A stretch of 64,000 bases of DNA from an uncultured Holophagales bacterium (GTDB taxonomy: Bacteria > Acidobacteriota > Thermoanaerobaculia > Multivoradales > UBA5704), in NCBI GenBank assembly GCA_963842525.1, contig CAWJGT010000014.1, positions 128,001 through 192,000 on the forward strand, read 5' to 3'. The position numbers were made by a program, and so were the translations under genes. Below are positions 1 to 64,000 of the stretch, piece by piece (positions within the stretch are counted from its first letter, which is position 1; every line of letters begins with the position of its first letter). Under the pieces are notes generated by a model. The model had not been told where the DNA came from. It saw only the letters and a program-made list of their open reading frames with translations, and ran no database searches.

Positions 1-5
1 GCCTG

Positions 6-1355
6 GTGGGCGCGGGCGATCCTTATACGAAGGTCCCCTATTTCGCGGTCAAGGCCGCCGTAGCGCTGATCGGCAGCGCCTCGATCGGCCTGCTCCACGC
101 CGTGGCGCGGCCCTATCTCGGCCGGACCATCTCGCTCGTCGCGGCTCTCCTCTCCCTCTACTCGTTCGGCCTCTACGTCCTCCACGTGGCGCCGGTGACG
201 GAGGGGACATACCAGACGCTCCTCCTGCTCTGCCTTCTCCTCTGGACCCGCCGCTTCGAGCATCCGCTCGCCGCACCGCTCGAAAGTCCGCGGCCGGGCG
301 GCGTGGGAAGCGCCCTCCTTCTTAGCCTGATGCTGGGCCTGATGCTGGGATTCCTCGCCCTGATCCGGGCGGAAGGCGTCCTGGTCGGCCTGATCCTGGG
401 CGGGATCGGACTGCTGGGCTGGTGGAAGAAACCGCGCCCTCGCGAGTGGGCCGGCCTCCGGCCGTGGGCCTTGGTCCTCCTCGGCTGGGTTGTGATGGTG
501 GCGCCCTGGACGGCCCGCAATGCGGTTCGCCTGGCGGATTTCAACGCGCGGCAGGGAGCCTCCGAGCACCTCCCCACCTTCGTGCCGATCACGATCTACG
601 GGCCGATCAACCTCGCGCTGGCCAACAACCCGCAGGCGGACGGCACCTTCTCCCGCGCCTTCCTCAGCTCGGCGTCGCACTCCGACGTGCTCGACCTGCG
701 CGACCCGCAGCACCTGCGCTTCTTCCTCCACGGCGACGAGATGGCCTGGGACTGGATCAGGGCCGATCCGGGCGCCTTCGGGCGGCTCCTGCTGCGCAAG
801 TGGGGGCACTTCTTCGACGCCTGGCGGCTCGGCTGGACGCAGTGGGACTGGCCCGGCGGGCTCGCCGGCGTCCGCTGGCCGGTGGACGTCTTCGTCCCCG
901 ACTCCGGGATCGGTCTCTGGATCGGCCCGCCCCTGGCGTTCCTGGGCCTGGTGCTCTGCCTGGGAACGGCCGGCGGCCCGCGGCGCTGGGCTGCCCTGGT
1001 CCTCCTCCTGACCTCCGTCGGCCTGCTCGCCACCGGCCTCTTCTTCGGCTATGCCCGCCAGGGCCTCCTCTATCTCCCCTTCTGGAGCTCCCTGGCCGCC
1101 GCCGCCCTGGTGGCCCTCGTCCGCCGCCTCACGCACCGCGGTGAAAGCTGGGGTCTCCCGTCCCCGGACGCCCCCCTCGCACCCAACCTGCTCCGCATCC
1201 TGGGCGGCGCCGCCCTCGTCCTCCTCCTGCTCGAAGCCTGGGGAGCGACCACCGACCGCAATTACAAGGCGACCGGCACCAATGTGGCCGGGGAGACCTA
1301 CCTCAACCGGGACGATCCGATGCGGCTGGAGGTCCTGCCGCCGAAGCCGGAGTGA
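6..1355 (+). CDS. Polytopic membrane protein, ArnT/GT-C glycosyltransferase-like (5' truncated by window edge)
   Basis: Many hydrophobic helices; motifs LIRAE, PWTARN, ANNP typical of GT-C/PMT-like proteins. Confidence 0.55.
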   Translation: MGAGDPYTKVPYFAVKAAVALIGSASIGLLHAVARPYLGRTISLVAALLSLYSFGLYVLHVAPVTEGTYQTLLLLCLLLWTRRFEHPLAAPLESPRPGGVGSALLLSLMLGLMLGFLALIRAEGVLVGLILGGIGLLGWWKKPRPREWAGLRPWALVLLGWVVMVAPWTARNAVRLADFNARQGASEHLPTFVPITIYGPINLALANNPQADGTFSRAFLSSASHSDVLDLRDPQHLRFFLHGDEMAWDWIRADPGAFGRLLLRKWGHFFDAWRLGWTQWDWPGGLAGVRWPVDVFVPDSGIGLWIGPPLAFLGLVLCLGTAGGPRRWAALVLLLTSVGLLATGLFFGYARQGLLYLPFWSSLAAAALVALVRRLTHRGESWGLPSPDAPLAPNLLRILGGAALVLLLLEAWGATTDRNYKATGTNVAGETYLNRDDPMRLEVLPPKPE

Positions 1356-1358
1356 ACG

Positions 1359-3449
<2,091 letters not shown>

Positions 3450-3616
3450 GGGGACATTGTGGCACTCCCCACCTTACAGACTGCATTACCCCGGCGCTCC
3501 TCCCCTCGCGAGAGCCTGGCAAGGTTCCTGCAGTAAACAGGGGCACGAGGGGCCGGAGGGCCAACCGGATCCGACACCAGAGCCCCTCGTAAGTCACGGA
3601 AGGAAGGAGGCTTACG

Positions 3617-4024
3617 ATGATTAGCAACGAACGCAATCGCACCGGCGCCTTCATGCGCCTGCTCCTCTGCGCCGCCCTGTTGACGGCGCTCCCGCTGGTC
3701 ACCGCCTGCGGCCACAACGAGAACGCAGGCCCCGGAGACCAGGCCGTTCAGGTCCAGGTCAACGACCAGCAGATCCAGATGCCGGCTTCTCTGCCGAGCG
3801 GCATGACCACGTTCGAGGTCACCAATACCGGAAGCCTCGAGCACAGCTTCGGGATCGCCGGCCCGGCCGGTGACAAGGTGCTGGATGAGCCCCTGAAGCC
3901 CGGCGAGACCGCCGAGCTCGAGATGGAGCTGGGCACCGGCACCTACCGGGTATACTGCCCTGGCGACCGAGCCATGCAGGTGGCCCTGAACGTCACGCCC
4001 AACGTTGGCGCCGGGCAGGGTTGA
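3617..4024 (+). CDS. Cupredoxin-domain lipoprotein (EfeO N-terminal-like)
   Basis: Lipobox VTAC; TFEVTNTG..EHSF and GTYRVYCP motifs. Confidence 0.65.
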   Translation: MISNERNRTGAFMRLLLCAALLTALPLVTACGHNENAGPGDQAVQVQVNDQQIQMPASLPSGMTTFEVTNTGSLEHSFGIAGPAGDKVLDEPLKPGETAELEMELGTGTYRVYCPGDRAMQVALNVTPNVGAGQG

Positions 4025-4095
4025 GCTGAGATCGTCATGATCCCAGGCGCGTCCGCACGAGTCGGGCGCGCCCCCCGCCGTTTCTTCCCCAAATA

Positions 4096-5208
4096 CTACA
4101 GCAGCTCGCCGAACGGCTTGTACGGCCGGCCCTGGGATACCGCCACCGGCTGGCTGGTGATATGGCCGCGGTAGGTGTTGACCCCCAACAGCAGACCCGG
4201 ATCGTCCTGCACCGCCTGGAGCACCCCCTTGTTGGCCAGGGAAAGTGCATACGGCAACGTCGCATTGTTGAGCGCGAAGGTCGAGGTGCGCGGCATGGCG
4301 CCCGGCATATTGGCCACGCAGTAGTGCACCACGCCGTCCACCACGTAGATCGGGTCGGAGTGGGTCGTCGGACGGGTGGTCTCGAAGCACCCGCCCTGGT
4401 CGACCGCGACGTCGACCACGACCGCTCCTTCCTTCATCAGCTTGAGCATCTCCCGCGTCACGAGCTTGGGGGCCGAGGCGCCGGGGATCAGCACCGCGCC
4501 GATGAGCAGGTCGGTGCGGCGCAGCGCGGCGCGCAGATTGTACTGATTGCTCGCCAGGGTGGTGACGGCGCCGTGGAACAGGTCGTCGATCTGGCGCAGC
4601 TTGTCGAGGTTGGTGTCGAGCACGGTCACCCGGGCGCCGAGGCCGAGGGCCATCTTGATCGAGTTGAGGCCGACGATGCCGCCGCCGAGGACCACCACGT
4701 CGCCCGGGGGCACGCCCGGCACGCCGGCAAGCAGGGTGCCGCGTCCGCCGAGGAACTTCTGGAGGTAGCTCGCTCCCACCACCACCGCCATCCGCCCCGC
4801 CACCTCCGACATGGGCGTCAGCAGGGGGAGCCGGCGCTGGCGGTCCTCGATCGTCTCGTAGGCGATGCCGGTGACATGCCGCTCGAGCAGCACGTCGGTG
4901 AGCTCCGGCAGCGGCGCCAGGTGAAGATAGGTGAACAGGATCTGGCCCGAGCGCAGCAGGTCGTACTCCGGAGTGACCGGCTCCTTGACCTTGACGATCA
5001 TCTCGGCCCAGCCGTAGACGGCTCCGGCGTCGGGCACCAGGCGGGCGCCCGCGGTCGTGTAGTCCTCGTTCGGGATGCCGCTGCCGAGGCCGGCCCCCTC
5101 CTGCACCACGACTTCGTGGCCGGCAGTGACCAGGGCATGCACGCCGGCCGGGATCATCCCGACCCGGTACTCGTGATCCTTGATTTCCTTCGGGATTCCA
5201 ATGCGCAC
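4096..5208 (-). CDS. ald: Alanine dehydrogenase
   Basis: [54 protein letters not shown]. Confidence 0.97.
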
Positions 5209-5211
5209 GTT

Positions 5212-5757
5212 TTAGCTCCCCGTCTCGGCCGGCGTCCTTGTTGAGGTCCCTGCGTCGCCGCCCTTGGGACGGCGCGGCTCGCTGCCCTTCTCTCGGTCTT
5301 CCCTGCCTCTCTCGGCTCTCTCGCGCTCCCGTTCCTTCTCCGCTTGTTCTCCCTTCATCTCCACCCGGCCTTTGAAGAAGGCCCCTTCGGCGATGACGAC
5401 CCGGGGCGCAGCCATGTCGCCTTCCACGCTGCCGGACGGCGCCACCTCGATGCGCTCCGAGGCATGGACGTTGCCGATCACCCGCCCGCTCACCCGCACG
5501 ACCTGGGCGGTGATGGGCCCCTGCACCATCCCCTCGTTGCCGATCATCACGGAGGCGTCGATCCCGATCTCACCCTCCACCTCGCCCTCGATCAGGAGCT
5601 CGGTAGGACCCGAGAGCCGGCCCTCGATCCGTGTGCCGGGCGCGATGTGGGTGAGCCGCCGCCTCTGGGCCGCGGACGAAGAATGGGATGACGATGCGTC
5701 CGGAGAGCCGGCCGGGGCGGACGAAGGAGCGTTGTCGCGACGAGAAAAAATCGGCAT
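5212..5757 (-). CDS. Bactofilin (polymer-forming cytoskeletal protein)
   Basis: Beta-helix pattern IEGEVEGEI..VSGRVIGNV..VEGDMAAPRVVIAEGAFFKGRVEM. Confidence 0.9.
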   Translation of the reverse strand: MPIFSRRDNAPSSAPAGSPDASSSHSSSAAQRRRLTHIAPGTRIEGRLSGPTELLIEGEVEGEIGIDASVMIGNEGMVQGPITAQVVRVSGRVIGNVHASERIEVAPSGSVEGDMAAPRVVIAEGAFFKGRVEMKGEQAEKERERERAERGREDREKGSEPRRPKGGDAGTSTRTPAETGS

Positions 5758-5821
5758 AGACCCCTGACGTATGAAGGGCGGCCGAGCCCAGTGCCCGTAC
5801 CGCCCGGGAGAAACGCGCTAT

Positions 5822-5897
5822 TGGAGCGGGCAACGGGACTCGAACCCGCGACATCAAGCTTGGGAAGCTTGCACTCTACCAACTGAGTTATGCCCGC
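5822..5897 (-). tRNA. tRNA-Gly(CCC)
   Basis: Reverse complement GCGGGCATAACTCAGTTGGTAGAGTGCAAGCTTCCCAAGCTTGATGTCGCGGGTTCGAGTCCCGTTGCCCGCTCCA: cloverleaf, anticodon CCC, TTCGA loop, 3' CCA. Confidence 0.97.
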
Positions 5898-5988
5898 CCG
5901 ACGAATCGAGCGGAAAGAAATGTATCCAACCCCGGGAGCGCGGTCAAGTAGCGCTCCCAGCCAGGATAGACCGGCTATACTCTGAGGC

Positions 5989-6276
5989 ATGCAAGGCTCC
6001 GGCAGACCGCGCAACGGCGACCGCTCCTCCGAGACCCTCTACTTCTTCCCCGACCAGCCGGTCACGGCGGAGGAGGTCCGCCGGATCTTGCGGCAGGGCA
6101 GTGCCGAGCAACGCGCCTGGGTGATCTCCCATCTCCTGCGCTACGCCCAGTGGGACGACATCTGGACCTACACCAGCCGCGAGGAGGTCAAGGAGATCTT
6201 CAACGACCTCGACCTCCCCGAGAACCTCCGCAACGCCTGGGCCCGCATGCTGAAGATCGAAGCGCCGGTGGGGTAG
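5989..6276 (+). CDS. Small helical hypothetical protein
   Basis: 95-aa ORF with GC3-biased codons, divergent from tRNA. Confidence 0.6.
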   Translation: MQGSGRPRNGDRSSETLYFFPDQPVTAEEVRRILRQGSAEQRAWVISHLLRYAQWDDIWTYTSREEVKEIFNDLDLPENLRNAWARMLKIEAPVG

Positions 6277-6277
6277 A

Positions 6278-6324
6278 CCCCCTCCCCGACCCTCCCCCGC
6301 ACGGGGGAGGGTCGGGGAGGGGGC
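6278..6324. terminator. GC-rich hairpin between convergent genes
   Basis: CCCCCTCCCCGACCTCCCC...GGGGAGGGTCGGGGAGGGGG inverted repeat between stops at 6276 and 6325. Confidence 0.55.
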
Positions 6325-7341
6325 CTAATCCCCCATCACCATCTCGCCCAGGTCTCCCAGGATCGTGCCCTCGCCCACGCGGCCCTTGCCGCGCACCGGG
6401 ATGGCCGACAGCACCCGCTTCGCCAGCCGGCTGAAGGGGAGCGACTGCAGCCAGATCCTCCCGGGGCCGGTGAGGGTCGCGAAGAACAGCCCCTCGCCGC
6501 CGAAGAACATGGTCTTGATCCCCTTCACCATCTGGATGTCGTAGCCCACCGTGCTCTCGAAGGCCACCAGGCAGCCGGTGTCGACCCGCAACGCCTCGCC
6601 GGCCACCAGCTCGCGCGACAGGATCGTGCCGCCCGAGTGGACGAAGGCGAGCCCGTCCCCCTCGAGCTTCTGGAGGATGAACCCCTCGCCGCCGAACAGG
6701 CCGGCGCCCAGCCTGCGATTGAACGCGATCCCTACCGAGATCCCCTTGGCCGCGCAGAGGAAGGCGTCCTTCTCGCAGAGGATCCGGCCGCCGTGCTGCC
6801 GCAGGTCGAGCGGGATGATCTTGCCCGGGTAGGGCGCGGCGAAGGCCACCTTCTGCCGGGTCCCGGCGGCATTGCCGAAGACCGTCATGAACAGCGACTC
6901 GCCGGTGATCACCCGCTTGCCGGCCGAGAGCAGCTTGTCCATGAAGCCGCCGCCCTGCTGCCCCGAGCCGTCGCCGAAGACGGTTTCCATCTGGATGCCC
7001 GGGTCCATGTAAAGGAAGGCGCCCGCCTCGGCCACGCAGGCCTCGCCCGGGTCGAGGGTGATCTCGACGTACTGCATGTCCTCGCCGAACAGCTCGAAGT
7101 CGATCTCGTGCGCAGCAAAACCCCGCGGCGGAGGCGGAGGCGGCGCCCCTACGCCCGTCCCGCCGAAGGCGACCGCGAAGTCCGGATGGCTGTGGATGGG
7201 CACCCAGTTGGCCATGCCCGTCGAGAAGATGTGGGCATCCCGTCCGAAACGGCCGCTCTGGATGCCGGCGATCACGTCCTCCCGGCTCATCGGGCCCTGC
7301 TGCTGCCCGCCGACGGCTATGTACCAGGTATTGTCGCTCAT
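6325..7341 (-). CDS. TIGR00266/AIM24 family protein with N-terminal GYF_2 domain
   Basis: [17 protein letters not shown] (GYF_2); [34 protein letters not shown] (AIM24). Confidence 0.9.
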
Positions 7342-7427
7342 GGGTTTTCCCTTTCGGATACGGTGTGGATGATCGGAAAGAAAGACGCCCTGACGGCGGT
7401 GGAGACGGAGAGGTCCGTGGTCACGGA

Positions 7428-8228
7428 CTAGGGCGTCTCTACAGGAACGAATGTGGCCTCGAATAGTTTCGGCCAGTTCTTGCCGGTGATCAGGAACGTT
7501 TTCGTCTCGGGCTTCCAGGCAATGCCGTTCAGGACCTCGGCCCGGGCCGCCTCCTGCCACGTGAGCAGGCCCGAGGCGTCGACTACGGCCGTGACCACTC
7601 CGGTCGCGGGATCGATGCGCACGATCTGGTCAGTCTTCCAGACGTTGGCCCAGACCGCGCCGTCCACGCACTCCAGCTCGTTGATCTCCAGGAGGGGCCG
7701 GCCCTCCAGGGTGACGTCGACGCCGCCGACCGAGGCGAAGGTCTGGGGATCGCGGAAGGTCAGGTGATCGGTGCCGTCGCTCATCACGAGCCGGCTGCCG
7801 TCCCAGCAGAGGCCCCAGCCCTCTCCGCTGTATTGGAGCTGCCCCCGCGGCTTGAAGTCGGAGGCGCTCCAGACGAAAGCGGTCTCCTCCTGCCAGGTGA
7901 GCTGGATCAGCCGGTCGCCGACCAGGGCCAGCCCTTCGGCGAAAGTGCTCTGCGGAAGCGGCAGGAAGCGGAGCACCTCGCCCGTTGTCGGATGGACCTG
8001 CCGCAGGCTGGAGGAGCCGTACTGCCCCGTGCTCTCGTAGAGCTTCCCGTCGTGCCAGGCCAGCCCCTGGGTGTAGGCCGCCGGATCGTGGTGCACGGAC
8101 GCGAGGACCTTGACCTTCAGACGCTCGGGTCTCTTCACAGGTGCGGTGGCGGCGGTGTCGGAAGACGGCGCGGCGGGCTGGCAGGAGCCCAGGGTCAGCA
8201 GCACCAGCCCGAGTCGCCCGACGAGCAT
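7428..8228 (-). CDS. Glutaminyl-peptide cyclotransferase (lipoprotein)
   Basis: [44 protein letters not shown]. Confidence 0.92.
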
Positions 8229-8233
8229 CACCC

Positions 8234-10814
8234 TCACCCCTCCCATGAGCAGCCGCTCAGCCCTTGGGGTAGCGCCGCGGGGAGCCCCATGGGCGCGGAG
8301 CCGATGGGCTGGCCCGGGGGCGGCGGAGGCGGCTGGGGACGCTCTTCGGTCTTCGTCTCCGGCCGGTCGAGGTAGCGCCCGATCTCGTCCGCCAGGAACG
8401 CCCGCTGCGCCGCTTCGGGGTCGTCCATCCCTCCCTTGGCCCCTGCCGTGAGCCGCTGGCGCAGGGCGCGCAGCTCGGCGTCGACCCGTGCGCGGACGCC
8501 GGGCGAGGCCTCCGGATTGGCCGACAGGCCGATCATCCGCCGCACCACGACCCACTGCACGACCCGGCGCAGCTCGGCTTGGCGGGCCTGCGGCGCGCCA
8601 CCGCCGAAGGCCTTCTCCACCATCCCGCCGAGCACGTCCTCCAGGCCCGGGAGCTTCGGGTCGCGGCGGTGGAAGTCCACCAGGCGGGCGGCCCGTTCGG
8701 GACGCAGCAGCCCCTGGACCGCCATGTCGGCTGCGGCGGACGCGGCGGCCAGCGGGTCGAACACCGGATCGGCCGCCCCGCTGGAACAGCTCCTCGTTGG
8801 GCTCGTACCCGGCGGGCCGCGGCAGCAGCAGAGCCAGGACCGGCTCGGGGAGGTCGAGCGTCTCGGGCGACAGAGTGTCCAGGATCGCCGCCAGGGCCTG
8901 CCGCTGCTTCTCGGCGCCGATCGGCTGCGCCGGCGGCTGGCCGTCGCCGCGCAGGGCGTAGGTGTACTGCATGCCGCCCACGGCCTTGAGCGCCGCGTCG
9001 AGCTGGTAGCGGTGATGGAAATAGAGCGGCACCAGGACCTCCTGGAGCAGGGCCAGCGGCCGGCCGGCGGCGATGTTGTGCTCGCCGAAGCGCGAGAGGC
9101 CGATCCGCCGCACCGCGAGGGCGTGGCGCAGCGCCTCGACCGCATCGGAGCCGTTGTCCCACAGTGCGGCGCGCGGGTCTGCGCCGCCCGCGGGCCCGGG
9201 CGTCCTCGTCGGTCAGGAACAGCAGGCCGCCACGCAGGGCGTCCTGCACCATCGCGTCGAGCGCCGCCGGCACGTTCGTCCCCGGCGGGAACTCGCGTGT
9301 AGGCGTAGCGGATCGCGAACACGTCCCACGCCCCCACGCCGGTCGCGTAGGCGGACGAGAAGTCGAGATTGCCGTCGGGCGTGACGCCGATCAGCGGATG
9401 CGGATAGTCCATCACCGAGGCGCGGCCATAGGTGCTGGCGGCGAAGTTGTGGGTGAGCCCCAGGCGTGCCCGACCTCATGAGCGGCGAGCTGGCGGATGC
9501 GCGCCAGCGCCAGCAGGACAGGATCGTCGGCAGCGCCGGTGCCGGTCTTCTCCGTGCCCGCCAGCCCCTCGAAGATCAGGCGGTCCTGCCGCACGCGGAG
9601 AGAGCCGAGCGTCACGTGCCCGTTCATGGATCTCGCCCGTGCGCGGATCGATCAGCCCGCCGCCGTAGGACCAGCCGCGGGTCGAGCGGTGCACCCACTG
9701 GACGACGTTGTAGCGGGCGTCCAGCGGGTGGACGCCCGGCGGCAGCAGCTTCACGCGGTAGGCATCGATGAACCCGGCCTTCTCGAAGGCCTCCCGCCAC
9801 CAGCCCGCCCCTTCGAGCAGTGCGCTGCGCACCGGCTCGGGGGCGCCGGAATCGACATAGTAGACGATCGGCTTCTTGACCCGCGACGCGCTCGGCCGTA
9901 GGATCGATCTTCTCCAGCCGGTGGCGGACGATCCAGCGCGTATCGATCGGCGCGGCGAGCGGCGCCGCATAGTTCATGAAGTCGACCGAAAACGAGCCGG
10001 CGCGCGGATCGAACGGCCGGGGCTCATAGCCGGCGTCGGGCAGACGCAGCAGCGAATGGTGCTGGACCAGGGTGACTGCGCTGGGCGTGGGGGCCGTGTC
10101 GCGCACCAGCGGGCCCGGCTCGGCCGACTGCTAGGTCAGCAGCGCCTCGAATTCCAGGTTTTCGGGGAAGGCCAGGCAGTTCTCGAGGTCCAGGACGCTC
10201 CGCTCGGCGTCGAGCGACCAGTTGCCCTGCTCGGCCCGCCTTGAGCCGTCGGCCACGAGTCGTGGGCGTCACGCACGAGGAAGCTGGTGAAGTCGACCAG
10301 CGCCCGCCCGTCCGGCTCCGTCGCCGTCGATCGTCGCCGGCCCACAGGACCGACGTGGCGAACGACTCGCGCACCGTCCGGATGCTCGTCGGCGTCCTCG
10401 GAAAGCGCGCGGAACCCAGGTTCGGCTGCTCGACGAGCACCCGGCCGCCGAGCCGGCGCAGGGTCACCATCCGGGTGTCGCCGAGCTGGCCGCGGTCGAG
10501 CCCCACCGGGTTCGAGCCCAGGCCGGTCAGCAGCGCCTTCGGAATAGATGTAGCTCCCCACCTCCCCACCCTGGTCCGGAGGCCGGCGGCACCTCCAGCC
10601 AGACCTTGCCGGCCTTCTGGCGGTCGACATAGAACGTGAGAAGGCCTTCCTTCTTTTCCATCCCGGCAGTCTTGCCGGCGATTCCTTCGGTAGCTTCGGC
10701 GGTCTTGTCGTCCTTCTTGGCATTCCGTTGTGCAATGCCCGGCAGCGGTGCGGCGAGGGAAATGGCGAAGAGGCAGAGGGTGGTGACAAAAGATCTGGAG
10801 ATCAAAAAATTCAT
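8234..10814 (-). pseudogene. Zinc-dependent metalloprotease (DUF5117/DUF4953 met-zincin type), multiply frameshifted
   Basis: Fragments in different frames: [32 protein letters not shown] (HExxH), MDYPHP, LYFHHRYQ; many indels, possibly sequencing errors. Confidence 0.8.
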
Positions 10815-11155
10815 AAGTGCTCTCGAAAGATGCCCGGGTCGCCCGGGGCGGAAAGTCTATCACCGGGGTTTCCCGGCGAGAGGGAGCCGGGACGGGGGCG
10901 ATCGAGGCGACGGAGCCGGACGGGCGGGTGCTCGCGCCGCGCCCAGGGTTCACACCCTGGGGTGTCAACCCGGGGGAGCGGGCGCGTCCCTGTCAGGTAA
11001 GTAATGCATATCCTTCATCGTGATGACCGACCTCAGGATCACCGACGCTCTTACCACGGACATCCACTACGAACAGGCTGGTTTTCGGGCACTCCTTCGG
11101 GGGGGCACGGCCTAACGTCTTAAAAGCTCCGCGAGCTGTTACACTCCACCGGCAA

Positions 11156-13202
11156 ATGAGCGACAGCACTTCTCTGGCGCTGACTGGATATCTCGGCCAG
11201 GCGGCCTGCGCGGTGCTGATCGCTGTGGTGCTGCAGATGTTCCACCGGCACTACCGGCGGGAGTACCTGCGGCACTGGGCCTGGAGCTGGTGGGCGTTCG
11301 CCGTCTATCTGCTCTGCGCGGCGGCGGGGCTCTATCTGCGCGGGATGCCGGCCATGTCGCCGGTGCGGCTGGGCTTCTCGACCCTGGCGTTGTTGGGCGG
11401 CTATGGGCAGATCTGCTGGCTGCTCTTCGGCACCTACGAGGTGGCCACCGGGAAGACCGTCCCGCGCCATGTGTCGCGCTGGGTGCTCGGGGCGCTGCTC
11501 GTGCTGGCCCCGCTCACGGTCCTGGCGACCGCCGACCTTTCCGGTACGGCGCGTCTGATGTCCCGGCTTGGCATCCGGGTGCTGATGTCCGGCCTGGCTT
11601 TCTGTGCCGCGGCCTGGGGCATCCTGCGCGGCCGGCTGCGGACGGCGGGGCTTGGGCGCAAGCTGATGGGCGGCGCCTTCCTCCTCTACGGTCTGGACCA
11701 GCTCCAATACTTCGGCGGCTTCGTCGCCCACGCCTGGCTGAATCGGTCCATGGACTACATGAACCTGCTGAGCGGGCTCGACCTGCTCCTCCAGGCGGTC
11801 ATGGGGATGGGCATGGTCATCTGGCTGCTCGAAGAGGAGCGCGGATACCTCATGGCCGCGGCCGAGCAGATCGAGCACCTCGCCTATCACGACACCCTGA
11901 CCGGCCTGCCCAACCGCAACCTCTTCATGGACCACCTGCGGCTGGCCCTTGCCTTGGCCCACCGCGACCGCCGCAGCGTCGCGGTCCTGTTCCTCGACCT
12001 GGACCGTTTCAAGACCATCAACGACTCGCTGGGCCACAGCGCCGGCGACGAGCTGCTGCGCATCGTGGCCTCCCGCCTGCGTATCGGGCTGCGGGACGGC
12101 GACACCGTGGCCCGGCTCGGCGGTGACGAGCTCGCCGTGGTACTGCCTGCGGTGGAGGACGAGCGCGCCGCCGTCCGCGTGGCCGAAAAGATCCTCGACC
12201 TGGTCCGCCGCCCCCTCATCCTCCACGACCGCGAGATCGTCGTCACCTGCAGCATCGGCATCAGCCTGTTCCCGCGCGACGATCAGGCGTCCGAAGAGCT
12301 GCTCAAGAAGGCCGATATCGCCATGTACCAGGCCAAGCAGCGGGGGCGCGATGCCTTCCAGGTCTACCTGCCCACCATGGACGCCGACGCCCTCGAACGG
12401 CTGTCCCTGGAGAACGACCTGCGCCGGGCCCTGGCCCACGAAGAGCTCTGCCTCTACTACCAGCCGATCCTCGACTGCCGGACGGGACGGATCGAAGCCG
12501 TCGAGGCGCTGCTGCGCTGGCACCATCCGCAACGCGGCCTGATGCGGCCCGGCGAGTTCCTGCCCATCGCCGAGCATGCGGGCCTGAGCAAGCCGATCGA
12601 CCTCTGGGTGCTGCATACCGCCTGCCGGGAGATCCGCTCCTGGCACCAGGCCGGCGCGGACGTGCGGGTCACGGTCAACCTCTCGGCCCGCCCCTTCCAG
12701 CAGCGGGACCTGATCGTGCAGGTGCAGAACGCTCTGGAAGAGGCCGGCCTCGCCGCCAGCTTCCTGGAAGCTCGAAATCACCGAGACCCTGGCCATGCAG
12801 AACGCCGAGGTGAGCCTGGGAGTGCTGCGCGCCCTCAAGGACCTCGGCCTGCGCATCGCCATCGACGACTTCGGTACCGGGTATTCCTCTCTGTCGTACC
12901 TGCGGATCTTCCCGATCGACACGCTGAAGATCGACGGGTCCTTCGTCCGCTCCCTGAACGCCGGGGGGGACGTCCATGCCGAGATCCCGGCGGCGATCAT
13001 CGCCCTCGCCCACAGCCTCCAGATCCGGGTCGTGGCCGAAGGGGTCGAGGAAGAAGCGCAGTGGCGTCTCCTGCACGAGAAGGGCTGCGACGAGGTCCAG
13101 GGCTACTACTTCAGCCACCCCATCCCGGCGGACGAATGCCGGGAGCTGATCCTGCGCCAGGAGGCCGGGAGGGGGAACGGGAAGGTGGCGCTGGCGGGAT
13201 GA
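11156..13202 (+). CDS. Membrane-anchored GGDEF-EAL protein (one frameshift near 12770)
   Basis: Multi-TM N-terminus; YHDTLTGLPNR, RLGGDEL, VEALLRW; continues in a second frame with IDDFGTGYSSL, VAEGVE, QGYYFS. Confidence 0.9.
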
Positions 13203-13357
13203 GGGCCCTCACCCCCGGCCCCTCTCCCATCCGCACTCCCCAACCACCGGGAGAGGGGAGAAAATCGTTCAAGCCTGTTTTCGATCTCCTTCTTTCCCCC
13301 CTCTCCCGGGCGGGAGTGAGTGCGGATGGGAGAGGGGGGCCAGGGGGGTGAGGGCCC
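13203..13357. repeat. REP-like palindromic element, family A (CCCTCACCCC..CCCCTCTCCC / GGGAGAGGGG..GGGGTGAGGG)
   Basis: Long nested inverted repeat; related copies at about 16930, 17954, 18487, 20355, 21007 and 49583. Confidence 0.8.
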
Positions 13358-13364
13358 CGGAAAT

Positions 13365-13393
13365 TTGACTCTCTCCGTCAACGTTTGTACGAT
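13365..13393 (+). promoter_or_regulatory. sigma70-type promoter of DEAD-box helicase
   Basis: TTGACT-17 nt-TACGAT, about 140 bp upstream of ATG 13531. Confidence 0.6.
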
Positions 13394-13530
13394 ACGGCCG
13401 TGGTTGGCTGCCGCTCCCGCTTGAGGCATCTCACCATTCCGCTACTTTTTTCGCCCAGGATCGCCGCGTTTTTCGGAAGGGAGCGCCGGGACGGCAGATC
13501 TCCTTCGGGCATTGCTTACAAGCGAGATCC

Positions 13531-14757
13531 ATGCAGCCTCTTGCAATTCCCCAACATCCAGTAGAGACCACTCAACAGAACTTCGAAACCCTCGGGCTGA
13601 GCGCGCCGATCCTCGAGGCGGTGTACCGCGTCGGCTTCGTCCATCCGACGCCGATCCAGGCCCGCGTGATCCCCGTCGCCCTGTCCGGCCGTGACCTGAT
13701 CGGCCTGGCGGAGACCGGCTCGGGCAAGACCGCGGCCTTCTGCCTGCCTCTCGCCGAGCGACTGGCCGAAAACCGGGGCGGCGTCCGCGCCCTGATCCTT
13801 TCCCCCACCCGCGAGATCGCTCTCCAGACCCAGGCCTTCCTCGACGTCTTCGGCGAGGACCAGCAACTGCGCACCGTCTGCCTGATCGGCGGCGTCAAGA
13901 TGGGCCCGCAGATCCGCGGCCTCCAGTTGCGTCCCGACATCGTCGTGGCCACGCCCGGCCGCCTGCTCGACCATTACGAGCGCGGCACGCTGCGGCTCGA
14001 CCGCGTGCACTACCTGGTGCTCGACGAGGCGGACCACATGCTCGACATGGGGTTCCTGCCGCAGGTGATGCGCGTCCTGCGCGCGCTCCCCCGCGAGCGC
14101 CAGACCCTGATGTTCTCGGCCACCATGCCGGACCCGGTCGAGCGACTGGCCCAGCAGTACATGGTCAGCCCGCAGCGCATCGACATCCTGCCCGAAGGGG
14201 GCGCCGCCTCCGGGATCAGCCACCGCGTCTACATGGTGGGCCCGGACGACAAGAAGGCCTGCCTCCTCGCCCTCCTGCACCAGGAGCTCGGGAGCACCCT
14301 GGTCTTCATCCGCCGCAAGGTCGACGCCGAGTGGCTGACCGGAGTCCTGGAAAAGGAAGGCCATCCGGTCGAGCGCATTCACTCCAATCTTTCGCAGGGC
14401 GAGCGCACCCTGGCCCTCGACGGCTTCCGGGACGGCGAGCACCGCATCCTGGTGGCGACCGACATCGCGGCCCGCGGGATCGACGTGCCGCGAGTACGGC
14501 ACATCATCAACTTCGACATGCCCGAGACGGTCGAGGACTACATCCACCGCGCCGGCCGCACCGCCCGCGGCAGTGCGCACGGCATCGTCTCCACGATCGC
14601 CTCCTGGATGGACAAGCCAAGGGTGAAAGACATCGAGCAGACCCTGGGAGAGCCCCTCCCCCGCTGCACCGTCCCCGGCGTCGATCCCTACGTCGAGATG
14701 TCCCCCCGCCTGACCATGGGCGGCGGCAAGCGGAACATGCGGGTCAAAAGGCGGTAG
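13531..14757 (+). CDS. DEAD-box RNA helicase (RhlE-like)
   Basis: Q motif, AETGSGKT, PTRE, TPGRLLD, DEAD, SAT, ARGID, YIHRAGRTAR. Confidence 0.96.
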   Translation: MQPLAIPQHPVETTQQNFETLGLSAPILEAVYRVGFVHPTPIQARVIPVALSGRDLIGLAETGSGKTAAFCLPLAERLAENRGGVRALILSPTREIALQTQAFLDVFGEDQQLRTVCLIGGVKMGPQIRGLQLRPDIVVATPGRLLDHYERGTLRLDRVHYLVLDEADHMLDMGFLPQVMRVLRALPRERQTLMFSATMPDPVERLAQQYMVSPQRIDILPEGGAASGISHRVYMVGPDDKKACLLALLHQELGSTLVFIRRKVDAEWLTGVLEKEGHPVERIHSNLSQGERTLALDGFRDGEHRILVATDIAARGIDVPRVRHIINFDMPETVEDYIHRAGRTARGSAHGIVSTIASWMDKPRVKDIEQTLGEPLPRCTVPGVDPYVEMSPRLTMGGGKRNMRVKRR

Positions 14758-14905
14758 ATCCTGCCACCAAGGCCGTAGAGACGCCCTAGTCCACGACCAC
14801 TACCCTCACCGCTACCACTGCGGCCAGGGCGTCTCCAACCTCCCCGCAACCACAACGGCTCAATCCCGTCCCACCGGCGGGTGGTTTCGCCTTTTTTGAA
14901 TCCGC

Positions 14906-14933
14906 GTCCAACACGCCGCACCTGAACCGTGTC
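14906..14933 (+). promoter_or_regulatory. Putative ECF-sigma promoter GTCCAACA-N13-CCGTGTC (site A, CHAT-SAVED/sigma operon)
   Basis: Motif repeated 6 times with fixed spacing; here followed by RBS AGGAGG (14943) and ATG 14957. Confidence 0.7.
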
Positions 14934-14956
14934 ATTCAGGACAGGAGGTGCACAGG

Positions 14957-16906
14957 ATGGAATATCAGGACTTCACGATCGATGTACGCTCGGCCGAGGG
15001 GGGGCGATTCGAGGCCAGGGTGATCGACGCGCCGCTCGGCGGCAACCCCCGGGTGTTTTTCCCTCCTCCCCTCTCCCAGGAGGATCTGAAGACCCTGCAC
15101 GGGCTCTTCGACGGGTCGGGCAAGGAGGCGCCGGAGAAACCCTCGCCGAAAGCCCTGGCCCGCCAGATGGGGCAGCAGCTTCACACCGCTCTTTTTCGCG
15201 ACGGCGTGGCCGAGCTCTACCAGAAATGCCGGGCCACGCTCCTGAGCGACAAGAACACCGGGCTGCGGCTCCGGCTCAAATTCCAGCTCAAGGATACGGA
15301 GGCCGGCTACCTGGCTGCCCTCCCTTGGGAATGGCTGTGCGACCCCGCCTCCTGCGAGCTCCTGGCGACAGACCCGTGCACGCCCGTGGTGCGAGACATC
15401 GCCGTTCCCCGGCCCCAGGGGACTCTCGAAGTGGCAGGACCCCTGCGCGTCCTCGTCGTCGCCTCAGCCTCCAGCGACATGGGCCTCGACCTGGAGCAGG
15501 AGATCGAGCGGATGGCCGCGGCGCTCAAGCCTCTCGAAGAGTCCGGCAAGGTGAAGCTGGTCCGGCTCGCGACGGCTGACCCGAACGCTCTCCGCGAAGC
15601 CCTCAAGGACGACAAGATCCACGTCCTCCACTTCATGGGCCACGGCGGTTACGATCCCGAGTCCGGCAACGGCGCAGTCATCTTCGCGCAGGAGGGCGCG
15701 GGCAAGGACCAGGTCAGCGGAGAGCCGTTCGCCACCTATCTGAAGGAGCTTCCCAGCTTGCGCCTCGTGGTGCTCAACGCCTGCAAGACCGCGCGGTATG
15801 CCAGCCGGCGAGGCCCCTCGCTCAACCACGGCCTGGCCCCGGTCGTCCTGGAACGCACCCGGGTGCCCGCCGTGGTGGCGAACCAGTACACCATCTCCGA
15901 CACGGCCGCCATTGCCTTCAGCGAGACCTTCTACCGCCGCATCGCCAAGGGGGACCCGGTCGACGAGGCCCTCACCGAGGCACGGTTGCAGCTCTACCGG
16001 ACGAGTGCCGAATGGGCGACGCCGGTCCTCTTCCTCGCCGCACCGCACGGCAGGCTCTTCGCCCTGGGAGCGGCGCGCTCCGACAACGGACTCGTGCACC
16101 GTGAGAAAACCGAGATGATCCGCCTGGGAGTGCGGAGCTTCGATGGATTCGGCGGCGACATGAAGGCACGTAACGAGGCGGTCCTCGAGCTGGCCGGCTA
16201 TTTCGACGGCCGCTATATCAAGCGGAAGGAAGACTGGCAGGAGAAGATCTTCCCGGAGCTGCGAGCATTCCTCCTGAGATGGATCGATCCGCACCGGCCC
16301 CTGCTGCTCGATTTCGCCGCTCATTCCTCGATCGCTTTTGCTGCCGGCTGGGTCCTGGAGCCCAAGAGCGGCCTCGATGTGCGGGTATCACAACGCATCT
16401 CGGGAGAAGGGGTGCTCGATTGGCATCCCAAGGACGGCACGGAGCCGGACGGCTCTCTCTGGCTCGACCGGCCTGACATCGAGCTCGACCCCGAGGCTCC
16501 GGATGTGGCCCTGGCCCTCTCGGCGAGCCAGCCGGACGTGGCCGGCCACGTGCAGGACTTCGTCCAGCGCAAGAGCCTCTCGATCGGGCGGATCGTGGAC
16601 GCAACGGTTGCTCCCGAGCCCGGTCCCCACTCGGTACGCGGCGGAGCGCACGCCTTGGGCCTCGCCCAAGCGCTCCTCCCCCGCCTGCGGCCCAGGAAGC
16701 CTCACGAACGCAAGGGCCGCACCCACCTCTTCTGCGCCGCTCCCAATGCTCTCGTCTTCTACCTGGGACAGCTCGCGTCCTCGCTGGGGAGAGTCGTCCT
16801 CTACGAATTTGCCTTCCGTGCGGAGGATTCGTTCGGGCGGTATCAACAATCCATCGAGCTGCCACCACCCGGCGAAGCCTCTCAGATTCCAGGCGACGAC
16901 TGGTAA
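14957..16906 (+). CDS. CHAT (caspase-like) protease fused to C-terminal SAVED domain
   Basis: CHAT: LAALPWE, VLHFMGHG (His), VVLNAC (Cys), F..TFYRRI, EWATPVLF; SAVED: AHSSIAFAAGW, HLFCAAPNALVFYLGQ..VVLYEF. Confidence 0.88.
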   Translation: MEYQDFTIDVRSAEGGRFEARVIDAPLGGNPRVFFPPPLSQEDLKTLHGLFDGSGKEAPEKPSPKALARQMGQQLHTALFRDGVAELYQKCRATLLSDKNTGLRLRLKFQLKDTEAGYLAALPWEWLCDPASCELLATDPCTPVVRDIAVPRPQGTLEVAGPLRVLVVASASSDMGLDLEQEIERMAAALKPLEESGKVKLVRLATADPNALREALKDDKIHVLHFMGHGGYDPESGNGAVIFAQEGAGKDQVSGEPFATYLKELPSLRLVVLNACKTARYASRRGPSLNHGLAPVVLERTRVPAVVANQYTISDTAAIAFSETFYRRIAKGDPVDEALTEARLQLYRTSAEWATPVLFLAAPHGRLFALGAARSDNGLVHREKTEMIRLGVRSFDGFGGDMKARNEAVLELAGYFDGRYIKRKEDWQEKIFPELRAFLLRWIDPHRPLLLDFAAHSSIAFAAGWVLEPKSGLDVRVSQRISGEGVLDWHPKDGTEPDGSLWLDRPDIELDPEAPDVALALSASQPDVAGHVQDFVQRKSLSIGRIVDATVAPEPGPHSVRGGAHALGLAQALLPRLRPRKPHERKGRTHLFCAAPNALVFYLGQLASSLGRVVLYEFAFRAEDSFGRYQQSIELPPPGEASQIPGDDW

Positions 16907-17031
16907 TGCGCCGAGGCCCGATCAACGTTCCCCCTCTCCCGGCGGGGGATGGGCGGAAGATGGGAGAGGGGGCCAGGGGGTGAGGTCTCTCTCTGGCGGA
17001 AGGGAGGCTTCTGTGGAAAGCTACCTCCGGC

Positions 17032-17643
17032 ATGCCGCCGAACACAGCCTGTACCGAGGACGAGAAGATCCGAGCAGCCATCCGGGCCCTCCAGGCCGGG
17101 GCCGGCCCCGACGCCTTCGCGGCCGTCTTCCGGCGCTTCTACCGGCCGCTCTACAACTTCTTTTCCAATCGCCCCGTCCTGCGCCAGGAGGCCGACGACC
17201 TCACCCAGGTCACGTTGATCCGCGCCCTGCAGAACATCCTGCAATACCGTTGCGAAGCGAATTTCGAGGCATGGCTCCTGCGCATCGCGGAAAACGTCTG
17301 GAACAACACCGTCCGCGATCAGCTCGCGGTCAAGAGAGGTGCGCGCCTGACCACCCAGGAGCCGGAAGCCGACGACGGTCCGCAGCTCCCGGCCGGCAAA
17401 GCCCCCGGCCCCGAAGAGCTGGTCCTGGCGGAAGAGCGGACACGGGTGCTGCGGCAAGCGATCGACACCCTGCCGCCGGGGATGCGCACATGTACCGAGC
17501 TGCGCCTCTACGGAGACCTCGAATACCAGGAGATCGCCGAGGTCACGGGGATCGGCCTCAACAGTGTACGCTCTCAGCTCTTCGAGGCGCGAAAACGCCT
17601 CAGGCCCGTCCTGGAGGAGTATTTCCAGGACGCCACATTCTGA
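17032..17643 (+). CDS. ECF-type RNA polymerase sigma factor
   Basis: Region 2 EADDLTQVTL..FEAWLLRIAEN; region 4 LPPGMR..YQEIAEVTGIGLNSVRSQLFEARKRL. Confidence 0.93.
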   Translation: MPPNTACTEDEKIRAAIRALQAGAGPDAFAAVFRRFYRPLYNFFSNRPVLRQEADDLTQVTLIRALQNILQYRCEANFEAWLLRIAENVWNNTVRDQLAVKRGARLTTQEPEADDGPQLPAGKAPGPEELVLAEERTRVLRQAIDTLPPGMRTCTELRLYGDLEYQEIAEVTGIGLNSVRSQLFEARKRLRPVLEEYFQDATF

Positions 17644-17652
17644 GGGACCCGC

Positions 17653-18486
17653 GTGGGCGGACAGGAAGACTTCGCCAAGGCGCTCAAGGCCATCATGGCT
17701 GCGAAGCGTGAGGAGCTGGGAGAGCCCCCGACCCCGGAGGAGCTGCTCGCCTATCGGGACGGCCGGCTGGACCCGGGCGGCAGGGAACGGATGGAGGCCC
17801 GGATCGCCGTCCACCCCGACGCCGCCCGCGCCCTGGCCGACCTCGCCGCCTTCCCCGCCGTGGAGCCGGCGCCCGGCACGCCGGAGCTGACCGACGAGGA
17901 CCTCGACGTGCGTTGGCAGGCGTTCCGCCAGCGCGTGGCGGCGCTCCCGCCGGCCCCTCACCCCCCTGCCCCCCTCTCCCATCGCACTCCCACCGACCGG
18001 GAGAGGGGGGGAAAAACCGAAGGCCGGCGCCGGCGGCTCTTCGCTCCGCGGCTGGCGGCAGCAGCCGTGCTGGCCCTGGCGGCCGGCTGGGCCGGCGGCT
18101 TCCTGACCGGGCGGGCCTCGCACGACCGCCCCGGCTCGGCCGTCAACATCGACATCGTCGAGCTCACCCCGGAAAAAGAAGGCGGCGACCGCTCGCCGGC
18201 CGCCGCGGTGGAGATGCCGGCCGAAGAGCTGGTGCTGATCCTGGGTGCGCCAGAGGAAGGCGGCTTCGCTAACTACGAAGCCCGGATCGTGGACGCGCAA
18301 GGCTCCCCCGTCTGGTCCCGAACGGGCCTCCACCCCACGCCTCTGGGGACTTTTCACCTCTCCTTCCAGCGGGGCGCTCTGCAGCCGGGGACCTATGGCA
18401 TCCTCCTCTTCGGCCAGGAGGGGAAGCGCAGGAAGCCGGTCGCCACCTATGAGCTGCGTCTCCAGGAGGGACCGGCAAGCCGGTGA
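17653..18486 (+). CDS. Membrane-bound anti-sigma factor (degenerate zf-HC2-like N-terminus, one TM helix, extracytoplasmic beta domain)
   Basis: PTPEELLAYRDGRL..ERMEARI; TM LAAAAVLALAAGWAGGFL; directly follows the sigma gene. Confidence 0.75.
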   Translation: MGGQEDFAKALKAIMAAKREELGEPPTPEELLAYRDGRLDPGGRERMEARIAVHPDAARALADLAAFPAVEPAPGTPELTDEDLDVRWQAFRQRVAALPPAPHPPAPLSHRTPTDRERGGKTEGRRRRLFAPRLAAAAVLALAAGWAGGFLTGRASHDRPGSAVNIDIVELTPEKEGGDRSPAAAVEMPAEELVLILGAPEEGGFANYEARIVDAQGSPVWSRTGLHPTPLGTFHLSFQRGALQPGTYGILLFGQEGKRRKPVATYELRLQEGPASR

Positions 18487-18688
18487 CCTCACCCCCTGGC
18501 CCCCTCTCCCATCTCCCTTCCACCCCCCGCCGGGAGAGGGGGGACGTAGCGGAGGCGTTCGTGGCGAGCCCGATGTCAGCACGTTTCGAGGCGCAGGACC
18601 CCGACCGTGCCTCAGGTGCCTCAACCGCGTCCCCCCTCTCCCGGGGAAAGGGCGGGAGGGAGACGGGAGAGGGGGACAGGGGGTGAGG
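18487..18688. repeat. REP-like palindromic element, family A
   Basis: CCTCACCCCCTGGCCCCCTCTCCC...GGGAGAGGGGGACAGGGGGTGAGG between anti-sigma and TPR-CHAT genes. Confidence 0.8.
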
Positions 18689-21646
18689 ACCTCCGCTGCC
18701 GCCCTCCTCCTCCTCCTCTCCTGCGGCCACCCGCCCGCTGAAACGGTCAACCTCACCCCCGGCGCCGTCCACCCCCGGACCCTCACCGGCCGCGGCCCTT
18801 ATCTCTTCCAATTTCAGCTTCCCGCCGATCGTTTCCTCCGCCTGGACATCGAGCAGCGCGGCGTGGACGTGGTCGTCCTATTGCGCGATCCCGCCGGCCG
18901 TCTCCTCTACGAGGTGGACAGCCCCAACGGCACCGAGCGCGCCGAGCCGGTCCTCGCGGTCACCCCGGTCTCCGGCGAGCACTTGTTGATCGTCGAGCCG
19001 CTCCACCCCGAGGCACGAGGCGATTTCGCCCTGGTCGTCCGCGAGGTCCGGCCGGCCACCCAGGGGGACCGGGTGCGGGCCGCCGCCGCCACCGCGTTCG
19101 CCCGCGCCGAGCGGCGCCGGCTGGAGGGCGACCTGGACCGCGCGGGAATCGACTACCGCAAGGCGCTGCCTCTCCTTGAGGCTTGCGGCGAGCGACGGCA
19201 GGCGGCCGAGGCGCAATGGCACCTCGGCGAAGCCCTCCTCGAAGCCGCCGAGCTGCGGCAGGCGGCGGCGGTCCTGGAACAGGCCGCGGCGCGGTTCCGC
19301 GCCCTGGGCGACCGTCCCGGCGAGGCCCACGCTCTCAACGACCTCGGCGCCGCCTGGAGGCTCCTCGGCGACCCCGAGCCGGCGCTGGCCGCGTACCAAC
19401 GCGCGCTGCACCTTTTTCGCGCCGCGGGGCTCCGCCGGGACGAGGCCTCGACGCTCAACAACATCGGCCTGCTCTTCAAGGGCACCGGCGACCTCCAGGG
19501 CGCACTCAATCACTTCGAGGCGGCTCTCGCCCTCTGGCGTCCTCTCCAGGCGAAGTCGTCCGAAGCGGCGACCCTGGAAAACCTGGGAAGCCTCCACACC
19601 CTGATCGGACAGGACGACGAGGCCCTGGGCTTCCTCCAGGAGGCCCTCCGCCTCCGCGCAGGCGAAAAAGACCTGCGCAAGCGGGCCTCGGTCCTGATCG
19701 AGCTCGGCTGGTCACAATATTGGGCCGGCCATCCGGAGCTGGCCCTGGACCACTACCGCGATGCCATCGCGCTGGCCGAGCGCGCGGGGGACCGCCTGCG
19801 CCAGGCGGGCGCCTGGGACCGCCGCGGATCGGCGCTGCGAGCGCTCCACCGCTACGACGAAGCCGCCGCGTCCTATGCGCGAGCCCTGGCTATGAGCCGC
19901 GCCGCGGGAAGCCGGCTCCACGAGGGGCATATCCTGGCCAACCTCGGAGAGCTCGACCTCGAGACGGGCGCCGTCGAGCGCGGCCGGCAGCGCCTGCAGA
20001 GGGCCGCCGACTTCCTGACCGCGAGCGGCGATCCCAACGCCGTGATTTCCGCCCGCGTCAGCCTCGGCCGAGCCGAACGGCGCCTGGGCCGTTTCGGCCC
20101 GGCGCGCAAGCAGGCCGAAACCGCCATCCGCCTCGTCGAGAGCCTGCGCACCGGCCTCCGCGGCCCCATGAGCCGCGGCAATTTCCTGGCGACCCGCATC
20201 GGCGCCTACGAAGAGCTGGCAACCCTCCTGATGCAGCTCGACCGCACCCGCGAAGCACTGGAGGTCGCGGAGCGCGCCCGCGCCCGCAATCTCCTGGAGG
20301 ACATCCGGGAGGAAAACAGAGAGTGTGTCGAAAGCGCGTCGCGAGCCCGGGAAACCCTCACCCCCGACCCCTCTCCCAACCGCACTCCCGACCTCCGGGA
20401 GAGGGGAGCCCCCACCCAAAAGCCTTTTCCGCAGTTTCGCTTCCCCCCTCTCCCGGTGGCCAGGGAGTGCGGATGGGAGAGGGGGGCCAGGGGGGTGAGG
20501 GCCCTGACCGCCAACGAGATCCAGGCCCTGGCCGACGACGGCACCCTCCTCGTCGTCTATCTCCTGGCCGAGCCCGCGAGCTTCGCCTGGACCGTCCACC
20601 GCAAGACCGTGGCCTCCCATACCCTCGCCGGGAGAGAGCGCATCGAAAAGCTCGCCCGCCGGGTGATCCACGCCATGCCCCACAGCCACGAAGTCGCTGG
20701 CCAGGGCACCGCCACGCGAGCAGCGCAGGAGCTTGCGGACGCCATCCTCGCGCCCCTCGGCGAGCGCCTGGCCGGCCGGCAACGCCTCGTGATCCTCGCC
20801 GACGGAGCCCTGCACCTCGTCCCCTTCGCCGCCCTGCCTGGGAGCACCGGCGAGCCGCTCCTGGCCGATCACGAGATCGTAATGGTCCCCTCCGCCACGG
20901 TGCTCCAGGCACAGCGCCGCCGCTTCGCCGGACGGCCCCCCGCACCGGAGCTGGCCGCCATCCTGGCCGATCCAATCTTCTCGCCGACGGACGAACGCCT
21001 CCAGTTCCCCCTCTCCCGGGGGAAGGGGGGGCGATGGGAGAGGGGGCCAGGGGGTGAGGGGCCAGCCCTCGAACGCCTGCCCTACACCGCGACCGAGGCC
21101 GAAGACATCGTCCGCCTCATCCCTCGCGGACAGGCACTCCTGGCCCTCGGACCCGCCGCAAGCCGGGACCTCGTCCTGGCCGGCGGCCTGCGGCGCTATC
21201 GCATCCTCCATTTCGCGACCCACGGCCTGCTGCACCCGGTCCTGCCCGAACGCTCGGGCATCGTCCTCTCGCTGTTCGATGAGAAAGGAAAACGCCTTGA
21301 CGGATTCCTCTCTGCGCCGGACGTCGCGGCGTTGGACCTCCCCGCCGAGACGGTGGTCCTGAGCGCCTGCCAGACCGGCCTCGGCCGCGAGATGCGGGGC
21401 GAAGGCCTGGTCGGCCTCACTCATGCCTTTTTCCGCGCCGGAGCCCGCCGCGTCGTCGTGAGCACCTGGAAGGTCCGCGACCGCGCCACGGCCGAGCTCA
21501 TGGCCCGCTTCTACCGCCACCTCCTCGGCGACGGCCTGCCGCCCGCCGCCGCGCTGCGGGCTGCCCAGCTTTCCATCCGCAACGAACCGCAGTGGCACGC
21601 CCCCTACTTCTGGGCCGGCTTCTCCCTCCAGGGCGATTGGCAATAA
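18683..21646 (+). CDS. TPR-CHAT protease, probable lipoprotein
   Basis: GTG start, MRTSAAALLLLLSC lipobox-like; beta domain (EQRGVDV..DSPNG), multiple TPRs; CHAT motifs DGALHLVPF, ILHFATHG, VVLSACQTG, WKVRD, PYFWAGF. Confidence 0.88.
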   Translation: MRTSAAALLLLLSCGHPPAETVNLTPGAVHPRTLTGRGPYLFQFQLPADRFLRLDIEQRGVDVVVLLRDPAGRLLYEVDSPNGTERAEPVLAVTPVSGEHLLIVEPLHPEARGDFALVVREVRPATQGDRVRAAAATAFARAERRRLEGDLDRAGIDYRKALPLLEACGERRQAAEAQWHLGEALLEAAELRQAAAVLEQAAARFRALGDRPGEAHALNDLGAAWRLLGDPEPALAAYQRALHLFRAAGLRRDEASTLNNIGLLFKGTGDLQGALNHFEAALALWRPLQAKSSEAATLENLGSLHTLIGQDDEALGFLQEALRLRAGEKDLRKRASVLIELGWSQYWAGHPELALDHYRDAIALAERAGDRLRQAGAWDRRGSALRALHRYDEAAASYARALAMSRAAGSRLHEGHILANLGELDLETGAVERGRQRLQRAADFLTASGDPNAVISARVSLGRAERRLGRFGPARKQAETAIRLVESLRTGLRGPMSRGNFLATRIGAYEELATLLMQLDRTREALEVAERARARNLLEDIREENRECVESASRARETLTPDPSPNRTPDLRERGAPTQKPFPQFRFPPLPVARECGWERGARGVRALTANEIQALADDGTLLVVYLLAEPASFAWTVHRKTVASHTLAGRERIEKLARRVIHAMPHSHEVAGQGTATRAAQELADAILAPLGERLAGRQRLVILADGALHLVPFAALPGSTGEPLLADHEIVMVPSATVLQAQRRRFAGRPPAPELAAILADPIFSPTDERLQFPLSRGKGGRWERGPGGEGPALERLPYTATEAEDIVRLIPRGQALLALGPAASRDLVLAGGLRRYRILHFATHGLLHPVLPERSGIVLSLFDEKGKRLDGFLSAPDVAALDLPAETVVLSACQTGLGREMRGEGLVGLTHAFFRAGARRVVVSTWKVRDRATAELMARFYRHLLGDGLPPAAALRAAQLSIRNEPQWHAPYFWAGFSLQGDWQ

Positions 21647-21651
21647 AGACC

Positions 21652-21679
21652 GTCCAACAAATCTCCGGCAACCCGTGTC
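21652..21679 (+). promoter_or_regulatory. Putative ECF promoter, site B
   Basis: GTCCAACA-aatctccggcaac-CCGTGTC upstream of the 72-aa ORF. Confidence 0.7.
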
Positions 21680-21742
21680 GGAGCAGGTAGAAGCAGAAAC
21701 CACCGGCCCCTGCCGGGCCGGAGGGATCGAAAGGAGCCCCCC

Positions 21743-21961
21743 ATGCCGACCCATCCCATCCTCTCGACAGGCCCCTTCCTCGCCGACCCTGAGCCCATTG
21801 ATGAACAGACCGGTGGGGGACCCAAAGTGGGCCGCGACGAGCCGATCCAACCGGAAGAGGACGTGGTGCGTATCGGTGAGGAAAACCCCGGCGGGCCACA
21901 GACAGGTGGAACCGTCAAGACCGGTCGCACAAAGCCGATCCAACCTGAAACGGAGGACTGA
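21743..21961 (+). CDS. 72-aa acidic peptide with duplicated QTGGxxKxGRxxPIQPE motif
   Basis: RBS GAAAGGAG; own promoter motif; internal repeat conserved at the protein level. Confidence 0.7.
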   Translation: MPTHPILSTGPFLADPEPIDEQTGGGPKVGRDEPIQPEEDVVRIGEENPGGPQTGGTVKTGRTKPIQPETED

Positions 21962-21968
21962 AAGCAGC

Positions 21969-22055
21969 CCCCCTGGGAGCGCGGGCGTCTCGCCCGCCCG
22001 GAGCCGAGCCGTCATATCGAGCCGCCAGCGGGCGGGACGCCCGCGCTCCCAGGGG
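21969..22055. repeat. REP-like inverted repeat, family B (GGGAGCGCGGGCGTC.CGCCCGC)
   Basis: Inverted pair; second pair at 33639-33751. Confidence 0.75.
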
Positions 22056-22081
22056 CCGCTGCCAACCACTTTGACCGGGCC

Positions 22082-22109
22082 GTCCAACAAATTCCGGACA
22101 GTCCGTGTC
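22082..22109 (+). promoter_or_regulatory. Putative ECF promoter, site C (cas operon)
   Basis: GTCCAACA-aattccggacagt-CCGTGTC ending 64 bp upstream of the cas6 ATG. Confidence 0.7.
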
Positions 22110-22173
22110 GTAGGGAATAGATGGCTCGGCTCCCGCGGAGGCGGGACGGCCGGAAAGGACTGAGATCGAGACC

Positions 22174-23082
22174 ATGCAAGGACTCCAGCCCACCTCTCCC
22201 CTTCCCACCATCCCCCATCTCCGCCTGGAGGTGACCCTCCGGGCGGAGGAGCCGGCGACGCTCCCTGCCTTCCACGGCTCGATGCTGCGCGGCGCCTTTG
22301 GGCACGCTCTGCGCCGGTCGGTCTGTTCCATGGGGCCGGCGCAGGCGTGCGAGACCTGCACGTTGCGCCGGCCCTGCATCTACACGCGGATTTTCGAATC
22401 GTTCGTCGAAGGCGAGCCGCCGCCGTTCCTGCGCGGGATCGATCAGGCGGTCCGTCCCTATCTCTTCGAGCCCAAAGGCGGAGCGGGCCGGCTGGAGCCC
22501 GGCGAGCCCTTGCGCTTCGACCTGCTGCTCTTCGGCCAGGCCGTGGACCTCCAGGCGTACGCCGTTCTGGCGATCCGCCGCATGGCGCAGTCGGGGCTCG
22601 GCGCCGGCCGTGCCCGCTTCCGGCTCGATCACATCGAAATGCGGGAATCGCCGGCCCTCCAGGACGCTCCGCTCCCGGACGGGCCGGTCACCCTCCGTTT
22701 CGTCACACCCCTGCGCATCAAGATCCGCGACCAGCTCGCCGATCGATTCCGATTCCGGGACCTCGCCTTTCACATGCTGCGGCGCACGCTGGAGCTCGCC
22801 CACACCCACGTCCCCGGCGCGCCGGTCGACTGGAGCTTCCAGCCCCTGCTCCGGAAGGCCGACGCCGTCCAGGCCACCGCCGCCAGCCTCCGCTGGCACG
22901 ACTGGGAGCGCTGGAGCCAGCGCCAGCAGACCCGCATGAAGCTCGGCGGCGTCGTGGGCACCCTGACGCTCGACGGCGACCTCTCACCTTTTACATCCCT
23001 GCTGCGCACCGCCGAGGTGATCCATGTCGGCAAGGGGACCACGTTCGGGCTGGGGAAGATGAGGATCGAGGCAGCGGCATGA
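22174..23082 (+). CDS. cas6: CRISPR pre-crRNA endoribonuclease Cas6
   Basis: GSMLRGAFGHALR, Cys cluster CETC..CIY, FVTPLRI, WERWSQRQ..MKLGG, C-terminal G-loop HVGKGTTFGLG. Confidence 0.93.
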   Translation: MQGLQPTSPLPTIPHLRLEVTLRAEEPATLPAFHGSMLRGAFGHALRRSVCSMGPAQACETCTLRRPCIYTRIFESFVEGEPPPFLRGIDQAVRPYLFEPKGGAGRLEPGEPLRFDLLLFGQAVDLQAYAVLAIRRMAQSGLGAGRARFRLDHIEMRESPALQDAPLPDGPVTLRFVTPLRIKIRDQLADRFRFRDLAFHMLRRTLELAHTHVPGAPVDWSFQPLLRKADAVQATAASLRWHDWERWSQRQQTRMKLGGVVGTLTLDGDLSPFTSLLRTAEVIHVGKGTTFGLGKMRIEAAA

Positions 23083-24848
23083 ATCACGAGAAATCCGAAA
23101 CCAGAGAATCCAGCAGCCGCCATGTGGCGGATGTGGCCAAGCGGGCACTATCGCCTCACTTCAGCGATGGTGAGGTCCCGCCCGCGCTCCTCGAAGCGGT
23201 CGCCGCCGGCCAGGGCAATCGCGAAGAGGTGCGCCGCATCACCGAGAAGGCCTGCGGCTCCGGCAAGCCTTTCGATCTGGTGCTCTTCGACACAGACCGG
23301 ATCAGCGACTATGTCTTCGAGTCGAGCCGGCCACCGGTCATTGCCGGAGCCTCCAAAATCCTTGACGATCTCAACCAGTCGATCGGCGACGAGTATCGGG
23401 ACAGCACGATCTATTCCGGCGGCGGCGAGGGCATCCTGCTGGTCCTGAGAGGAGACGGCGAACGGATCTGCTCCGAGATCGAGGAGCGCTTCCGCACGAA
23501 GACCGATGGCGCCCTGACGGTCACCACGGGCTGGCTGGAGATCTCGCCTCACGATTTCATCGCGACGACACCGCGAGGAGAGGCGGACAACGGAGCCCGC
23601 CTTGTCTCGGGCACGCAGGCGGTCCTCTCGCGCTTGCGCGATCTGGTCCGAGAGAAGAAGGATGGCCGGTCCGACTTCCGCTCTCCCGTGCACGCCGAGA
23701 GCGAGCGCTGTGCCTCCTGCCGGGACCGGAAAGCCGACTCCATTCCGATCAAGTTCTATCGGGATGAGGTCGGGCGTATCTGCGAGCCTTGTTGGGTCCG
23801 GTGGGGTGTGGGCAAGGAGCTCATCGAGGGGTGGTCTTTCGACGAGCTGGCGGAAAAGTACCAGAAGGCCCTCGGATCGGAAGGCGCCAAGACGCGCTAT
23901 CTCGGCTTCGTCTACGCCGACGGCAACTCGATGGGCGCGCTCTTCGGTCGCCTCGAATCTCTGTCCGACCTGCGCTTCCTGAGCCATTCGGTCCGCGACG
24001 CTTTCGCCATGACGAGGGGGCAGGTAAAGGAAGAGGTGCAGCGGCTGGTCCCGGTGCCAGGAGGCTTTCCTCTCCTCAGCTATCTCGGCGGCGGTGACGA
24101 GGCGATCTGGATCCTTCCCGCCGCGCTGGCCGTTCACATCACGGAAAAGCTGCCGCTGTGGGTCGAGGCTGCGTCACAGCGCATCCCCGATTTTCTGACG
24201 GTTCTGAAGCATCATGGAGTTTCCCGCGTGACGCTGGGCACCGGCCTGGTGATCTGCGATCTGGGCTACCCGGTGCGCTATCAGTACCGGCTCGCGAAGG
24301 ACCTCCAGAAACGCGCCAAGGCGATGTTCTACGCCCGGCAGACAGCCGATGTAACCTCTTCGCTCGACTTCGAGGTCCTGACGGACTCTTCGCCACTGAG
24401 CGATGAGCTCGGCGCGGTCCGCGAGCTCGCGTACAAGACCGCCGACTCCGACTTCCTGCGTACCTGCCGCCCCTACACGGAGCGCGGTTTCCAGGAGCTC
24501 CTCAACCGGATGCGCCAGGCCCGCGCACCCCGCAACGGGAACGGCAAGGTGGTGCGTAAGCCCATCGCCAATTCCCAGCTTTACGGATTGCAGAGCGGCG
24601 CCGCAGAAGGCAAGGCGGTGTTCCTCAACTATCTCCGCTATCAGCTCGCCCGCAAGCCCGCCGGCCCCACCATTCAAGACTGGATGGACGCCTTCAATCA
24701 CAAGTGGACCGATCCTCAGGACGTCGAAAGATTTTTCGTGGACGCCGCGGAGGGCGGCAAGACCGGCACGTGGATCCCGGACGGCCTGCAGCTCGCGCCG
24801 TTTCTCGATCAGCTCCGCAAGCTGGAAGACGCGAAGGAGCGCCGCTGA
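23079..24848 (+). CDS. cas10: Cas10 large subunit (no HD domain, GGDE palm)
   Basis: FDTDRISDYVF, YSGGGEG, Zn motif CASC..CEPC, YADGNSMG, YLGGGDE; ATGA overlap with cas6. Confidence 0.9.
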   Translation: MNHEKSETRESSSRHVADVAKRALSPHFSDGEVPPALLEAVAAGQGNREEVRRITEKACGSGKPFDLVLFDTDRISDYVFESSRPPVIAGASKILDDLNQSIGDEYRDSTIYSGGGEGILLVLRGDGERICSEIEERFRTKTDGALTVTTGWLEISPHDFIATTPRGEADNGARLVSGTQAVLSRLRDLVREKKDGRSDFRSPVHAESERCASCRDRKADSIPIKFYRDEVGRICEPCWVRWGVGKELIEGWSFDELAEKYQKALGSEGAKTRYLGFVYADGNSMGALFGRLESLSDLRFLSHSVRDAFAMTRGQVKEEVQRLVPVPGGFPLLSYLGGGDEAIWILPAALAVHITEKLPLWVEAASQRIPDFLTVLKHHGVSRVTLGTGLVICDLGYPVRYQYRLAKDLQKRAKAMFYARQTADVTSSLDFEVLTDSSPLSDELGAVRELAYKTADSDFLRTCRPYTERGFQELLNRMRQARAPRNGNGKVVRKPIANSQLYGLQSGAAEGKAVFLNYLRYQLARKPAGPTIQDWMDAFNHKWTDPQDVERFFVDAAEGGKTGTWIPDGLQLAPFLDQLRKLEDAKERR

Positions 24849-26700
24849 TGCCAAAGCTCGAAATCACTCTTCACGGGCATCTGCTCGTCGCCGGAGGCCA
24901 AGCCGCGGCTCTCGGCGTCGATCTCGCCACGGCCCAGCGCTTCGACGAGAAGGGCGAGCTGGTGCCCTACATCCCCGCCACCGCCCTGCGCGGTGCGGTC
25001 CGCCTTCAGCTCGAATCACTCCTGGCCGGCACGAATCATCCGGACATCGGTCCCTATCCGCGTGATGTGGAAGGCGAAACCCGCGAGGGCTTCGATACTC
25101 CGATCGCCCGTCTCTTCGGCTACTCCGGCAAGAAGGGTGCAAGAAACGGCGCCAGGGAGGGAAGCCTCCGCTTTTCGGATGCCCTGCCGAAAGATCCCAA
25201 GAGTGCCGCCCAGGCGCTGGGCGTACGGCCTGGGCTCGAGATCAATGATTTCACCTCGACTGCCGAGGAGCAGAAGCTCTTCTTCCGCGAGCTGGTTGAA
25301 ACCTCGGCCGAGCCGCTCGTTTTCACTGCCGATCTCGATCTCAACAAGCAGGTCTCTAAAGAAGATCGAGACAGCTTGCAAGCCGCGGTCGAGAGCACGG
25401 ACTCGATCGGCGCCGGCAAGGCCAAGGGCGGCGGCTTCGTCTCGATCCGCTGGATCGACGAGACCGGGAAACAGCCAGAGGACAAGCAGGAAGAGAATGC
25501 GCCTCCTTCAGGTTTCCTAGGGGACCCGTCAGCCGCCACGCGGGTACGGTTGCTTCTCACGCTGACCGAGCCGGCCCATTTCGGAGACGGCGGCCCGCAG
25601 GGCAACCATCACGGTAGCCGCACTTTCATCCCGGGTGCAACCGTCCGCGGCGCCATCGCCTGGGCACTCCTGCGCAACGGGGTCGCCCCCCAAGACCCAG
25701 CCTTCCAGAGCCTTTTTATGAAGGCCGGGAGCTTCGGCGACGCCCTCCCCACTCTCGATCCGGACGAGGAGCCCGTGATCTATCCCGCTACAGCGCGGAA
25801 ACGCCGAGGGGGCGAGGAAGAGATCAAGGACATCCTTGTCACGGAGGCTCGCCCGCCAACAGATCAACGAGCAGCCCGACGGCGTCTTTCTCCGATCGGA
25901 CGACGGCGATGCCCGCTTCGATCCTGTCCCGGCTCGCCCCGACCCGGGCCTTATCCGGCGCCTGCGCACCCGGGTCTCCATCGACCGCCACACCGGCACC
26001 GCAGCCGATGGCCGCCTCTTCACCATCGAACAGGTCGAGCCCTGGCTAGCCCCGAAGAATCACCAGAAACCGCGCAGGACCACGTTCGTCTGCCGCGTCG
26101 AAAACCTGGATCAGTCCGCCGCGGAGCTGCTTGCCTTGGCCGCGGACCTGCCGATCCTGATCGGCGCGGGTCGCAACCATGGGATGGGGCGCGCCCTCCT
26201 GCAGGTACACTTCGAGGCTGAAGAAACCATCGAGAATGCGGAGCTGCGAGTCCTGAAGCTCACAGGCCTCGTTCGCCAGGAAGCCGTACGCCTCGCCCGC
26301 CATGCCGGCCTCCCCCATCCGGAGGACGCGGCAAACCACGGCCAAGCCGTTCTCGCATTGCTTGCGCTATCGGACTTCGTACCGTCCCACCCAGAGGCGG
26401 CGCATCCGCTGGCCGAGCTCGCGGAGCCTGGCTTACAGGATATCCATCCACTCCGTCGCTTCCTTAACCCGGGACAGGTCGGCGGCTACAACCAGCTCGT
26501 CGAGGGGGGTGCCCTCAAGGACCTCGCCCCGTCCGTCGGAGCGGGAAGCGTCTTCGTCTATCGCATTCAACGGCAGGGCCTGACACCGCTGCTTGACCGG
26601 CTCCTCCCGCGGCTGCGCCGGGGAGTGGGCCGTGACTGCGCCAGCGGCTGCGGCCGGTTCGGTCTGTTCGAGCCATTTTTTCCAAGGAGAAGAAGGATGA
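24848..26700 (+). CDS. csx10: Csx10-like Cas7-Cas5 RAMP fusion (frameshift near 25846)
   Basis: PYIPATALRGAVR, IGAGKAKGGG, FIPGATVRGAIA, RVSIDRHTGTAADGRLF, IGAGRNHGMG, GAGSVFVY, GCGRF; an apparent extra G splits the frames. Confidence 0.8.
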
Positions 26701-27089
26701 GCGCTGAGCCTGAAGTTGGAAGCAAATCCTGGTTGGTCGGCAGAGCCGAGAATATCCTCGGGAACCAAGTGCCGAGAAATCAGGCATCTCAGTTGCGGAA
26801 CCTTGTTCAGATCACACAGAAGGAATCCGAAGTGCCCGTCCTTGCGAACTTCATCCGCTATCAGGCTGGCCGGAAAGCTACGGGCGGATTCTGGCGCCCG
26901 ATCCACAAGCAGGTCATCGAAGTCCTCCAGAAGATCGAGGAGAAGTTCCCTGCCGAGGACGAGCGCAAGGCCGCCATTCAGAATTTCTTCGGTTACATGG
27001 TACGGCACTATGTCTATCTCGAGGGTGCCGGCGAGAGAGGCTCAACATCATCCAAGCCGAAAGGAGGAGCGCCTCATGGACGCAACTGA
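26697..27089 (+). CDS. Probable Cas11-like small subunit
   Basis: Helical 130 aa with SQLRNLV, NFIRYQAGR, FFGYMVR; RBS AAGGAG upstream; currently in frame with the 3' half of csx10. Confidence 0.65.
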   Translation: MSAEPEVGSKSWLVGRAENILGNQVPRNQASQLRNLVQITQKESEVPVLANFIRYQAGRKATGGFWRPIHKQVIEVLQKIEEKFPAEDERKAAIQNFFGYMVRHYVYLEGAGERGSTSSKPKGGAPHGRN

Positions 27090-27909
27090 GTTTCGCCTCC
27101 GGCATCATGCCGTGGTCGATGAGATCGTGCTCTTCGACTATCGACTCACATGCCGCACTGGCCTCCACATCGGCGCCGGCAAGCGTGCAGATCTTGTTGA
27201 GAGTGACTTGCCGGTGATGCGGGATGCGGCCGGCCGACCCTTCGTACCGGGCTCTTCCCTGAGAGGCGTCCTTCGCGCCGGTGCCGAAGCCCTCTCCAAA
27301 TCGTTGGCGCTCGACTCCGCAAAGCCGGCCGCGCAGGCCGAGCAGCTTCCAGGTGTGCCACGTGAGCTCTCCGAGCTCTGGCACGAGCTCGATCTCGTTC
27401 AGCGCATCTTCGGCACCGTCATCCCGGGAACGAAGAAGGCGCTCGCCTCCAGGCTTCAAATCTCGGACGCCGTATGCCGCTCTCCAATTATCACCGAGGT
27501 ACGCGATGGCGTCGGCATCTCCCGGGAAACACGAACTGCCAGCCACGATACCGGCGCAAAGTTCGACATAGAGGTGGTGCCGGCCGGGACTACCTTCGAG
27601 GGACGCATCCGCTTCAAGAACCCGGCAGCTTTCGAGCTGGGGCTCCTCGCCCAAGGCCTTTGGATGCTTGACGAGGGGTTGCTCCTTCTGGGCGGCAAGT
27701 CAGCGCGTGGGCTCGGCTGGGTGGAAGTGACGACCAGCACACCGAGCAAGCGCTCTGCTCAGGAGATCCTCCGTGCAGGCAAAAGCACAGCGCCTGACAC
27801 CCCTCGCAGCTTCGGTCCCGTTCCCGAGAAGCTCGCGCAGTATCTGACCTGCCTGCAACAACTCGCGGATACCACCGCGCAGGGGCCTCACCGGCCTCAG
27901 GATAACTGA
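27076..27909 (+). CDS. Cas7-group RAMP (Csm3/Csx7-like)
   Basis: TGLHIGAG, SDLPV (position of the Csm3 catalytic Asp), PFVPGSSLRGVLR, RDGVGISR, LGGKSARGLG. Confidence 0.88.
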   Translation: MDATEFRLRHHAVVDEIVLFDYRLTCRTGLHIGAGKRADLVESDLPVMRDAAGRPFVPGSSLRGVLRAGAEALSKSLALDSAKPAAQAEQLPGVPRELSELWHELDLVQRIFGTVIPGTKKALASRLQISDAVCRSPIITEVRDGVGISRETRTASHDTGAKFDIEVVPAGTTFEGRIRFKNPAAFELGLLAQGLWMLDEGLLLLGGKSARGLGWVEVTTSTPSKRSAQEILRAGKSTAPDTPRSFGPVPEKLAQYLTCLQQLADTTAQGPHRPQDN

Positions 27910-27911
27910 TC

Positions 27912-28823
27912 ATGTTTAAAACTCTCCAAAACACCGCAAAGTTCGAGGTCACTCTCGTTCCCGATGGCCCCATCCTCGTCCGAGCCCAGTCGGTCGGGCT
28001 TGACCCGGGGGTGGCAGACATGGAGTTCCAGCGCACCGCCTGGAAAGGCCGTAACACGGTCTTTCTCGCGGGGTCTGGCTTGAAGGGAGTCCTCCGCTCC
28101 CATTGCGAGCGCCTGCTCCGGTCGGCCGACAGGTTTGCCTGTGATCCGACGCAGACGAAAAACGATCCAACGCTCTGCGGTATGAGGAAACCGCACGATC
28201 CGTACCCCGAGGGTTACGCGCTTCCCTATCCGCACAAGGACCAGTGCGCTGCCTGCTTCACGTTCGGCTCTCTCCGGCTCGCGGGACGGTTCCGGGTAGC
28301 CGATGCCTATCCCGTGCAAGCCCTGGAGGACGAGACAAATCACACGGAAGTACGTACCGGCGTTGGGATCAATCGGCAGTCCCAGGCAGCCCAGGAAAAG
28401 GTCCTCTATGACACAGAAGTCGTAGTGTCTGGCGGTTTCCGCGCCCTGATCTCTGGCGAGAACTACTCCTTATGGCAGCTCGGCCTGATTCTGAACGCGC
28501 TCCAGGACTTGGACCAGGGCCTGGTGCGTATCGGGGGAGGCAAGGCCCGTGGCATGGGAAACGTCCGCCTCAAGGACTGGCGGATCGAATTGGGCTTCGT
28601 GAACGGATCGACCGGGAAGCTCACGGGAGCCCTACCCGAGTCGCCGGCCAGGAATCCCTATAGTCTTCCTGGCGACGACATCCTCGCCGCCTTGCCTGAT
28701 GGTCAAGAGGCTCGGCAGGGGCTCTTCCGAAAGATTGTCTACGACAGCGATGGAGCCGTAGAGGTCCTGGCCAATCGGCTGTCGGAGGGGCCGTTGGCCT
28801 CGTATCTCAAGGGAAAGGGGTGA
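27912..28823 (+). CDS. Cas7-group RAMP
   Basis: FLAGSGLKGVLRSHCE, CAACFTFGS, RTGVGINR, IGGGKARGMG. Confidence 0.88.
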   Translation: MFKTLQNTAKFEVTLVPDGPILVRAQSVGLDPGVADMEFQRTAWKGRNTVFLAGSGLKGVLRSHCERLLRSADRFACDPTQTKNDPTLCGMRKPHDPYPEGYALPYPHKDQCAACFTFGSLRLAGRFRVADAYPVQALEDETNHTEVRTGVGINRQSQAAQEKVLYDTEVVVSGGFRALISGENYSLWQLGLILNALQDLDQGLVRIGGGKARGMGNVRLKDWRIELGFVNGSTGKLTGALPESPARNPYSLPGDDILAALPDGQEARQGLFRKIVYDSDGAVEVLANRLSEGPLASYLKGKG

Positions 28824-28827
28824 CAGT

Positions 28828-29766
28828 ATGGCGCCTCACGGTCTATCCCGGCCTCCTCTCCCACAGGACCTCAACCCGAGGGGGCCTGCTGTTCCCCACC
28901 ACCGTTGGCTGACCGAAGGGGACCGCCTGAGTGGCGCCCTTTACCTCGCGCTCAAGACTCCGGAAGGGCAATACATCTCGCCGTCTACTGGCCGCCTGAC
29001 ACTGACCCAATCGGAAGGCAAGGAGATCGTCGCGCAGCAGGCCGCACGGCGCGCCGGCATGCCGGTCCTGCCTGGCAGCGGCATCAAGGGTGCGGTTCGC
29101 ACCCTATTCGAGCTGCTTTCCTTCTCGTGCGACCTCTTCGCGGCAACCGATCGCTCCCGGTCCTACCAGGGCGGTGAGGTCTGCACGCCCGACTCCTGCT
29201 GTGACGCCTGCTCACTATTCGGCTTTCCTGGCTGGACCGGGCGGGTGAGCTTCTGCGACGCAGCACCTGCAGAGCCTGGCTTGGCGGACGTGACAGTCCA
29301 GAAGGTTCCGATACCGCATCTTCCGCATGCCGAGAAGACCCAAGGCGACTTTCGTCTCTACGATCTCGAAGAAGCCCGGATGCCAGGCCCGGATCGCAGA
29401 ACATCGACCAAACGCCCAAAGGAGCTGGCGCGGGAGGTGTTCACCGGCTGTTTCACGACGACCATGACCTTCGTCAACACAACGCCCCAAGAGCTCGGGC
29501 GTCTCCTCCTTGCCATGGGCCTTGGTCCCGATCTTTCGACACAGTTCTTTCTCCGTCTCGGAGGAGTCAAGTACGACGGCAAAGGTGCCGCGAAGGTCTC
29601 TCCTCTCGGGATCACTCTCTGCGCCCCGAGGCGGAAACGGCTAAGTGCCGAAGAGGCCCGGCCCGTGTGTCAGAAGTGGATCACGACAGCCCAGGCGAGC
29701 GAATGGGGCCTCACATTCCGGCCGACTCTCGAGCAGTTGGCCGATGCACTTCAGAAGATCGACTGA
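28828..29766 (+). CDS. Cas7-group RAMP (Csm5-like)
   Basis: PVLPGSGIKGAVR, CDACSLFG..GRVSFCDA, LGGVKYDGKG. Confidence 0.82.
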   Translation: MAPHGLSRPPLPQDLNPRGPAVPHHRWLTEGDRLSGALYLALKTPEGQYISPSTGRLTLTQSEGKEIVAQQAARRAGMPVLPGSGIKGAVRTLFELLSFSCDLFAATDRSRSYQGGEVCTPDSCCDACSLFGFPGWTGRVSFCDAAPAEPGLADVTVQKVPIPHLPHAEKTQGDFRLYDLEEARMPGPDRRTSTKRPKELAREVFTGCFTTTMTFVNTTPQELGRLLLAMGLGPDLSTQFFLRLGGVKYDGKGAAKVSPLGITLCAPRRKRLSAEEARPVCQKWITTAQASEWGLTFRPTLEQLADALQKID

Positions 29767-29782
29767 CGAACGGAAGGCGAAA

Positions 29783-30472
29783 ATGATTCAGCGAGACATT
29801 GTCGAGCGTGCCCGGCTGTTCGCATTGGAGCTCGCCAACGGGCCGACCCCGATCAAAAAGAATGTGCTACTGGCTCTCGTGTCCGATTTCCTGAGCTCTC
29901 GCCCACCCGATCGTGAGAGGCTCCGCCGAATCCTGACCTTGGTGAAGGAGGGCAACGGAGGCCATGTCCTCCGGGGTGAAGGATATGGGGACCAGGTGCG
30001 CGCAGCCGTCGATGCTATCGAAGGCTTGCTCCAAGAGGAGGAGCTCAGCGACGAACAGTACAAGAGCCTCTTTGGCTGGACTGCGCGATTGCTGGTAGTG
30101 AAACAGTCGCCGGCCAAGGATATGGACCAGGAGGCGGCAGAGGGACCGGGGAGACGCACTTTTGCAGCCCCACAAACAGGGTGGCGTAGAGGGGGCAGGC
30201 CAACGCCCCCGCCACCACCTCCTCCGCCGCCGCCCAAGATCACCACTACCCGCTGGCCGGACGTCGAGATCGGCTGGCACAAGGGCTCCCCCGCTGTTAT
30301 CCGGGGAAAGCAGCCTGCCGTGCCCTGTCCCCGGGAGCTGCTGCCGTCGGATCTCCTCGATGCGTTGAAGGACAAGAAAACCAAGATAAAGGCGGATGTG
30401 CTCGTAGTGAAGATCCCGGGAGGCGGCGGCTACCGGGTCGACAAGATCGAAAGCTGGAAGATCGTCCCTTGA
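29783..30472 (+). CDS. Uncharacterised cas-operon protein (helical domain, polyproline linker, small beta domain)
   Basis: Tightly packed in the operon; LFGWTARL motif; PPPPPPPPP linker. Confidence 0.65.
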   Translation: MIQRDIVERARLFALELANGPTPIKKNVLLALVSDFLSSRPPDRERLRRILTLVKEGNGGHVLRGEGYGDQVRAAVDAIEGLLQEEELSDEQYKSLFGWTARLLVVKQSPAKDMDQEAAEGPGRRTFAAPQTGWRRGGRPTPPPPPPPPPPKITTTRWPDVEIGWHKGSPAVIRGKQPAVPCPRELLPSDLLDALKDKKTKIKADVLVVKIPGGGGYRVDKIESWKIVP

Positions 30473-31728
30473 TGAACATTTCCCCCTTCGGCCCCATCTT
30501 TCTGAGCTATCGCCAGTCGGATGGTCTGGCGCATGCCCGAGCGTTGGCGTGGGCTCTCCGCTCGGCCGGTGCTCCGGTGTGGCACGATGATGCAGACCTC
30601 CCTCCGGGCGATACGACCCAACGGCTGTCGGAAGCGCTGGCGAGCGGACTCTCCGGCGCGGTGCTCCTCGTCACGCCTGAGATCGAGAAATCCACCGTCG
30701 TCCGCAAGGTCGAGCTGCCGCAGCTCCTCCAACTCGAAGGGGACCCTTCTTTTACCTTCCTCGTGACAACCGAAATCCCGGATGCCGGCGATCCCGGCAA
30801 AGTGGACTTCCGGGCCGCCGACCGTCTCCTCCACAAGCGGCGCGGAACGCTCTCCCGTCTGAAGCAGTGGCCCCTTTTCGGAGAGGGCGCGCTGGAAAGG
30901 ATCGCCCGGCAAATGGTGCTCCGGCGCATGGAGGCGTTTTCGAAGCTGGGCAGGGATGAGATCGTTGTCGAGATCCAGAGCCGCTTCGAGGCCGGCGCCG
31001 AGTACGCCGGCTCTCCTCTGCTCGTCCGCACGCGGCCGCCCGAGCCCGGCCGTCGTGTGCCCCCTCCGGAGATCTGGAAACCTTTCGGTGCATTTCTCGC
31101 GAACCTCCCCCAGCTCCTGCGCACCGCCCAGGCGCGTAATGTCGTCGTCCAGGGCGGCGCCCATCCCAGCATCTCTTTCGCGCTCGGCGCCGCGCTCCCT
31201 CTCACAACCCCGTGGGGGCCGAACCTCTCTGTGAAAGATCAATTTGAGGAGCGCTGGCCGTCCAAGCCGGGCTCCCCTGCACCCGAGCTCGCCCCGGACC
31301 TCCAACCCTGTGGCCCTGCCGGCGCCCCTCTCGCCGTCTATATCGACCTCTTACGCACTCCGGCGCCCTGCGACGCTTTCGAAGCCTACGTGGCGCCTCG
31401 CAGGTCCACCTGCTCCGCCACCCTGAGCCTCGTTTTGCGACACCGCCGCAATATCGAAGCGCACGAAGGTGGAGCCCTCGCCCAGGAGATCTCCCGGCAC
31501 ATTCGCGAAGCCGCGAGCGCTCGCCAGACCCATCGGGTCTACCTCTTCCTGCGAGCCCCCTTCGCAATCCCGGTCCTCCTCGGGCAACGACTCAACACTC
31601 TGGAGATCACTCTCCACGAGTGGGAAGATGGCGACGGCCCGCTTCCGCATTACCTTGAAGCCGCCACCATCGCCTCCGGCCGCGGCAACGGCCCCGTCCT
31701 CGCCGCAGCCCGCAGCACGGCTCTTTGA
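30469..31728 (+). CDS. TIR-SAVED effector (predicted cOA-activated NADase)
   Basis: TIR: IFLSYRQSDG, VWHD..LPPG, VRKVELP (catalytic Glu position); SAVED: GAHPSISFALG, VYLFLRAPFAIPVLLGQRLNTL..LHEW. Confidence 0.9.
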   Translation: MMNISPFGPIFLSYRQSDGLAHARALAWALRSAGAPVWHDDADLPPGDTTQRLSEALASGLSGAVLLVTPEIEKSTVVRKVELPQLLQLEGDPSFTFLVTTEIPDAGDPGKVDFRAADRLLHKRRGTLSRLKQWPLFGEGALERIARQMVLRRMEAFSKLGRDEIVVEIQSRFEAGAEYAGSPLLVRTRPPEPGRRVPPPEIWKPFGAFLANLPQLLRTAQARNVVVQGGAHPSISFALGAALPLTTPWGPNLSVKDQFEERWPSKPGSPAPELAPDLQPCGPAGAPLAVYIDLLRTPAPCDAFEAYVAPRRSTCSATLSLVLRHRRNIEAHEGGALAQEISRHIREAASARQTHRVYLFLRAPFAIPVLLGQRLNTLEITLHEWEDGDGPLPHYLEAATIASGRGNGPVLAAARSTAL

Positions 31729-31750
31729 CAATTGAAGTCATAGAAACTCA

Positions 31751-31787
31751 CGCCCAATTGACCAGATCCGTACGGTGGGCTTCCGGG
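31751..31787 (+). repeat. Orphan degenerate CRISPR repeat
   Basis: CGCCCAATTGACCAGATCCGTACGGTGGGCTTCCGGG, 29/37 identical to the consensus. Confidence 0.75.
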
Positions 31788-31871
31788 CGTGGTGTGCCCC
31801 CAGGGCTCCGTCAAAGTTCCACAAAGCCGACGACCCGGGGCATTGCGGCAACGGGAGGAAAGCCCCGGGCT

Positions 31872-41711: not shown

Positions 41712-42107
41712 CTATTCCTGGGGAGACGGCTGGAAGAGATAGAGGGTGATGCCGTTGGGGTCCTGAACGCAGAAGGTGCGATGTCCCCAGCTCTGGGTCT
41801 TCAGCTCCTGGGAAATCTGCAGGCCGTTCTCGACGGACCGCCGGTGTTGCGCCTCGACGTCTTCGACCTCGATGACCATGAATGCGCCTTGGGGAGGCCT
41901 GTGATCCCAGAGGTGGGATGATGCGCCGCTCTCCGGCAGGGCCAGCACTTCGATGATCCCGGAGGCGGCGGCGAACAGGGTCCCGCGGTCGTCGCGATTG
42001 CGATCCCAGAATTCGAGGACGGGAAGCTCCAGGCCTTCGCGATAGAACACGACGGTCGCCTCGTACTTCGGCGTGAAATAGGCGAAACGGAACTCTCCTC
42101 GGCTCAT
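41712..42107 (-). CDS. VOC/glyoxalase family protein
   Basis: FYREGLEL, EVEDVE, WGHRTFCVQDPNG. Confidence 0.88.
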   Translation of the reverse strand: MSRGEFRFAYFTPKYEATVVFYREGLELPVLEFWDRNRDDRGTLFAAASGIIEVLALPESGASSHLWDHRPPQGAFMVIEVEDVEAQHRRSVENGLQISQELKTQSWGHRTFCVQDPNGITLYLFQPSPQE

Positions 42108-42116
42108 AGGACAATC

Positions 42117-42708
42117 CTAGAACAAGTCGTGCGCGGGCCAGGCCGAGATGCCCTCGATGTCCTTGATCCCCGATTTGGTGGTCATTGCTGCATGTGAGCC
42201 CGCGCTGAGGATGTCGGGCTTGGTCGGCAGGCCATCCACGCGGACCATGAAGCGCAGGAGGTCGGTAGGGGTGGCGATCCACCCGCCGTGGGAATCGAAG
42301 CGCCGCACGTTTGGCTTGTAGGACCTCGCAGGATAGTAGACGACCTCGCCCGGCTTGCGTTCGGCGAGGCTGTTGCCGGCGATCTGCATGCGGGTGATGC
42401 CGGCCTGGCTCAAGATGTGGTCACGGACGTACGTCTCGTACGGTTGACCGGTCACCTGCTCGACGATCCGCCCCAGGACGAGGACCGCGGTGAAGGGCTT
42501 CGACACGGCCGTCCTTGGTCAGTGCGATCGAGAGCCCCGGGATGCGGTGCCTGCTCCGGAACGCTTCAATCTTGGTGCGGATCAGGCTCAGATCTTTTTG
42601 ATTCCAGCCCTCTGTGCTCGCGGCATGGGTGTTGCCGGCCGACGTTGCGATCCAGATCAGGCAAGCCAAAAGGAACAGGCGGAGGGAAACAGGCGACTGT
42701 CTTGTCAT
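42117..42708 (-). pseudogene. Serine hydrolase (beta-lactamase-like) remnant with internal deletions
   Basis: Signal peptide plus IPGLSIA, then SKPFTA, then LGRIVEQVTGQPYE and DSHGGWIAT, with intervening segments absent. Confidence 0.7.
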
Positions 42709-42890
42709 GATGATGGGATCTTACCAGCAGGCGACGGCAAGCCGGCGAGATCCACGAAAGGACAGGATCAGACATGGAAGTCTCCTTGTCTCCAAAGTGG
42801 GCGCAAACGCGCCTTCCAGTCCCTCATCCCTGCCCACGAAATGGACGGTCCGGCTTCTCTCGCCGTATATCTGCCCGGGAGGTGGGAACG

Positions 42891-44318
42891 ATGCGTCGAA
42901 CCATTCTGGCCTGTTCCATCCTGGGTCTGGCCTTCGTGCCGCTCGCCGCACAGGCGGCCGTGCCGGCGAAGCCCAATATCGTCTTCATCACGTCGGACGA
43001 CCACCGGTGGGACGCTCTGGGAGCGGCGGGAAATCCCGCCATCCACACGCCGGTGCTCGACCGGCTGGCGGCGCGGGGGGTCTACTTCCGCCAGGCCACG
43101 ACGCACGTCTCCCAGTGCCTGCCGGTGCGGGCGACCCTGCTCACCGGCCTCACACCCCACCAGCACGGGGCCTACAGCAATCGGGGCCAGCGGCCGGAGG
43201 TGGCGCGGCCGGACGGCTTCCAAGGCCTGCCCACCGTGCCCGGGCTGCTGCGCGAGGCGGGGTACCGCACGCTGCTGGTGGGCAAATGGCACCTGGCCGC
43301 CGATCCGTGGCTCAGCGGCTTCTCCGAGGTCAAGACCTGGCTCCCCGCCGCCGGCGCTGACTACCGGAATCCCCTCCTGGCCCGCGGCAACAGCCGCAAG
43401 CTGGTCAAGACGAAAGGCCTCACCCAGCAGATCTTCGCCGACGACGCGGTGAGCTTCGTGCGCAGCCCCGCGGCGAAAGAGAAGCCGTTCTTCCTCTGGC
43501 TGGCCTTCACGGCTCCGCACATCCCCCTGGAGCCGAACTCGCCGGAGTCCAAGAAGCTCTATGCCGGCAAGGCCGCTGCCGACCTGCTGCCGCCGGGCTT
43601 CCCCAGGGGCATCCCCAGCGGCGACTGGCGCCACTACTACGAGGCGGTGAGCGAAATGGACCGGCAGGTCGGCCGCGTGGTGGCGGCGCTGGAAAAGGCC
43701 GGGCTCGCGGAGTCCACGGTGCTGGTCTTCCTGGGGGACAATGGCTTCATGATGGGCCAGCGAGGAGTCGGGGCCACCAAGGACGAACCCGGCAAGGTGG
43801 TGCCGTACGAGGGCTCGATCCGCGTCCCCCTGATCGTCCGGTCCCTTGGCAGGCAGGATCTCGCCGGCACGTCCGAGCTGCCGGCTTCGAGCCTGGACGT
43901 CCCCGCCACCCTGGTGGGGTTGGCCGGGGTCCGGCCGCCCGTCGCCTGGCCCGGCCGCGACCTCCTGGAGGCGCTGAGCCGTGATCCGAAGAACGGCCTG
44001 GAAGAGGCCTTCACCGAGTGGGCCGACGAGACGAGCGAGCGCTGGCCCGCCTACCGCCTGGTGCGCACGCCCCGGCACAAGCTCATCGTCTGGAAGGACC
44101 CCGCGAAGCCCGGCGAGCTTTACGACCTCACCGCCGATCCAGGCGAGGAGAAAAACCTTTTCGATCGCCCCGACGCCCAGGCGGTGCAGCGCGACCTCGA
44201 AGCTCGTCTGCGCGTCTGGATGGAGCGCACCCAGGACCCGGCCCGGCAGTGGCCGAAGCTCGCCGGCGCGAAGGCCGCGAGTGTAGAATTGCCCCATGAG
44301 CAATCCGATTGCCACTGA
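42891..44318 (+). CDS. Secreted sulfatase
   Basis: PNIVFITSDD, CLPVRATLLTG (CxPxR), GKWHL, GDNG. Confidence 0.92.
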   Translation: MRRTILACSILGLAFVPLAAQAAVPAKPNIVFITSDDHRWDALGAAGNPAIHTPVLDRLAARGVYFRQATTHVSQCLPVRATLLTGLTPHQHGAYSNRGQRPEVARPDGFQGLPTVPGLLREAGYRTLLVGKWHLAADPWLSGFSEVKTWLPAAGADYRNPLLARGNSRKLVKTKGLTQQIFADDAVSFVRSPAAKEKPFFLWLAFTAPHIPLEPNSPESKKLYAGKAAADLLPPGFPRGIPSGDWRHYYEAVSEMDRQVGRVVAALEKAGLAESTVLVFLGDNGFMMGQRGVGATKDEPGKVVPYEGSIRVPLIVRSLGRQDLAGTSELPASSLDVPATLVGLAGVRPPVAWPGRDLLEALSRDPKNGLEEAFTEWADETSERWPAYRLVRTPRHKLIVWKDPAKPGELYDLTADPGEEKNLFDRPDAQAVQRDLEARLRVWMERTQDPARQWPKLAGAKAASVELPHEQSDCH

Positions 44319-45144
44319 AAGCTCCGCGATCGAAAAGTTTCGCGCCCTGCATACGTCCGGGTGCTTCGTCCTGCCGAATCCCTGGGACGTGGGAACGGCG
44401 CTGTTCCTCCAGCATCTCGGGTTCGAGGCGCTGGCCACGACGTCCGCGGGCTTCGCCTTCACACGGGGATTGCCCGATGAAGTCTCGGCAATCCCACGGG
44501 ACGACATGCTCGCCCACATCCGCGACCTCGTGACGGCGACGCCTCTGCCAGTGAATGCGGATTTTCAGAACGGTTATGCGGACGAGCCCCAGGGAGTCGC
44601 CGCGAACGTGGCGCTCTGCGTCGCCACGGGCGTCGCCGGCCTGTCGATCGAGGATGCGACAGGCGAGCCTGCCGCTCCGCTCTACGAGCCTGGCCTCGCA
44701 GTCGAACGCATCAAGGCGGCCCGCGCGGCGATCGATGCGACGGGGATCCCCGTGGTCCTCACGGCGCGTTGCGAAGCCTGGCTGGTTGGACACCCGAACC
44801 CTCTCCGCACGGCCGTCGAGCGGCTCGTCGCCTATGCCGAGGCAGGCGCCGATTGTTTATACGCCCCCCGCGTCCTCGAGCCTGAAGAGATTCAGGAGAT
44901 CGTGAAGGCGGTGTCGCCGAAGCCGGTCAACGTCCTGGTGTCCGCACCGAGCGAGGAGCTCTCCGTCGCCCGGCTCACCGACCTTGGCGTACGTCGAATC
45001 TCCGTCGGCTCCGCCTTGGCGCGTGCCGCCTGGGGGGCCTTCATTCGCGCCGCGCGCGGGATCGCCACGACCGGTACCTTCGACGATCTGGCGGGCGCGG
45101 CGTCGTTCGCCGAGCTGAATACCCTCTTCCAGAATCGCGACTGA
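44296..45144 (+). CDS. Isocitrate lyase/PEP mutase family protein
   Basis: LPNPWD, ATTSAG, PVNADFQNGY, SIED, AGADCLYAP, RISVGS. Confidence 0.92.
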   Translation: MSNPIATESSAIEKFRALHTSGCFVLPNPWDVGTALFLQHLGFEALATTSAGFAFTRGLPDEVSAIPRDDMLAHIRDLVTATPLPVNADFQNGYADEPQGVAANVALCVATGVAGLSIEDATGEPAAPLYEPGLAVERIKAARAAIDATGIPVVLTARCEAWLVGHPNPLRTAVERLVAYAEAGADCLYAPRVLEPEEIQEIVKAVSPKPVNVLVSAPSEELSVARLTDLGVRRISVGSALARAAWGAFIRAARGIATTGTFDDLAGAASFAELNTLFQNRD

Positions 45145-45237
45145 GGCGGCCCCGTGGTACCATGGAGCGGCAAGAGTTGCGTCCCGGTGGGTGTTCGTGC
45201 TCTGATAGCGCGATCCGTCGGGGAAAGGCAGGCATCC

Positions 45238-45957
45238 ATGGCCGCGATTCCGCTCGAACAGGAGATCGACTACCCCACCTCCGACGGCCAGCCCATGGCC
45301 GAGACCACCCTCCACCGGAAGGTCATGTCCGACCTCATCGAAGGTCTGGAGACCCGCTACGCCGCGGTCCCGGACGTCTGGGTTGGGGGCAACCTCTTCC
45401 TCTACCACGAGAGGGGAAACCGCTCGGCTGTCGTCGCTCCGGACGTCCTGATGGTCAGGGGCGTCGCCAAGTGGGACCGCGACACCTACATGCTGTGGGA
45501 GGAGGGGGTGCCGCCCTGCCTGGTGATCGAGGTGACCTCCCGGAGCACCAAGGACGAGGACGAGGGGACGAAGAAGCGCAAGTATCAGGAGATCGCGGTG
45601 GAGGAGCTCGTGCTCTTCGATCCCTACGGCGAGTATCTCCGGCCGAACCGGCTCAAGGGCTACCGTCTTGAAAACGGGCGGTACCGGCCGATACGCCTCG
45701 AAAAGGACGGCTCGCTCGTCAGCCGCACCACTGGCCTGACGTTGCGGCCCGAGGGTTTGCGCTTGCGCCTGGTGGATACTGTCACAGGCGAGCGGTTGCC
45801 CTGGCACGAAGAGCTTGAAGAGGCCCGCATGCGGGCCGAGGAGCGCGCCCGAAACGCCCAGGAGCGCGCCGCAGAAGAGGCTGTGGCACGGCAGGCTGCG
45901 GAAGAGCGTCTTCGGGTCCTGGAACAGGAGCTGGACCGGCTCCGCCGCCAAGGCTGA
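45238..45957 (+). CDS. Uma2 family (DUF820) endonuclease
   Basis: YPTSDGQPMAE, APDV, VIEVTSRST, FDP; coiled-coil tail. Confidence 0.9.
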   Translation: MAAIPLEQEIDYPTSDGQPMAETTLHRKVMSDLIEGLETRYAAVPDVWVGGNLFLYHERGNRSAVVAPDVLMVRGVAKWDRDTYMLWEEGVPPCLVIEVTSRSTKDEDEGTKKRKYQEIAVEELVLFDPYGEYLRPNRLKGYRLENGRYRPIRLEKDGSLVSRTTGLTLRPEGLRLRLVDTVTGERLPWHEELEEARMRAEERARNAQERAAEEAVARQAAEERLRVLEQELDRLRRQG

Positions 45958-45969
45958 GCCGGTTTTCCC

Positions 45970-47958
45970 TCAAGCCGTCCCTTGCACCGGCACGCCGCGC
46001 TCCTGCGGCGACTCTTCCTGCGAAGCCCCGCAGAGATACGACCAGGAGAGCCCCAGGCCGAGCAGGAGGGCCGCCAGGCCTGTGAAGGCCGGCAGGAGGT
46101 GCACCAGGCTCCGGTAGCCGACCGTGTAGTGGATGCCGAGAGCGGCGGCATAGGCGGAGAGGCCGGCGATCAGCAGCGACCACCAGAGCCAGGCCGAGCC
46201 CTTTCGGAAGCCCCACAGCACGGGCAACAGGAAGACCCAGCCGCTCGCCAGGAGCATGCCGCCCAACGTCGCGCGGTCGTGGGCGACCAGCGGCACCAGG
46301 CGCGCATTGGCCTCCTCCAGCACCCGGGCGGTCGTGCCCATGAACTCCAGGTCCTGGATGACGAAGACCTCCGTGATGCCGATCGCCGAGATGAACACCC
46401 CGGCGCCGAGGAGGCCGCAGCCGTGGACGATCAGCAGGAGCTGCCCCCACAGGCTTCGCCGCCAGGCGCGGTCGCTACGCAGAGGGGGTGCGATGTCCGG
46501 CGTCCAGGTCCCCAGGCGGGAGTGGAGCCCAAGCAGGAGGAGCTGCAGGAGCACCGCGGTCACGAAGGCGTGGAACGTGTCCAGATAGCCGAACCCCAGG
46601 AAGAGGAAGAAGCTCAGAAACCCTGTAGCCGCCGACACGAACACCGACTGCTGCGCCCAATGATGGCCGCGGCGGACGCCAAAGAGCGACAGCCCGACGT
46701 ACATCACGCCGATGGCGATCATGGTGCCGGCCAGGCTCACGCGGTCGTGCGCCATGAAGTCGAGCAATCGATGATTGACTGCCGCCAGCTCGTGCCGGTG
46801 CATGCCGACGAAGGCTTCGTCGTACGGCAGCACGACCCGGGTCAGGGCGATGGCCAGGGCCAGAAGGCTGCCGAACAGCATCCCGGTGCCGAGCAGGGCG
46901 GTCCAGAACCAGGTCATCTCCGGCGCCCGCTCGGGAGGGGCCGGCACATCTGCGCCCCGCGTCGTTGCGAAGAGCAGGGCGTCGTTGATCCGCTTGGGCA
47001 GACCGGGGCCGGTATAGACCAGTCCGCTGTCCACCTGCACCAGGTCCGCTCCGGCGGCGCGCAAGGCCAGGGCTTCCGCCGGCTCGTGGACGCCGCCGGA
47101 CGCGATGAGAAACAGGCCCGGACCGAACCGCGCCCGCCAATGGCGAACCTGCTCCAGGGCGGGCTCGCGGGCCGGCCCGCCGATCATCCGACCGTCCGGC
47201 TCGGCCTTCACACTGCCATCGACGAGCAACCCTGCCAATCCCGCAGCCACGGCGGCCTCGACCAGCGGACCGACCCCGCTCCGGTCGAGGTCGGCCGGCA
47301 GGGCCAGCAGCACCGCCCGGGGCGGCGTGGCGGCCTGCGCGGCCTCGATCACGGTCCGCACATGAGCTTCCCATTCTTCGCCGGACCAGCCCGCAGCCAG
47401 GGCCGTCCCCAGGGTGTGCAGCGAAAAGAGAGAAACATGCGGTGCGAGCTCCTGGATCATCCGCCCTTGCCCCTGGGCGGATTGAGCCGCTGTGACCCCG
47501 TTCCCGGCGCCCAGCCGGGCGATCACAGGGAGCCCCAGACGGGACGCTTCGGCAAAACGCGGCGCCACCTCTGCAAGGCGCAGGCTTGCCGGCGGATCGG
47601 GGGACCAGAGGGCTTCCTGCTCCGCCCGCCGTGCGATGGGCCTGGCGGCGGACTGCCCCTCCATTGTGATCGGCCCGACCTCCAAGAAACCGAACCCGAA
47701 CCGCGCCAGCGCCGGCAGAGCGACCGCATTGGCGTCAAGCCCCGGCCCAAGACCCACCGTCGTGGGGAAGTCGATGCCAAGGAAGCTTTGCCGCAGCCGG
47801 GGATCGGCCCGCATGTGCCCCAGGAAGTCGATGACCGCCGGTCCGAACGGCAGCCGCGCGAGCCGGCCCAGGAAACCCAGGGTGAAGTTGCGCGCCGGGA
47901 CGGCCGGCACCCGGAAAAGCAGGGGTTGCGTCACGGTCCGATAAAACCAGTCCGGCAT
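45970..47958 (-). CDS. Dihydroorotate dehydrogenase-like domain fused to a multi-TM domain
   Basis: GFGFLEVGPIT, IASGGV, AGADLVQV..GP; C-terminal TM domain with two AHDR motifs. Confidence 0.75.
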   Translation of the reverse strand: MPDWFYRTVTQPLLFRVPAVPARNFTLGFLGRLARLPFGPAVIDFLGHMRADPRLRQSFLGIDFPTTVGLGPGLDANAVALPALARFGFGFLEVGPITMEGQSAARPIARRAEQEALWSPDPPASLRLAEVAPRFAEASRLGLPVIARLGAGNGVTAAQSAQGQGRMIQELAPHVSLFSLHTLGTALAAGWSGEEWEAHVRTVIEAAQAATPPRAVLLALPADLDRSGVGPLVEAAVAAGLAGLLVDGSVKAEPDGRMIGGPAREPALEQVRHWRARFGPGLFLIASGGVHEPAEALALRAAGADLVQVDSGLVYTGPGLPKRINDALLFATTRGADVPAPPERAPEMTWFWTALLGTGMLFGSLLALAIALTRVVLPYDEAFVGMHRHELAAVNHRLLDFMAHDRVSLAGTMIAIGVMYVGLSLFGVRRGHHWAQQSVFVSAATGFLSFFLFLGFGYLDTFHAFVTAVLLQLLLLGLHSRLGTWTPDIAPPLRSDRAWRRSLWGQLLLIVHGCGLLGAGVFISAIGITEVFVIQDLEFMGTTARVLEEANARLVPLVAHDRATLGGMLLASGWVFLLPVLWGFRKGSAWLWWSLLIAGLSAYAAALGIHYTVGYRSLVHLLPAFTGLAALLLGLGLSWSYLCGASQEESPQERGVPVQGTA

Positions 47959-48018
47959 GTCTCCTCCGTGGTCCGAATCTCCCGCAGCTCTATCCTGGAC
48001 TCATCCCTGGTGCCGCAT

Positions 48019-48438
48019 CTACTCCCATGGATTGATCAGCCTTACTCCGGAAGGCGCGAAATCGTCTTGATCTCGTGTCACGACCACAAGATCGTGGTGC
48101 AAGGCTGTGGCGGCAATCAGAGAGTCGATCAATGGCATCGGCGCTCCTTTCGCCTCCACCTTGCTGATCAAGGTGCCCCACGCCAGCATTTCCCCGATCT
48201 CTAGCGGCAACAGGCGGTCATGGAATCGGACGAGGAGATCCTCCTTCAGCCATGTCCGCAACGCTTCCTTCCGCTTGGAAGCGGGCAGCTTTTCAATTCC
48301 CTTCTGGATCTCGCCGAGTGTGACCACGCTGAGGAAGACCGTTTCAGGATCGAGCTTGGCGAGCCAGTTGACCACTTTTCCGGTGGGCTGCGGCGCGACA
48401 AACTCCGAGATGACGCAGGTGTCGAGCAGGTAATTCAT
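48019..48438 (-). CDS. vapC: VapC PIN-domain toxin
   Basis: YLLDTCVISE, SVVTLGEI..G, DSLIAATA, VTRD..DF. Confidence 0.92.
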   Translation of the reverse strand: MNYLLDTCVISEFVAPQPTGKVVNWLAKLDPETVFLSVVTLGEIQKGIEKLPASKRKEALRTWLKEDLLVRFHDRLLPLEIGEMLAWGTLISKVEAKGAPMPLIDSLIAATALHHDLVVVTRDQDDFAPSGVRLINPWE

Positions 48439-48689
48439 AAGGAAATATCGCGGCCGGCCAAACGACGGTCTCGTTTCAGATCGAGGTCCGAGCCCCGCAG
48501 CGGCGACTCCAGAAAGAATTGCGCGAGATTGGTCCGGCTCTTTTTCAGGGTGAGGTACTCTTCGTAGGAGAGGACGACCGCAACCTCGGCACCCCGCCGG
48601 GAAATGACTTGAGGGCCATGCTGGATCGCTTCCTCGACCACTTCGCTGAGCTTGTTCTTTGCTTCCTGGAGCTGCCACACTCGGGCCAT
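48435..48689 (-). CDS. Phd/YefM antitoxin
   Basis: WQLQEAKNKLSEVV..GPQVISRRG..AVVLS. Confidence 0.92.
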   Translation of the reverse strand: MARVWQLQEAKNKLSEVVEEAIQHGPQVISRRGAEVAVVLSYEEYLTLKKSRTNLAQFFLESPLRGSDLDLKRDRRLAGRDISL

Positions 48690-48786
48690 CGCATACCTCC
48701 TGTCCAGACGGTCTAGATTGTACCATGCCTAGGGAAACCGCCCCGCGGGCGAGATTCGAGCCAGACCGTCTACAATCCCCTGCGGT

Positions 48787-49641
48787 ATGTCGCCTCCGTC
48801 CAAACACCGCATCGCACTCCCTGATCCGCCCGTCCCCCCGTTCGAGACCCGCTGGCAGCGCTGGCGGCGCAAGCGCCGCACCTGGCTGCTCCGGCGGTTC
48901 GACCGCACCATCCTCTCGCTCTACCGGCTGATCCACTGGCTGGACCGCAAGGCACCGCTGGAGAAGCGCTATTTCCGGGTGGCGATCTTCGGGTCGAGCC
49001 GCATCCAGGAAAACGATGCCACCTATGCCAAGGTGCGCGAGCTGGCGCGCCAGCTCTCCTGGATGGGGTGCGACATCGTGACCGGCGGCGGTCCCGGCCT
49101 GATGCGCGCCGCCAACGAAGGGGCCCGCGATGGCGCCTACCGCCACAAGACCCGGTCCTTCGGCCTGACCATCCTCCTCCCCATGGAGGAGCAACCGAAC
49201 CCGTTCCTCGACGAGGTGGCCCAGCACTCGACGTTCTTCTCCCGCCTCCACCAGTTCCTCCGCCTGTCCCACGCCTACATCGTGGTGGACGGCGGCATCG
49301 GCACGACGCTCGAGGCGACCATGGTCTTTCAGCTCCTGCAGGTACGGATGCTGCGCGACCGGCCGCTGATCTTCGTGGGGCCGATGTGGCGCGGCCTGCG
49401 AACCTGGGTGGAATCCGAGATCGTCGGGCGGGGCCTGGCCTCCCCGGCCGACCTCGACGTCGCCGTCTGGGTCGATAACATCGAGCAGGCGCTGGAAGTG
49501 GTGCGCGAGGCCCGCGACGACTTCCTCCGGCGGCACAAGGTGATCCTCCCTCCGGTGCGCGAGACATCGGGCGAGGAGGAGGCCCCTCACCCCCAGCCCC
49601 TCTCCCCTCCGCCCTCGCAGACCGCCGGGAGAGGGGAGTGA
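48787..49641 (+). CDS. LOG family protein
   Basis: VAIFGSSR, TGGGPGLMRAANEGA, FFSRL, GGIGTTLE. Confidence 0.88.
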   Translation: MSPPSKHRIALPDPPVPPFETRWQRWRRKRRTWLLRRFDRTILSLYRLIHWLDRKAPLEKRYFRVAIFGSSRIQENDATYAKVRELARQLSWMGCDIVTGGGPGLMRAANEGARDGAYRHKTRSFGLTILLPMEEQPNPFLDEVAQHSTFFSRLHQFLRLSHAYIVVDGGIGTTLEATMVFQLLQVRMLRDRPLIFVGPMWRGLRTWVESEIVGRGLASPADLDVAVWVDNIEQALEVVREARDDFLRRHKVILPPVRETSGEEEAPHPQPLSPPPSQTAGRGE

Positions 49642-49790
49642 CCGGCATGAAGCTTGCTGCGCGGGCGGCGGGGGGACGTGTATCCTCAAGAGCGGGCAAG
49701 CACCGTGCCAATATGGCCGGTCGATTGGCAGACGGAGCCGCATCATGACGCCTGCCCGGCACCGATCGTAGACGTTCACAGGGAGCGCGC

Positions 49791-50519
49791 ATGGGTCTGA
49801 TCTCGTTTCTGTTCTTCCAGTTGGGACCCGAGCCCCAGGGGCAGGGCCTGCTTCGTTTTTTCCTGGAGTCCGGGCCGATGGCGAAGTTCATCCTCGCCAT
49901 CCTGGCCCTGTTCTCGGTCGCCTCCTGGGCGATCATGATCGGCAAGCTCGTGCAGCTCCGCCGGGCCGACCAGCAGAACGAGAAGCTCCTCGAGGCCTTC
50001 CACCGCAGCCAGCGCTTCAGCGAGGTCAACTCGCAGGCCGGCAAGCTCCGCGCATCGCCTCTGGTGGGGATCTTCCAGGCCGGCTATGCGGAGATCGACA
50101 GCCAGATCAAGAACGCTCCCGAGCCGCCGGGCGGCGAGCGGAAGGTCTACAAGATCACCTCGCTGCCCGCCCTGCAGCGCACCTTGAACCGGGCCGCCGG
50201 CGTCGAGCTCCAGGGGATCACCCGCTGGATCCCGTTCCTCGCCACCACCGCGTCGGCGACGCCGTTCATCGGCCTATTCGGCACGGTCTGGGGAATCATG
50301 GTGGCCTTCGACACCATCGGCCTGACCGGCTCGACCTCGATCGTCGCGGTCGCTCCCGGCATTGCCGAGGCGCTGATCAACACGGCGGCAGGCCTGGGCG
50401 CGGCCATCCCCGCGCTCATCGGCTACAACTACTTCACACAGCGCATCCGCCGCATCCGCGCCCGCCTGGAGGACTTCATCCTCGAATTCTTGAACCTGGC
50501 GGAACGGAACTTCACCTAG
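49791..50519 (+). CDS. tolQ: TolQ (MotA/TolQ/ExbB)
   Basis: PFIGLFGTVWGIM, VAPGIAEALINTAAGL. Confidence 0.93.
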   Translation: MGLISFLFFQLGPEPQGQGLLRFFLESGPMAKFILAILALFSVASWAIMIGKLVQLRRADQQNEKLLEAFHRSQRFSEVNSQAGKLRASPLVGIFQAGYAEIDSQIKNAPEPPGGERKVYKITSLPALQRTLNRAAGVELQGITRWIPFLATTASATPFIGLFGTVWGIMVAFDTIGLTGSTSIVAVAPGIAEALINTAAGLGAAIPALIGYNYFTQRIRRIRARLEDFILEFLNLAERNFT

Positions 50520-50531
50520 AGGGGGGCTGGA

Positions 50532-50990
50532 ATGGCGTTTCAGGTGGGTGATAGCAACGGCGGTACCGGCGGCATTGGCGGGGACGACGATCCGGTGATG
50601 GCCGACATCAACGTCACGCCGTTGGTCGACGTGATGCTGGTGCTGCTCATCATCTTCATGATCGCGGCCCCCATGCTCCACCAGGGGATCGAGGTGGCCC
50701 TGCCGCGCGCCGAGGCCGCCAACCTCCCCATGCGCGTCGAGGATCCGCTGGTGATCTCGATCAACCGCGACGGCGCCCTGTTCCTGCGCGAGACCCCCGT
50801 CGAGGTGGAAGACCTGGTCGACCAGGTGAAGGCCCAGGTCGAGGCACGGGAGGACGACTCGGTCTTCCTCAAGGGAGACCGGGAGGTCTCCTACGGCAAG
50901 GTGATCGAGGTGCTCGACGTCCTCCACCGCGGCGGCATCGTGCACGTCGGCATGGTCACGGACCGGCCGAAGAGGCGCGGCGGCGCATGA
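50532..50990 (+). CDS. tolR: TolR (ExbD/TolR)
   Basis: INVTPLVDVMLVLLIIFM. Confidence 0.93.
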   Translation: MAFQVGDSNGGTGGIGGDDDPVMADINVTPLVDVMLVLLIIFMIAAPMLHQGIEVALPRAEAANLPMRVEDPLVISINRDGALFLRETPVEVEDLVDQVKAQVEAREDDSVFLKGDREVSYGKVIEVLDVLHRGGIVHVGMVTDRPKRRGGA

Positions 50991-51835
50991 GCCGCGAGGT
51001 CGATCGCATCCTGACCGCGCGCTCGCGGCGCGAAGGGCACCGGCCCGAGGCCGCGAGCTTTGGGGCGGCGCTGCTGCTCCACGCCCTGGTGGCGGCGACC
51101 GTCCTGCTCCTCCCCCGACTGCAGCCGCCGCCACCGCCGCTCGAGTTCGTGCCGGTGCAGATCATCCCGGCCCAGGCGCTGGGGGTGCGCCGCCCCGCCC
51201 CACCGCGCCGGCGCAAGCCTGAGCCGGTGGCCGAGGAACAGAAGGCCGCGGAACCAGAACCGCCTGCTCCCGAGCCCGAAAAGCCGGAGGTGAAGCCGCC
51301 CGAGCCCGCCCGCGAGGAGGCTCCGGTGCTGCCGGACGAGACCGAGAAGAAGCCGCCGAAGAAGCCAGAGCCGCCCCAGCCGGAGAATCCCCGGACAGGG
51401 AAGGCCGAGACCGGCACGAAGCCCGAGGCCGGCAAGCCGGGCTCCGAGGGCACTGCCGGGGTCGCCCCGGGCGAGACGGGCGACCAGCTCGGCCGGCGCG
51501 GCGCCGCGACCGGCAATCCCCTCGGCACCTCCGTCTTCGGCAACCGGATCGGGGTCGACAACCCGGACTTCACCTACGGCTACTACCTCGACCGCCTGTT
51601 GTCGCTGATCGACGCCAACTGGCAGCGGCCGTCCATGGGCAGCGGCGTGCGGACCGTCCTCTTCTTTCGCATCGAGCGGGACGGCACCGTGGCCGAGCTG
51701 CGGGTGGCCGAGTCCTCGGGCTACAATTCGTTTGATCTGGCGGCTCTGCGCGCGGTGCAGAACGCCGCTCCGTTTCCTCCCCTGCCGAGGGCGTACCGTA
51801 ACGACTCCCTCGGGGTCAACCTGATCGTGTACTAG
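50987..51835 (+). CDS. tolA: TolA/TonB-like energy transducer
   Basis: TM with His, Pro/Glu/Lys-rich linker, TonB_C-like SSG..FDLAALRAV..PFPPLP. Confidence 0.8.
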   Translation: MSREVDRILTARSRREGHRPEAASFGAALLLHALVAATVLLLPRLQPPPPPLEFVPVQIIPAQALGVRRPAPPRRRKPEPVAEEQKAAEPEPPAPEPEKPEVKPPEPAREEAPVLPDETEKKPPKKPEPPQPENPRTGKAETGTKPEAGKPGSEGTAGVAPGETGDQLGRRGAATGNPLGTSVFGNRIGVDNPDFTYGYYLDRLLSLIDANWQRPSMGSGVRTVLFFRIERDGTVAELRVAESSGYNSFDLAALRAVQNAAPFPPLPRAYRNDSLGVNLIVY

Positions 51836-51875
51836 GCCCTGTAACAGATCGACCTGAAAGCTCGTCAGAGGTGAC

Positions 51876-53240
51876 ATGAAAGCGCGAGTCCTCTACCCTG
51901 CCGCCGCAACCCTCCTGCTCGCCGCCGGGCTGCTCCTGCCCGGGATCTTCGCCCAGGAGCCCCCTGCCGAGCCGCCTCCGAGCCAGCCGCCGCAGCCACC
52001 GAATATCACGCTGGAGCTGCGGCCGGGGCAGCGTCCGCCGATCAAGCTCGGCATCCCGCCGTTCCGCGTCGCCGGCACCCTGCCGGGCGATGCCGCGCGG
52101 GCAGCCCGAGAGCTCGAGGAGGTGGTCCGCCAGGACCTCCGGAATTCGGGCTATTTCGACATCCAGGGGCCCGAGGCGTTCCGCTCGCTGCCTCTGACCG
52201 GCGACATCCAGCGCGACCTGGAGCTCTACCGCTCGGCCGGCAGCCAGATCCTGCTGCTCGGCGACCTGCGGGCCGAAGGGGACAAGGTCGTGTTCGAGGG
52301 CCGGCTGTTCGACCTGTCGGGCGGCCAGGCGATCCTCGCCAAACGCTACCGCGGCGCCTTGCCGGTGGCGCGCCGCATCGGCCACACCTTCGCCGACGAG
52401 GTGATCAACTACCTGACCGGCGCCCAGGGGATCTCCCTGTCGAGCCTCGCCTTCACCAGCGACCGCACCGGGCAGAAGGAGATCTTCGTCATGGACTACG
52501 ACGGGCAGAGCCAGCGGCGGATCACCGGCCACCGCTCGACCTCGATGTCGCCGTCCTGGGCGCCGAACGGCGATGCGCTCGCCTACACCTCGTTCTTCAA
52601 CGGCCCGCCGTCGATCTACCTCGCCGAGCTGGCGAGCGGCCGCAAGCGCCCCCTGGTCACCTCGGGCTCGCTCAACACCACGCCGACCTTCTCGCCCGAC
52701 GGCAGCCGCATCGCCTTCGCCCGCTCGGTTGACGGCAACGTCGAGATCTTCACCACCGACAGGAACGGCGGCGGCCTCCGCCGGCTGACCCACTCGAACG
52801 CCATCGACACCAATCCGGCCTGGAGCCCGAAAGGCGGCGAGATCGCCTTCACCTCCAGCCGGGCCGGCAACCCGCACATCTACCTGATGGATTCCGAGGG
52901 GACGAACCAGCGCCGGCTGACCCACGAGGGCACCTACAACGACGGCGCGGCGTGGAGCCCCTCGGGCGACCTGATCGCCTTCACGAGCCGGCGGGACGGC
53001 CGGTTCCAGATCGCCGTCGCCAACGTGGTCACCCTGGCGAGCCGGGTCCTGACCTCCGGGGCCGGCGAGAACGAGTCGCCGACCTTCTCGCCGGACGGCC
53101 GCAAGATCGCCTTCGTGTCGCGCCGCGGGGGCACGAAACAGATCTACGTCATCGACCTGGACGGCGGCAACGCCCGCCAGCTCACCTCCGACGGGAACAA
53201 CGACATGCCGGACTGGTCGCGGCTGGCAGCGGAACGCTAG
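51876..53240 (+). CDS. tolB: TolB
   Basis: Signal peptide, TolB_N domain and PD40 repeats (SPSW, PAWSPKG, PTFSPDG). Confidence 0.93.
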   Translation: MKARVLYPAAATLLLAAGLLLPGIFAQEPPAEPPPSQPPQPPNITLELRPGQRPPIKLGIPPFRVAGTLPGDAARAARELEEVVRQDLRNSGYFDIQGPEAFRSLPLTGDIQRDLELYRSAGSQILLLGDLRAEGDKVVFEGRLFDLSGGQAILAKRYRGALPVARRIGHTFADEVINYLTGAQGISLSSLAFTSDRTGQKEIFVMDYDGQSQRRITGHRSTSMSPSWAPNGDALAYTSFFNGPPSIYLAELASGRKRPLVTSGSLNTTPTFSPDGSRIAFARSVDGNVEIFTTDRNGGGLRRLTHSNAIDTNPAWSPKGGEIAFTSSRAGNPHIYLMDSEGTNQRRLTHEGTYNDGAAWSPSGDLIAFTSRRDGRFQIAVANVVTLASRVLTSGAGENESPTFSPDGRKIAFVSRRGGTKQIYVIDLDGGNARQLTSDGNNDMPDWSRLAAER

Positions 53241-53306
53241 CCATCTATGATAGATTGCAGCTTGAAGAGCCATTTGACACGTCGTATCGGATCGAGGAGA
53301 AAACGC

Positions 53307-53900
53307 ATGAACCGCAAGTGGATAGTCTGGATCGTGGTCCCGGTTCTGTTGACCTTTGTCTATGGGTGCCCCAAGAAGAAGCCGGCAACGACGCAGCCGG
53401 TACTGGACGTGGAGACGACGACGGTGACCCCGCCGCCGCCCACCGAAGAAGTGACGCAGCCGACGGCGCCGACGGCGCCGGTCGACGAGGTGGAGCAGGA
53501 CCTGCTGGCCTCGCAGGATCTGCAGATCGTCAACGAAGAGCTGCGGCGCCGCGGCTTCAGCCCGGACGTCTATTTCAATTACGACGAGGACTCGCTCTCC
53601 GACGACACGCGGGACAAGCTGGCGCGCAACGCCGACCTGCTGAAGAGCAGCCCCCAGCTCGCGATCCTCATCGAGGGGCACGCCGACGAGCGGGGCACCA
53701 ACGAGTACAACCTCGCCCTGGGCGACCGCCGGGCCAACGCCGTCCGCGACTACCTCAGCTCGCTGGGCGTCAATGCCGACCGGCTCCGCACCCTGAGCTA
53801 CGGCGAGGAGCGGCCGGTCTGCACGCAGACCGAGGAGAGCTGCTGGTCACAGAACCGTCGCGCCCACATGATCGTCACCGGACGGTCCAACGTCGGGTGA
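53307..53900 (+). CDS. pal: Peptidoglycan-associated lipoprotein
   Basis: Lipobox VYGC; IEGHADERGTNEYNLALGDRRA, SYGEERP, NRRA. Confidence 0.95.
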   Translation: MNRKWIVWIVVPVLLTFVYGCPKKKPATTQPVLDVETTTVTPPPPTEEVTQPTAPTAPVDEVEQDLLASQDLQIVNEELRRRGFSPDVYFNYDEDSLSDDTRDKLARNADLLKSSPQLAILIEGHADERGTNEYNLALGDRRANAVRDYLSSLGVNADRLRTLSYGEERPVCTQTEESCWSQNRRAHMIVTGRSNVG

Positions 53901-53905
53901 CGGCC

Positions 53906-54745
53906 ATGCGCAGGATGCTCAGAACACTCCCTCTGGCCGGATGCCTCGCGGCGGCGCTGATCGCCGCGGGGTGTGTCAGTCCCCAGGACATCGAGGGCAT
54001 CCAGTCGCAGCTCTCGGAGATCCAGCGGCAGATGCTCCAGCTCCAGAGGCAGTCCCCGAGCAAGCAGGAGGTGGAGAGCCTGGAGGCCAACTTCGGCCGC
54101 CAGATGGACTCGCTGCTCAAGACCGAAGCCGACATGCAGGTGAAGCTGCGGGAGCTCTCGAGCCAGATCGACGAGCTGCAGGCCAAGCTGGAAGACACCA
54201 ACTACCGGCTGGCCCAGCTCTCGCAGCAGATCGCCGTCACCAACCAGGAGCTCAAGAGCTTCCGCAGCATGCCGCCTCCCGCTGCGGTGCCCATGGATCC
54301 TTCCGCGGAGCCGCAGAGCCAGCCGCAGACGCCGTCCTCTCCTCCTTCGATCGGGGCGGTCGACCCGCAGGCGCTCTACAACGCCGCCTACAACGACTAC
54401 CTCAAGGGGAGCTACGACCTGGCCCTGCGGGCGTTTCAGGAGTACTTGAACAACTTCCCAGGGACCGACCTCGCCGACAACGCGACCTACTGGATCGGCG
54501 AGTGCTATTACCGGCAGAAGCGGTACCGCCAGGCCGCCGACCAGTTCCAGCAGGTGCTCTCCAAGTACCCGCGGAGCGACAAGTCGGCCAGCGCCCTGCT
54601 CAAGAAGGGGTATGCCTTCCTCGAGCTGGGCGACCGCCCGCAGGGAGTGACGCAGCTCCGGCAGGTGGTCCGCCAGTACCCGACCAGCGACGAGGCGAAC
54701 CTCGCCCGGCAGCGCTTGCGCGAGCTCGGGGTTGACGTCGGCTAG
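53906..54745 (+). CDS. cpoB: Tol-Pal protein CpoB/YbgF
   Basis: Coiled coil plus TPR (ADNATYWIGE, ALLKKG). Confidence 0.9.
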   Translation: MRRMLRTLPLAGCLAAALIAAGCVSPQDIEGIQSQLSEIQRQMLQLQRQSPSKQEVESLEANFGRQMDSLLKTEADMQVKLRELSSQIDELQAKLEDTNYRLAQLSQQIAVTNQELKSFRSMPPPAAVPMDPSAEPQSQPQTPSSPPSIGAVDPQALYNAAYNDYLKGSYDLALRAFQEYLNNFPGTDLADNATYWIGECYYRQKRYRQAADQFQQVLSKYPRSDKSASALLKKGYAFLELGDRPQGVTQLRQVVRQYPTSDEANLARQRLRELGVDVG

Positions 54746-54827
54746 CCCGGAGTGATATAAACCGCCGTCCCGTCGCACTGCGGTGCGACTTTCTCTTTTA
54801 AAGAGCACTTAGAGAGCACCGACGAAT

Positions 54828-55094
54828 ATGGCCAATACCAAGTCCGCCGAGAAGCGTCACCGCCAGAGCCTCGAGCAGCGGGAGCGCAACCGCGCCTCCC
54901 GTTCGCGCCTGCGCACCGCGATCAAGAAGCTCCGCACCGCCGTCGCCGGCGGGGATGCCGCCGCGGCGCAGCAACTCCTGCCCGAGACGCTGAGCGTCAT
55001 CGACAAGACCGCCCAGAAGGGCGTGATCCACGACAACGCCGCCGCGCGCTACAAGTCCCGCCTGGCCCACCAGGTCGCTTCGCTCCAGGGGTAA
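54828..55094 (+). CDS. rpsT: 30S ribosomal protein S20
   Basis: MANTKSAEKR..KGVIHDNAAARYKSRL. Confidence 0.97.
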   Translation: MANTKSAEKRHRQSLEQRERNRASRSRLRTAIKKLRTAVAGGDAAAAQQLLPETLSVIDKTAQKGVIHDNAAARYKSRLAHQVASLQG

Positions 55095-55139
55095 AGGGGC
55101 GGTCCCGCAGATCGATGCCGTAGGTAAGAAAACGCGGCA

Positions 55140-55266
55140 GGCCCGTTGGGAAACTCCGACGGCGCGTCGGAGTTTCCGGCAGCCCGTTGGAAAATTCCGG
55201 CGGGCCGTCGGAGTTTCCGGCAGCTCGTCGGAAAACGCGGCGGGCCGTTGGAATTTTCCGACGAGC
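55140..55266. repeat. Imperfect 20-21-bp tandem repeat (about 6 units)
   Basis: Units such as CGTTGGGAAACTCCGACGGCG and CGTCGGAGTTTCCGGCAGCC. Confidence 0.65.
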
Positions 55267-55884
55267 CACCCATCGAGCGCCGCAGGGCCCGGGAGCCCTT
55301 CGACAAAAACCGTCCGCGTCGAATTTGTCTCGCTACCACATTCTGGGGGAGGTGAAGAAGAGCATCCGGGAGGCCGACAATCTTTTGGGAGATTTATTAA
55401 GTTTTAGTCGTGGATCGAGCACTGCCGCAATTAGAGGCAATCCCCTGAAGAAGTGGAATGAGTTGCTCACCGCAAAGCCGCCAATACTTTGGATTGTCGG
55501 CCCTTCCGGCTACTCAAAGGTGATGACGGTTGCGTATCCGCCGCAGGGCATGGCAACCCTTGTCGACGAGATATCTGAGGTGCTCAAATTCAATGCAGCA
55601 GAACAGATGTAGAGGTTTCTTGGGTAGTCAACAGCCTGCTCGTTCATGGAGCTGCAGAAAGAGCACCCAGATAAATTGGTGCCGGCACCTTCGGCTGTCT
55701 CGGCGGCCTTGACCCAGGTTATGAAGAGGTGTAGAGTGCCGCTAAGCCGAAGAGGATAAGCATCTTGCACGCTCGACACCCTGGGACCGGCCGTGGAGTC
55801 AATCGGCAGGTTGTGTCGCATATGCCTGTCGACGAGGCCTCGGCGAATATGTGTGCTAGAGCTTAGTTCTACTTTGTCAGATTG

Positions 55885-56108
55885 AGCCCCTGGAGGGGGC
55901 GACGGCGTGTAGCCCAGGGCGTGAGCCCTGGGGAAGACGCCCGCCAACCCGACAAGCCCCGGCAGGGGCGACAGCGCGGGCGAGGGGCGCAAGCCCCGCA
56001 GGGCGTGGTGGAAGGTGCCGTCGCCCCGCTGGGGCTTGGGATTGAATTGGGGCCATAGACCCAGGGCTCACGCCCTGGGCTACACGCCGTCGCCCCCTCC
56101 GGGGGCTC
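55885..56108. repeat. REP-like inverted repeat, family C
   Basis: AGCCCCTGGAGGGGGCGACGGCGTGTAGCCCAGGGCGTGAGCCCTGGG and its inverted copy. Confidence 0.8.
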
Positions 56109-56184
56109 GGAACATCCTCTCTCCGGCAATCTGACAAAGTAGAATTAGCAGCGTCACCAAACCCTCCGCCATCCAACCCAACCA

Positions 56185-56865
56185 ATGGAAAAACACACCA
56201 CACGACTCTGGGCCGTCGCGCTCGCACTGGCAGTTTGCTGGTGGCTTACCACTGGATGCCATACTGCTTCTCTTCAGCCCTCGGAGACGGTCGCGGATTC
56301 CATCAGTGGGTTTTCCGGCGAACAGGGAGCCAACGGTTGGTCATACGGATATTGGGACCGCACCGCCGATACCGACCAGAGCTATAGCCAGACAACAGAC
56401 TTTCAGTTGCTCAGGCACTTTGGCAACGACCCGATCAATCAAGTGAGCAATCACCCTGACTTCACCACTGGCAAACTGTGGACTCTACAGGACGGCCTCT
56501 ACTATACGGCCCTCTGGGCAGAGGGCGGCAGCGCCAACGGCACTACGATGGGGGCGCCACAGGCCAAGGTCGAGCACTGGGCGGTACGTCGCTGGGTCAG
56601 CACGGTCAATGGCCCCGTCACCATCAGCGGGCACGCTGCCAAGATCCTGAATTGGGGAGATGTAGATAGTGGCCAGGCGCGCATTGTCGTGGACGGTGCG
56701 ACGGTATTTTCCGCCGCCACCCACGGGCGCAGCACGAATTATTCAGTCAACGCCACGGTCCACATCGGCTCGCTGGTCGATTTCCTCATTACTGCAGGCC
56801 CGACCGAGACCGGCGGGGCATTCGGTCCTGTCAAGCTCACCGCCACCATACGAACCGCCCCATGA
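56185..56865 (+). CDS. Secreted/lipoprotein beta-sandwich hypothetical protein
   Basis: Signal peptide; FSGEQGANGWSYGY, AVRRWVS. Confidence 0.6.
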   Translation: MEKHTTRLWAVALALAVCWWLTTGCHTASLQPSETVADSISGFSGEQGANGWSYGYWDRTADTDQSYSQTTDFQLLRHFGNDPINQVSNHPDFTTGKLWTLQDGLYYTALWAEGGSANGTTMGAPQAKVEHWAVRRWVSTVNGPVTISGHAAKILNWGDVDSGQARIVVDGATVFSAATHGRSTNYSVNATVHIGSLVDFLITAGPTETGGAFGPVKLTATIRTAP

Positions 56866-57169
56866 CGCCACCACGGCGATGACGACACCAACGGGACTCC
56901 TCAGCTTCTTCCTCCGCGAGATCGACGCTGAGGAACAACGCAACTTCCCCCGACTGTCGCGCATCCCGGATTCACACGTCGAGAGGCAACTGGCATACTA
57001 CCGCTCGCTACTGCGTGGCGCTGCCGGATCGCATTCGGGCAGAACCGCATAACTGGGAGAGGAAGATCGGGACCATGCCGCGGACGAGCGCGAATGCCCG
57101 AGCCACATCCTCCGAGCCACATCCTTCTTGGCATCTGCGTATACTCTAGCGCGTCTGGAGGAGCATTCG

Positions 57170-57814
57170 ATGCTCAGAGCCCTTGCTGCCTTCGTGTGCG
57201 CTACGGCATGCCTGCTGCCGGCTCCGGCCGCGCAGGCGCAATCGCCAACGCCGCCGCAGATCCGCTTCGAGCCTCAGGCGGTGGTGGCCGAAGGGATCTC
57301 GCCCGGCAACAAGGTCGTCTTCTTCAGCGTCGCCCGGGAAGTCGCCGGCTATGCCACGACGACGGTACATCGCCAGGACGTCCTCTCCGATGCGGAGGGT
57401 ACCGGCATCGTGCGCTTCGAGCTCGACCGCGAAGTGCCTTTCAAATCGGTCTGGTTCGCCGTGGACCTGGACACCGGGCGGTTTGCCGTGGCGGCGCCGG
57501 AAGGCTTTCCGTTGCGCGAGGTGCCCTTCCCGGCTCGGTCCATCCCATCCGCGCTCAACCGGCTCGAGCTCGAACATCCGCTGGTCGAGATCGTGCTCGT
57601 GCGGCCGACCGTGGGGGCCTGGGCGGCGCGGGTTGGCGACGGCGGCGCCTTGGATGACGACGGCCAGGCCGATGGCACGCTCCGGGCCGCCCTTTCGGCC
57701 CTCACGCCCCTCGGCGAGAGCCCGCCTCCGCCCGAACGGCTGAGGCCGAACGATGTCCTGCTGGTCATTGATCCGCAGACCTTGACCTATCTGACCGCGC
57801 GGCTGCCGAGCTGA
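57170..57814 (+). CDS. Secreted hypothetical protein upstream of RHS gene
   Basis: RBS GGAGGAG, signal peptide ending AQA. Confidence 0.65.
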   Translation: MLRALAAFVCATACLLPAPAAQAQSPTPPQIRFEPQAVVAEGISPGNKVVFFSVAREVAGYATTTVHRQDVLSDAEGTGIVRFELDREVPFKSVWFAVDLDTGRFAVAAPEGFPLREVPFPARSIPSALNRLELEHPLVEIVLVRPTVGAWAARVGDGGALDDDGQADGTLRAALSALTPLGESPPPPERLRPNDVLLVIDPQTLTYLTARLPS

Positions 57815-57818
57815 GGAG

Positions 57819-60800
57819 ATGGATCTGGTGAGCCGGCACTGCTCCCTGGTTCCTGCCGCCCTGGCTTTCGTCCTTGCCGGGGCGCCGCTCCTGGCGGACA
57901 CCTATCCCACACAGCAGCGCGGCTTCGCGCCGGACAAGGTCTTCCAGGTCGGTGACATCGACAATGTCAATGTCTTCAACGGCAACCTGGTGGTGACGCT
58001 CCCTCTCGGCGGCAGCTATCCGGTGGGTGGCGGGCTCTCCTACAACCTGACGCTCGTCTACAACAGCACGGCCTGGGACTATGAATCCGTCGTCTGGGGC
58101 AACGAGGCCCTGACTCAGGCCCTGCCGGACCGGCGGTCCAATGCCGGGCTCGGCTGGCGGCTAGCGCTCGGCGAGCTCCTTGCGCCGGCCGACCCTTCCA
58201 ACGAGTGCGGCCCCTGGTGCTATATCGGCTCCGACGGTGGCGAGCACATTTTCTATCCGACCCTTCACGAAGGAGATGCGGACGATCCCGGAGATTCGGG
58301 GTTGGCCAACCAGAGCGTCACGTACACCCGGGATGGCAGCTACTTGCGGCAAAAGGTGGTCAGCGGCGGCCGCGAGGTGGAATTCCCCGATGGGACCATC
58401 CATCGCTTCAATCTGCTTGGCAAGCTGACCCAGATCAGGGATCGTTTCAATGATTCTCTCAACGTCGACCAGAGCGGCAATCCCTGGGTGCTGACCGATC
58501 AACACCAGCGCACCCACCGGATCACCTTCACCTCCGACCTTTCGGGGACCTACCCCGCGCTGGTGAGCCAGATCGATCTCCAGGCCTTCGGCGGTGCCCG
58601 GGCCATCACCACCTTGCAGTACAGCTATGCGAGCCTGCCGCGGCCTTGCCCGGACAACGATCCGGCGACCTCGGTCAACGTGACCGTGCCGCTGCTGACC
58701 GGCATCACCATGCCGGAGGGGCTGTCCTATGCCATGCCCCTCTCGGACCACTACCTGGATCAGAGCATCCACTGCCGTCTCCCCGGCGTCCTGAAAGGGC
58801 TCCGGCTGCCCACCTTGGGCCGCATCGAGTGGACCTTCGGCCAGTACAGCTTCCCGAGCGAAGATGCGGTGCGCGGCTGGCGCAGCGCCAACGTGGGAGT
58901 GTTCACACGCACGTTGCGCGACGCCAACGGCACGGCTCTCGGCACCTGGACCTACACACCGGCGCTCAATCCGGGCGGCTTCAATGAAGAGCCTTTAGAA
59001 GCGATCCGCACCGTCAAGACACCGCTCGGCGACAAAACCGAGCATTACTTCTCGGTGTCGCTGGAGAGCTCCTTGACCGGCTGGAGCCGGTTGGACTTCG
59101 GCCTGCCGTTTTCGCGTTTCGAGTCGGCCGGAGGATCGCCCGAGCGCTTCCGTTCGAACGAAGGTCTACGACTGTAATAGCGCGGGCAACAACTGCGTGC
59201 TGAAGCGCACGGCCTATGTGGCCTATGAGCGCGACGCCGTGGCGGCCATGGGATCTTCCCTGCAGGACGACAACAACCGCAACCGGCGCCTGGCAGCCTC
59301 CCGCATCGTCTATCATGATGATGGAGACCTCTTTGCGGACGAAGACCTGTCGAATTTCGACGGTCTGGGCCACTACCGGCAGCAGCAGACCGGCGGCAAC
59401 TTCCCGGGCAGCAACGTGCGCACGAGCTTCACCAACTTCAATCCTTCCCCGATGTCGGCGAGCTCGCCCTGGCTGCTCAACACTTTTTCCTTCGACTGGG
59501 AGTCCGAAGGCGGTACTACGATCTATCGCTTTTATTGCTGGGATGCCACGACCGGCGCGCTGCTGCGCAAGCGCGTGCATCAGGCCAACAGCTCCGGCGA
59601 GGGGACCAGCGACGTCGTCGAGGTCTACGGCTACACCTCCGGCAACCTGACCAGCGAATCCTGGTACGGCGGCGACACCCAGGCGGTGAACCTTTCGGGC
59701 ACCAATTTCTGCACCATGGCGCTGCCGGCCACACCGGCCTACCAGATCAATCACACCTATGCTTTTGGGGCACGCGCAACATCCCAGTATGCCGGAACGG
59801 CGTTCAAGACTCTGGATCTGGCCGTCGACGCCAGCACGGGACTGGCAAGGGAGAGCCGGGACACGGCGGGGCTCACGACCACCTACGATTACGATCTCCT
59901 TAGCCGGCTGTTGAGCGTCGATCCGACCGACGATGCAATGACCACCTACACCTGGCGCGTGCCGGTAAACGCAAGCACCCTGGCGCGGGTGACCATTGCA
60001 CGGGTGACCGCGCCGGGAGCCACGGCGCTCGCCGAAAGCCGCATCGATTTCGACGGCCTGGGCCGGCCGGTCAAAGAAGAAAAGCGCATGCCCGACGACT
60101 CCTGGTCGACCCGCACGACCGCCTACAATGCGATGGGCTGGAAGACCTATGTCTCCGAAGCGGGAACGAGCTTTGGCACCGAGTTTCTCAACCACGACCC
60201 GTTCGGCCGGCCGACGGTGATCCGGCCGGCTGACGGTGCGTCACACGAGATCTCGATCAGCTATCAAGGGGTGCGCCACCGCTCGCAGACCACCAAGGTC
60301 GCCACGAGCACAACGTCCGAAACCCCCTCCACGACCCACGAGTCCTACGACCGCCACGGCCGTCTCTACGAAGTGCTCGAGCCCACGGGAGTGACGACCC
60401 GTTACGAATACGACGCCGGCAACCGCCTCTCCAAGGTTTGCCAGGGCTGGACGCCGACCGCCTGCGGCCAGACGCGGCTTTTCACCTATGACAACCGCTA
60501 TCCTGGTGACAGTGATCGTCACTTCGCACTGGATCATCTCGGCACGCCGCGCCTGGTGACCGGTTCCGGGGGAGGTGGCGGTTTCTACACGCTGCCACCC
60601 TGCCGCCTGCTCGACACCCGCAATCAGTCGGCCCCGCTCAGCGCGGGCGAGACGCGAACGGTGCCCATGGCGGGCTCGTGCGGCATCCCGAGCGGCTCCT
60701 CCGCGGTTTCGGTCAACATCACCGTGGTCGACGCCTCGGCGCAGGGGGAAATGACCGCCTTTCCGGCCAACGCCTCCCGGCCAACGGCCTCAGCGATCTC

Positions 60801-61734
60801 GTATCGATCGGTTCTCGCCCGGGCCAACAATGCCATCCTGAAACTGGGAAACGGCGCCCTCGCGTTCTTCTGCAATCAACCCTCGGGCAGCGCTCACCTG
60901 ATCATCGACGTCAACGGCTATTTCATGGAAGGTGGAGCCACTGTCGTTGCCTACCACGCCTACTATCCCTTCGGGGAAGAGCTCACCTCACCGACGCAGG
61001 ATGTTGAGAGTAGGAAGTTCACTGGCCACGAAAGGGATTTCGCCAATCCGACTAGCGTGGCTGATGACTTGGATTACATGCACCAGCGATTCTGCTCACC
61101 TCTTACAGGGCGTTTCCTCAGCACCGACCTCGCAGAAGGGAAGCCAAAAAGTCCACAGAGCTGGAACCGCTACGCCTACGCGTTGGGCAATCCACTGAAG
61201 TACATCGATCCAGATGGCATGGCTGCTGCCTGTCCCAAAGAAGGCTGTCCTGACTGGCTTACGCCTACAACCTTCTGGCAGAAACTAAAGAAGGGCCTTC
61301 ACGAGGCTTCATTTTTGCCCGGACCATCGGCGATGGCAGTTGGGCCGCGAGTGGCTGGTCCTCTCCTCTCACGGGTCGGCCAGTTGTTCTCGCGAGCCTT
61401 TGGTTTCGGTTCGGCAGTCTCCGAAGGGTCCGTACTCGGACGTAGCGTGGTTACTCGTGACACGCTCTCGCACGCGCTTCAGGCCAACAAGATTAATCAT
61501 ATATTCGGCCGTGCTGAACATGGCTTGACTAGCCTCGTCGAAAGGTTTGGAAGCCAAGAGGGAGTGACTCGTGAAGTCGTTGGAGCCTTGAGTAAACTTG
61601 GTGCCATCGCTTTAGATAGCAAGGGATTGTTCTCGGCAGTCGTCAAGATAGGCGATCAAACCGTGAAGGTTGAAGGTGCCATCGTTAACGGTGTCTTGAA
61701 GATAGGGACCTTCTATGTGCCACTGACGCTCTAG
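57819..61734 (+). CDS. Secreted RHS/YD-repeat polymorphic toxin (frameshift near 59162)
   Basis: Signal peptide, VNVFNGNL, YD repeats, DHLGTPR, YYPFGE, KFTGHERD, WNRYAYALGNPLKYIDPDG, then a lower-GC C-terminal domain. Confidence 0.88.
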
Positions 61735-61736
61735 TT

Positions 61737-62375
61737 GTGGAGTTTCCAATGACTGGCCATGCTACTCCCGAAGTGCTAACTAAGATTGCTGAGCTTGAAA
61801 GCCAGCTTCGCGCGAGAAGAAGCTCGCCACAAGAAGATTTGGAGCTCGCACTCTACTACCTTGAACCATGCCATTCTGGTACTCAAGCTATGGAGCTCCT
61901 GCGAAACCTCGTTCGAGAACCAGAAGAACCCACGGCGCGTGTTTGGCTGGCTTACTGTGCCTTGCATTACACTATGGACCTTGAGTCACTAAAGCTTGCC
62001 AGGGCTCTCCTCCAGGAACGCATTGGTTCAAATGGACCTGTTGGGGCTGCAGCCTCGCTGCTCTTGCCCCAAGTGGAAAGGGAACTTGGAGTTGCTTCGC
62101 TGTCTCGAGAGATCGAACTGCTTGCGTGCTCGATCCGCCTTTGTCCTGATTGGGTCTTTAATCACCATTTACTAGCCTTGGCTTACGCGGCTGCCGGCAG
62201 GCGGGCCGAGGCCTTGGAACATCTCGAGAGGGCCACTTGCAACGTGGTTCCCCTGGATTCGGCATGGAGCCACGTGGAGAGGGAGTTCGAGATAGCGATT
62301 ACAGGTCGCGCTTCATATGGAGTGAAACAGCGCCTTGAGCAAGACCTTGAGAAGCTACGTACTGCCGCTTCGTAA
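61737..62375 (+). CDS. Probable immunity protein (TPR-like)
   Basis: Directly follows the toxin C-terminus and shares its lower GC; helical repeats. Confidence 0.65.
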   Translation: MEFPMTGHATPEVLTKIAELESQLRARRSSPQEDLELALYYLEPCHSGTQAMELLRNLVREPEEPTARVWLAYCALHYTMDLESLKLARALLQERIGSNGPVGAAASLLLPQVERELGVASLSREIELLACSIRLCPDWVFNHHLLALAYAAAGRRAEALEHLERATCNVVPLDSAWSHVEREFEIAITGRASYGVKQRLEQDLEKLRTAAS

Positions 62376-62393
62376 AGCGACGCGTTCTGCAGC

Positions 62394-62921
62394 CTAGAAC
62401 CCTTCCAGCAGGTCGCTGACCATGGTCTCGGCGAAACGCTCGGCTGCGCGCTCGATCGCTTCGTCCTCTTGGTCGACGTAGCCCGCGCCGGTGGCGTTGA
62501 TCGGATAGGTCTCGCGGAAGGTGTAGTTGTCGTTGCTCCAGATCACCTGGTCGGTGCCCAGGCGTTTGAAGGCGATCTGGGCGGTGATCGCGATCTCGTA
62601 CTCCGTGGCACGCCCGGTGGGGTCGAAGGTCACCGGCGTGGCGCCGAAGCCGACCACGGCTCCGGAGAGCTCGGCATCCGCGCCTTCGGGGCCGGCGACG
62701 ACCGCGAAACGCTGGCGCGTCACCATCTCGTCCGCGATCGCCCGCGTCAGGGCCTGCTCGACCTGGGCTCGCGGGGTGCGGTTGTCCAGCGGGCGGATGT
62801 AGACCTCCCGGATCTCGGCCGGGATGTTGCTCCCCCGTCCCACCAGGGCGTATCCGCAGCCTCCCAGCGAAAGAGAGAGCGCAAGGAGAAGGGTGAGGGT
62901 CGAAATGCGTCGCCAGATCAT
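62394..62921 (-). CDS. lptE: LptE-like lipoprotein
   Basis: Lipobox GGCGY; immediately downstream of leuS. Confidence 0.75.
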
Positions 62922-64000
62922 GCGGTCCTCCGGGTCACCAGGTTGATCAGCCGGCCGGGGACGAGGACGGCTTTTGCCACCTCCCGCCCGGCCATGTGCT
63001 CCCGCACCCGGGCGCTGGCCAGCGCCGCGGCGCGGATCTCCTTCTCGTCCGCCGCGGCATCGACCTCGACCCGGTCGCGCAGCTTGCCATCGACCTGCAC
63101 CACGAGCTCGATGCGGGCGCGGCGGAGCTTCCTCTCATCGTACTCCGGCCAGGTCGTGTCGAGGAGGGTCTCGACGTGGTCCCGCCGCTCCCAGAGCTCC
63201 TCGGTGATGTGGGGCGCCATGGGGTGCAGGAGCTGGAGCAGCGTGTCGTAGGTCTCCTCGCAGCAGAGCCGGGAGGCCGTCTTCTCGTCGATGGCGCGCG
63301 TCAGGGCGTTCGTGAGCTCCATCAGCGCGGCCACCGCCGCGTTCAGGTGGAAGCGCCGGATGCTGGCGGTCACCCGCTGGATCGCGGCGTGGCGCTCGCG
63401 CTCCAATTCCTGATCGGCCGGCGCGATCGGCGGCGTGTCGTGGAGGCGCTCGCCGATTCGCCAGACGCGCTGCAGGAAGCGGTGCGCGCCGGCGACCGCC
63501 TCGTCGCTCCACTCCGCCTCCTTCTCCGGCGGGCCGATGAACAGCGTGTAGACGCGTTCGGTGTCCGCCCCTACCTCCTCGATCAGGTCGTCCGGCGAGA
63601 CGGTGTTGCCGCGCGACTTCGACATCTTCTCCACGCGGCCGGACTTCTCCGAGTAGCGCGTGATCATGCCCTGGTTGAACAGGTTGCGGAACGGCTCCTC
63701 GAAGCCGGCCAGTCCGAAGTCGTGGAGCACCCGGCAGACGAAGCGGGCGTAGAGCAGGTGCAGGATGGCGTGCTCGATGCCGCCGATGTACTGGTCGACC
63801 GGGCACCAGCGGTTGGCCAGATCGGAGTCGAACATCCGGGTGCTGTCGCGCGGCGAGAGAAAACGAAAGTAGTACCAGGAGCTGTCGACGAAGGTGTCCA
63901 TGGTGTCGGTCTCGCGCCGGGATGGCTTGCCGCACTTCGGACAGGTCGTCTCGACGAAGCCCTGGCAGCTCTCCAGAGGGTTGCCGTCGCGGCCGGTGAG
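62918..64000 (-). CDS. leuS: Leucyl-tRNA synthetase (C-terminal part)
   Basis: [41 protein letters not shown]. Confidence 0.97.

Follow-up and report, generated by a model that had tools for sequence, protein, structure and literature searches.

A CHAT-SAVED protein with an intact His/Cys dyad in a conserved sigma-factor cassette beside a type III-D-like CRISPR locus

Described systems that join CHAT or SAVED proteins to sigma factors

In Myxococcus xanthus, the sigma factor DdvS drives an island of CBASS and type III-B genes from AAC...CGT-type promoters (PMC6061681; PMC11506125). [quoted passage not shown] 1 in PMC11506125; the same paper describes this protein as a CBASS effector and states that the signal triggering DdvS/DdvA is unknown. 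[quoted passage not shown] 2023, as summarised in PMC11229360). In Haliangium ochraceum, a SAVED-CHAT protein that binds cA3, forms filaments and cuts in a cA3-dependent manner activates PCaspase, which goes on to cleave many proteins, and the cascade also cleaves a sigma factor (Steens et al. 2024; 10.1101/2023.06.23.546230). The Cap4 proteins of E. cloacae (7YIA/7YIB) and A. baumannii (6VM6/6WAN) are cyclic trinucleotide receptors according to their PDB titles. Craspase, composed of Cas7-11, the TPR-CHAT protein Csx29, Csx30 and RpoE, resembles the locus described below in having a CRISPR-linked TPR-CHAT protease. Csx29 is cytoplasmic, acts on a sigma-factor-binding protein and becomes active when it binds the effector complex directly, with no nucleotide as the trigger. 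To our knowledge, CalpL/T/S is the only known route by which type III signalling is passed into transcription.

Here we describe a locus in a window of 64,000 nucleotides from the genome of an uncultured Holophagales bacterium, the window being the whole stretch of DNA analysed. Domains, dyad, synteny, cyclase inventory and promoter motif were computed; ligand, oligomerisation, substrate and promoter function are what we infer. The closest precedent of the four-gene cassette found here is the Myxococcus DdvS/DdvA island (PMC6061681; PMC11506125, PDB 8ROT), followed by CalpL/T/S. As described in these sources, the Myxococcus island shares with the window an ECF sigma factor, a single-pass anti-sigma factor of the zinc type and a periplasmic TPR-CHAT, as well as AAC...CGT-type motifs ahead of the sigma operon and of the CRISPR/CBASS operons, which in the window are putative promoters by sequence. 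It also shares an N-CHAT/C-SAVED effector beside the sigma operon, the likeness to the M. xanthus protein being one of description alone. For the cassette as a unit, the literature searched yielded no description.

The CHAT-SAVED protein and the cyclases of the genome

The CHAT-SAVED gene (14957..16906, + strand) encodes a protein of 649 residues, predicted to be cytoplasmic, which we analysed with Pfam, PADLOC, alignment and an AlphaFold model. Its reading frame is open over 14948-16906 (+), and translation likely starts at ATG 14957, downstream of an AGGAGG at about 14944-14949. A small N-terminal beta domain (residues 1-~60) is followed by CHAT (74-351), a linker (374-384) and SAVED (about 385-636). 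The first-pass annotation had read these two domains from the letters and named HMM searches and structure prediction as the check, and both domains were recovered. Pfam places CHAT at residues 74-351 (E 1.4e-27, 97 bits against a cut-off of 24) and SAVED at 452-635 (E 9.9e-24, 84.5 bits against a cut-off of 26.2), and the Cap4-type SAVED models of PADLOC span residues 375-636 (E 3.8e-63). The best PDB fold matches of the AlphaFold model (mean pLDDT 85.3) are E. cloacae Cap4 (E 1.7e-16), the TPR-CHAT of Craspase, the SAVED-CHAT filament 8TL0 and DdvA. At the polar N-terminus the model has two beta strands (residues 2-12 and 18-24, pLDDT about 94), in keeping with the earlier view that a signal peptide is absent. 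The SAVED half is closest to Cap4 both by sequence (phmmer E 1e-23, residues 380-629) and by fold (Foldseek E 1.7e-16). Cap4 is a trinucleotide receptor, and the ligand of CHAT-SAVED is probably a trinucleotide as well. The effector domain of Cap4, however, is a nuclease rather than a protease, and Cap4 is restricted to CBASS.

As the motifs picked out beforehand had suggested, the catalytic dyad is formed by H229 within HFMGHG and C276 within LNAC. All 32 aligned homologues keep both residues. In a phmmer alignment they pair with chain residues H355 and C402 of PDB 8TL0, which at a constant offset of 20 are H375 and C422 of the published numbering, the residues mutated in catalytically dead Haliangium SAVED-CHAT (10.1101/2023.06.23.546230). 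On these sequence grounds, CHAT-SAVED is confirmed as a SAVED-fused CHAT protease with its dyad intact. The CHAT domains of the two proteins align (E 1e-7), whereas their SAVED domains have no detectable sequence similarity. The order of the domains is opposite as well: SAVED comes first and CHAT last in Haliangium (CHAT being chain residues 282-454 of 496 in 8TL0), whereas in the protein of the window CHAT (74-351) precedes SAVED (452-635). The reversed order proposed earlier therefore stands relative to 8TL0 but is not unprecedented, given the N-CHAT/C-SAVED protein in the Myxococcus legend (PMC11506125, Fig. 1).

Upstream, an unrelated DEAD-box helicase gene is followed by a terminator-like hairpin with a T-run (14876..14897, +), which is weak evidence that the cassette is separated from the upstream genes, because the terminator scan performs at chance level (5 found, 5.2 expected). 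Downstream of the cassette lie cas6 (22174..23082, +; Pfam CRISPR_Cas6 E 4.7e-17, NCBIfam cas_cas6) and cas10 (23142..24848, +), whose 568-residue product, counted from ATG 23142, matches Cas10 models, lacks an HD domain and carries GGDE in its second palm domain, where the closest orthologues have GGDE or GGDD. Five RAMP genes, Csx10-like and Csx7-like, follow (24704..29766, +; the ORFs were delimited mechanically, and translation truly begins further downstream), and their products would form a type III-D-like effector complex. The cas operon ends with a second SAVED effector, TIR-SAVED (30469..31728, +; Pfam TIR_2 and SAVED), which went unmentioned in the first-pass annotation; the SAVED domains of the two effectors align weakly (E 0.003 over 51 residues). 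Three CRISPR arrays lie beyond, with 17 repeats of 37 nt (array 1, 32287..33534, +), 29 repeats (array 2, 35683..37880, +) and 14 repeats (array 3, 39003..40070, +), together 60 near-perfect repeats. Both features of a type III ancillary effector are thus present, a Cas10 with GGDE in the locus and a SAVED domain in the effector.

No CD-NTase was found in the window, and SMODS (PF18144), a single Pfam model for CD-NTases, has 0 matches in the whole 9.95-Mb genome, which is 96% complete; the genome contains one Cas10-like match. The earlier statement that Cas10 is the sole visible cyclase is borne out, and the searches support Cas10 as the only recognisable oligonucleotide cyclase of the genome. 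In this respect the genome differs from M. xanthus, where the CHAT-SAVED protein has a CD-NTase of its own according to the sources cited above. A third genomic SAVED match, on contig C20, was considered as a hidden CBASS and rejected: it is a marginal, partial match within a Schlafen/HATPase protein, and its surroundings contain no cyclase.

A conserved cassette and its putative promoters

Directly downstream of CHAT-SAVED are genes for an ECF sigma factor (17032..17643, +; 203 aa, regions 2 and 4, Pfam Sigma70_r2 and r4_2), with RpoE, SigH, SigE and SigW as PDB relatives, and for an anti-sigma factor (17653..18486, +; 277 aa). The latter is a single-pass membrane protein with a cytoplasmic ZAS-derived domain, a Pro-rich linker, a TM helix at about 131-155 and a periplasmic beta domain. 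It has no Pfam match of its own, and its ZAS-derived domain lacks the Cys ligands, a loss common to its clade that sets it apart from the zinc-type anti-sigma of DdvA. Its homologues carry a zf-HC2 match or an HxxxCxxC motif, the distant ones in L019 and L021 matching zf-HC2 above cut-off. The fourth gene encodes a TPR-CHAT protease (18683..21646, +; 987 aa from GTG 18683), a predicted lipoprotein. It bears a lipoprotein-type signal (MRTSAAALLLLLSC) and combines a beta-sandwich and about 18 TPR helices with a CHAT domain, whose dyad is H847/C896. Its top fold match is Csx29 (E 1e-15), although unlike Csx29 it carries a predicted export signal. The top fold matches of this model, like those of CHAT-SAVED, include DdvA, but phmmer against the PDB returned TPR proteins only, with DdvA unmatched at E<=0.001, so the link to DdvA is one of fold and architecture only. 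In DdvA as described, moreover, TPR-CHAT is fused to the anti-sigma factor, whereas in the window the two are separate genes. A conserved TTCTGTGGAAAGCTA lies immediately 5' of the sigma start codon, with one copy in the window; it was rejected as a sigma-54 or ECF promoter, its spacing fitting neither.

The best 80 of roughly 570 related loci were surveyed, and the counts given here are over the 23 of these that are CHAT-SAVED-related. An ECF sigma gene precedes or follows CHAT-SAVED in 19 of them, and three of the four exceptions are truncated by contig ends and have no flank. An anti-sigma of the same architecture occurs in all 18 sigma loci read or matched by tblastn (that of L001 being known from its tblastn match alone), and TPR-CHAT was found in 18. 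The first-pass annotation had counted four non-cas genes as separating CHAT-SAVED from cas6, but among these the ECF sigma, the anti-sigma and TPR-CHAT are no mere spacers, being conserved partners of CHAT-SAVED. The suspected CRISPR association holds for the family, with type III cas genes or arrays at most 10 kb from CHAT-SAVED in 18/23 loci and cas6 immediately adjoining it in 5. CD-NTases adjoin it in L007, L011, L014 and L023 (4/23), and the family is therefore not exclusive to CRISPR. Across the loci the cassette is constant while the sensor varies, comprising three Cas10/Cmr2 lineages, HORMA-type CBASS and E1-type CBASS. HORMA-type CBASS makes cAAA. L007, which has both CBASS and CRISPR, nests among CRISPR-only loci with a support of 0.98 (FastTree, 26 sequences). 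Taken together, what remains of the original interpretation is the dyad-bearing CHAT/SAVED fusion, the type III link and Cas10 as the sole recognisable oligonucleotide cyclase; the gap genes as spacers and exclusivity to CRISPR are given up.

An ECF-type motif, TCCAAC-N14-18-GTGTC, occurs in 6 copies in the window against 0.09 expected, a number reached in 0 of 100 shuffles, although 3 of the 6 are not independent because they sit in duplicated array leaders. A stricter form has 9 matches genome-wide, 6 of them in the window, and its reversed control has 0; the three matches outside the locus lie beside ORFs without a Pfam match or near zapA and an RNase Y gene. The motif reads GTCCAACA...CGTGTC here, against GTAA-N16-CGT for DdvS in the published descriptions. 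Copy P1 (14907..14933, +; TCCAACA-N-CCGTGTC) lies 24 nt 5' of the CHAT-SAVED start codon, and P2 (21653..21679, +) directly 3' of the TPR-CHAT stop codon, upstream of a low-complexity ORF of 72 aa (21743-21961). P3 (22083..22109, +) is 65 nt upstream of cas6, P4 (31873..31899, +) 388 nt 5' of the first repeat of array 1, and P5 (35248..35274, +) and P6 (38568..38594, +) are each 409 nt 5' of arrays 2 and 3, respectively; the sequence of P6 equals that of P5, indicating a duplicated leader. The 28 matches in 12 related loci precede CHAT-SAVED, cas6 or cas10, or the CBASS operon of L007, or else follow TPR-CHAT. Ten other loci have a copy in the position of P1, at 26-77 nt upstream of CHAT-SAVED; the position of P2 recurs in L002, L007, L008, L010 and L011, and that of P3 before cas6 in L001, L006, L008 and L010 and towards cas10 in L002-L005, L011 and L012. 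A sigma-70 promoter scan of 14500-23200 returned 0 sites. We consider it somewhat more likely than not that the cassette sigma drives the locus.

Proposed activation, substrate and role of the protease

CHAT-SAVED is probably a cyclic-nucleotide-activated protease belonging to the four-gene cassette. We envision that, once the type III complex recognises a target RNA, the HD-less Cas10 makes cyclic oligoadenylate (cOA), probably the trinucleotide, whose binding to the SAVED domain would turn on the cysteine protease in the cytoplasm. CHAT-SAVED is gene 1 of the cassette, ahead of the ECF sigma, the single-pass anti-sigma and the exported TPR-CHAT lipoprotein, and the sigma factor appears to act on the defence locus as a whole, transcribing the operon that encodes it, that of cas6-cas10 and each of the three arrays. 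The cassette, consisting of protease, sigma, membrane inhibitor and second protease, probably switches on the neighbouring CRISPR system. Active CHAT-SAVED may then oligomerise and cleave either the anti-sigma, in its cytoplasmic part, or the complex of the anti-sigma with sigma. The sigma so freed would close a positive feedback: after a first CRISPR hit, both the CRISPR system and the protease would be expressed more strongly. We hold the anti-sigma as substrate only tentatively, and to the reading as a whole, that of a protease activated by cOA within a defence regulon under sigma control, with feedback through anti-sigma cleavage, we give slightly less than an even chance. The loop needs a basal leak or another first trigger if expression of CHAT-SAVED itself requires the sigma. 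An FPxVEP...SDEE segment after the anti-sigma domain was tried as a CHAT-SAVED-specific cleavage motif and rejected; it also occurs in paralogues unlinked to CHAT-SAVED, and hence no cassette-specific cleavage motif was found. A complex prediction in which the CHAT head (residues 1-370) was the partner of the sigma and of residues 1-125 of the anti-sigma scored 0.00, the mark to reach being 0.32, and is uninformative either way.

The release of a sigma factor triggered by cOA, which we propose by analogy, is the model of CalpL/T/S. CalpT is a soluble protein, however, whereas the anti-sigma of the window spans the membrane. The protease of CalpL is Lon in place of CHAT, and Pfam gave no Lon match. 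As published, CalpL/T/S has no third, periplasmic protease, and its ligand is cA4.

The chief alternative is that cOA-activated CHAT-SAVED is a terminal effector, cutting host or phage proteins or a pro-toxin and so causing abortive infection or dormancy, with the triad of sigma, anti-sigma and TPR-CHAT left uncleaved and merely timing transcription of the island, which is the role of DdvS/DdvA in Myxococcus. L022 has its CHAT-SAVED gene flanked by an array and a Cmr operon, and the 10 kb available on each side contain no sigma module; the protease can therefore exist without its proposed substrate (in L018, the sister of L022, the contig ends 135 bp downstream). The CHAT head (residues 1-368) is widely reused, being fused elsewhere to FGE-sulfatase, TPR, AAA_16 and FHA domains, as expected of a general effector domain. 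The triad also stands alone elsewhere in the phylum and in the same genome, where 3-4 further copies lack CHAT-SAVED, and it is therefore an autonomous regulator. The description of the M. xanthus relative as a CBASS effector (PMC11506125) and the many proteins cleaved by Haliangium PCaspase (10.1101/2023.06.23.546230) point the same way. What this alternative leaves unexplained is that CHAT-SAVED and the triad stay together in 19/23 loci while cyclases and effectors are exchanged, and that CHAT-SAVED heads the sigma operon, next to its sigma-type promoter. We regard it as less likely than the main reading.

A protease cascade, in which CHAT-SAVED cuts and activates TPR-CHAT and the latter does the damage, as PCaspase does in Haliangium, is improbable. 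The Haliangium locus, in its published description, is similar in its SAVED sensor and CHAT protease with a His/Cys dyad beside a type III system, in its CBASS ancestry, and in a cluster that also includes a gene for a sigma factor and one for another caspase-like protease; the two caspase-like proteases of the window, with a sigma factor between them, mirror this arrangement. FGE-sulfatase proteins with the CHAT head also adjoin TPR-CHAT homologues in L028, L037 and L073. The partner in Haliangium, however, is a C14 PCaspase, whereas here it is a TPR-CHAT lipoprotein plus a membrane anti-sigma, with no PCi or PCk, and no C14 peptidase occurs among the window ORFs scanned. The lipoprotein-type signal of TPR-CHAT, matched by lipobox-like N-termini in 15/17 other loci read, should place the mature protein across the membrane from the cytoplasmic CHAT-SAVED.

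About as improbable is a SAVED domain that responds to the nucleotide of another cyclase, be it a CD-NTase too divergent for PF18144 to match or the GGDEF-EAL protein encoded two genes upstream of CHAT-SAVED, with CRISPR proximity reflecting shared regulation only. The four relatives that adjoin CD-NTases, the incompleteness of the genome and the use of a single CD-NTase model speak for it; against it stand the SMODS count of zero, the lack of a cyclase near the third SAVED match, the GGDEF-EAL and helicase genes being conserved in no related locus, and the 15/23 loci that have cas genes or arrays with no CD-NTase within reach. Decay of this cassette, which could have left the module in this genome defunct within an otherwise functional family, is very unlikely. 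Palindromic repeat elements have ten matches in the window against 0 expected, four within module genes. In-frame insertions lie in the linker of the anti-sigma and at two places in TPR-CHAT, the latter taking the place of a conserved helical segment, with a modelled pLDDT below 50. Against decay, all four frames are open, both dyads are intact, CHAT-SAVED is free of inserts, the rest of TPR-CHAT folds at pLDDT 85.5 (pTM 0.77) and the array repeats are near-perfect.

In the main reading, the anti-sigma that CHAT-SAVED would cut from the cytoplasm could receive a second, outside input from the periplasmic TPR-CHAT, as proposed for DdvA. The anti-sigma would then be a two-sided proteolytic switch, answering TPR-CHAT outside (an envelope or phage signal) and CHAT-SAVED inside (a CRISPR/CBASS signal), with either cut freeing the ECF sigma to transcribe the cas operon, every array and the switch itself; we offer this extension as a speculation that is doubtful as it stands. 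Whichever reading applies, the locus presents a compact, conserved four-gene cassette in which a nucleotide-sensing protease heads a sigma operon, together with a sharply defined motif before the cas genes and each array, and the two make a cOA-to-sigma feedback directly testable. The same effector/regulator unit accompanies three lineages of type III and two types of CBASS. Should the protease be a terminal effector only, it would provide a second, differently built CHAT/SAVED enzyme to compare with the Haliangium filament. If the two-sided switch is true, a type III system close to silence would become fully expressed once the first target RNA is recognised. The adaptive immunity would thereby amplify itself, and its cassette would be portable among type III-B, type III-D-like and CBASS sensors.

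Domain architecture and family of CHAT-SAVED

The open reading frame of CHAT-SAVED spans 14948-16906 (+), with its likely start at the ATG at 14957, preceded by AGGAGG, giving a product of 649 aa. Pfam assigns residues 74-351 to CHAT (E 1.4e-27) and residues 452-635 to SAVED (E 9.9e-24); the Cap4-type SAVED models of PADLOC span residues 375-636 (E 3.8e-63), and the match of its SAVED_CHAT model is confined to the CHAT part. Against the PDB, the SAVED half retrieves E. cloacae Cap4 (E 1e-23) and the CHAT half 8TL0 (E 1e-7), the Haliangium ochraceum SAVED-CHAT filament. In the AlphaFold model (pLDDT 85.3) the N-terminal beta domain is folded, residues 374-384 form a disordered linker, and the C-terminal half has two lobes; its closest PDB folds are Cap4, Craspase TPR-CHAT, 8TL0 and the anti-sigma DdvA. 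The N-terminal CHAT and C-terminal SAVED read in the first-pass annotation are thus confirmed.

In the alignment to 8TL0, HVLHFMGHG lies opposite HILHFIGHG and LNAC opposite LNAC. Residues H355/C402 of the 8TL0 chain correspond, at a constant offset of 20, to H375/C422, which Steens et al. (10.1101/2023.06.23.546230) give as the residues of the dead Haliangium mutant. Because H229 and C276 of CHAT-SAVED pair with these mutated residues, we assign them as the catalytic dyad; both are invariant in 32/32 homologues, and the intact His/Cys dyad first noticed in HFMGHG and LNAC thus holds. In 8TL0 the CHAT domain comes last (residues 282-454 of a 496-residue chain); the domain order of CHAT-SAVED is thus indeed reversed relative to the Haliangium enzyme.

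A protein search with CHAT-SAVED gave 215 matches at E<=0.001 among 8000 scored candidates. Both Pfam domains are present in 119 of the 120 matches listed, mostly of about 650 aa, and the named sources among these are Thermoanaerobaculia or Acidobacteriota metagenome bins. Scanning one genome per species yielded 569 related stretches, the best 80 of which represent 79 distinct loci: in 23 (L001-L023) the match extends into the SAVED half, and in the rest (L024-L079) it covers residues 1 to about 370 alone. Ten of the latter fuse the CHAT head to FGE-sulfatase, TPR, AAA_16, FHA or unannotated C-terminal regions, and a single one of the 28 CHAT-head matches in the window's own genome carries SAVED. 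At L028, L037 and L073, a gene for a CHAT head with an FGE-sulfatase-like domain lies in divergent orientation beside TPR-CHAT homologues (33-36% identical to that of the window); no sigma match was found at these three loci.

The sigma, anti-sigma and TPR-CHAT genes

Downstream of CHAT-SAVED lie an ECF sigma factor (17032-17643; Pfam r2 and r4), a 277-aa anti-sigma (17653-18486), recognised by architecture and distant homologues, and, as the third partner, a TPR-CHAT gene (likely start GTG 18683). The picture of an isolated gene behind unrelated genes was wrong: by tblastn and ORF reading over the 23 SAVED-containing loci, sigma is present in 19/23, an anti-sigma of the same architecture in every locus with sigma, and TPR-CHAT in 18/23, the sequence of L006 stopping after the anti-sigma. 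Three of the four loci without the module (L017, L018, L020) have a flank of at most 580 bp on the relevant side; at the fourth, L022, with 10 kb of flank on each side, the absence is real. Among the related loci the upstream GGDEF-EAL and DEAD-box genes lack conservation, as does the 162-codon ORF that precedes cas6.

The 277-aa protein has no Pfam match. Its N-terminal part is helical and is followed by a Pro-rich linker, a single hydrophobic helix and a C-terminal part rich in beta structure. Since distant homologues in L019 and L021 match the zf-HC2 anti-sigma zinc finger above cut-off, and those of L015 and L016, like unlinked paralogues, contain HxxxCxxC, we regard it as a ZAS-derived single-pass anti-sigma whose clade has lost the Cys ligands. 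From its likely start at GTG 18683, TPR-CHAT begins MRTSAAALLLLLSC; a lipobox-like Cys closes a hydrophobic N-terminal stretch in 15 of 17 other loci compared, which predicts an exported lipoprotein. All 16 sequences aligned keep its dyad, H847/C896, and its model (pLDDT 85.5, pTM 0.77) most resembles Csx29, DdvA and separases.

Several further features accompany these genes. The element TTCTGTGGAAAGCTA (17009-17023, +), 8 nt before the sigma start codon and with CTGGCG about 10 nt upstream, occurs once within the window and is kept in the window and 13 loci; it matches the spacing of neither a sigma-54 nor an ECF promoter. A GC-rich palindromic element, CCTCTCCC-N-GGGAGAGG, has 10 matches (0 expected) at 13221-21043 and 49599. 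Four copies are in frame within cassette genes, in the anti-sigma linker (17973-18006) and in TPR-CHAT (20370-20482 and 21010-21043), where they take the place of a conserved helical segment and form disordered loops in the model; similar elements occur in intergenic regions of L001 and L008-L010. The window's own genome holds three to four further sigma/anti-sigma/TPR-CHAT triads without CHAT-SAVED (L114, at C3:244000-262000, and L115-L117), that of L114 being followed by a CHAT-head paralogue with a different C-terminal region. Anti-sigma relatives are present in 38/401 genomes sampled from the phylum.

Exchanged sensors and a shared candidate promoter motif

The window's CRISPR locus comprises cas6, an HD-less, GGDE-bearing Cas10 of 568 aa, five RAMP genes of Csx10/Csx7 affinity, and three arrays (17, 29 and 14 repeats of 37 nt). 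In the whole genome (9.95 Mb, 96% complete) there is neither a SMODS match nor a second Cas10-like gene, and no cyclase lies near its third, marginal SAVED match. The locus has a second SAVED effector, TIR-SAVED (30469-31728, +), which closes the cas operon on its 3' side. Between its SAVED domain and the one in CHAT-SAVED there is only a weak alignment (E 0.003, 51 residues). The 23 related loci gave no relative over the full length; at a looser cut-off, L010 shows a short match at 35% on the other strand. An ORF with an RVT_1 reverse-transcriptase domain (33676-34491, +; E 1.5e-15) lies between arrays 1 and 2 and may be what is left of a group II intron or of an adaptation module linked to RT. 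A 63-bp tandem repeat (37910-38421; 8.1 copies, 96% matches), unrelated to the CRISPR repeat, occupies part of the interval from array 2 to array 3.

Cas genes or arrays are within reach in 18/23 loci, with three large-subunit lineages: that of the window, another with 27% identity, and Cmr2 accompanied by Cmr3. CD-NTases are within reach in 4/23, three of which also have cas genes: L007 has, upstream, a HORMA/AAA CBASS whose SAVED effector is Cap4-like (502 aa) and, downstream, Cmr genes, L011 a CD-NTase and ThiF/E1-type partner followed by Cas10, and L023 Cas10 with a HORMA/CD-NTase pair; L014 (CD-NTase with a ThiF/E1-type partner) is CBASS only. L013, L019, L020 and L021, two of them truncated, show neither cas genes nor a CD-NTase. 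In a FastTree of 26 sequences, L007 groups inside CRISPR-only loci (support 0.98), and L014 takes a basal position in the main clade. The four-gene unit thus stays constant as the nucleotide-making system changes.

Twelve loci share, 5' of CHAT-SAVED, GTCCAACA, a spacer of about 15 nt and CGTGTC, the AAC...CGT arrangement typical of ECF promoters. TCCAAC-N14-18-GTGTC has six matches in the window, all on the + strand (0.09 expected; six reached in 0/100 shuffles): 24 nt before CHAT-SAVED, directly after TPR-CHAT (21653..21679), 65 nt before cas6, and ahead of the opening repeats of arrays 1, 2 and 3 by 388, 409 and 409 nt, the last three not being independent because they lie in duplicated leaders. 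A stricter form gives 9 matches genome-wide, 6 of them in the window, and 0 for the reversed control. The related loci add 28 matches in 12 loci: before CHAT-SAVED in 10, cas6 in 4, cas10 in L011 and L012 and the CBASS operon of L007, after TPR-CHAT in 5, and, in L002-L005, in divergent orientation facing the Cas10/Cmr2 operon. The motif is absent from the paralogous triads elsewhere in the window's genome. From this distribution we infer that the cassette's sigma would transcribe both the operon that encodes it and the defence locus as a whole.

Exact GTCCAACA-N12-16-CGTGTC matches outside the locus (C3:978886, C12:86236 (-) and C22:91059) may mark additional regulon members; the ORFs downstream have no Pfam match, or zapA and an RNase Y gene follow slightly further on. 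Directly behind the copy after TPR-CHAT, a 72-aa Gly/Pro/acidic ORF (21743-21961, +) with ...GRxxPIQPE... twice may not be a gene; L011 has a 74-aa low-complexity ORF at the equivalent position.

Ligand, substrate and related systems

CHAT-SAVED is well supported as a predicted cytoplasmic CHAT protease that senses nucleotides and belongs to a defence cassette under sigma control, with Cas10 as the source of its signal here. The cOA-responsive protease proposed at first reading is a reasonable inference. Its ligand is probably a cyclic trinucleotide, since its SAVED is nearest to Cap4 and the CBASS of L007 pairs the protease with a Cap4-like effector.

As substrate we tentatively favour the cytoplasmic part of the anti-sigma, because of the constant linkage, the operon position and the precedent of CalpL, the SAVED-Lon protease of the CalpL/T/S system, related by logic, which cuts an anti-sigma (PMC11229360). 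Such cleavage would create positive feedback from interference to expression. However, at L022 the protease occurs with no module beside it, the triad also exists as an autonomous unit, and a cassette-specific motif in the anti-sigma was looked for and not found. The main rival, in which CHAT-SAVED is a terminal proteolytic effector merely co-regulated with the module, we consider less likely. A cascade in which CHAT-SAVED acts on TPR-CHAT is disfavoured by the predicted export signal of the latter; the Haliangium cascade, in which the second protease cuts a sigma factor (10.1101/2023.06.23.546230), is related by logic.

The closest resemblance is to the Myxococcus xanthus island. [quoted passage not shown] In the first operon of the island, a CD-NTase is accompanied by an effector whose CHAT is N-terminal and whose SAVED is C-terminal (PMC11506125), so this domain order is already in print. 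In contrast to DdvS/DdvA, the window, from a different phylum, has anti-sigma and TPR-CHAT in separate genes, its sigma operon begins with CHAT-SAVED, and the SMODS search indicates no CD-NTase in its genome. Hoikkala et al. report no more than three type III loci with SAVED-CHAT and seven with TIR-SAVED. What appears to be new is the conserved split cassette and its reuse across type III and CBASS sensors, together with a promoter motif that would link both the cas operon and the arrays with the sigma of the cassette.

What the first reader, a model, noticed from the sequence alone, without database searches (positions are those of the whole stretch)
21743..21961. 72-aa peptide with a duplicated QTGG-x-x-K-x-GR-x-x-PIQPE motif under its own ECF-like promoter
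Seen: strong RBS, promoter site B, a downstream hairpin, and two units QTGGGPKVGRDEPIQPE and QTGGTVKTGRTKPIQPE in an acidic, probably disordered chain with no signal peptide. It sits between TPR-CHAT and cas6. Inference: a CHAT substrate, inhibitor or TPR ligand. One speculative role is an alarm peptide released on lysis that activates TPR-CHAT in neighbouring cells and pre-arms their CRISPR.
Basis: partly seen in the sequence, partly recalled or inferred. Interest (0 to 1): 0.72.

Follow-up and report, generated by a model that had tools for sequence, protein, structure and literature searches.

The report
Small disordered protein in CRISPR sigma regulon
A real 72-residue, acidic, unstructured protein gene sits behind a secreted caspase-like sensor gene and shares a rare promoter with the neighbouring CRISPR genes and arrays; similar small genes recur at this position in related modules, and their role is unknown.

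Summary
ORF 21743-21961(+) encodes 72 aa with two 17-aa units (12/17 identical; 0 of 20,000 shuffles reach this). It has an AAAGGAG ribosome site and the promoter-like motif GTCCAAC-N15-CGTGTC.

That motif occurs 9 times in the 9.95-Mb genome, 6 of them in this window. The six precede the CHAT-SAVED/ECF sigma/anti-sigma/TPR-CHAT operon, this ORF, the cas6-cmr-TIR-SAVED operon and three CRISPR leaders.

The gene looks genuine:
- Five metagenomic homologues exist, one with a single unit.
- Five of the 12 residues shared by the two units use different synonymous codons.

The "hairpin" is a dispersed palindromic repeat.

The locus is a split version of the Myxococcus DdvS/DdvA ECF-controlled type III-B island. 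Of 16 sigma/anti-sigma/TPR-CHAT modules examined, 14 carry a small hydrophilic ORF directly after TPR-CHAT. In 6 of those 14, caspase-fold protease genes follow.

TPR-CHAT has an export signal and the peptide has none. My best guess (about 0.3) is a sigma-induced cytoplasmic decoy or inhibitor of the caspase-like effector, like PCi. The alarm-ligand idea is not excluded. Function is untested.

The parts
14906..14933 (+). Promoter-like motif P1 (GTCCAAC-N15-CGTGTC) ahead of the CHAT-SAVED/sigma/anti-sigma/TPR-CHAT operon
14957..16906 (+). CHAT-SAVED protease: CHAT domain N-terminal, SAVED sensor C-terminal; no signal peptide, so cytoplasmic
   Evidence: Pfam CHAT 1.5e-27 and SAVED 1e-23; PDB matches Cap4 SAVED 7yia and CHAT 8tl0; PADLOC SAVED families
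17032..17643 (+). ECF-type sigma factor
   Evidence: Pfam Sigma70_r2 and r4_2
17653..18486 (+). Single-pass membrane anti-sigma factor (277 aa). This copy lacks the HxxxCxxC motif that its paralogues have
   Evidence: hydropathy and paralogue comparison
18683..21646 (+). TPR-CHAT protease with a lipoprotein-type signal (MRTSAAALLLLLSC); His/Cys dyad conserved
   Evidence: Pfam; start and signal read by eye; invariant H843/H847/C896 in 25 sequences
21652..21679 (+). Promoter-like motif P2, directly after the TPR-CHAT stop codon
   Evidence: No differences at 21652-21680 in a related soil-metagenome contig that has 21 differences elsewhere
21730..21736 (+). Shine-Dalgarno AAAGGAG, 6 nt before the ATG
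21743..21961 (+). 72-aa acidic disordered protein (P0001)
21806..21856 (+). Unit 1, QTGGGPKVGRDEPIQPE (residues 22-38); the less conserved unit among homologues
21899..21949 (+). Unit 2, QTGGTVKTGRTKPIQPE (residues 53-69); Q53 T54 G55 G56 K59 G61 R62 I66-T70 invariant in 6 of 6 homologues
21964..22066 (.). Long perfect hairpin, one copy of a genome-wide palindromic repeat. It may end or stabilise the peptide transcript
22082..22109 (+). Promoter-like motif P3 ahead of cas6
22174..31728 (+). cas6, cas10/cmr2, five RAMP genes, one unknown gene, TIR-SAVED (type III-B operon)
   Evidence: Pfam; PADLOC TIR-SAVED
31872..31899 (+). Promoter-like motif P4 in the leader of CRISPR array 1
32287..33534 (+). 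CRISPR array 1 (17 repeats of 37 nt)
35247..35274 (+). Promoter-like motif P5 in the leader of array 2, 436 nt before the first repeat
35683..37880 (+). CRISPR array 2 (29 repeats)
38567..38594 (+). Promoter-like motif P6 in the leader of array 3 (the leader is a 97% duplicate of the array 2 leader)
39003..40070 (+). CRISPR array 3 (14 repeats)

Best explanation
Well supported. The ORF is a genuine gene for a small, acidic, intrinsically disordered cytoplasmic protein. It is its own transcription unit within a locus-specific ECF sigma regulon. That regulon also comprises the CHAT-SAVED/sigma/anti-sigma/TPR-CHAT operon, the cas6-cmr-TIR-SAVED operon and the CRISPR leaders. The locus is a split form of the Myxococcus DdvS/DdvA system.

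Inferred signalling path:
1. The exported TPR-CHAT senses a signal outside the cytoplasm.
2. The membrane anti-sigma is cleaved and the sigma is released.
3. The sigma switches on all six promoters in the window, so the peptide is made together with the Cmr complex, crRNAs and the cOA-activated CHAT-SAVED protease.

Inferred function, not shown. In the cytoplasm the peptide acts as a decoy substrate or competitive inhibitor of the caspase-like effector, here CHAT-SAVED. The conserved K-x-G-R sites in its repeat units would be the sites engaged. It would buffer or time proteolysis, as PCi does for PCaspase in Haliangium.
For: Real gene:
- 5 homologues at 72-83% identity to the window protein in alignment A1 (67-87% by BLASTP in the search listing), with an invariant N-terminus and an invariant unit 2.
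- One homologue is a 41-aa form with a single unit and the frame kept.
- 5 of the 12 residues shared by the two units use different synonymous codons. Third-position identity is 9/17, against 12/17 and 13/17 at positions 1 and 2.
- A related soil contig has 0 differences in the promoter, 9 substitutions plus 3 indels in the 45-nt 5' UTR, and only 2 differences (one synonymous, one P5S as in the homologues) in the first 49 coding nt.

Regulon:
- GTCCAAC-N15-CGTGTC occurs at 9 sites genome-wide, 6 of them in the window. The other 3 lie in CRISPR-leader-like sequence.
- Its geometry (AA-N16-CGT) equals that of the mapped DdvS promoters, GTAA-N16-CGT (PMC6061681, section 16 read).

Link to caspase-like proteases:
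- 14 of 16 sigma/anti-sigma/TPR-CHAT modules have a small ORF with a ribosome site right after TPR-CHAT. Automated count: 13/16 forward, 3/16 reverse strand, 0.12 in shuffles. One further case overlaps the stop codon.
- In 6 of those 14 the next genes are CHAT, C14 or C25-like proteases. In the window, CHAT-SAVED heads the regulon instead.
[quoted passage not shown] 1 legend passage).
- Precedent: PCi is cleaved by PCaspase and inhibits it (bioRxiv 10.1101/2023.06.23.546230, sections 4 and 5 read).

Compartment: the peptide and CHAT-SAVED both lack signal peptides.
Against: - No binding or cleavage data of any kind exist, and I could not run a CHAT-SAVED/peptide co-fold.
- The protease association is not universal. 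In 7 of the 14 modules with a small ORF the next gene is something else or has no Pfam match: a Ser/Thr kinase, a TonB-dependent receptor, cmr genes, a thioredoxin-reductase-like gene (by eye), and three without a match.
- The only invariant neighbours are sigma, anti-sigma and TPR-CHAT. That fits a role in signalling itself at least as well.
- The small ORFs of different modules share no significant sequence similarity (BLASTP E 0.1, hhalign E 0.04). K-x-G-[RFY] is seen in only 4 of the closer modules: the window, C3a, C23 and L036.
- PCi was predicted to have a CI-2-like fold. This peptide is predicted to be unstructured.
- That the motif is recognised by this sigma factor is an inference from geometry and position.
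Confidence: 0.3

Rival explanations
1. Cognate signal for the exported TPR-CHAT sensor (alarm or autoinducer peptide). The cytoplasmic peptide, or fragments of it, reaches the outside when cells lyse or through an unknown exporter. It binds the TPR groove or CHAT site of TPR-CHAT on neighbouring cells. This triggers anti-sigma cleavage and pre-arms their CRISPR-Cas. Its own sigma-dependent promoter gives positive feedback.
For: - The tightest and only invariant association is with the TPR-CHAT gene directly upstream (14 of 16 modules).
- A receptor gene followed by a small, autoinduced ORF is the layout of peptide signalling cassettes (recalled knowledge of Rap-Phr, PlcR-PapR and AimR-AimP).
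- The peptides diverge very fast between paralogous modules, of which there are 4 in this genome. This is as expected for insulated ligand-receptor pairs.
- The TPR region resembles the peptide-binding LGN/Pins TPRs.
- The signal sensed by the homologous DdvA TPR-CHAT is stated to be unknown (PMC11506125, discussion passages).
- The difference in compartment is what a release-on-lysis signal would need.
Against: - None of the small ORFs has a signal peptide or an obvious export motif.
- A 7.6-kDa peptide should not cross an outer membrane unless it is processed or the lipoprotein is surface-exposed.
- If the peptide is made only after sigma activation, something else must give the first signal.
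- No sequence motif is shared between the peptides and the anti-sigma periplasmic linkers.
Confidence: 0.15
2. Cytoplasmic feedback regulator of the sigma/anti-sigma pair. Once induced, it binds the sigma factor or the anti-sigma cytoplasmic domain. It either damps the response (a second anti-sigma) or helps free the sigma from the cleaved anti-sigma fragment.
For: - Sigma, anti-sigma and TPR-CHAT are the invariant neighbours.
- The peptide is in the same compartment as the sigma factor.
- Module-specific divergence fits the need to insulate at least 4 paralogous sigma/anti-sigma pairs.
- Small acidic disordered sigma-binding proteins are known (recalled general knowledge).
Against: - No similarity to any anti-sigma or anti-anti-sigma family (Pfam; profile search).
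- A conventional anti-sigma gene is already present.
- In the paralogous modules I found no copy of the peptide promoter upstream of the sigma gene, so the feedback wiring is not general.
Confidence: 0.15
3. A translated leader or short ORF whose product has no function of its own. Either translation merely affects the stability or termination of the sigma-dependent transcript, or the ORF is a fast-evolving, nearly neutral by-product of the promoter region.
For: - Conservation is positional without sequence conservation between modules.
- The composition is low-complexity, rich in Pro, Gly, Asp and Glu.
- A hairpin or terminator often follows.
- GC3 is 0.67, lower than the 0.76-0.88 of neighbouring genes read in frame.
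Against: - Within the family the amino-acid sequence is kept: an invariant 16-residue N-terminus and an invariant unit 2 across sequences that differ by about 30% elsewhere.
- The duplicated motif is kept through synonymous changes.
- cas6 has its own promoter after the hairpin, so the ORF is not a leader for cas6.
- Lengths of 41-121 aa with strong ribosome sites are unusual for attenuator peptides.
Confidence: 0.12
4. An output effector unrelated to the proteases. Examples: an acidic DNA or protein mimic acting as an anti-repressor (as CarS does in the Myxococcus CarQ/CarR/CarS ECF system; recalled), or a factor acting on phage or on the Cmr complex.
For: - Acidic, disordered and sigma-induced.
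- One of only three protein-coding units with this promoter in the genome.
- In L068 the positional equivalent abuts cmr1 directly.
Against: - Nothing specific supports it, and there is no homology to any characterised protein.
- In M. xanthus, deleting MXAN_7287-7284 left crRNA maturation intact (PMC6061681, passage from section 20).
Confidence: 0.2

Closest known systems
Myxococcus xanthus DdvS/DdvA ECF sigma/anti-sigma regulon controlling a CBASS and type III-B CRISPR-Cas island (PMC6061681; PMC11506125)
   Same: - An ECF sigma and a membrane anti-sigma.
- A TPR-CHAT module outside the cytoplasm.
- Several sigma-type promoters with AA-N16-CGT geometry, in front of a CHAT-SAVED effector, the sigma operon and the cmr operon.
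- A gene for 'a protein of unknown function' directly after the TPR-CHAT-bearing gene, followed there by a C25-type peptidase.
   Different: - Here the anti-sigma (277 aa) and TPR-CHAT (987 aa, lipoprotein-type signal) are separate genes.
- The TPR-CHAT His/Cys dyad is conserved, whereas DdvA's active site is described as incomplete.
- The CRISPR leaders carry the promoter themselves. In M. xanthus the array is read through from the cas operon.
- No CD-NTase was seen among the proteins I scanned.
- The organism appears to be a Thermoanaerobaculia acidobacterium (names on the closest homologues).
- I did not see the size or sequence of the M. xanthus unknown protein.
PCi, the PCaspase inhibitor in the Haliangium ochraceum SAVED-CHAT/PCaspase type III-B cluster (bioRxiv 10.1101/2023.06.23.546230)
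   Same: - A small orphan protein encoded among a SAVED/CHAT protease, an ECF-like sigma factor and caspase-like proteases next to cmr genes.
- PCi is reported to have no homologues elsewhere.
- It is cleaved by the caspase and inhibits it, which is the role I propose here.
   Different: - PCi was predicted to have a CI-2-like fold. This peptide is predicted to be unstructured.
- There is no sequence relation between them.
- PCi lies between the sigma and kinase genes, not after a TPR-CHAT gene.
- The partner protease here would be CHAT-SAVED, not a C14 PCaspase.
Receptor-propeptide cassettes of peptide signalling (Rap-Phr, PlcR-PapR, AimR-AimP; recalled knowledge)
   Same: A TPR-containing sensor gene is followed directly by a small, separately promoted and probably autoinduced ORF that diverges quickly between paralogues.
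   Different: - The peptide has no signal sequence.
- The sensor is an exported protease rather than a cytoplasmic regulator.
- The organism has two membranes.
Securin, the disordered pseudosubstrate inhibitor of the separase-type TPR-CHAT protease (mentioned in PMC11506125)
   Same: A disordered acidic polypeptide paired with a separase/craspase-type TPR-CHAT protease. It has basic residues (K-x-G-R) that could mimic a cleavage site.
   Different: The predicted compartments differ (exported protease, cytoplasmic peptide). There is no sequence similarity.

Membership tests
DdvS/DdvA-type ECF-controlled type III-B island | ECF sigma factor encoded in the island | tested here: met
   Sigma70_r2 and r4_2 at 17032-17643
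DdvS/DdvA-type ECF-controlled type III-B island | Anti-sigma is a single polypeptide with a cytoplasmic zinc-binding sigma-binding domain, one membrane helix and a periplasmic TPR-CHAT | tested here: not met
   The anti-sigma (277 aa, one hydrophobic helix, about 125-aa outer domain) and TPR-CHAT (own signal peptide) are separate genes. This copy lacks the HxxxCxxC motif that its paralogues have
DdvS/DdvA-type ECF-controlled type III-B island | Several sigma-dependent promoters (AA-N16-CGT) before the effector, sigma and cmr operons | tested here: inconclusive
   Six motif sites at the expected places and 9 in the genome. Dependence on this sigma factor was not tested
DdvS/DdvA-type ECF-controlled type III-B island | Type III-B cmr genes plus a CHAT-SAVED effector under that control | tested here: met
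   Pfam Cas6, Cas10 palm2, RAMPs, CHAT plus SAVED
PCi-like caspase inhibitor | Small protein encoded within a SAVED/CHAT, sigma and caspase cluster | tested here: met
   Position. Caspase-fold protease genes follow the small ORF in 6 of 14 modules
PCi-like caspase inhibitor | CI-2-like inhibitor fold | tested here: not met
   The AlphaFold2 model has no secondary structure, pTM 0.11
PCi-like caspase inhibitor | Cleaved by the cognate caspase-like protease and inhibits it | not testable with these tools
   Needs biochemistry
Secreted signalling propeptide (RRNPP-type cassette) | Small ORF directly downstream of a TPR sensor gene, with its own promoter | tested here: met
Secreted signalling propeptide (RRNPP-type cassette) | N-terminal export signal on the propeptide | tested here: not met
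   No hydrophobic N-terminus in P0001, or in 13 of the 14 small ORFs; the exception is the 121-aa C3b ORF, which has an internal hydrophobic stretch. Judged by eye
Securin-like pseudosubstrate of TPR-CHAT | Same compartment as the protease, and binding along the TPR/CHAT | tested here: not met
   TPR-CHAT has a lipoprotein-type signal and the peptide has none. This covers the compartment half only. Binding was not resolved: the one co-fold job gave no verdict (see Tried and rejected)
Known protein families in general | Any hit in Pfam, PADLOC, the profile search of 1.84 billion representatives, the ESM Atlas, or phage genomes | tested here: not met
   Pfam 0; PADLOC 0; only its own cluster; best Atlas score 0.79, below the 0.9 lead threshold; one phage match at E 0.9

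The most novel reading that the evidence does not exclude
The small ORFs that follow exported TPR-CHAT sensor genes encode the sensors' own cognate signals. Each would be a cytoplasmic 'self' peptide that becomes visible to the outward-facing TPR-CHAT only when kin cells burst. Lysis by phage, or by the island's own abortive effectors, would then switch on the ECF sigma factor in neighbours. This would pre-load them with Cmr complexes, crRNAs from all arrays, and more peptide. It would be a peptide alarm relay for CRISPR immunity. It would also name the long-sought input of DdvA-type anti-sigma/TPR-CHAT sensors.
Probability: 0.13. Interest if true: 0.9.

Novelty: new variant of a known kind. 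Interest (0 to 1): 0.62.

Why it matters
How type III CRISPR-Cas expression is switched on, and what the TPR-CHAT sensors of DdvA-type ECF systems detect, are open questions. The authors of PMC11506125 say the signal is unknown.

This locus shows a split form of that system in an acidobacterium. A single rare promoter type ties together the protease and sigma operon, the cmr operon, every CRISPR leader, and one small orphan protein.

The same kind of small ORF recurs after TPR-CHAT in most related modules, often ahead of caspase-like proteases. The Myxococcus operon has an unstudied 'protein of unknown function' at that spot.

This gives a concrete, cheap candidate to test, either as the missing regulator or inhibitor of bacterial caspase-like effectors or as the sensor's ligand.

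Tried and rejected
Searches and tests that led nowhere:
- Co-folding. Peptide (alignment A1) against TPR-CHAT residues 141-987 (alignment A3) scored 0.00 in both runs. The tool's verdict was 'no answer', so I count it neither for nor against binding.
- Expression. No RNA holder was listed. The three DNA holders are soil metagenomes with small shares (0.14, 0.09, 0.05).
- Laid contigs. Laying those three gave only short fragments. Two joints (21791>21857 and 21882>22080) have sides of 25 and 21 letters in a single low-depth contig each, and I did not use them.
- Homologues in 60 relatives' genomes. Only chance-level hits, best E 0.003, all inside large unrelated frames.
- Homologues in GTDB genome contigs: 56 pattern matches, 0 confirmed.
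- Homologues in JGI metagenome contigs: 306 pattern matches, 0 confirmed.
- Profile search: only the peptide's own cluster.
- ESM Atlas: best score 0.79, not informative.
- Phage genomes: one match at E 0.9.
- Context of the five ENA homologues P0002-P0006. I tried to link them through contig lengths by searching with the TPR-CHAT C-terminus. No matching contig length appeared.
- Leader ORF. The 65-aa ORF in the duplicated CRISPR leaders (35296-35493) contains QTGGHPGKNR. I treat this as chance, because it is basic, lies in AT-rich leader sequence, and is duplicated only through the recent leader duplication.
- Double-glycine leader idea for QTGG. I rejected it as a general explanation because the first QTGG is not conserved and other modules' peptides lack GG. 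I did not search for a peptidase-type ABC exporter.
- Substrate mimicry. I looked for a motif shared between each peptide and its module's anti-sigma linker and saw none. The window's RGGKTEGR stretch lies in an inserted palindromic repeat.
- Autoregulation in paralogous modules. I found no copy of the peptide-type motif upstream of the sigma genes in 6 modules.
- First automated small-ORF count. Its loose criteria gave 11/16 forward against 8/16 on the reverse strand, which is not discriminating. I replaced it with stricter criteria.

Rows dropped before the 16-module count:
- L030, L034, L035, L037: anti-sigma hits with no TPR-CHAT in the fetched stretch.
- L048: contig end, upstream not visible, although it has a 62-aa ORF.
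- L065: from an unpublished genome, not analysed.
- 20 loci without a sigma or anti-sigma hit upstream. Seven of these have the sigma gene directly after TPR-CHAT and no small ORF.
- L070-L073: distant or truncated.

Other limits:
- The tally (56 of 301 genomes) includes the unpublished genome G545. No other claim rests on it.
- Supplements were closed. These may bear on the comparison, and I did not see them: table S7 and the supplementary figures of PMC11506125, the supplementary figures of PMC6061681, and the Extended Data of the Steens preprint.
Full report
**Observation**

ORF 21743-21961(+) encodes MPTHPILSTGPFLADPEPIDEQTGGGPKVGRDEPIQPEEDVVRIGEENPGGPQTGGTVKTGRTKPIQPETED.
- Residues 22-38 and 53-69 share 12 of 17 positions. 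None of 20,000 composition-preserving shuffles reached 12; the maximum was 10.
- AAAGGAG lies 6 nt before the ATG.
- The protein is acidic and hydrophilic (pI 4.4, GRAVY -0.99).
- AlphaFold2 with the 6-sequence alignment gives no secondary structure (pTM 0.11, mean pLDDT 62).
- Pfam places it between a TPR-CHAT gene and cas6.
- The hairpin after the stop codon is very stable (-86.6 kcal/mol, z -7.2). It is one copy of a dispersed palindromic repeat with 86 BLAST matches in the genome, so it is not a structure made for this gene.

**Is it a gene?**

In this 70% GC genome open frames are cheap, so I looked for selection.
- Among 5.8 billion protein clusters there are five other members (P0002-P0006), all from ENA metagenome contigs of 506-1578 bp. 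The search lists them at 67-87% BLASTP identity.
- In alignment A1 they are 72-83% identical to the window protein. The first 16 residues are nearly invariant, as is unit 2 (Q53 T54 G55 G56 K59 G61 R62 I66-T70). Unit 1 varies.
- P0006 is a 41-aa form with one unit and the frame kept.
- Within the window gene, 5 of the 12 residues shared by the two units use different synonymous codons. Third-position identity is 9/17, against 12/17 and 13/17 at positions 1 and 2. So the amino-acid motif is conserved, not the DNA.
- A related soil-metagenome contig (run X3, record 15) shows three contrasting stretches. There are no differences at 21652-21680. There are 9 substitutions and 3 indels at 21698-21742. 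There are only 2 differences at 21743-21791: a synonymous His codon, and P5S as in the homologues. It is a single contig at depth 2.8, so this is weak but consistent.
- A profile search of 1.84 billion representatives found only the family's own cluster.
- No relative turned up in 60 related genomes, GTDB contigs, JGI metagenomes, Pfam, PADLOC, the ESM Atlas or phage genomes.

**The promoter and its regulon**

- The motif before the ORF is GTCCAAC-N15-CGTGTC.
- In the 9.95-Mb assembly it occurs 9 times, all reading towards what follows. It occurs 0 times with N14 or N16, and a reversed control pattern occurs once.
- Six sites are in the window:
  - 14906, just before CHAT-SAVED and downstream of a terminator-like hairpin;
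  - 21652, before the peptide;
  - 22082, before cas6;
  - 31872, 35247 and 38567, each roughly 390-440 nt before the first repeat of a CRISPR array.
- The other three sites (contigs C3, C12, C22) lie in sequence that looks like the same CRISPR leader.
- The geometry (AA-N16-CGT) matches the mapped DdvS promoters of M. xanthus, GTAA-N16-CGT (PMC6061681, section 16 read).
- An ECF sigma gene (17032-17643) sits in the operon behind the first site.
- That this sigma factor reads the motif is an inference from these facts. It was not tested.

**The locus**

- After P1 come four genes:
  - CHAT-SAVED, with no signal peptide. Its SAVED domain resembles Cap4 and its CHAT domain resembles PDB 8tl0.
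  - The ECF sigma factor.
  - A 277-aa protein with one hydrophobic helix. Its paralogues have an HxxxCxxC anti-sigma motif.
  - TPR-CHAT.
- Read from GTG 18683, TPR-CHAT begins MRTSAAALLLLLSC, a lipoprotein-type signal.
- All 8 TPR-CHATs in the sigma modules I inspected, and most of the 24 homologues aligned later, start with signal-like segments. This was judged by eye; no predictor was run.
- The His/Cys dyad is invariant in 25 sequences.
- After the peptide come cas6, cas10/cmr2, RAMP genes and TIR-SAVED, and then three arrays with 60 identical or near-identical 37-nt repeats.
- This is the layout of the M. xanthus DdvS/DdvA island: an ECF sigma, a transmembrane anti-sigma with a periplasmic TPR-CHAT, four DdvS promoters, a CHAT-SAVED effector and type III-B cmr (PMC6061681 abstract and sections; PMC11506125 abstract and passages). 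Here the anti-sigma and TPR-CHAT are separate genes.
- Names on the closest TPR-CHAT homologues point to Thermoanaerobaculia, Acidobacteriota.

**A recurrent small ORF**

- The sigma/anti-sigma/TPR-CHAT triplet occurs at least four times in this genome. Each copy has a small ORF with a strong ribosome site right after TPR-CHAT:
  - 72 aa in the window;
  - 44 aa (C3a), with KTGR and KPGR;
  - 73 aa (C23), with KPG[FY]GEPGDDPIPD repeated;
  - 121 aa (C3b), overlapping the TPR-CHAT stop codon.
- Three of the four are preceded by an AAC...GTC-type motif (CGTGTC in the window and C23, GGGTC in C3a). The C3b ORF overlaps the TPR-CHAT stop codon, which leaves no room for a promoter between the two genes.
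- I then examined modules in other genomes, found through the anti-sigma or through TPR-CHAT, and two JGI metagenome orthologues at 68-70% identity.
- In all, 16 modules have sigma and/or anti-sigma upstream, or are close orthologues.
- With fixed criteria (ATG or GTG within 350 nt, 5-mer ribosome site, 40-130 aa), 13 of 16 have such an ORF on the forward strand. The reverse strand gives 3 of 16, and mononucleotide shuffles give a mean of 0.12. With the overlapping C3b case the count is 14 of 16.
- L033 and L052 have none.
- Seven loci with the gene order TPR-CHAT then sigma have none.
- The ORFs are 41-121 aa, hydrophilic and mostly acidic, and rich in Pro and Gly.
- They are not demonstrably homologous to each other: P0001 against the L069 ORF gives BLASTP E 0.1, and A1 against the L068 ORF gives hhalign E 0.04.
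- K-x-G-[RFY] recurs in the window, C3a, C23 and L036 only.
- L068 and L069 carry the same GTCCAAC or ATCCAAC motif. In L068 the 41-aa ORF abuts cmr1-cmr2-cmr3.

**What follows the small ORF**

- In 6 of the 14 modules the next genes are caspase-fold proteases:
  - C23: C25-like, then C14;
  - C3a: C14, then CHAT-NACHT;
  - L036: CHAT, then CHAT-FGE;
  - L032: CHAT;
  - L031: CHAT;
  - L054/L081: C25-like, then CHAT.
- In the window, CHAT-SAVED heads the regulon instead.
- The remaining modules have a Ser/Thr kinase (L050/L080), a TonB-dependent receptor (L044/L079), cmr genes (L068), a thioredoxin-reductase-like gene (C3b, by eye), or no Pfam match (L039/L077, L040/L078, L069).
[quoted passage not shown] 1 legend passage). 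That is the same order.
- Deleting MXAN_7287-7284 there left crRNA maturation intact (PMC6061681, passage from section 20).
- In Haliangium a small orphan protein, PCi, lies in a SAVED-CHAT/sigma/kinase/PCaspase cluster. It is cleaved by PCaspase and inhibits it (bioRxiv 10.1101/2023.06.23.546230, sections 4 and 5 read).

**Mechanism**

- Shown from sequence: a real small gene; a rare motif shared with the CRISPR and protease operons; a recurrent position after an exported TPR-CHAT.
- Inferred: the motif is the sigma factor's promoter, so the peptide is induced together with Cmr, the crRNAs and CHAT-SAVED.
- The function is a guess among several.
  - I rank first (0.3) a cytoplasmic decoy substrate or inhibitor of the caspase-like effector. 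The reasons are the shared compartment, the frequent protease neighbours, the conserved K-x-G-R sites and the PCi precedent.
  - The alarm or autoinducer ligand of TPR-CHAT (0.15) is favoured by the invariant adjacency and the fast module-specific divergence. It is hindered by the lack of an export signal and by the outer membrane.
  - A feedback regulator of the sigma/anti-sigma pair (0.15), a translated leader without a functional product (0.12) and another kind of effector (0.2) remain open.

**Novelty**

- ECF control of type III-B CRISPR by a TPR-CHAT-linked anti-sigma is known.
- I found three things not described:
  - the split form;
  - promoters inside the CRISPR leaders;
  - a recurrent small ORF partner, of which this peptide is one family.
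- The literature searches were: 'SAVED-CHAT' with 'PCaspase'; 'ECF' with 'CHAT domain' and 'anti-sigma'; 'TPR-CHAT', 'sigma factor' and 'small protein'. The supplements were not visible.
- I file it as a new variant of a known kind, with a function still to be found.

Noticed in passing
window 13219-13337, 16931-16971, 17971-18008, 18501-18541, 18633-18674, 20368-20484, 21008-21045, 49597-49636: A second palindromic repeat family, CCCCTCTCCC-N-GGGAGAGGGG (38-42 bp), has 744 copies in the genome. Several copies lie in frame inside coding sequences. One is in the anti-sigma linker, where it encodes PLSHRTPTDRERG. Three are inside TPR-CHAT. This resembles the in-frame palindromic element insertions known from Rickettsia (recalled).
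   Followed up: partly
genome contigs C22:91059, C12:86236, C3:978886 (outside the window): Three more GTCCAAC-N15-CGTGTC sites lie in sequence resembling the window's CRISPR leaders (CTCTTTGACAAC..., GGGGTAACGGCGG). CRISPR arrays elsewhere in the genome may therefore answer to the same sigma factor.
   Followed up: partly
window 35104-35700 and 38424-39020: The leaders of arrays 2 and 3 are a 97% identical duplicate of about 600 bp. Each holds a 65-aa basic ORF with a strong ribosome site (35296-35493) that happens to contain QTGGHPGKNR. I treat this as chance.
   Followed up: partly
window 37910-38421: A 63-bp tandem repeat of 8 copies (96% matches) lies between CRISPR array 2 and the leader of array 3.
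   Followed up: no
window 17653-18486: The island's anti-sigma lacks the HxxxCxxC zinc motif that its paralogues and relatives carry. It reads HPDAARA where they have HLALCPGC or similar.
   Followed up: partly
L033 1-330 (genome G396): Another sigma/anti-sigma/TPR-CHAT/CHAT-SAVED-like module, in a different family of the phylum, lies next to a CRISPR array with a different repeat (GTGCAGACGTGACTCGATTGAAGAGGATTGAAAC). This module has no clear small ORF.
   Followed up: no
genome C3:811970-815700; L046, L058: TPR-CHAT genes without a sigma/anti-sigma pair are followed by a different kind of small protein: 98-138 aa, ending in a GSWTA-x-EG-like motif.
   Followed up: no
L068 1905-2220: The closest metagenomic orthologue has two tandem copies of the promoter motif. 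The first is followed by only a 9-codon frame that contains CCGATCCAA, the PIQ codons of the window peptide. This may be a decayed peptide gene.
   Followed up: no
window 30469-31728: TIR-SAVED is the last gene of the cmr operon. The island therefore carries two SAVED effectors, a CHAT protease and a TIR, under the same promoter type.
   Followed up: partly
L041, L043, L049, L056, L059, L060, L062: An alternative gene order, TPR-CHAT then ECF sigma then anti-sigma, is common in other families of the class. It lacks the small ORF.
   Followed up: partly
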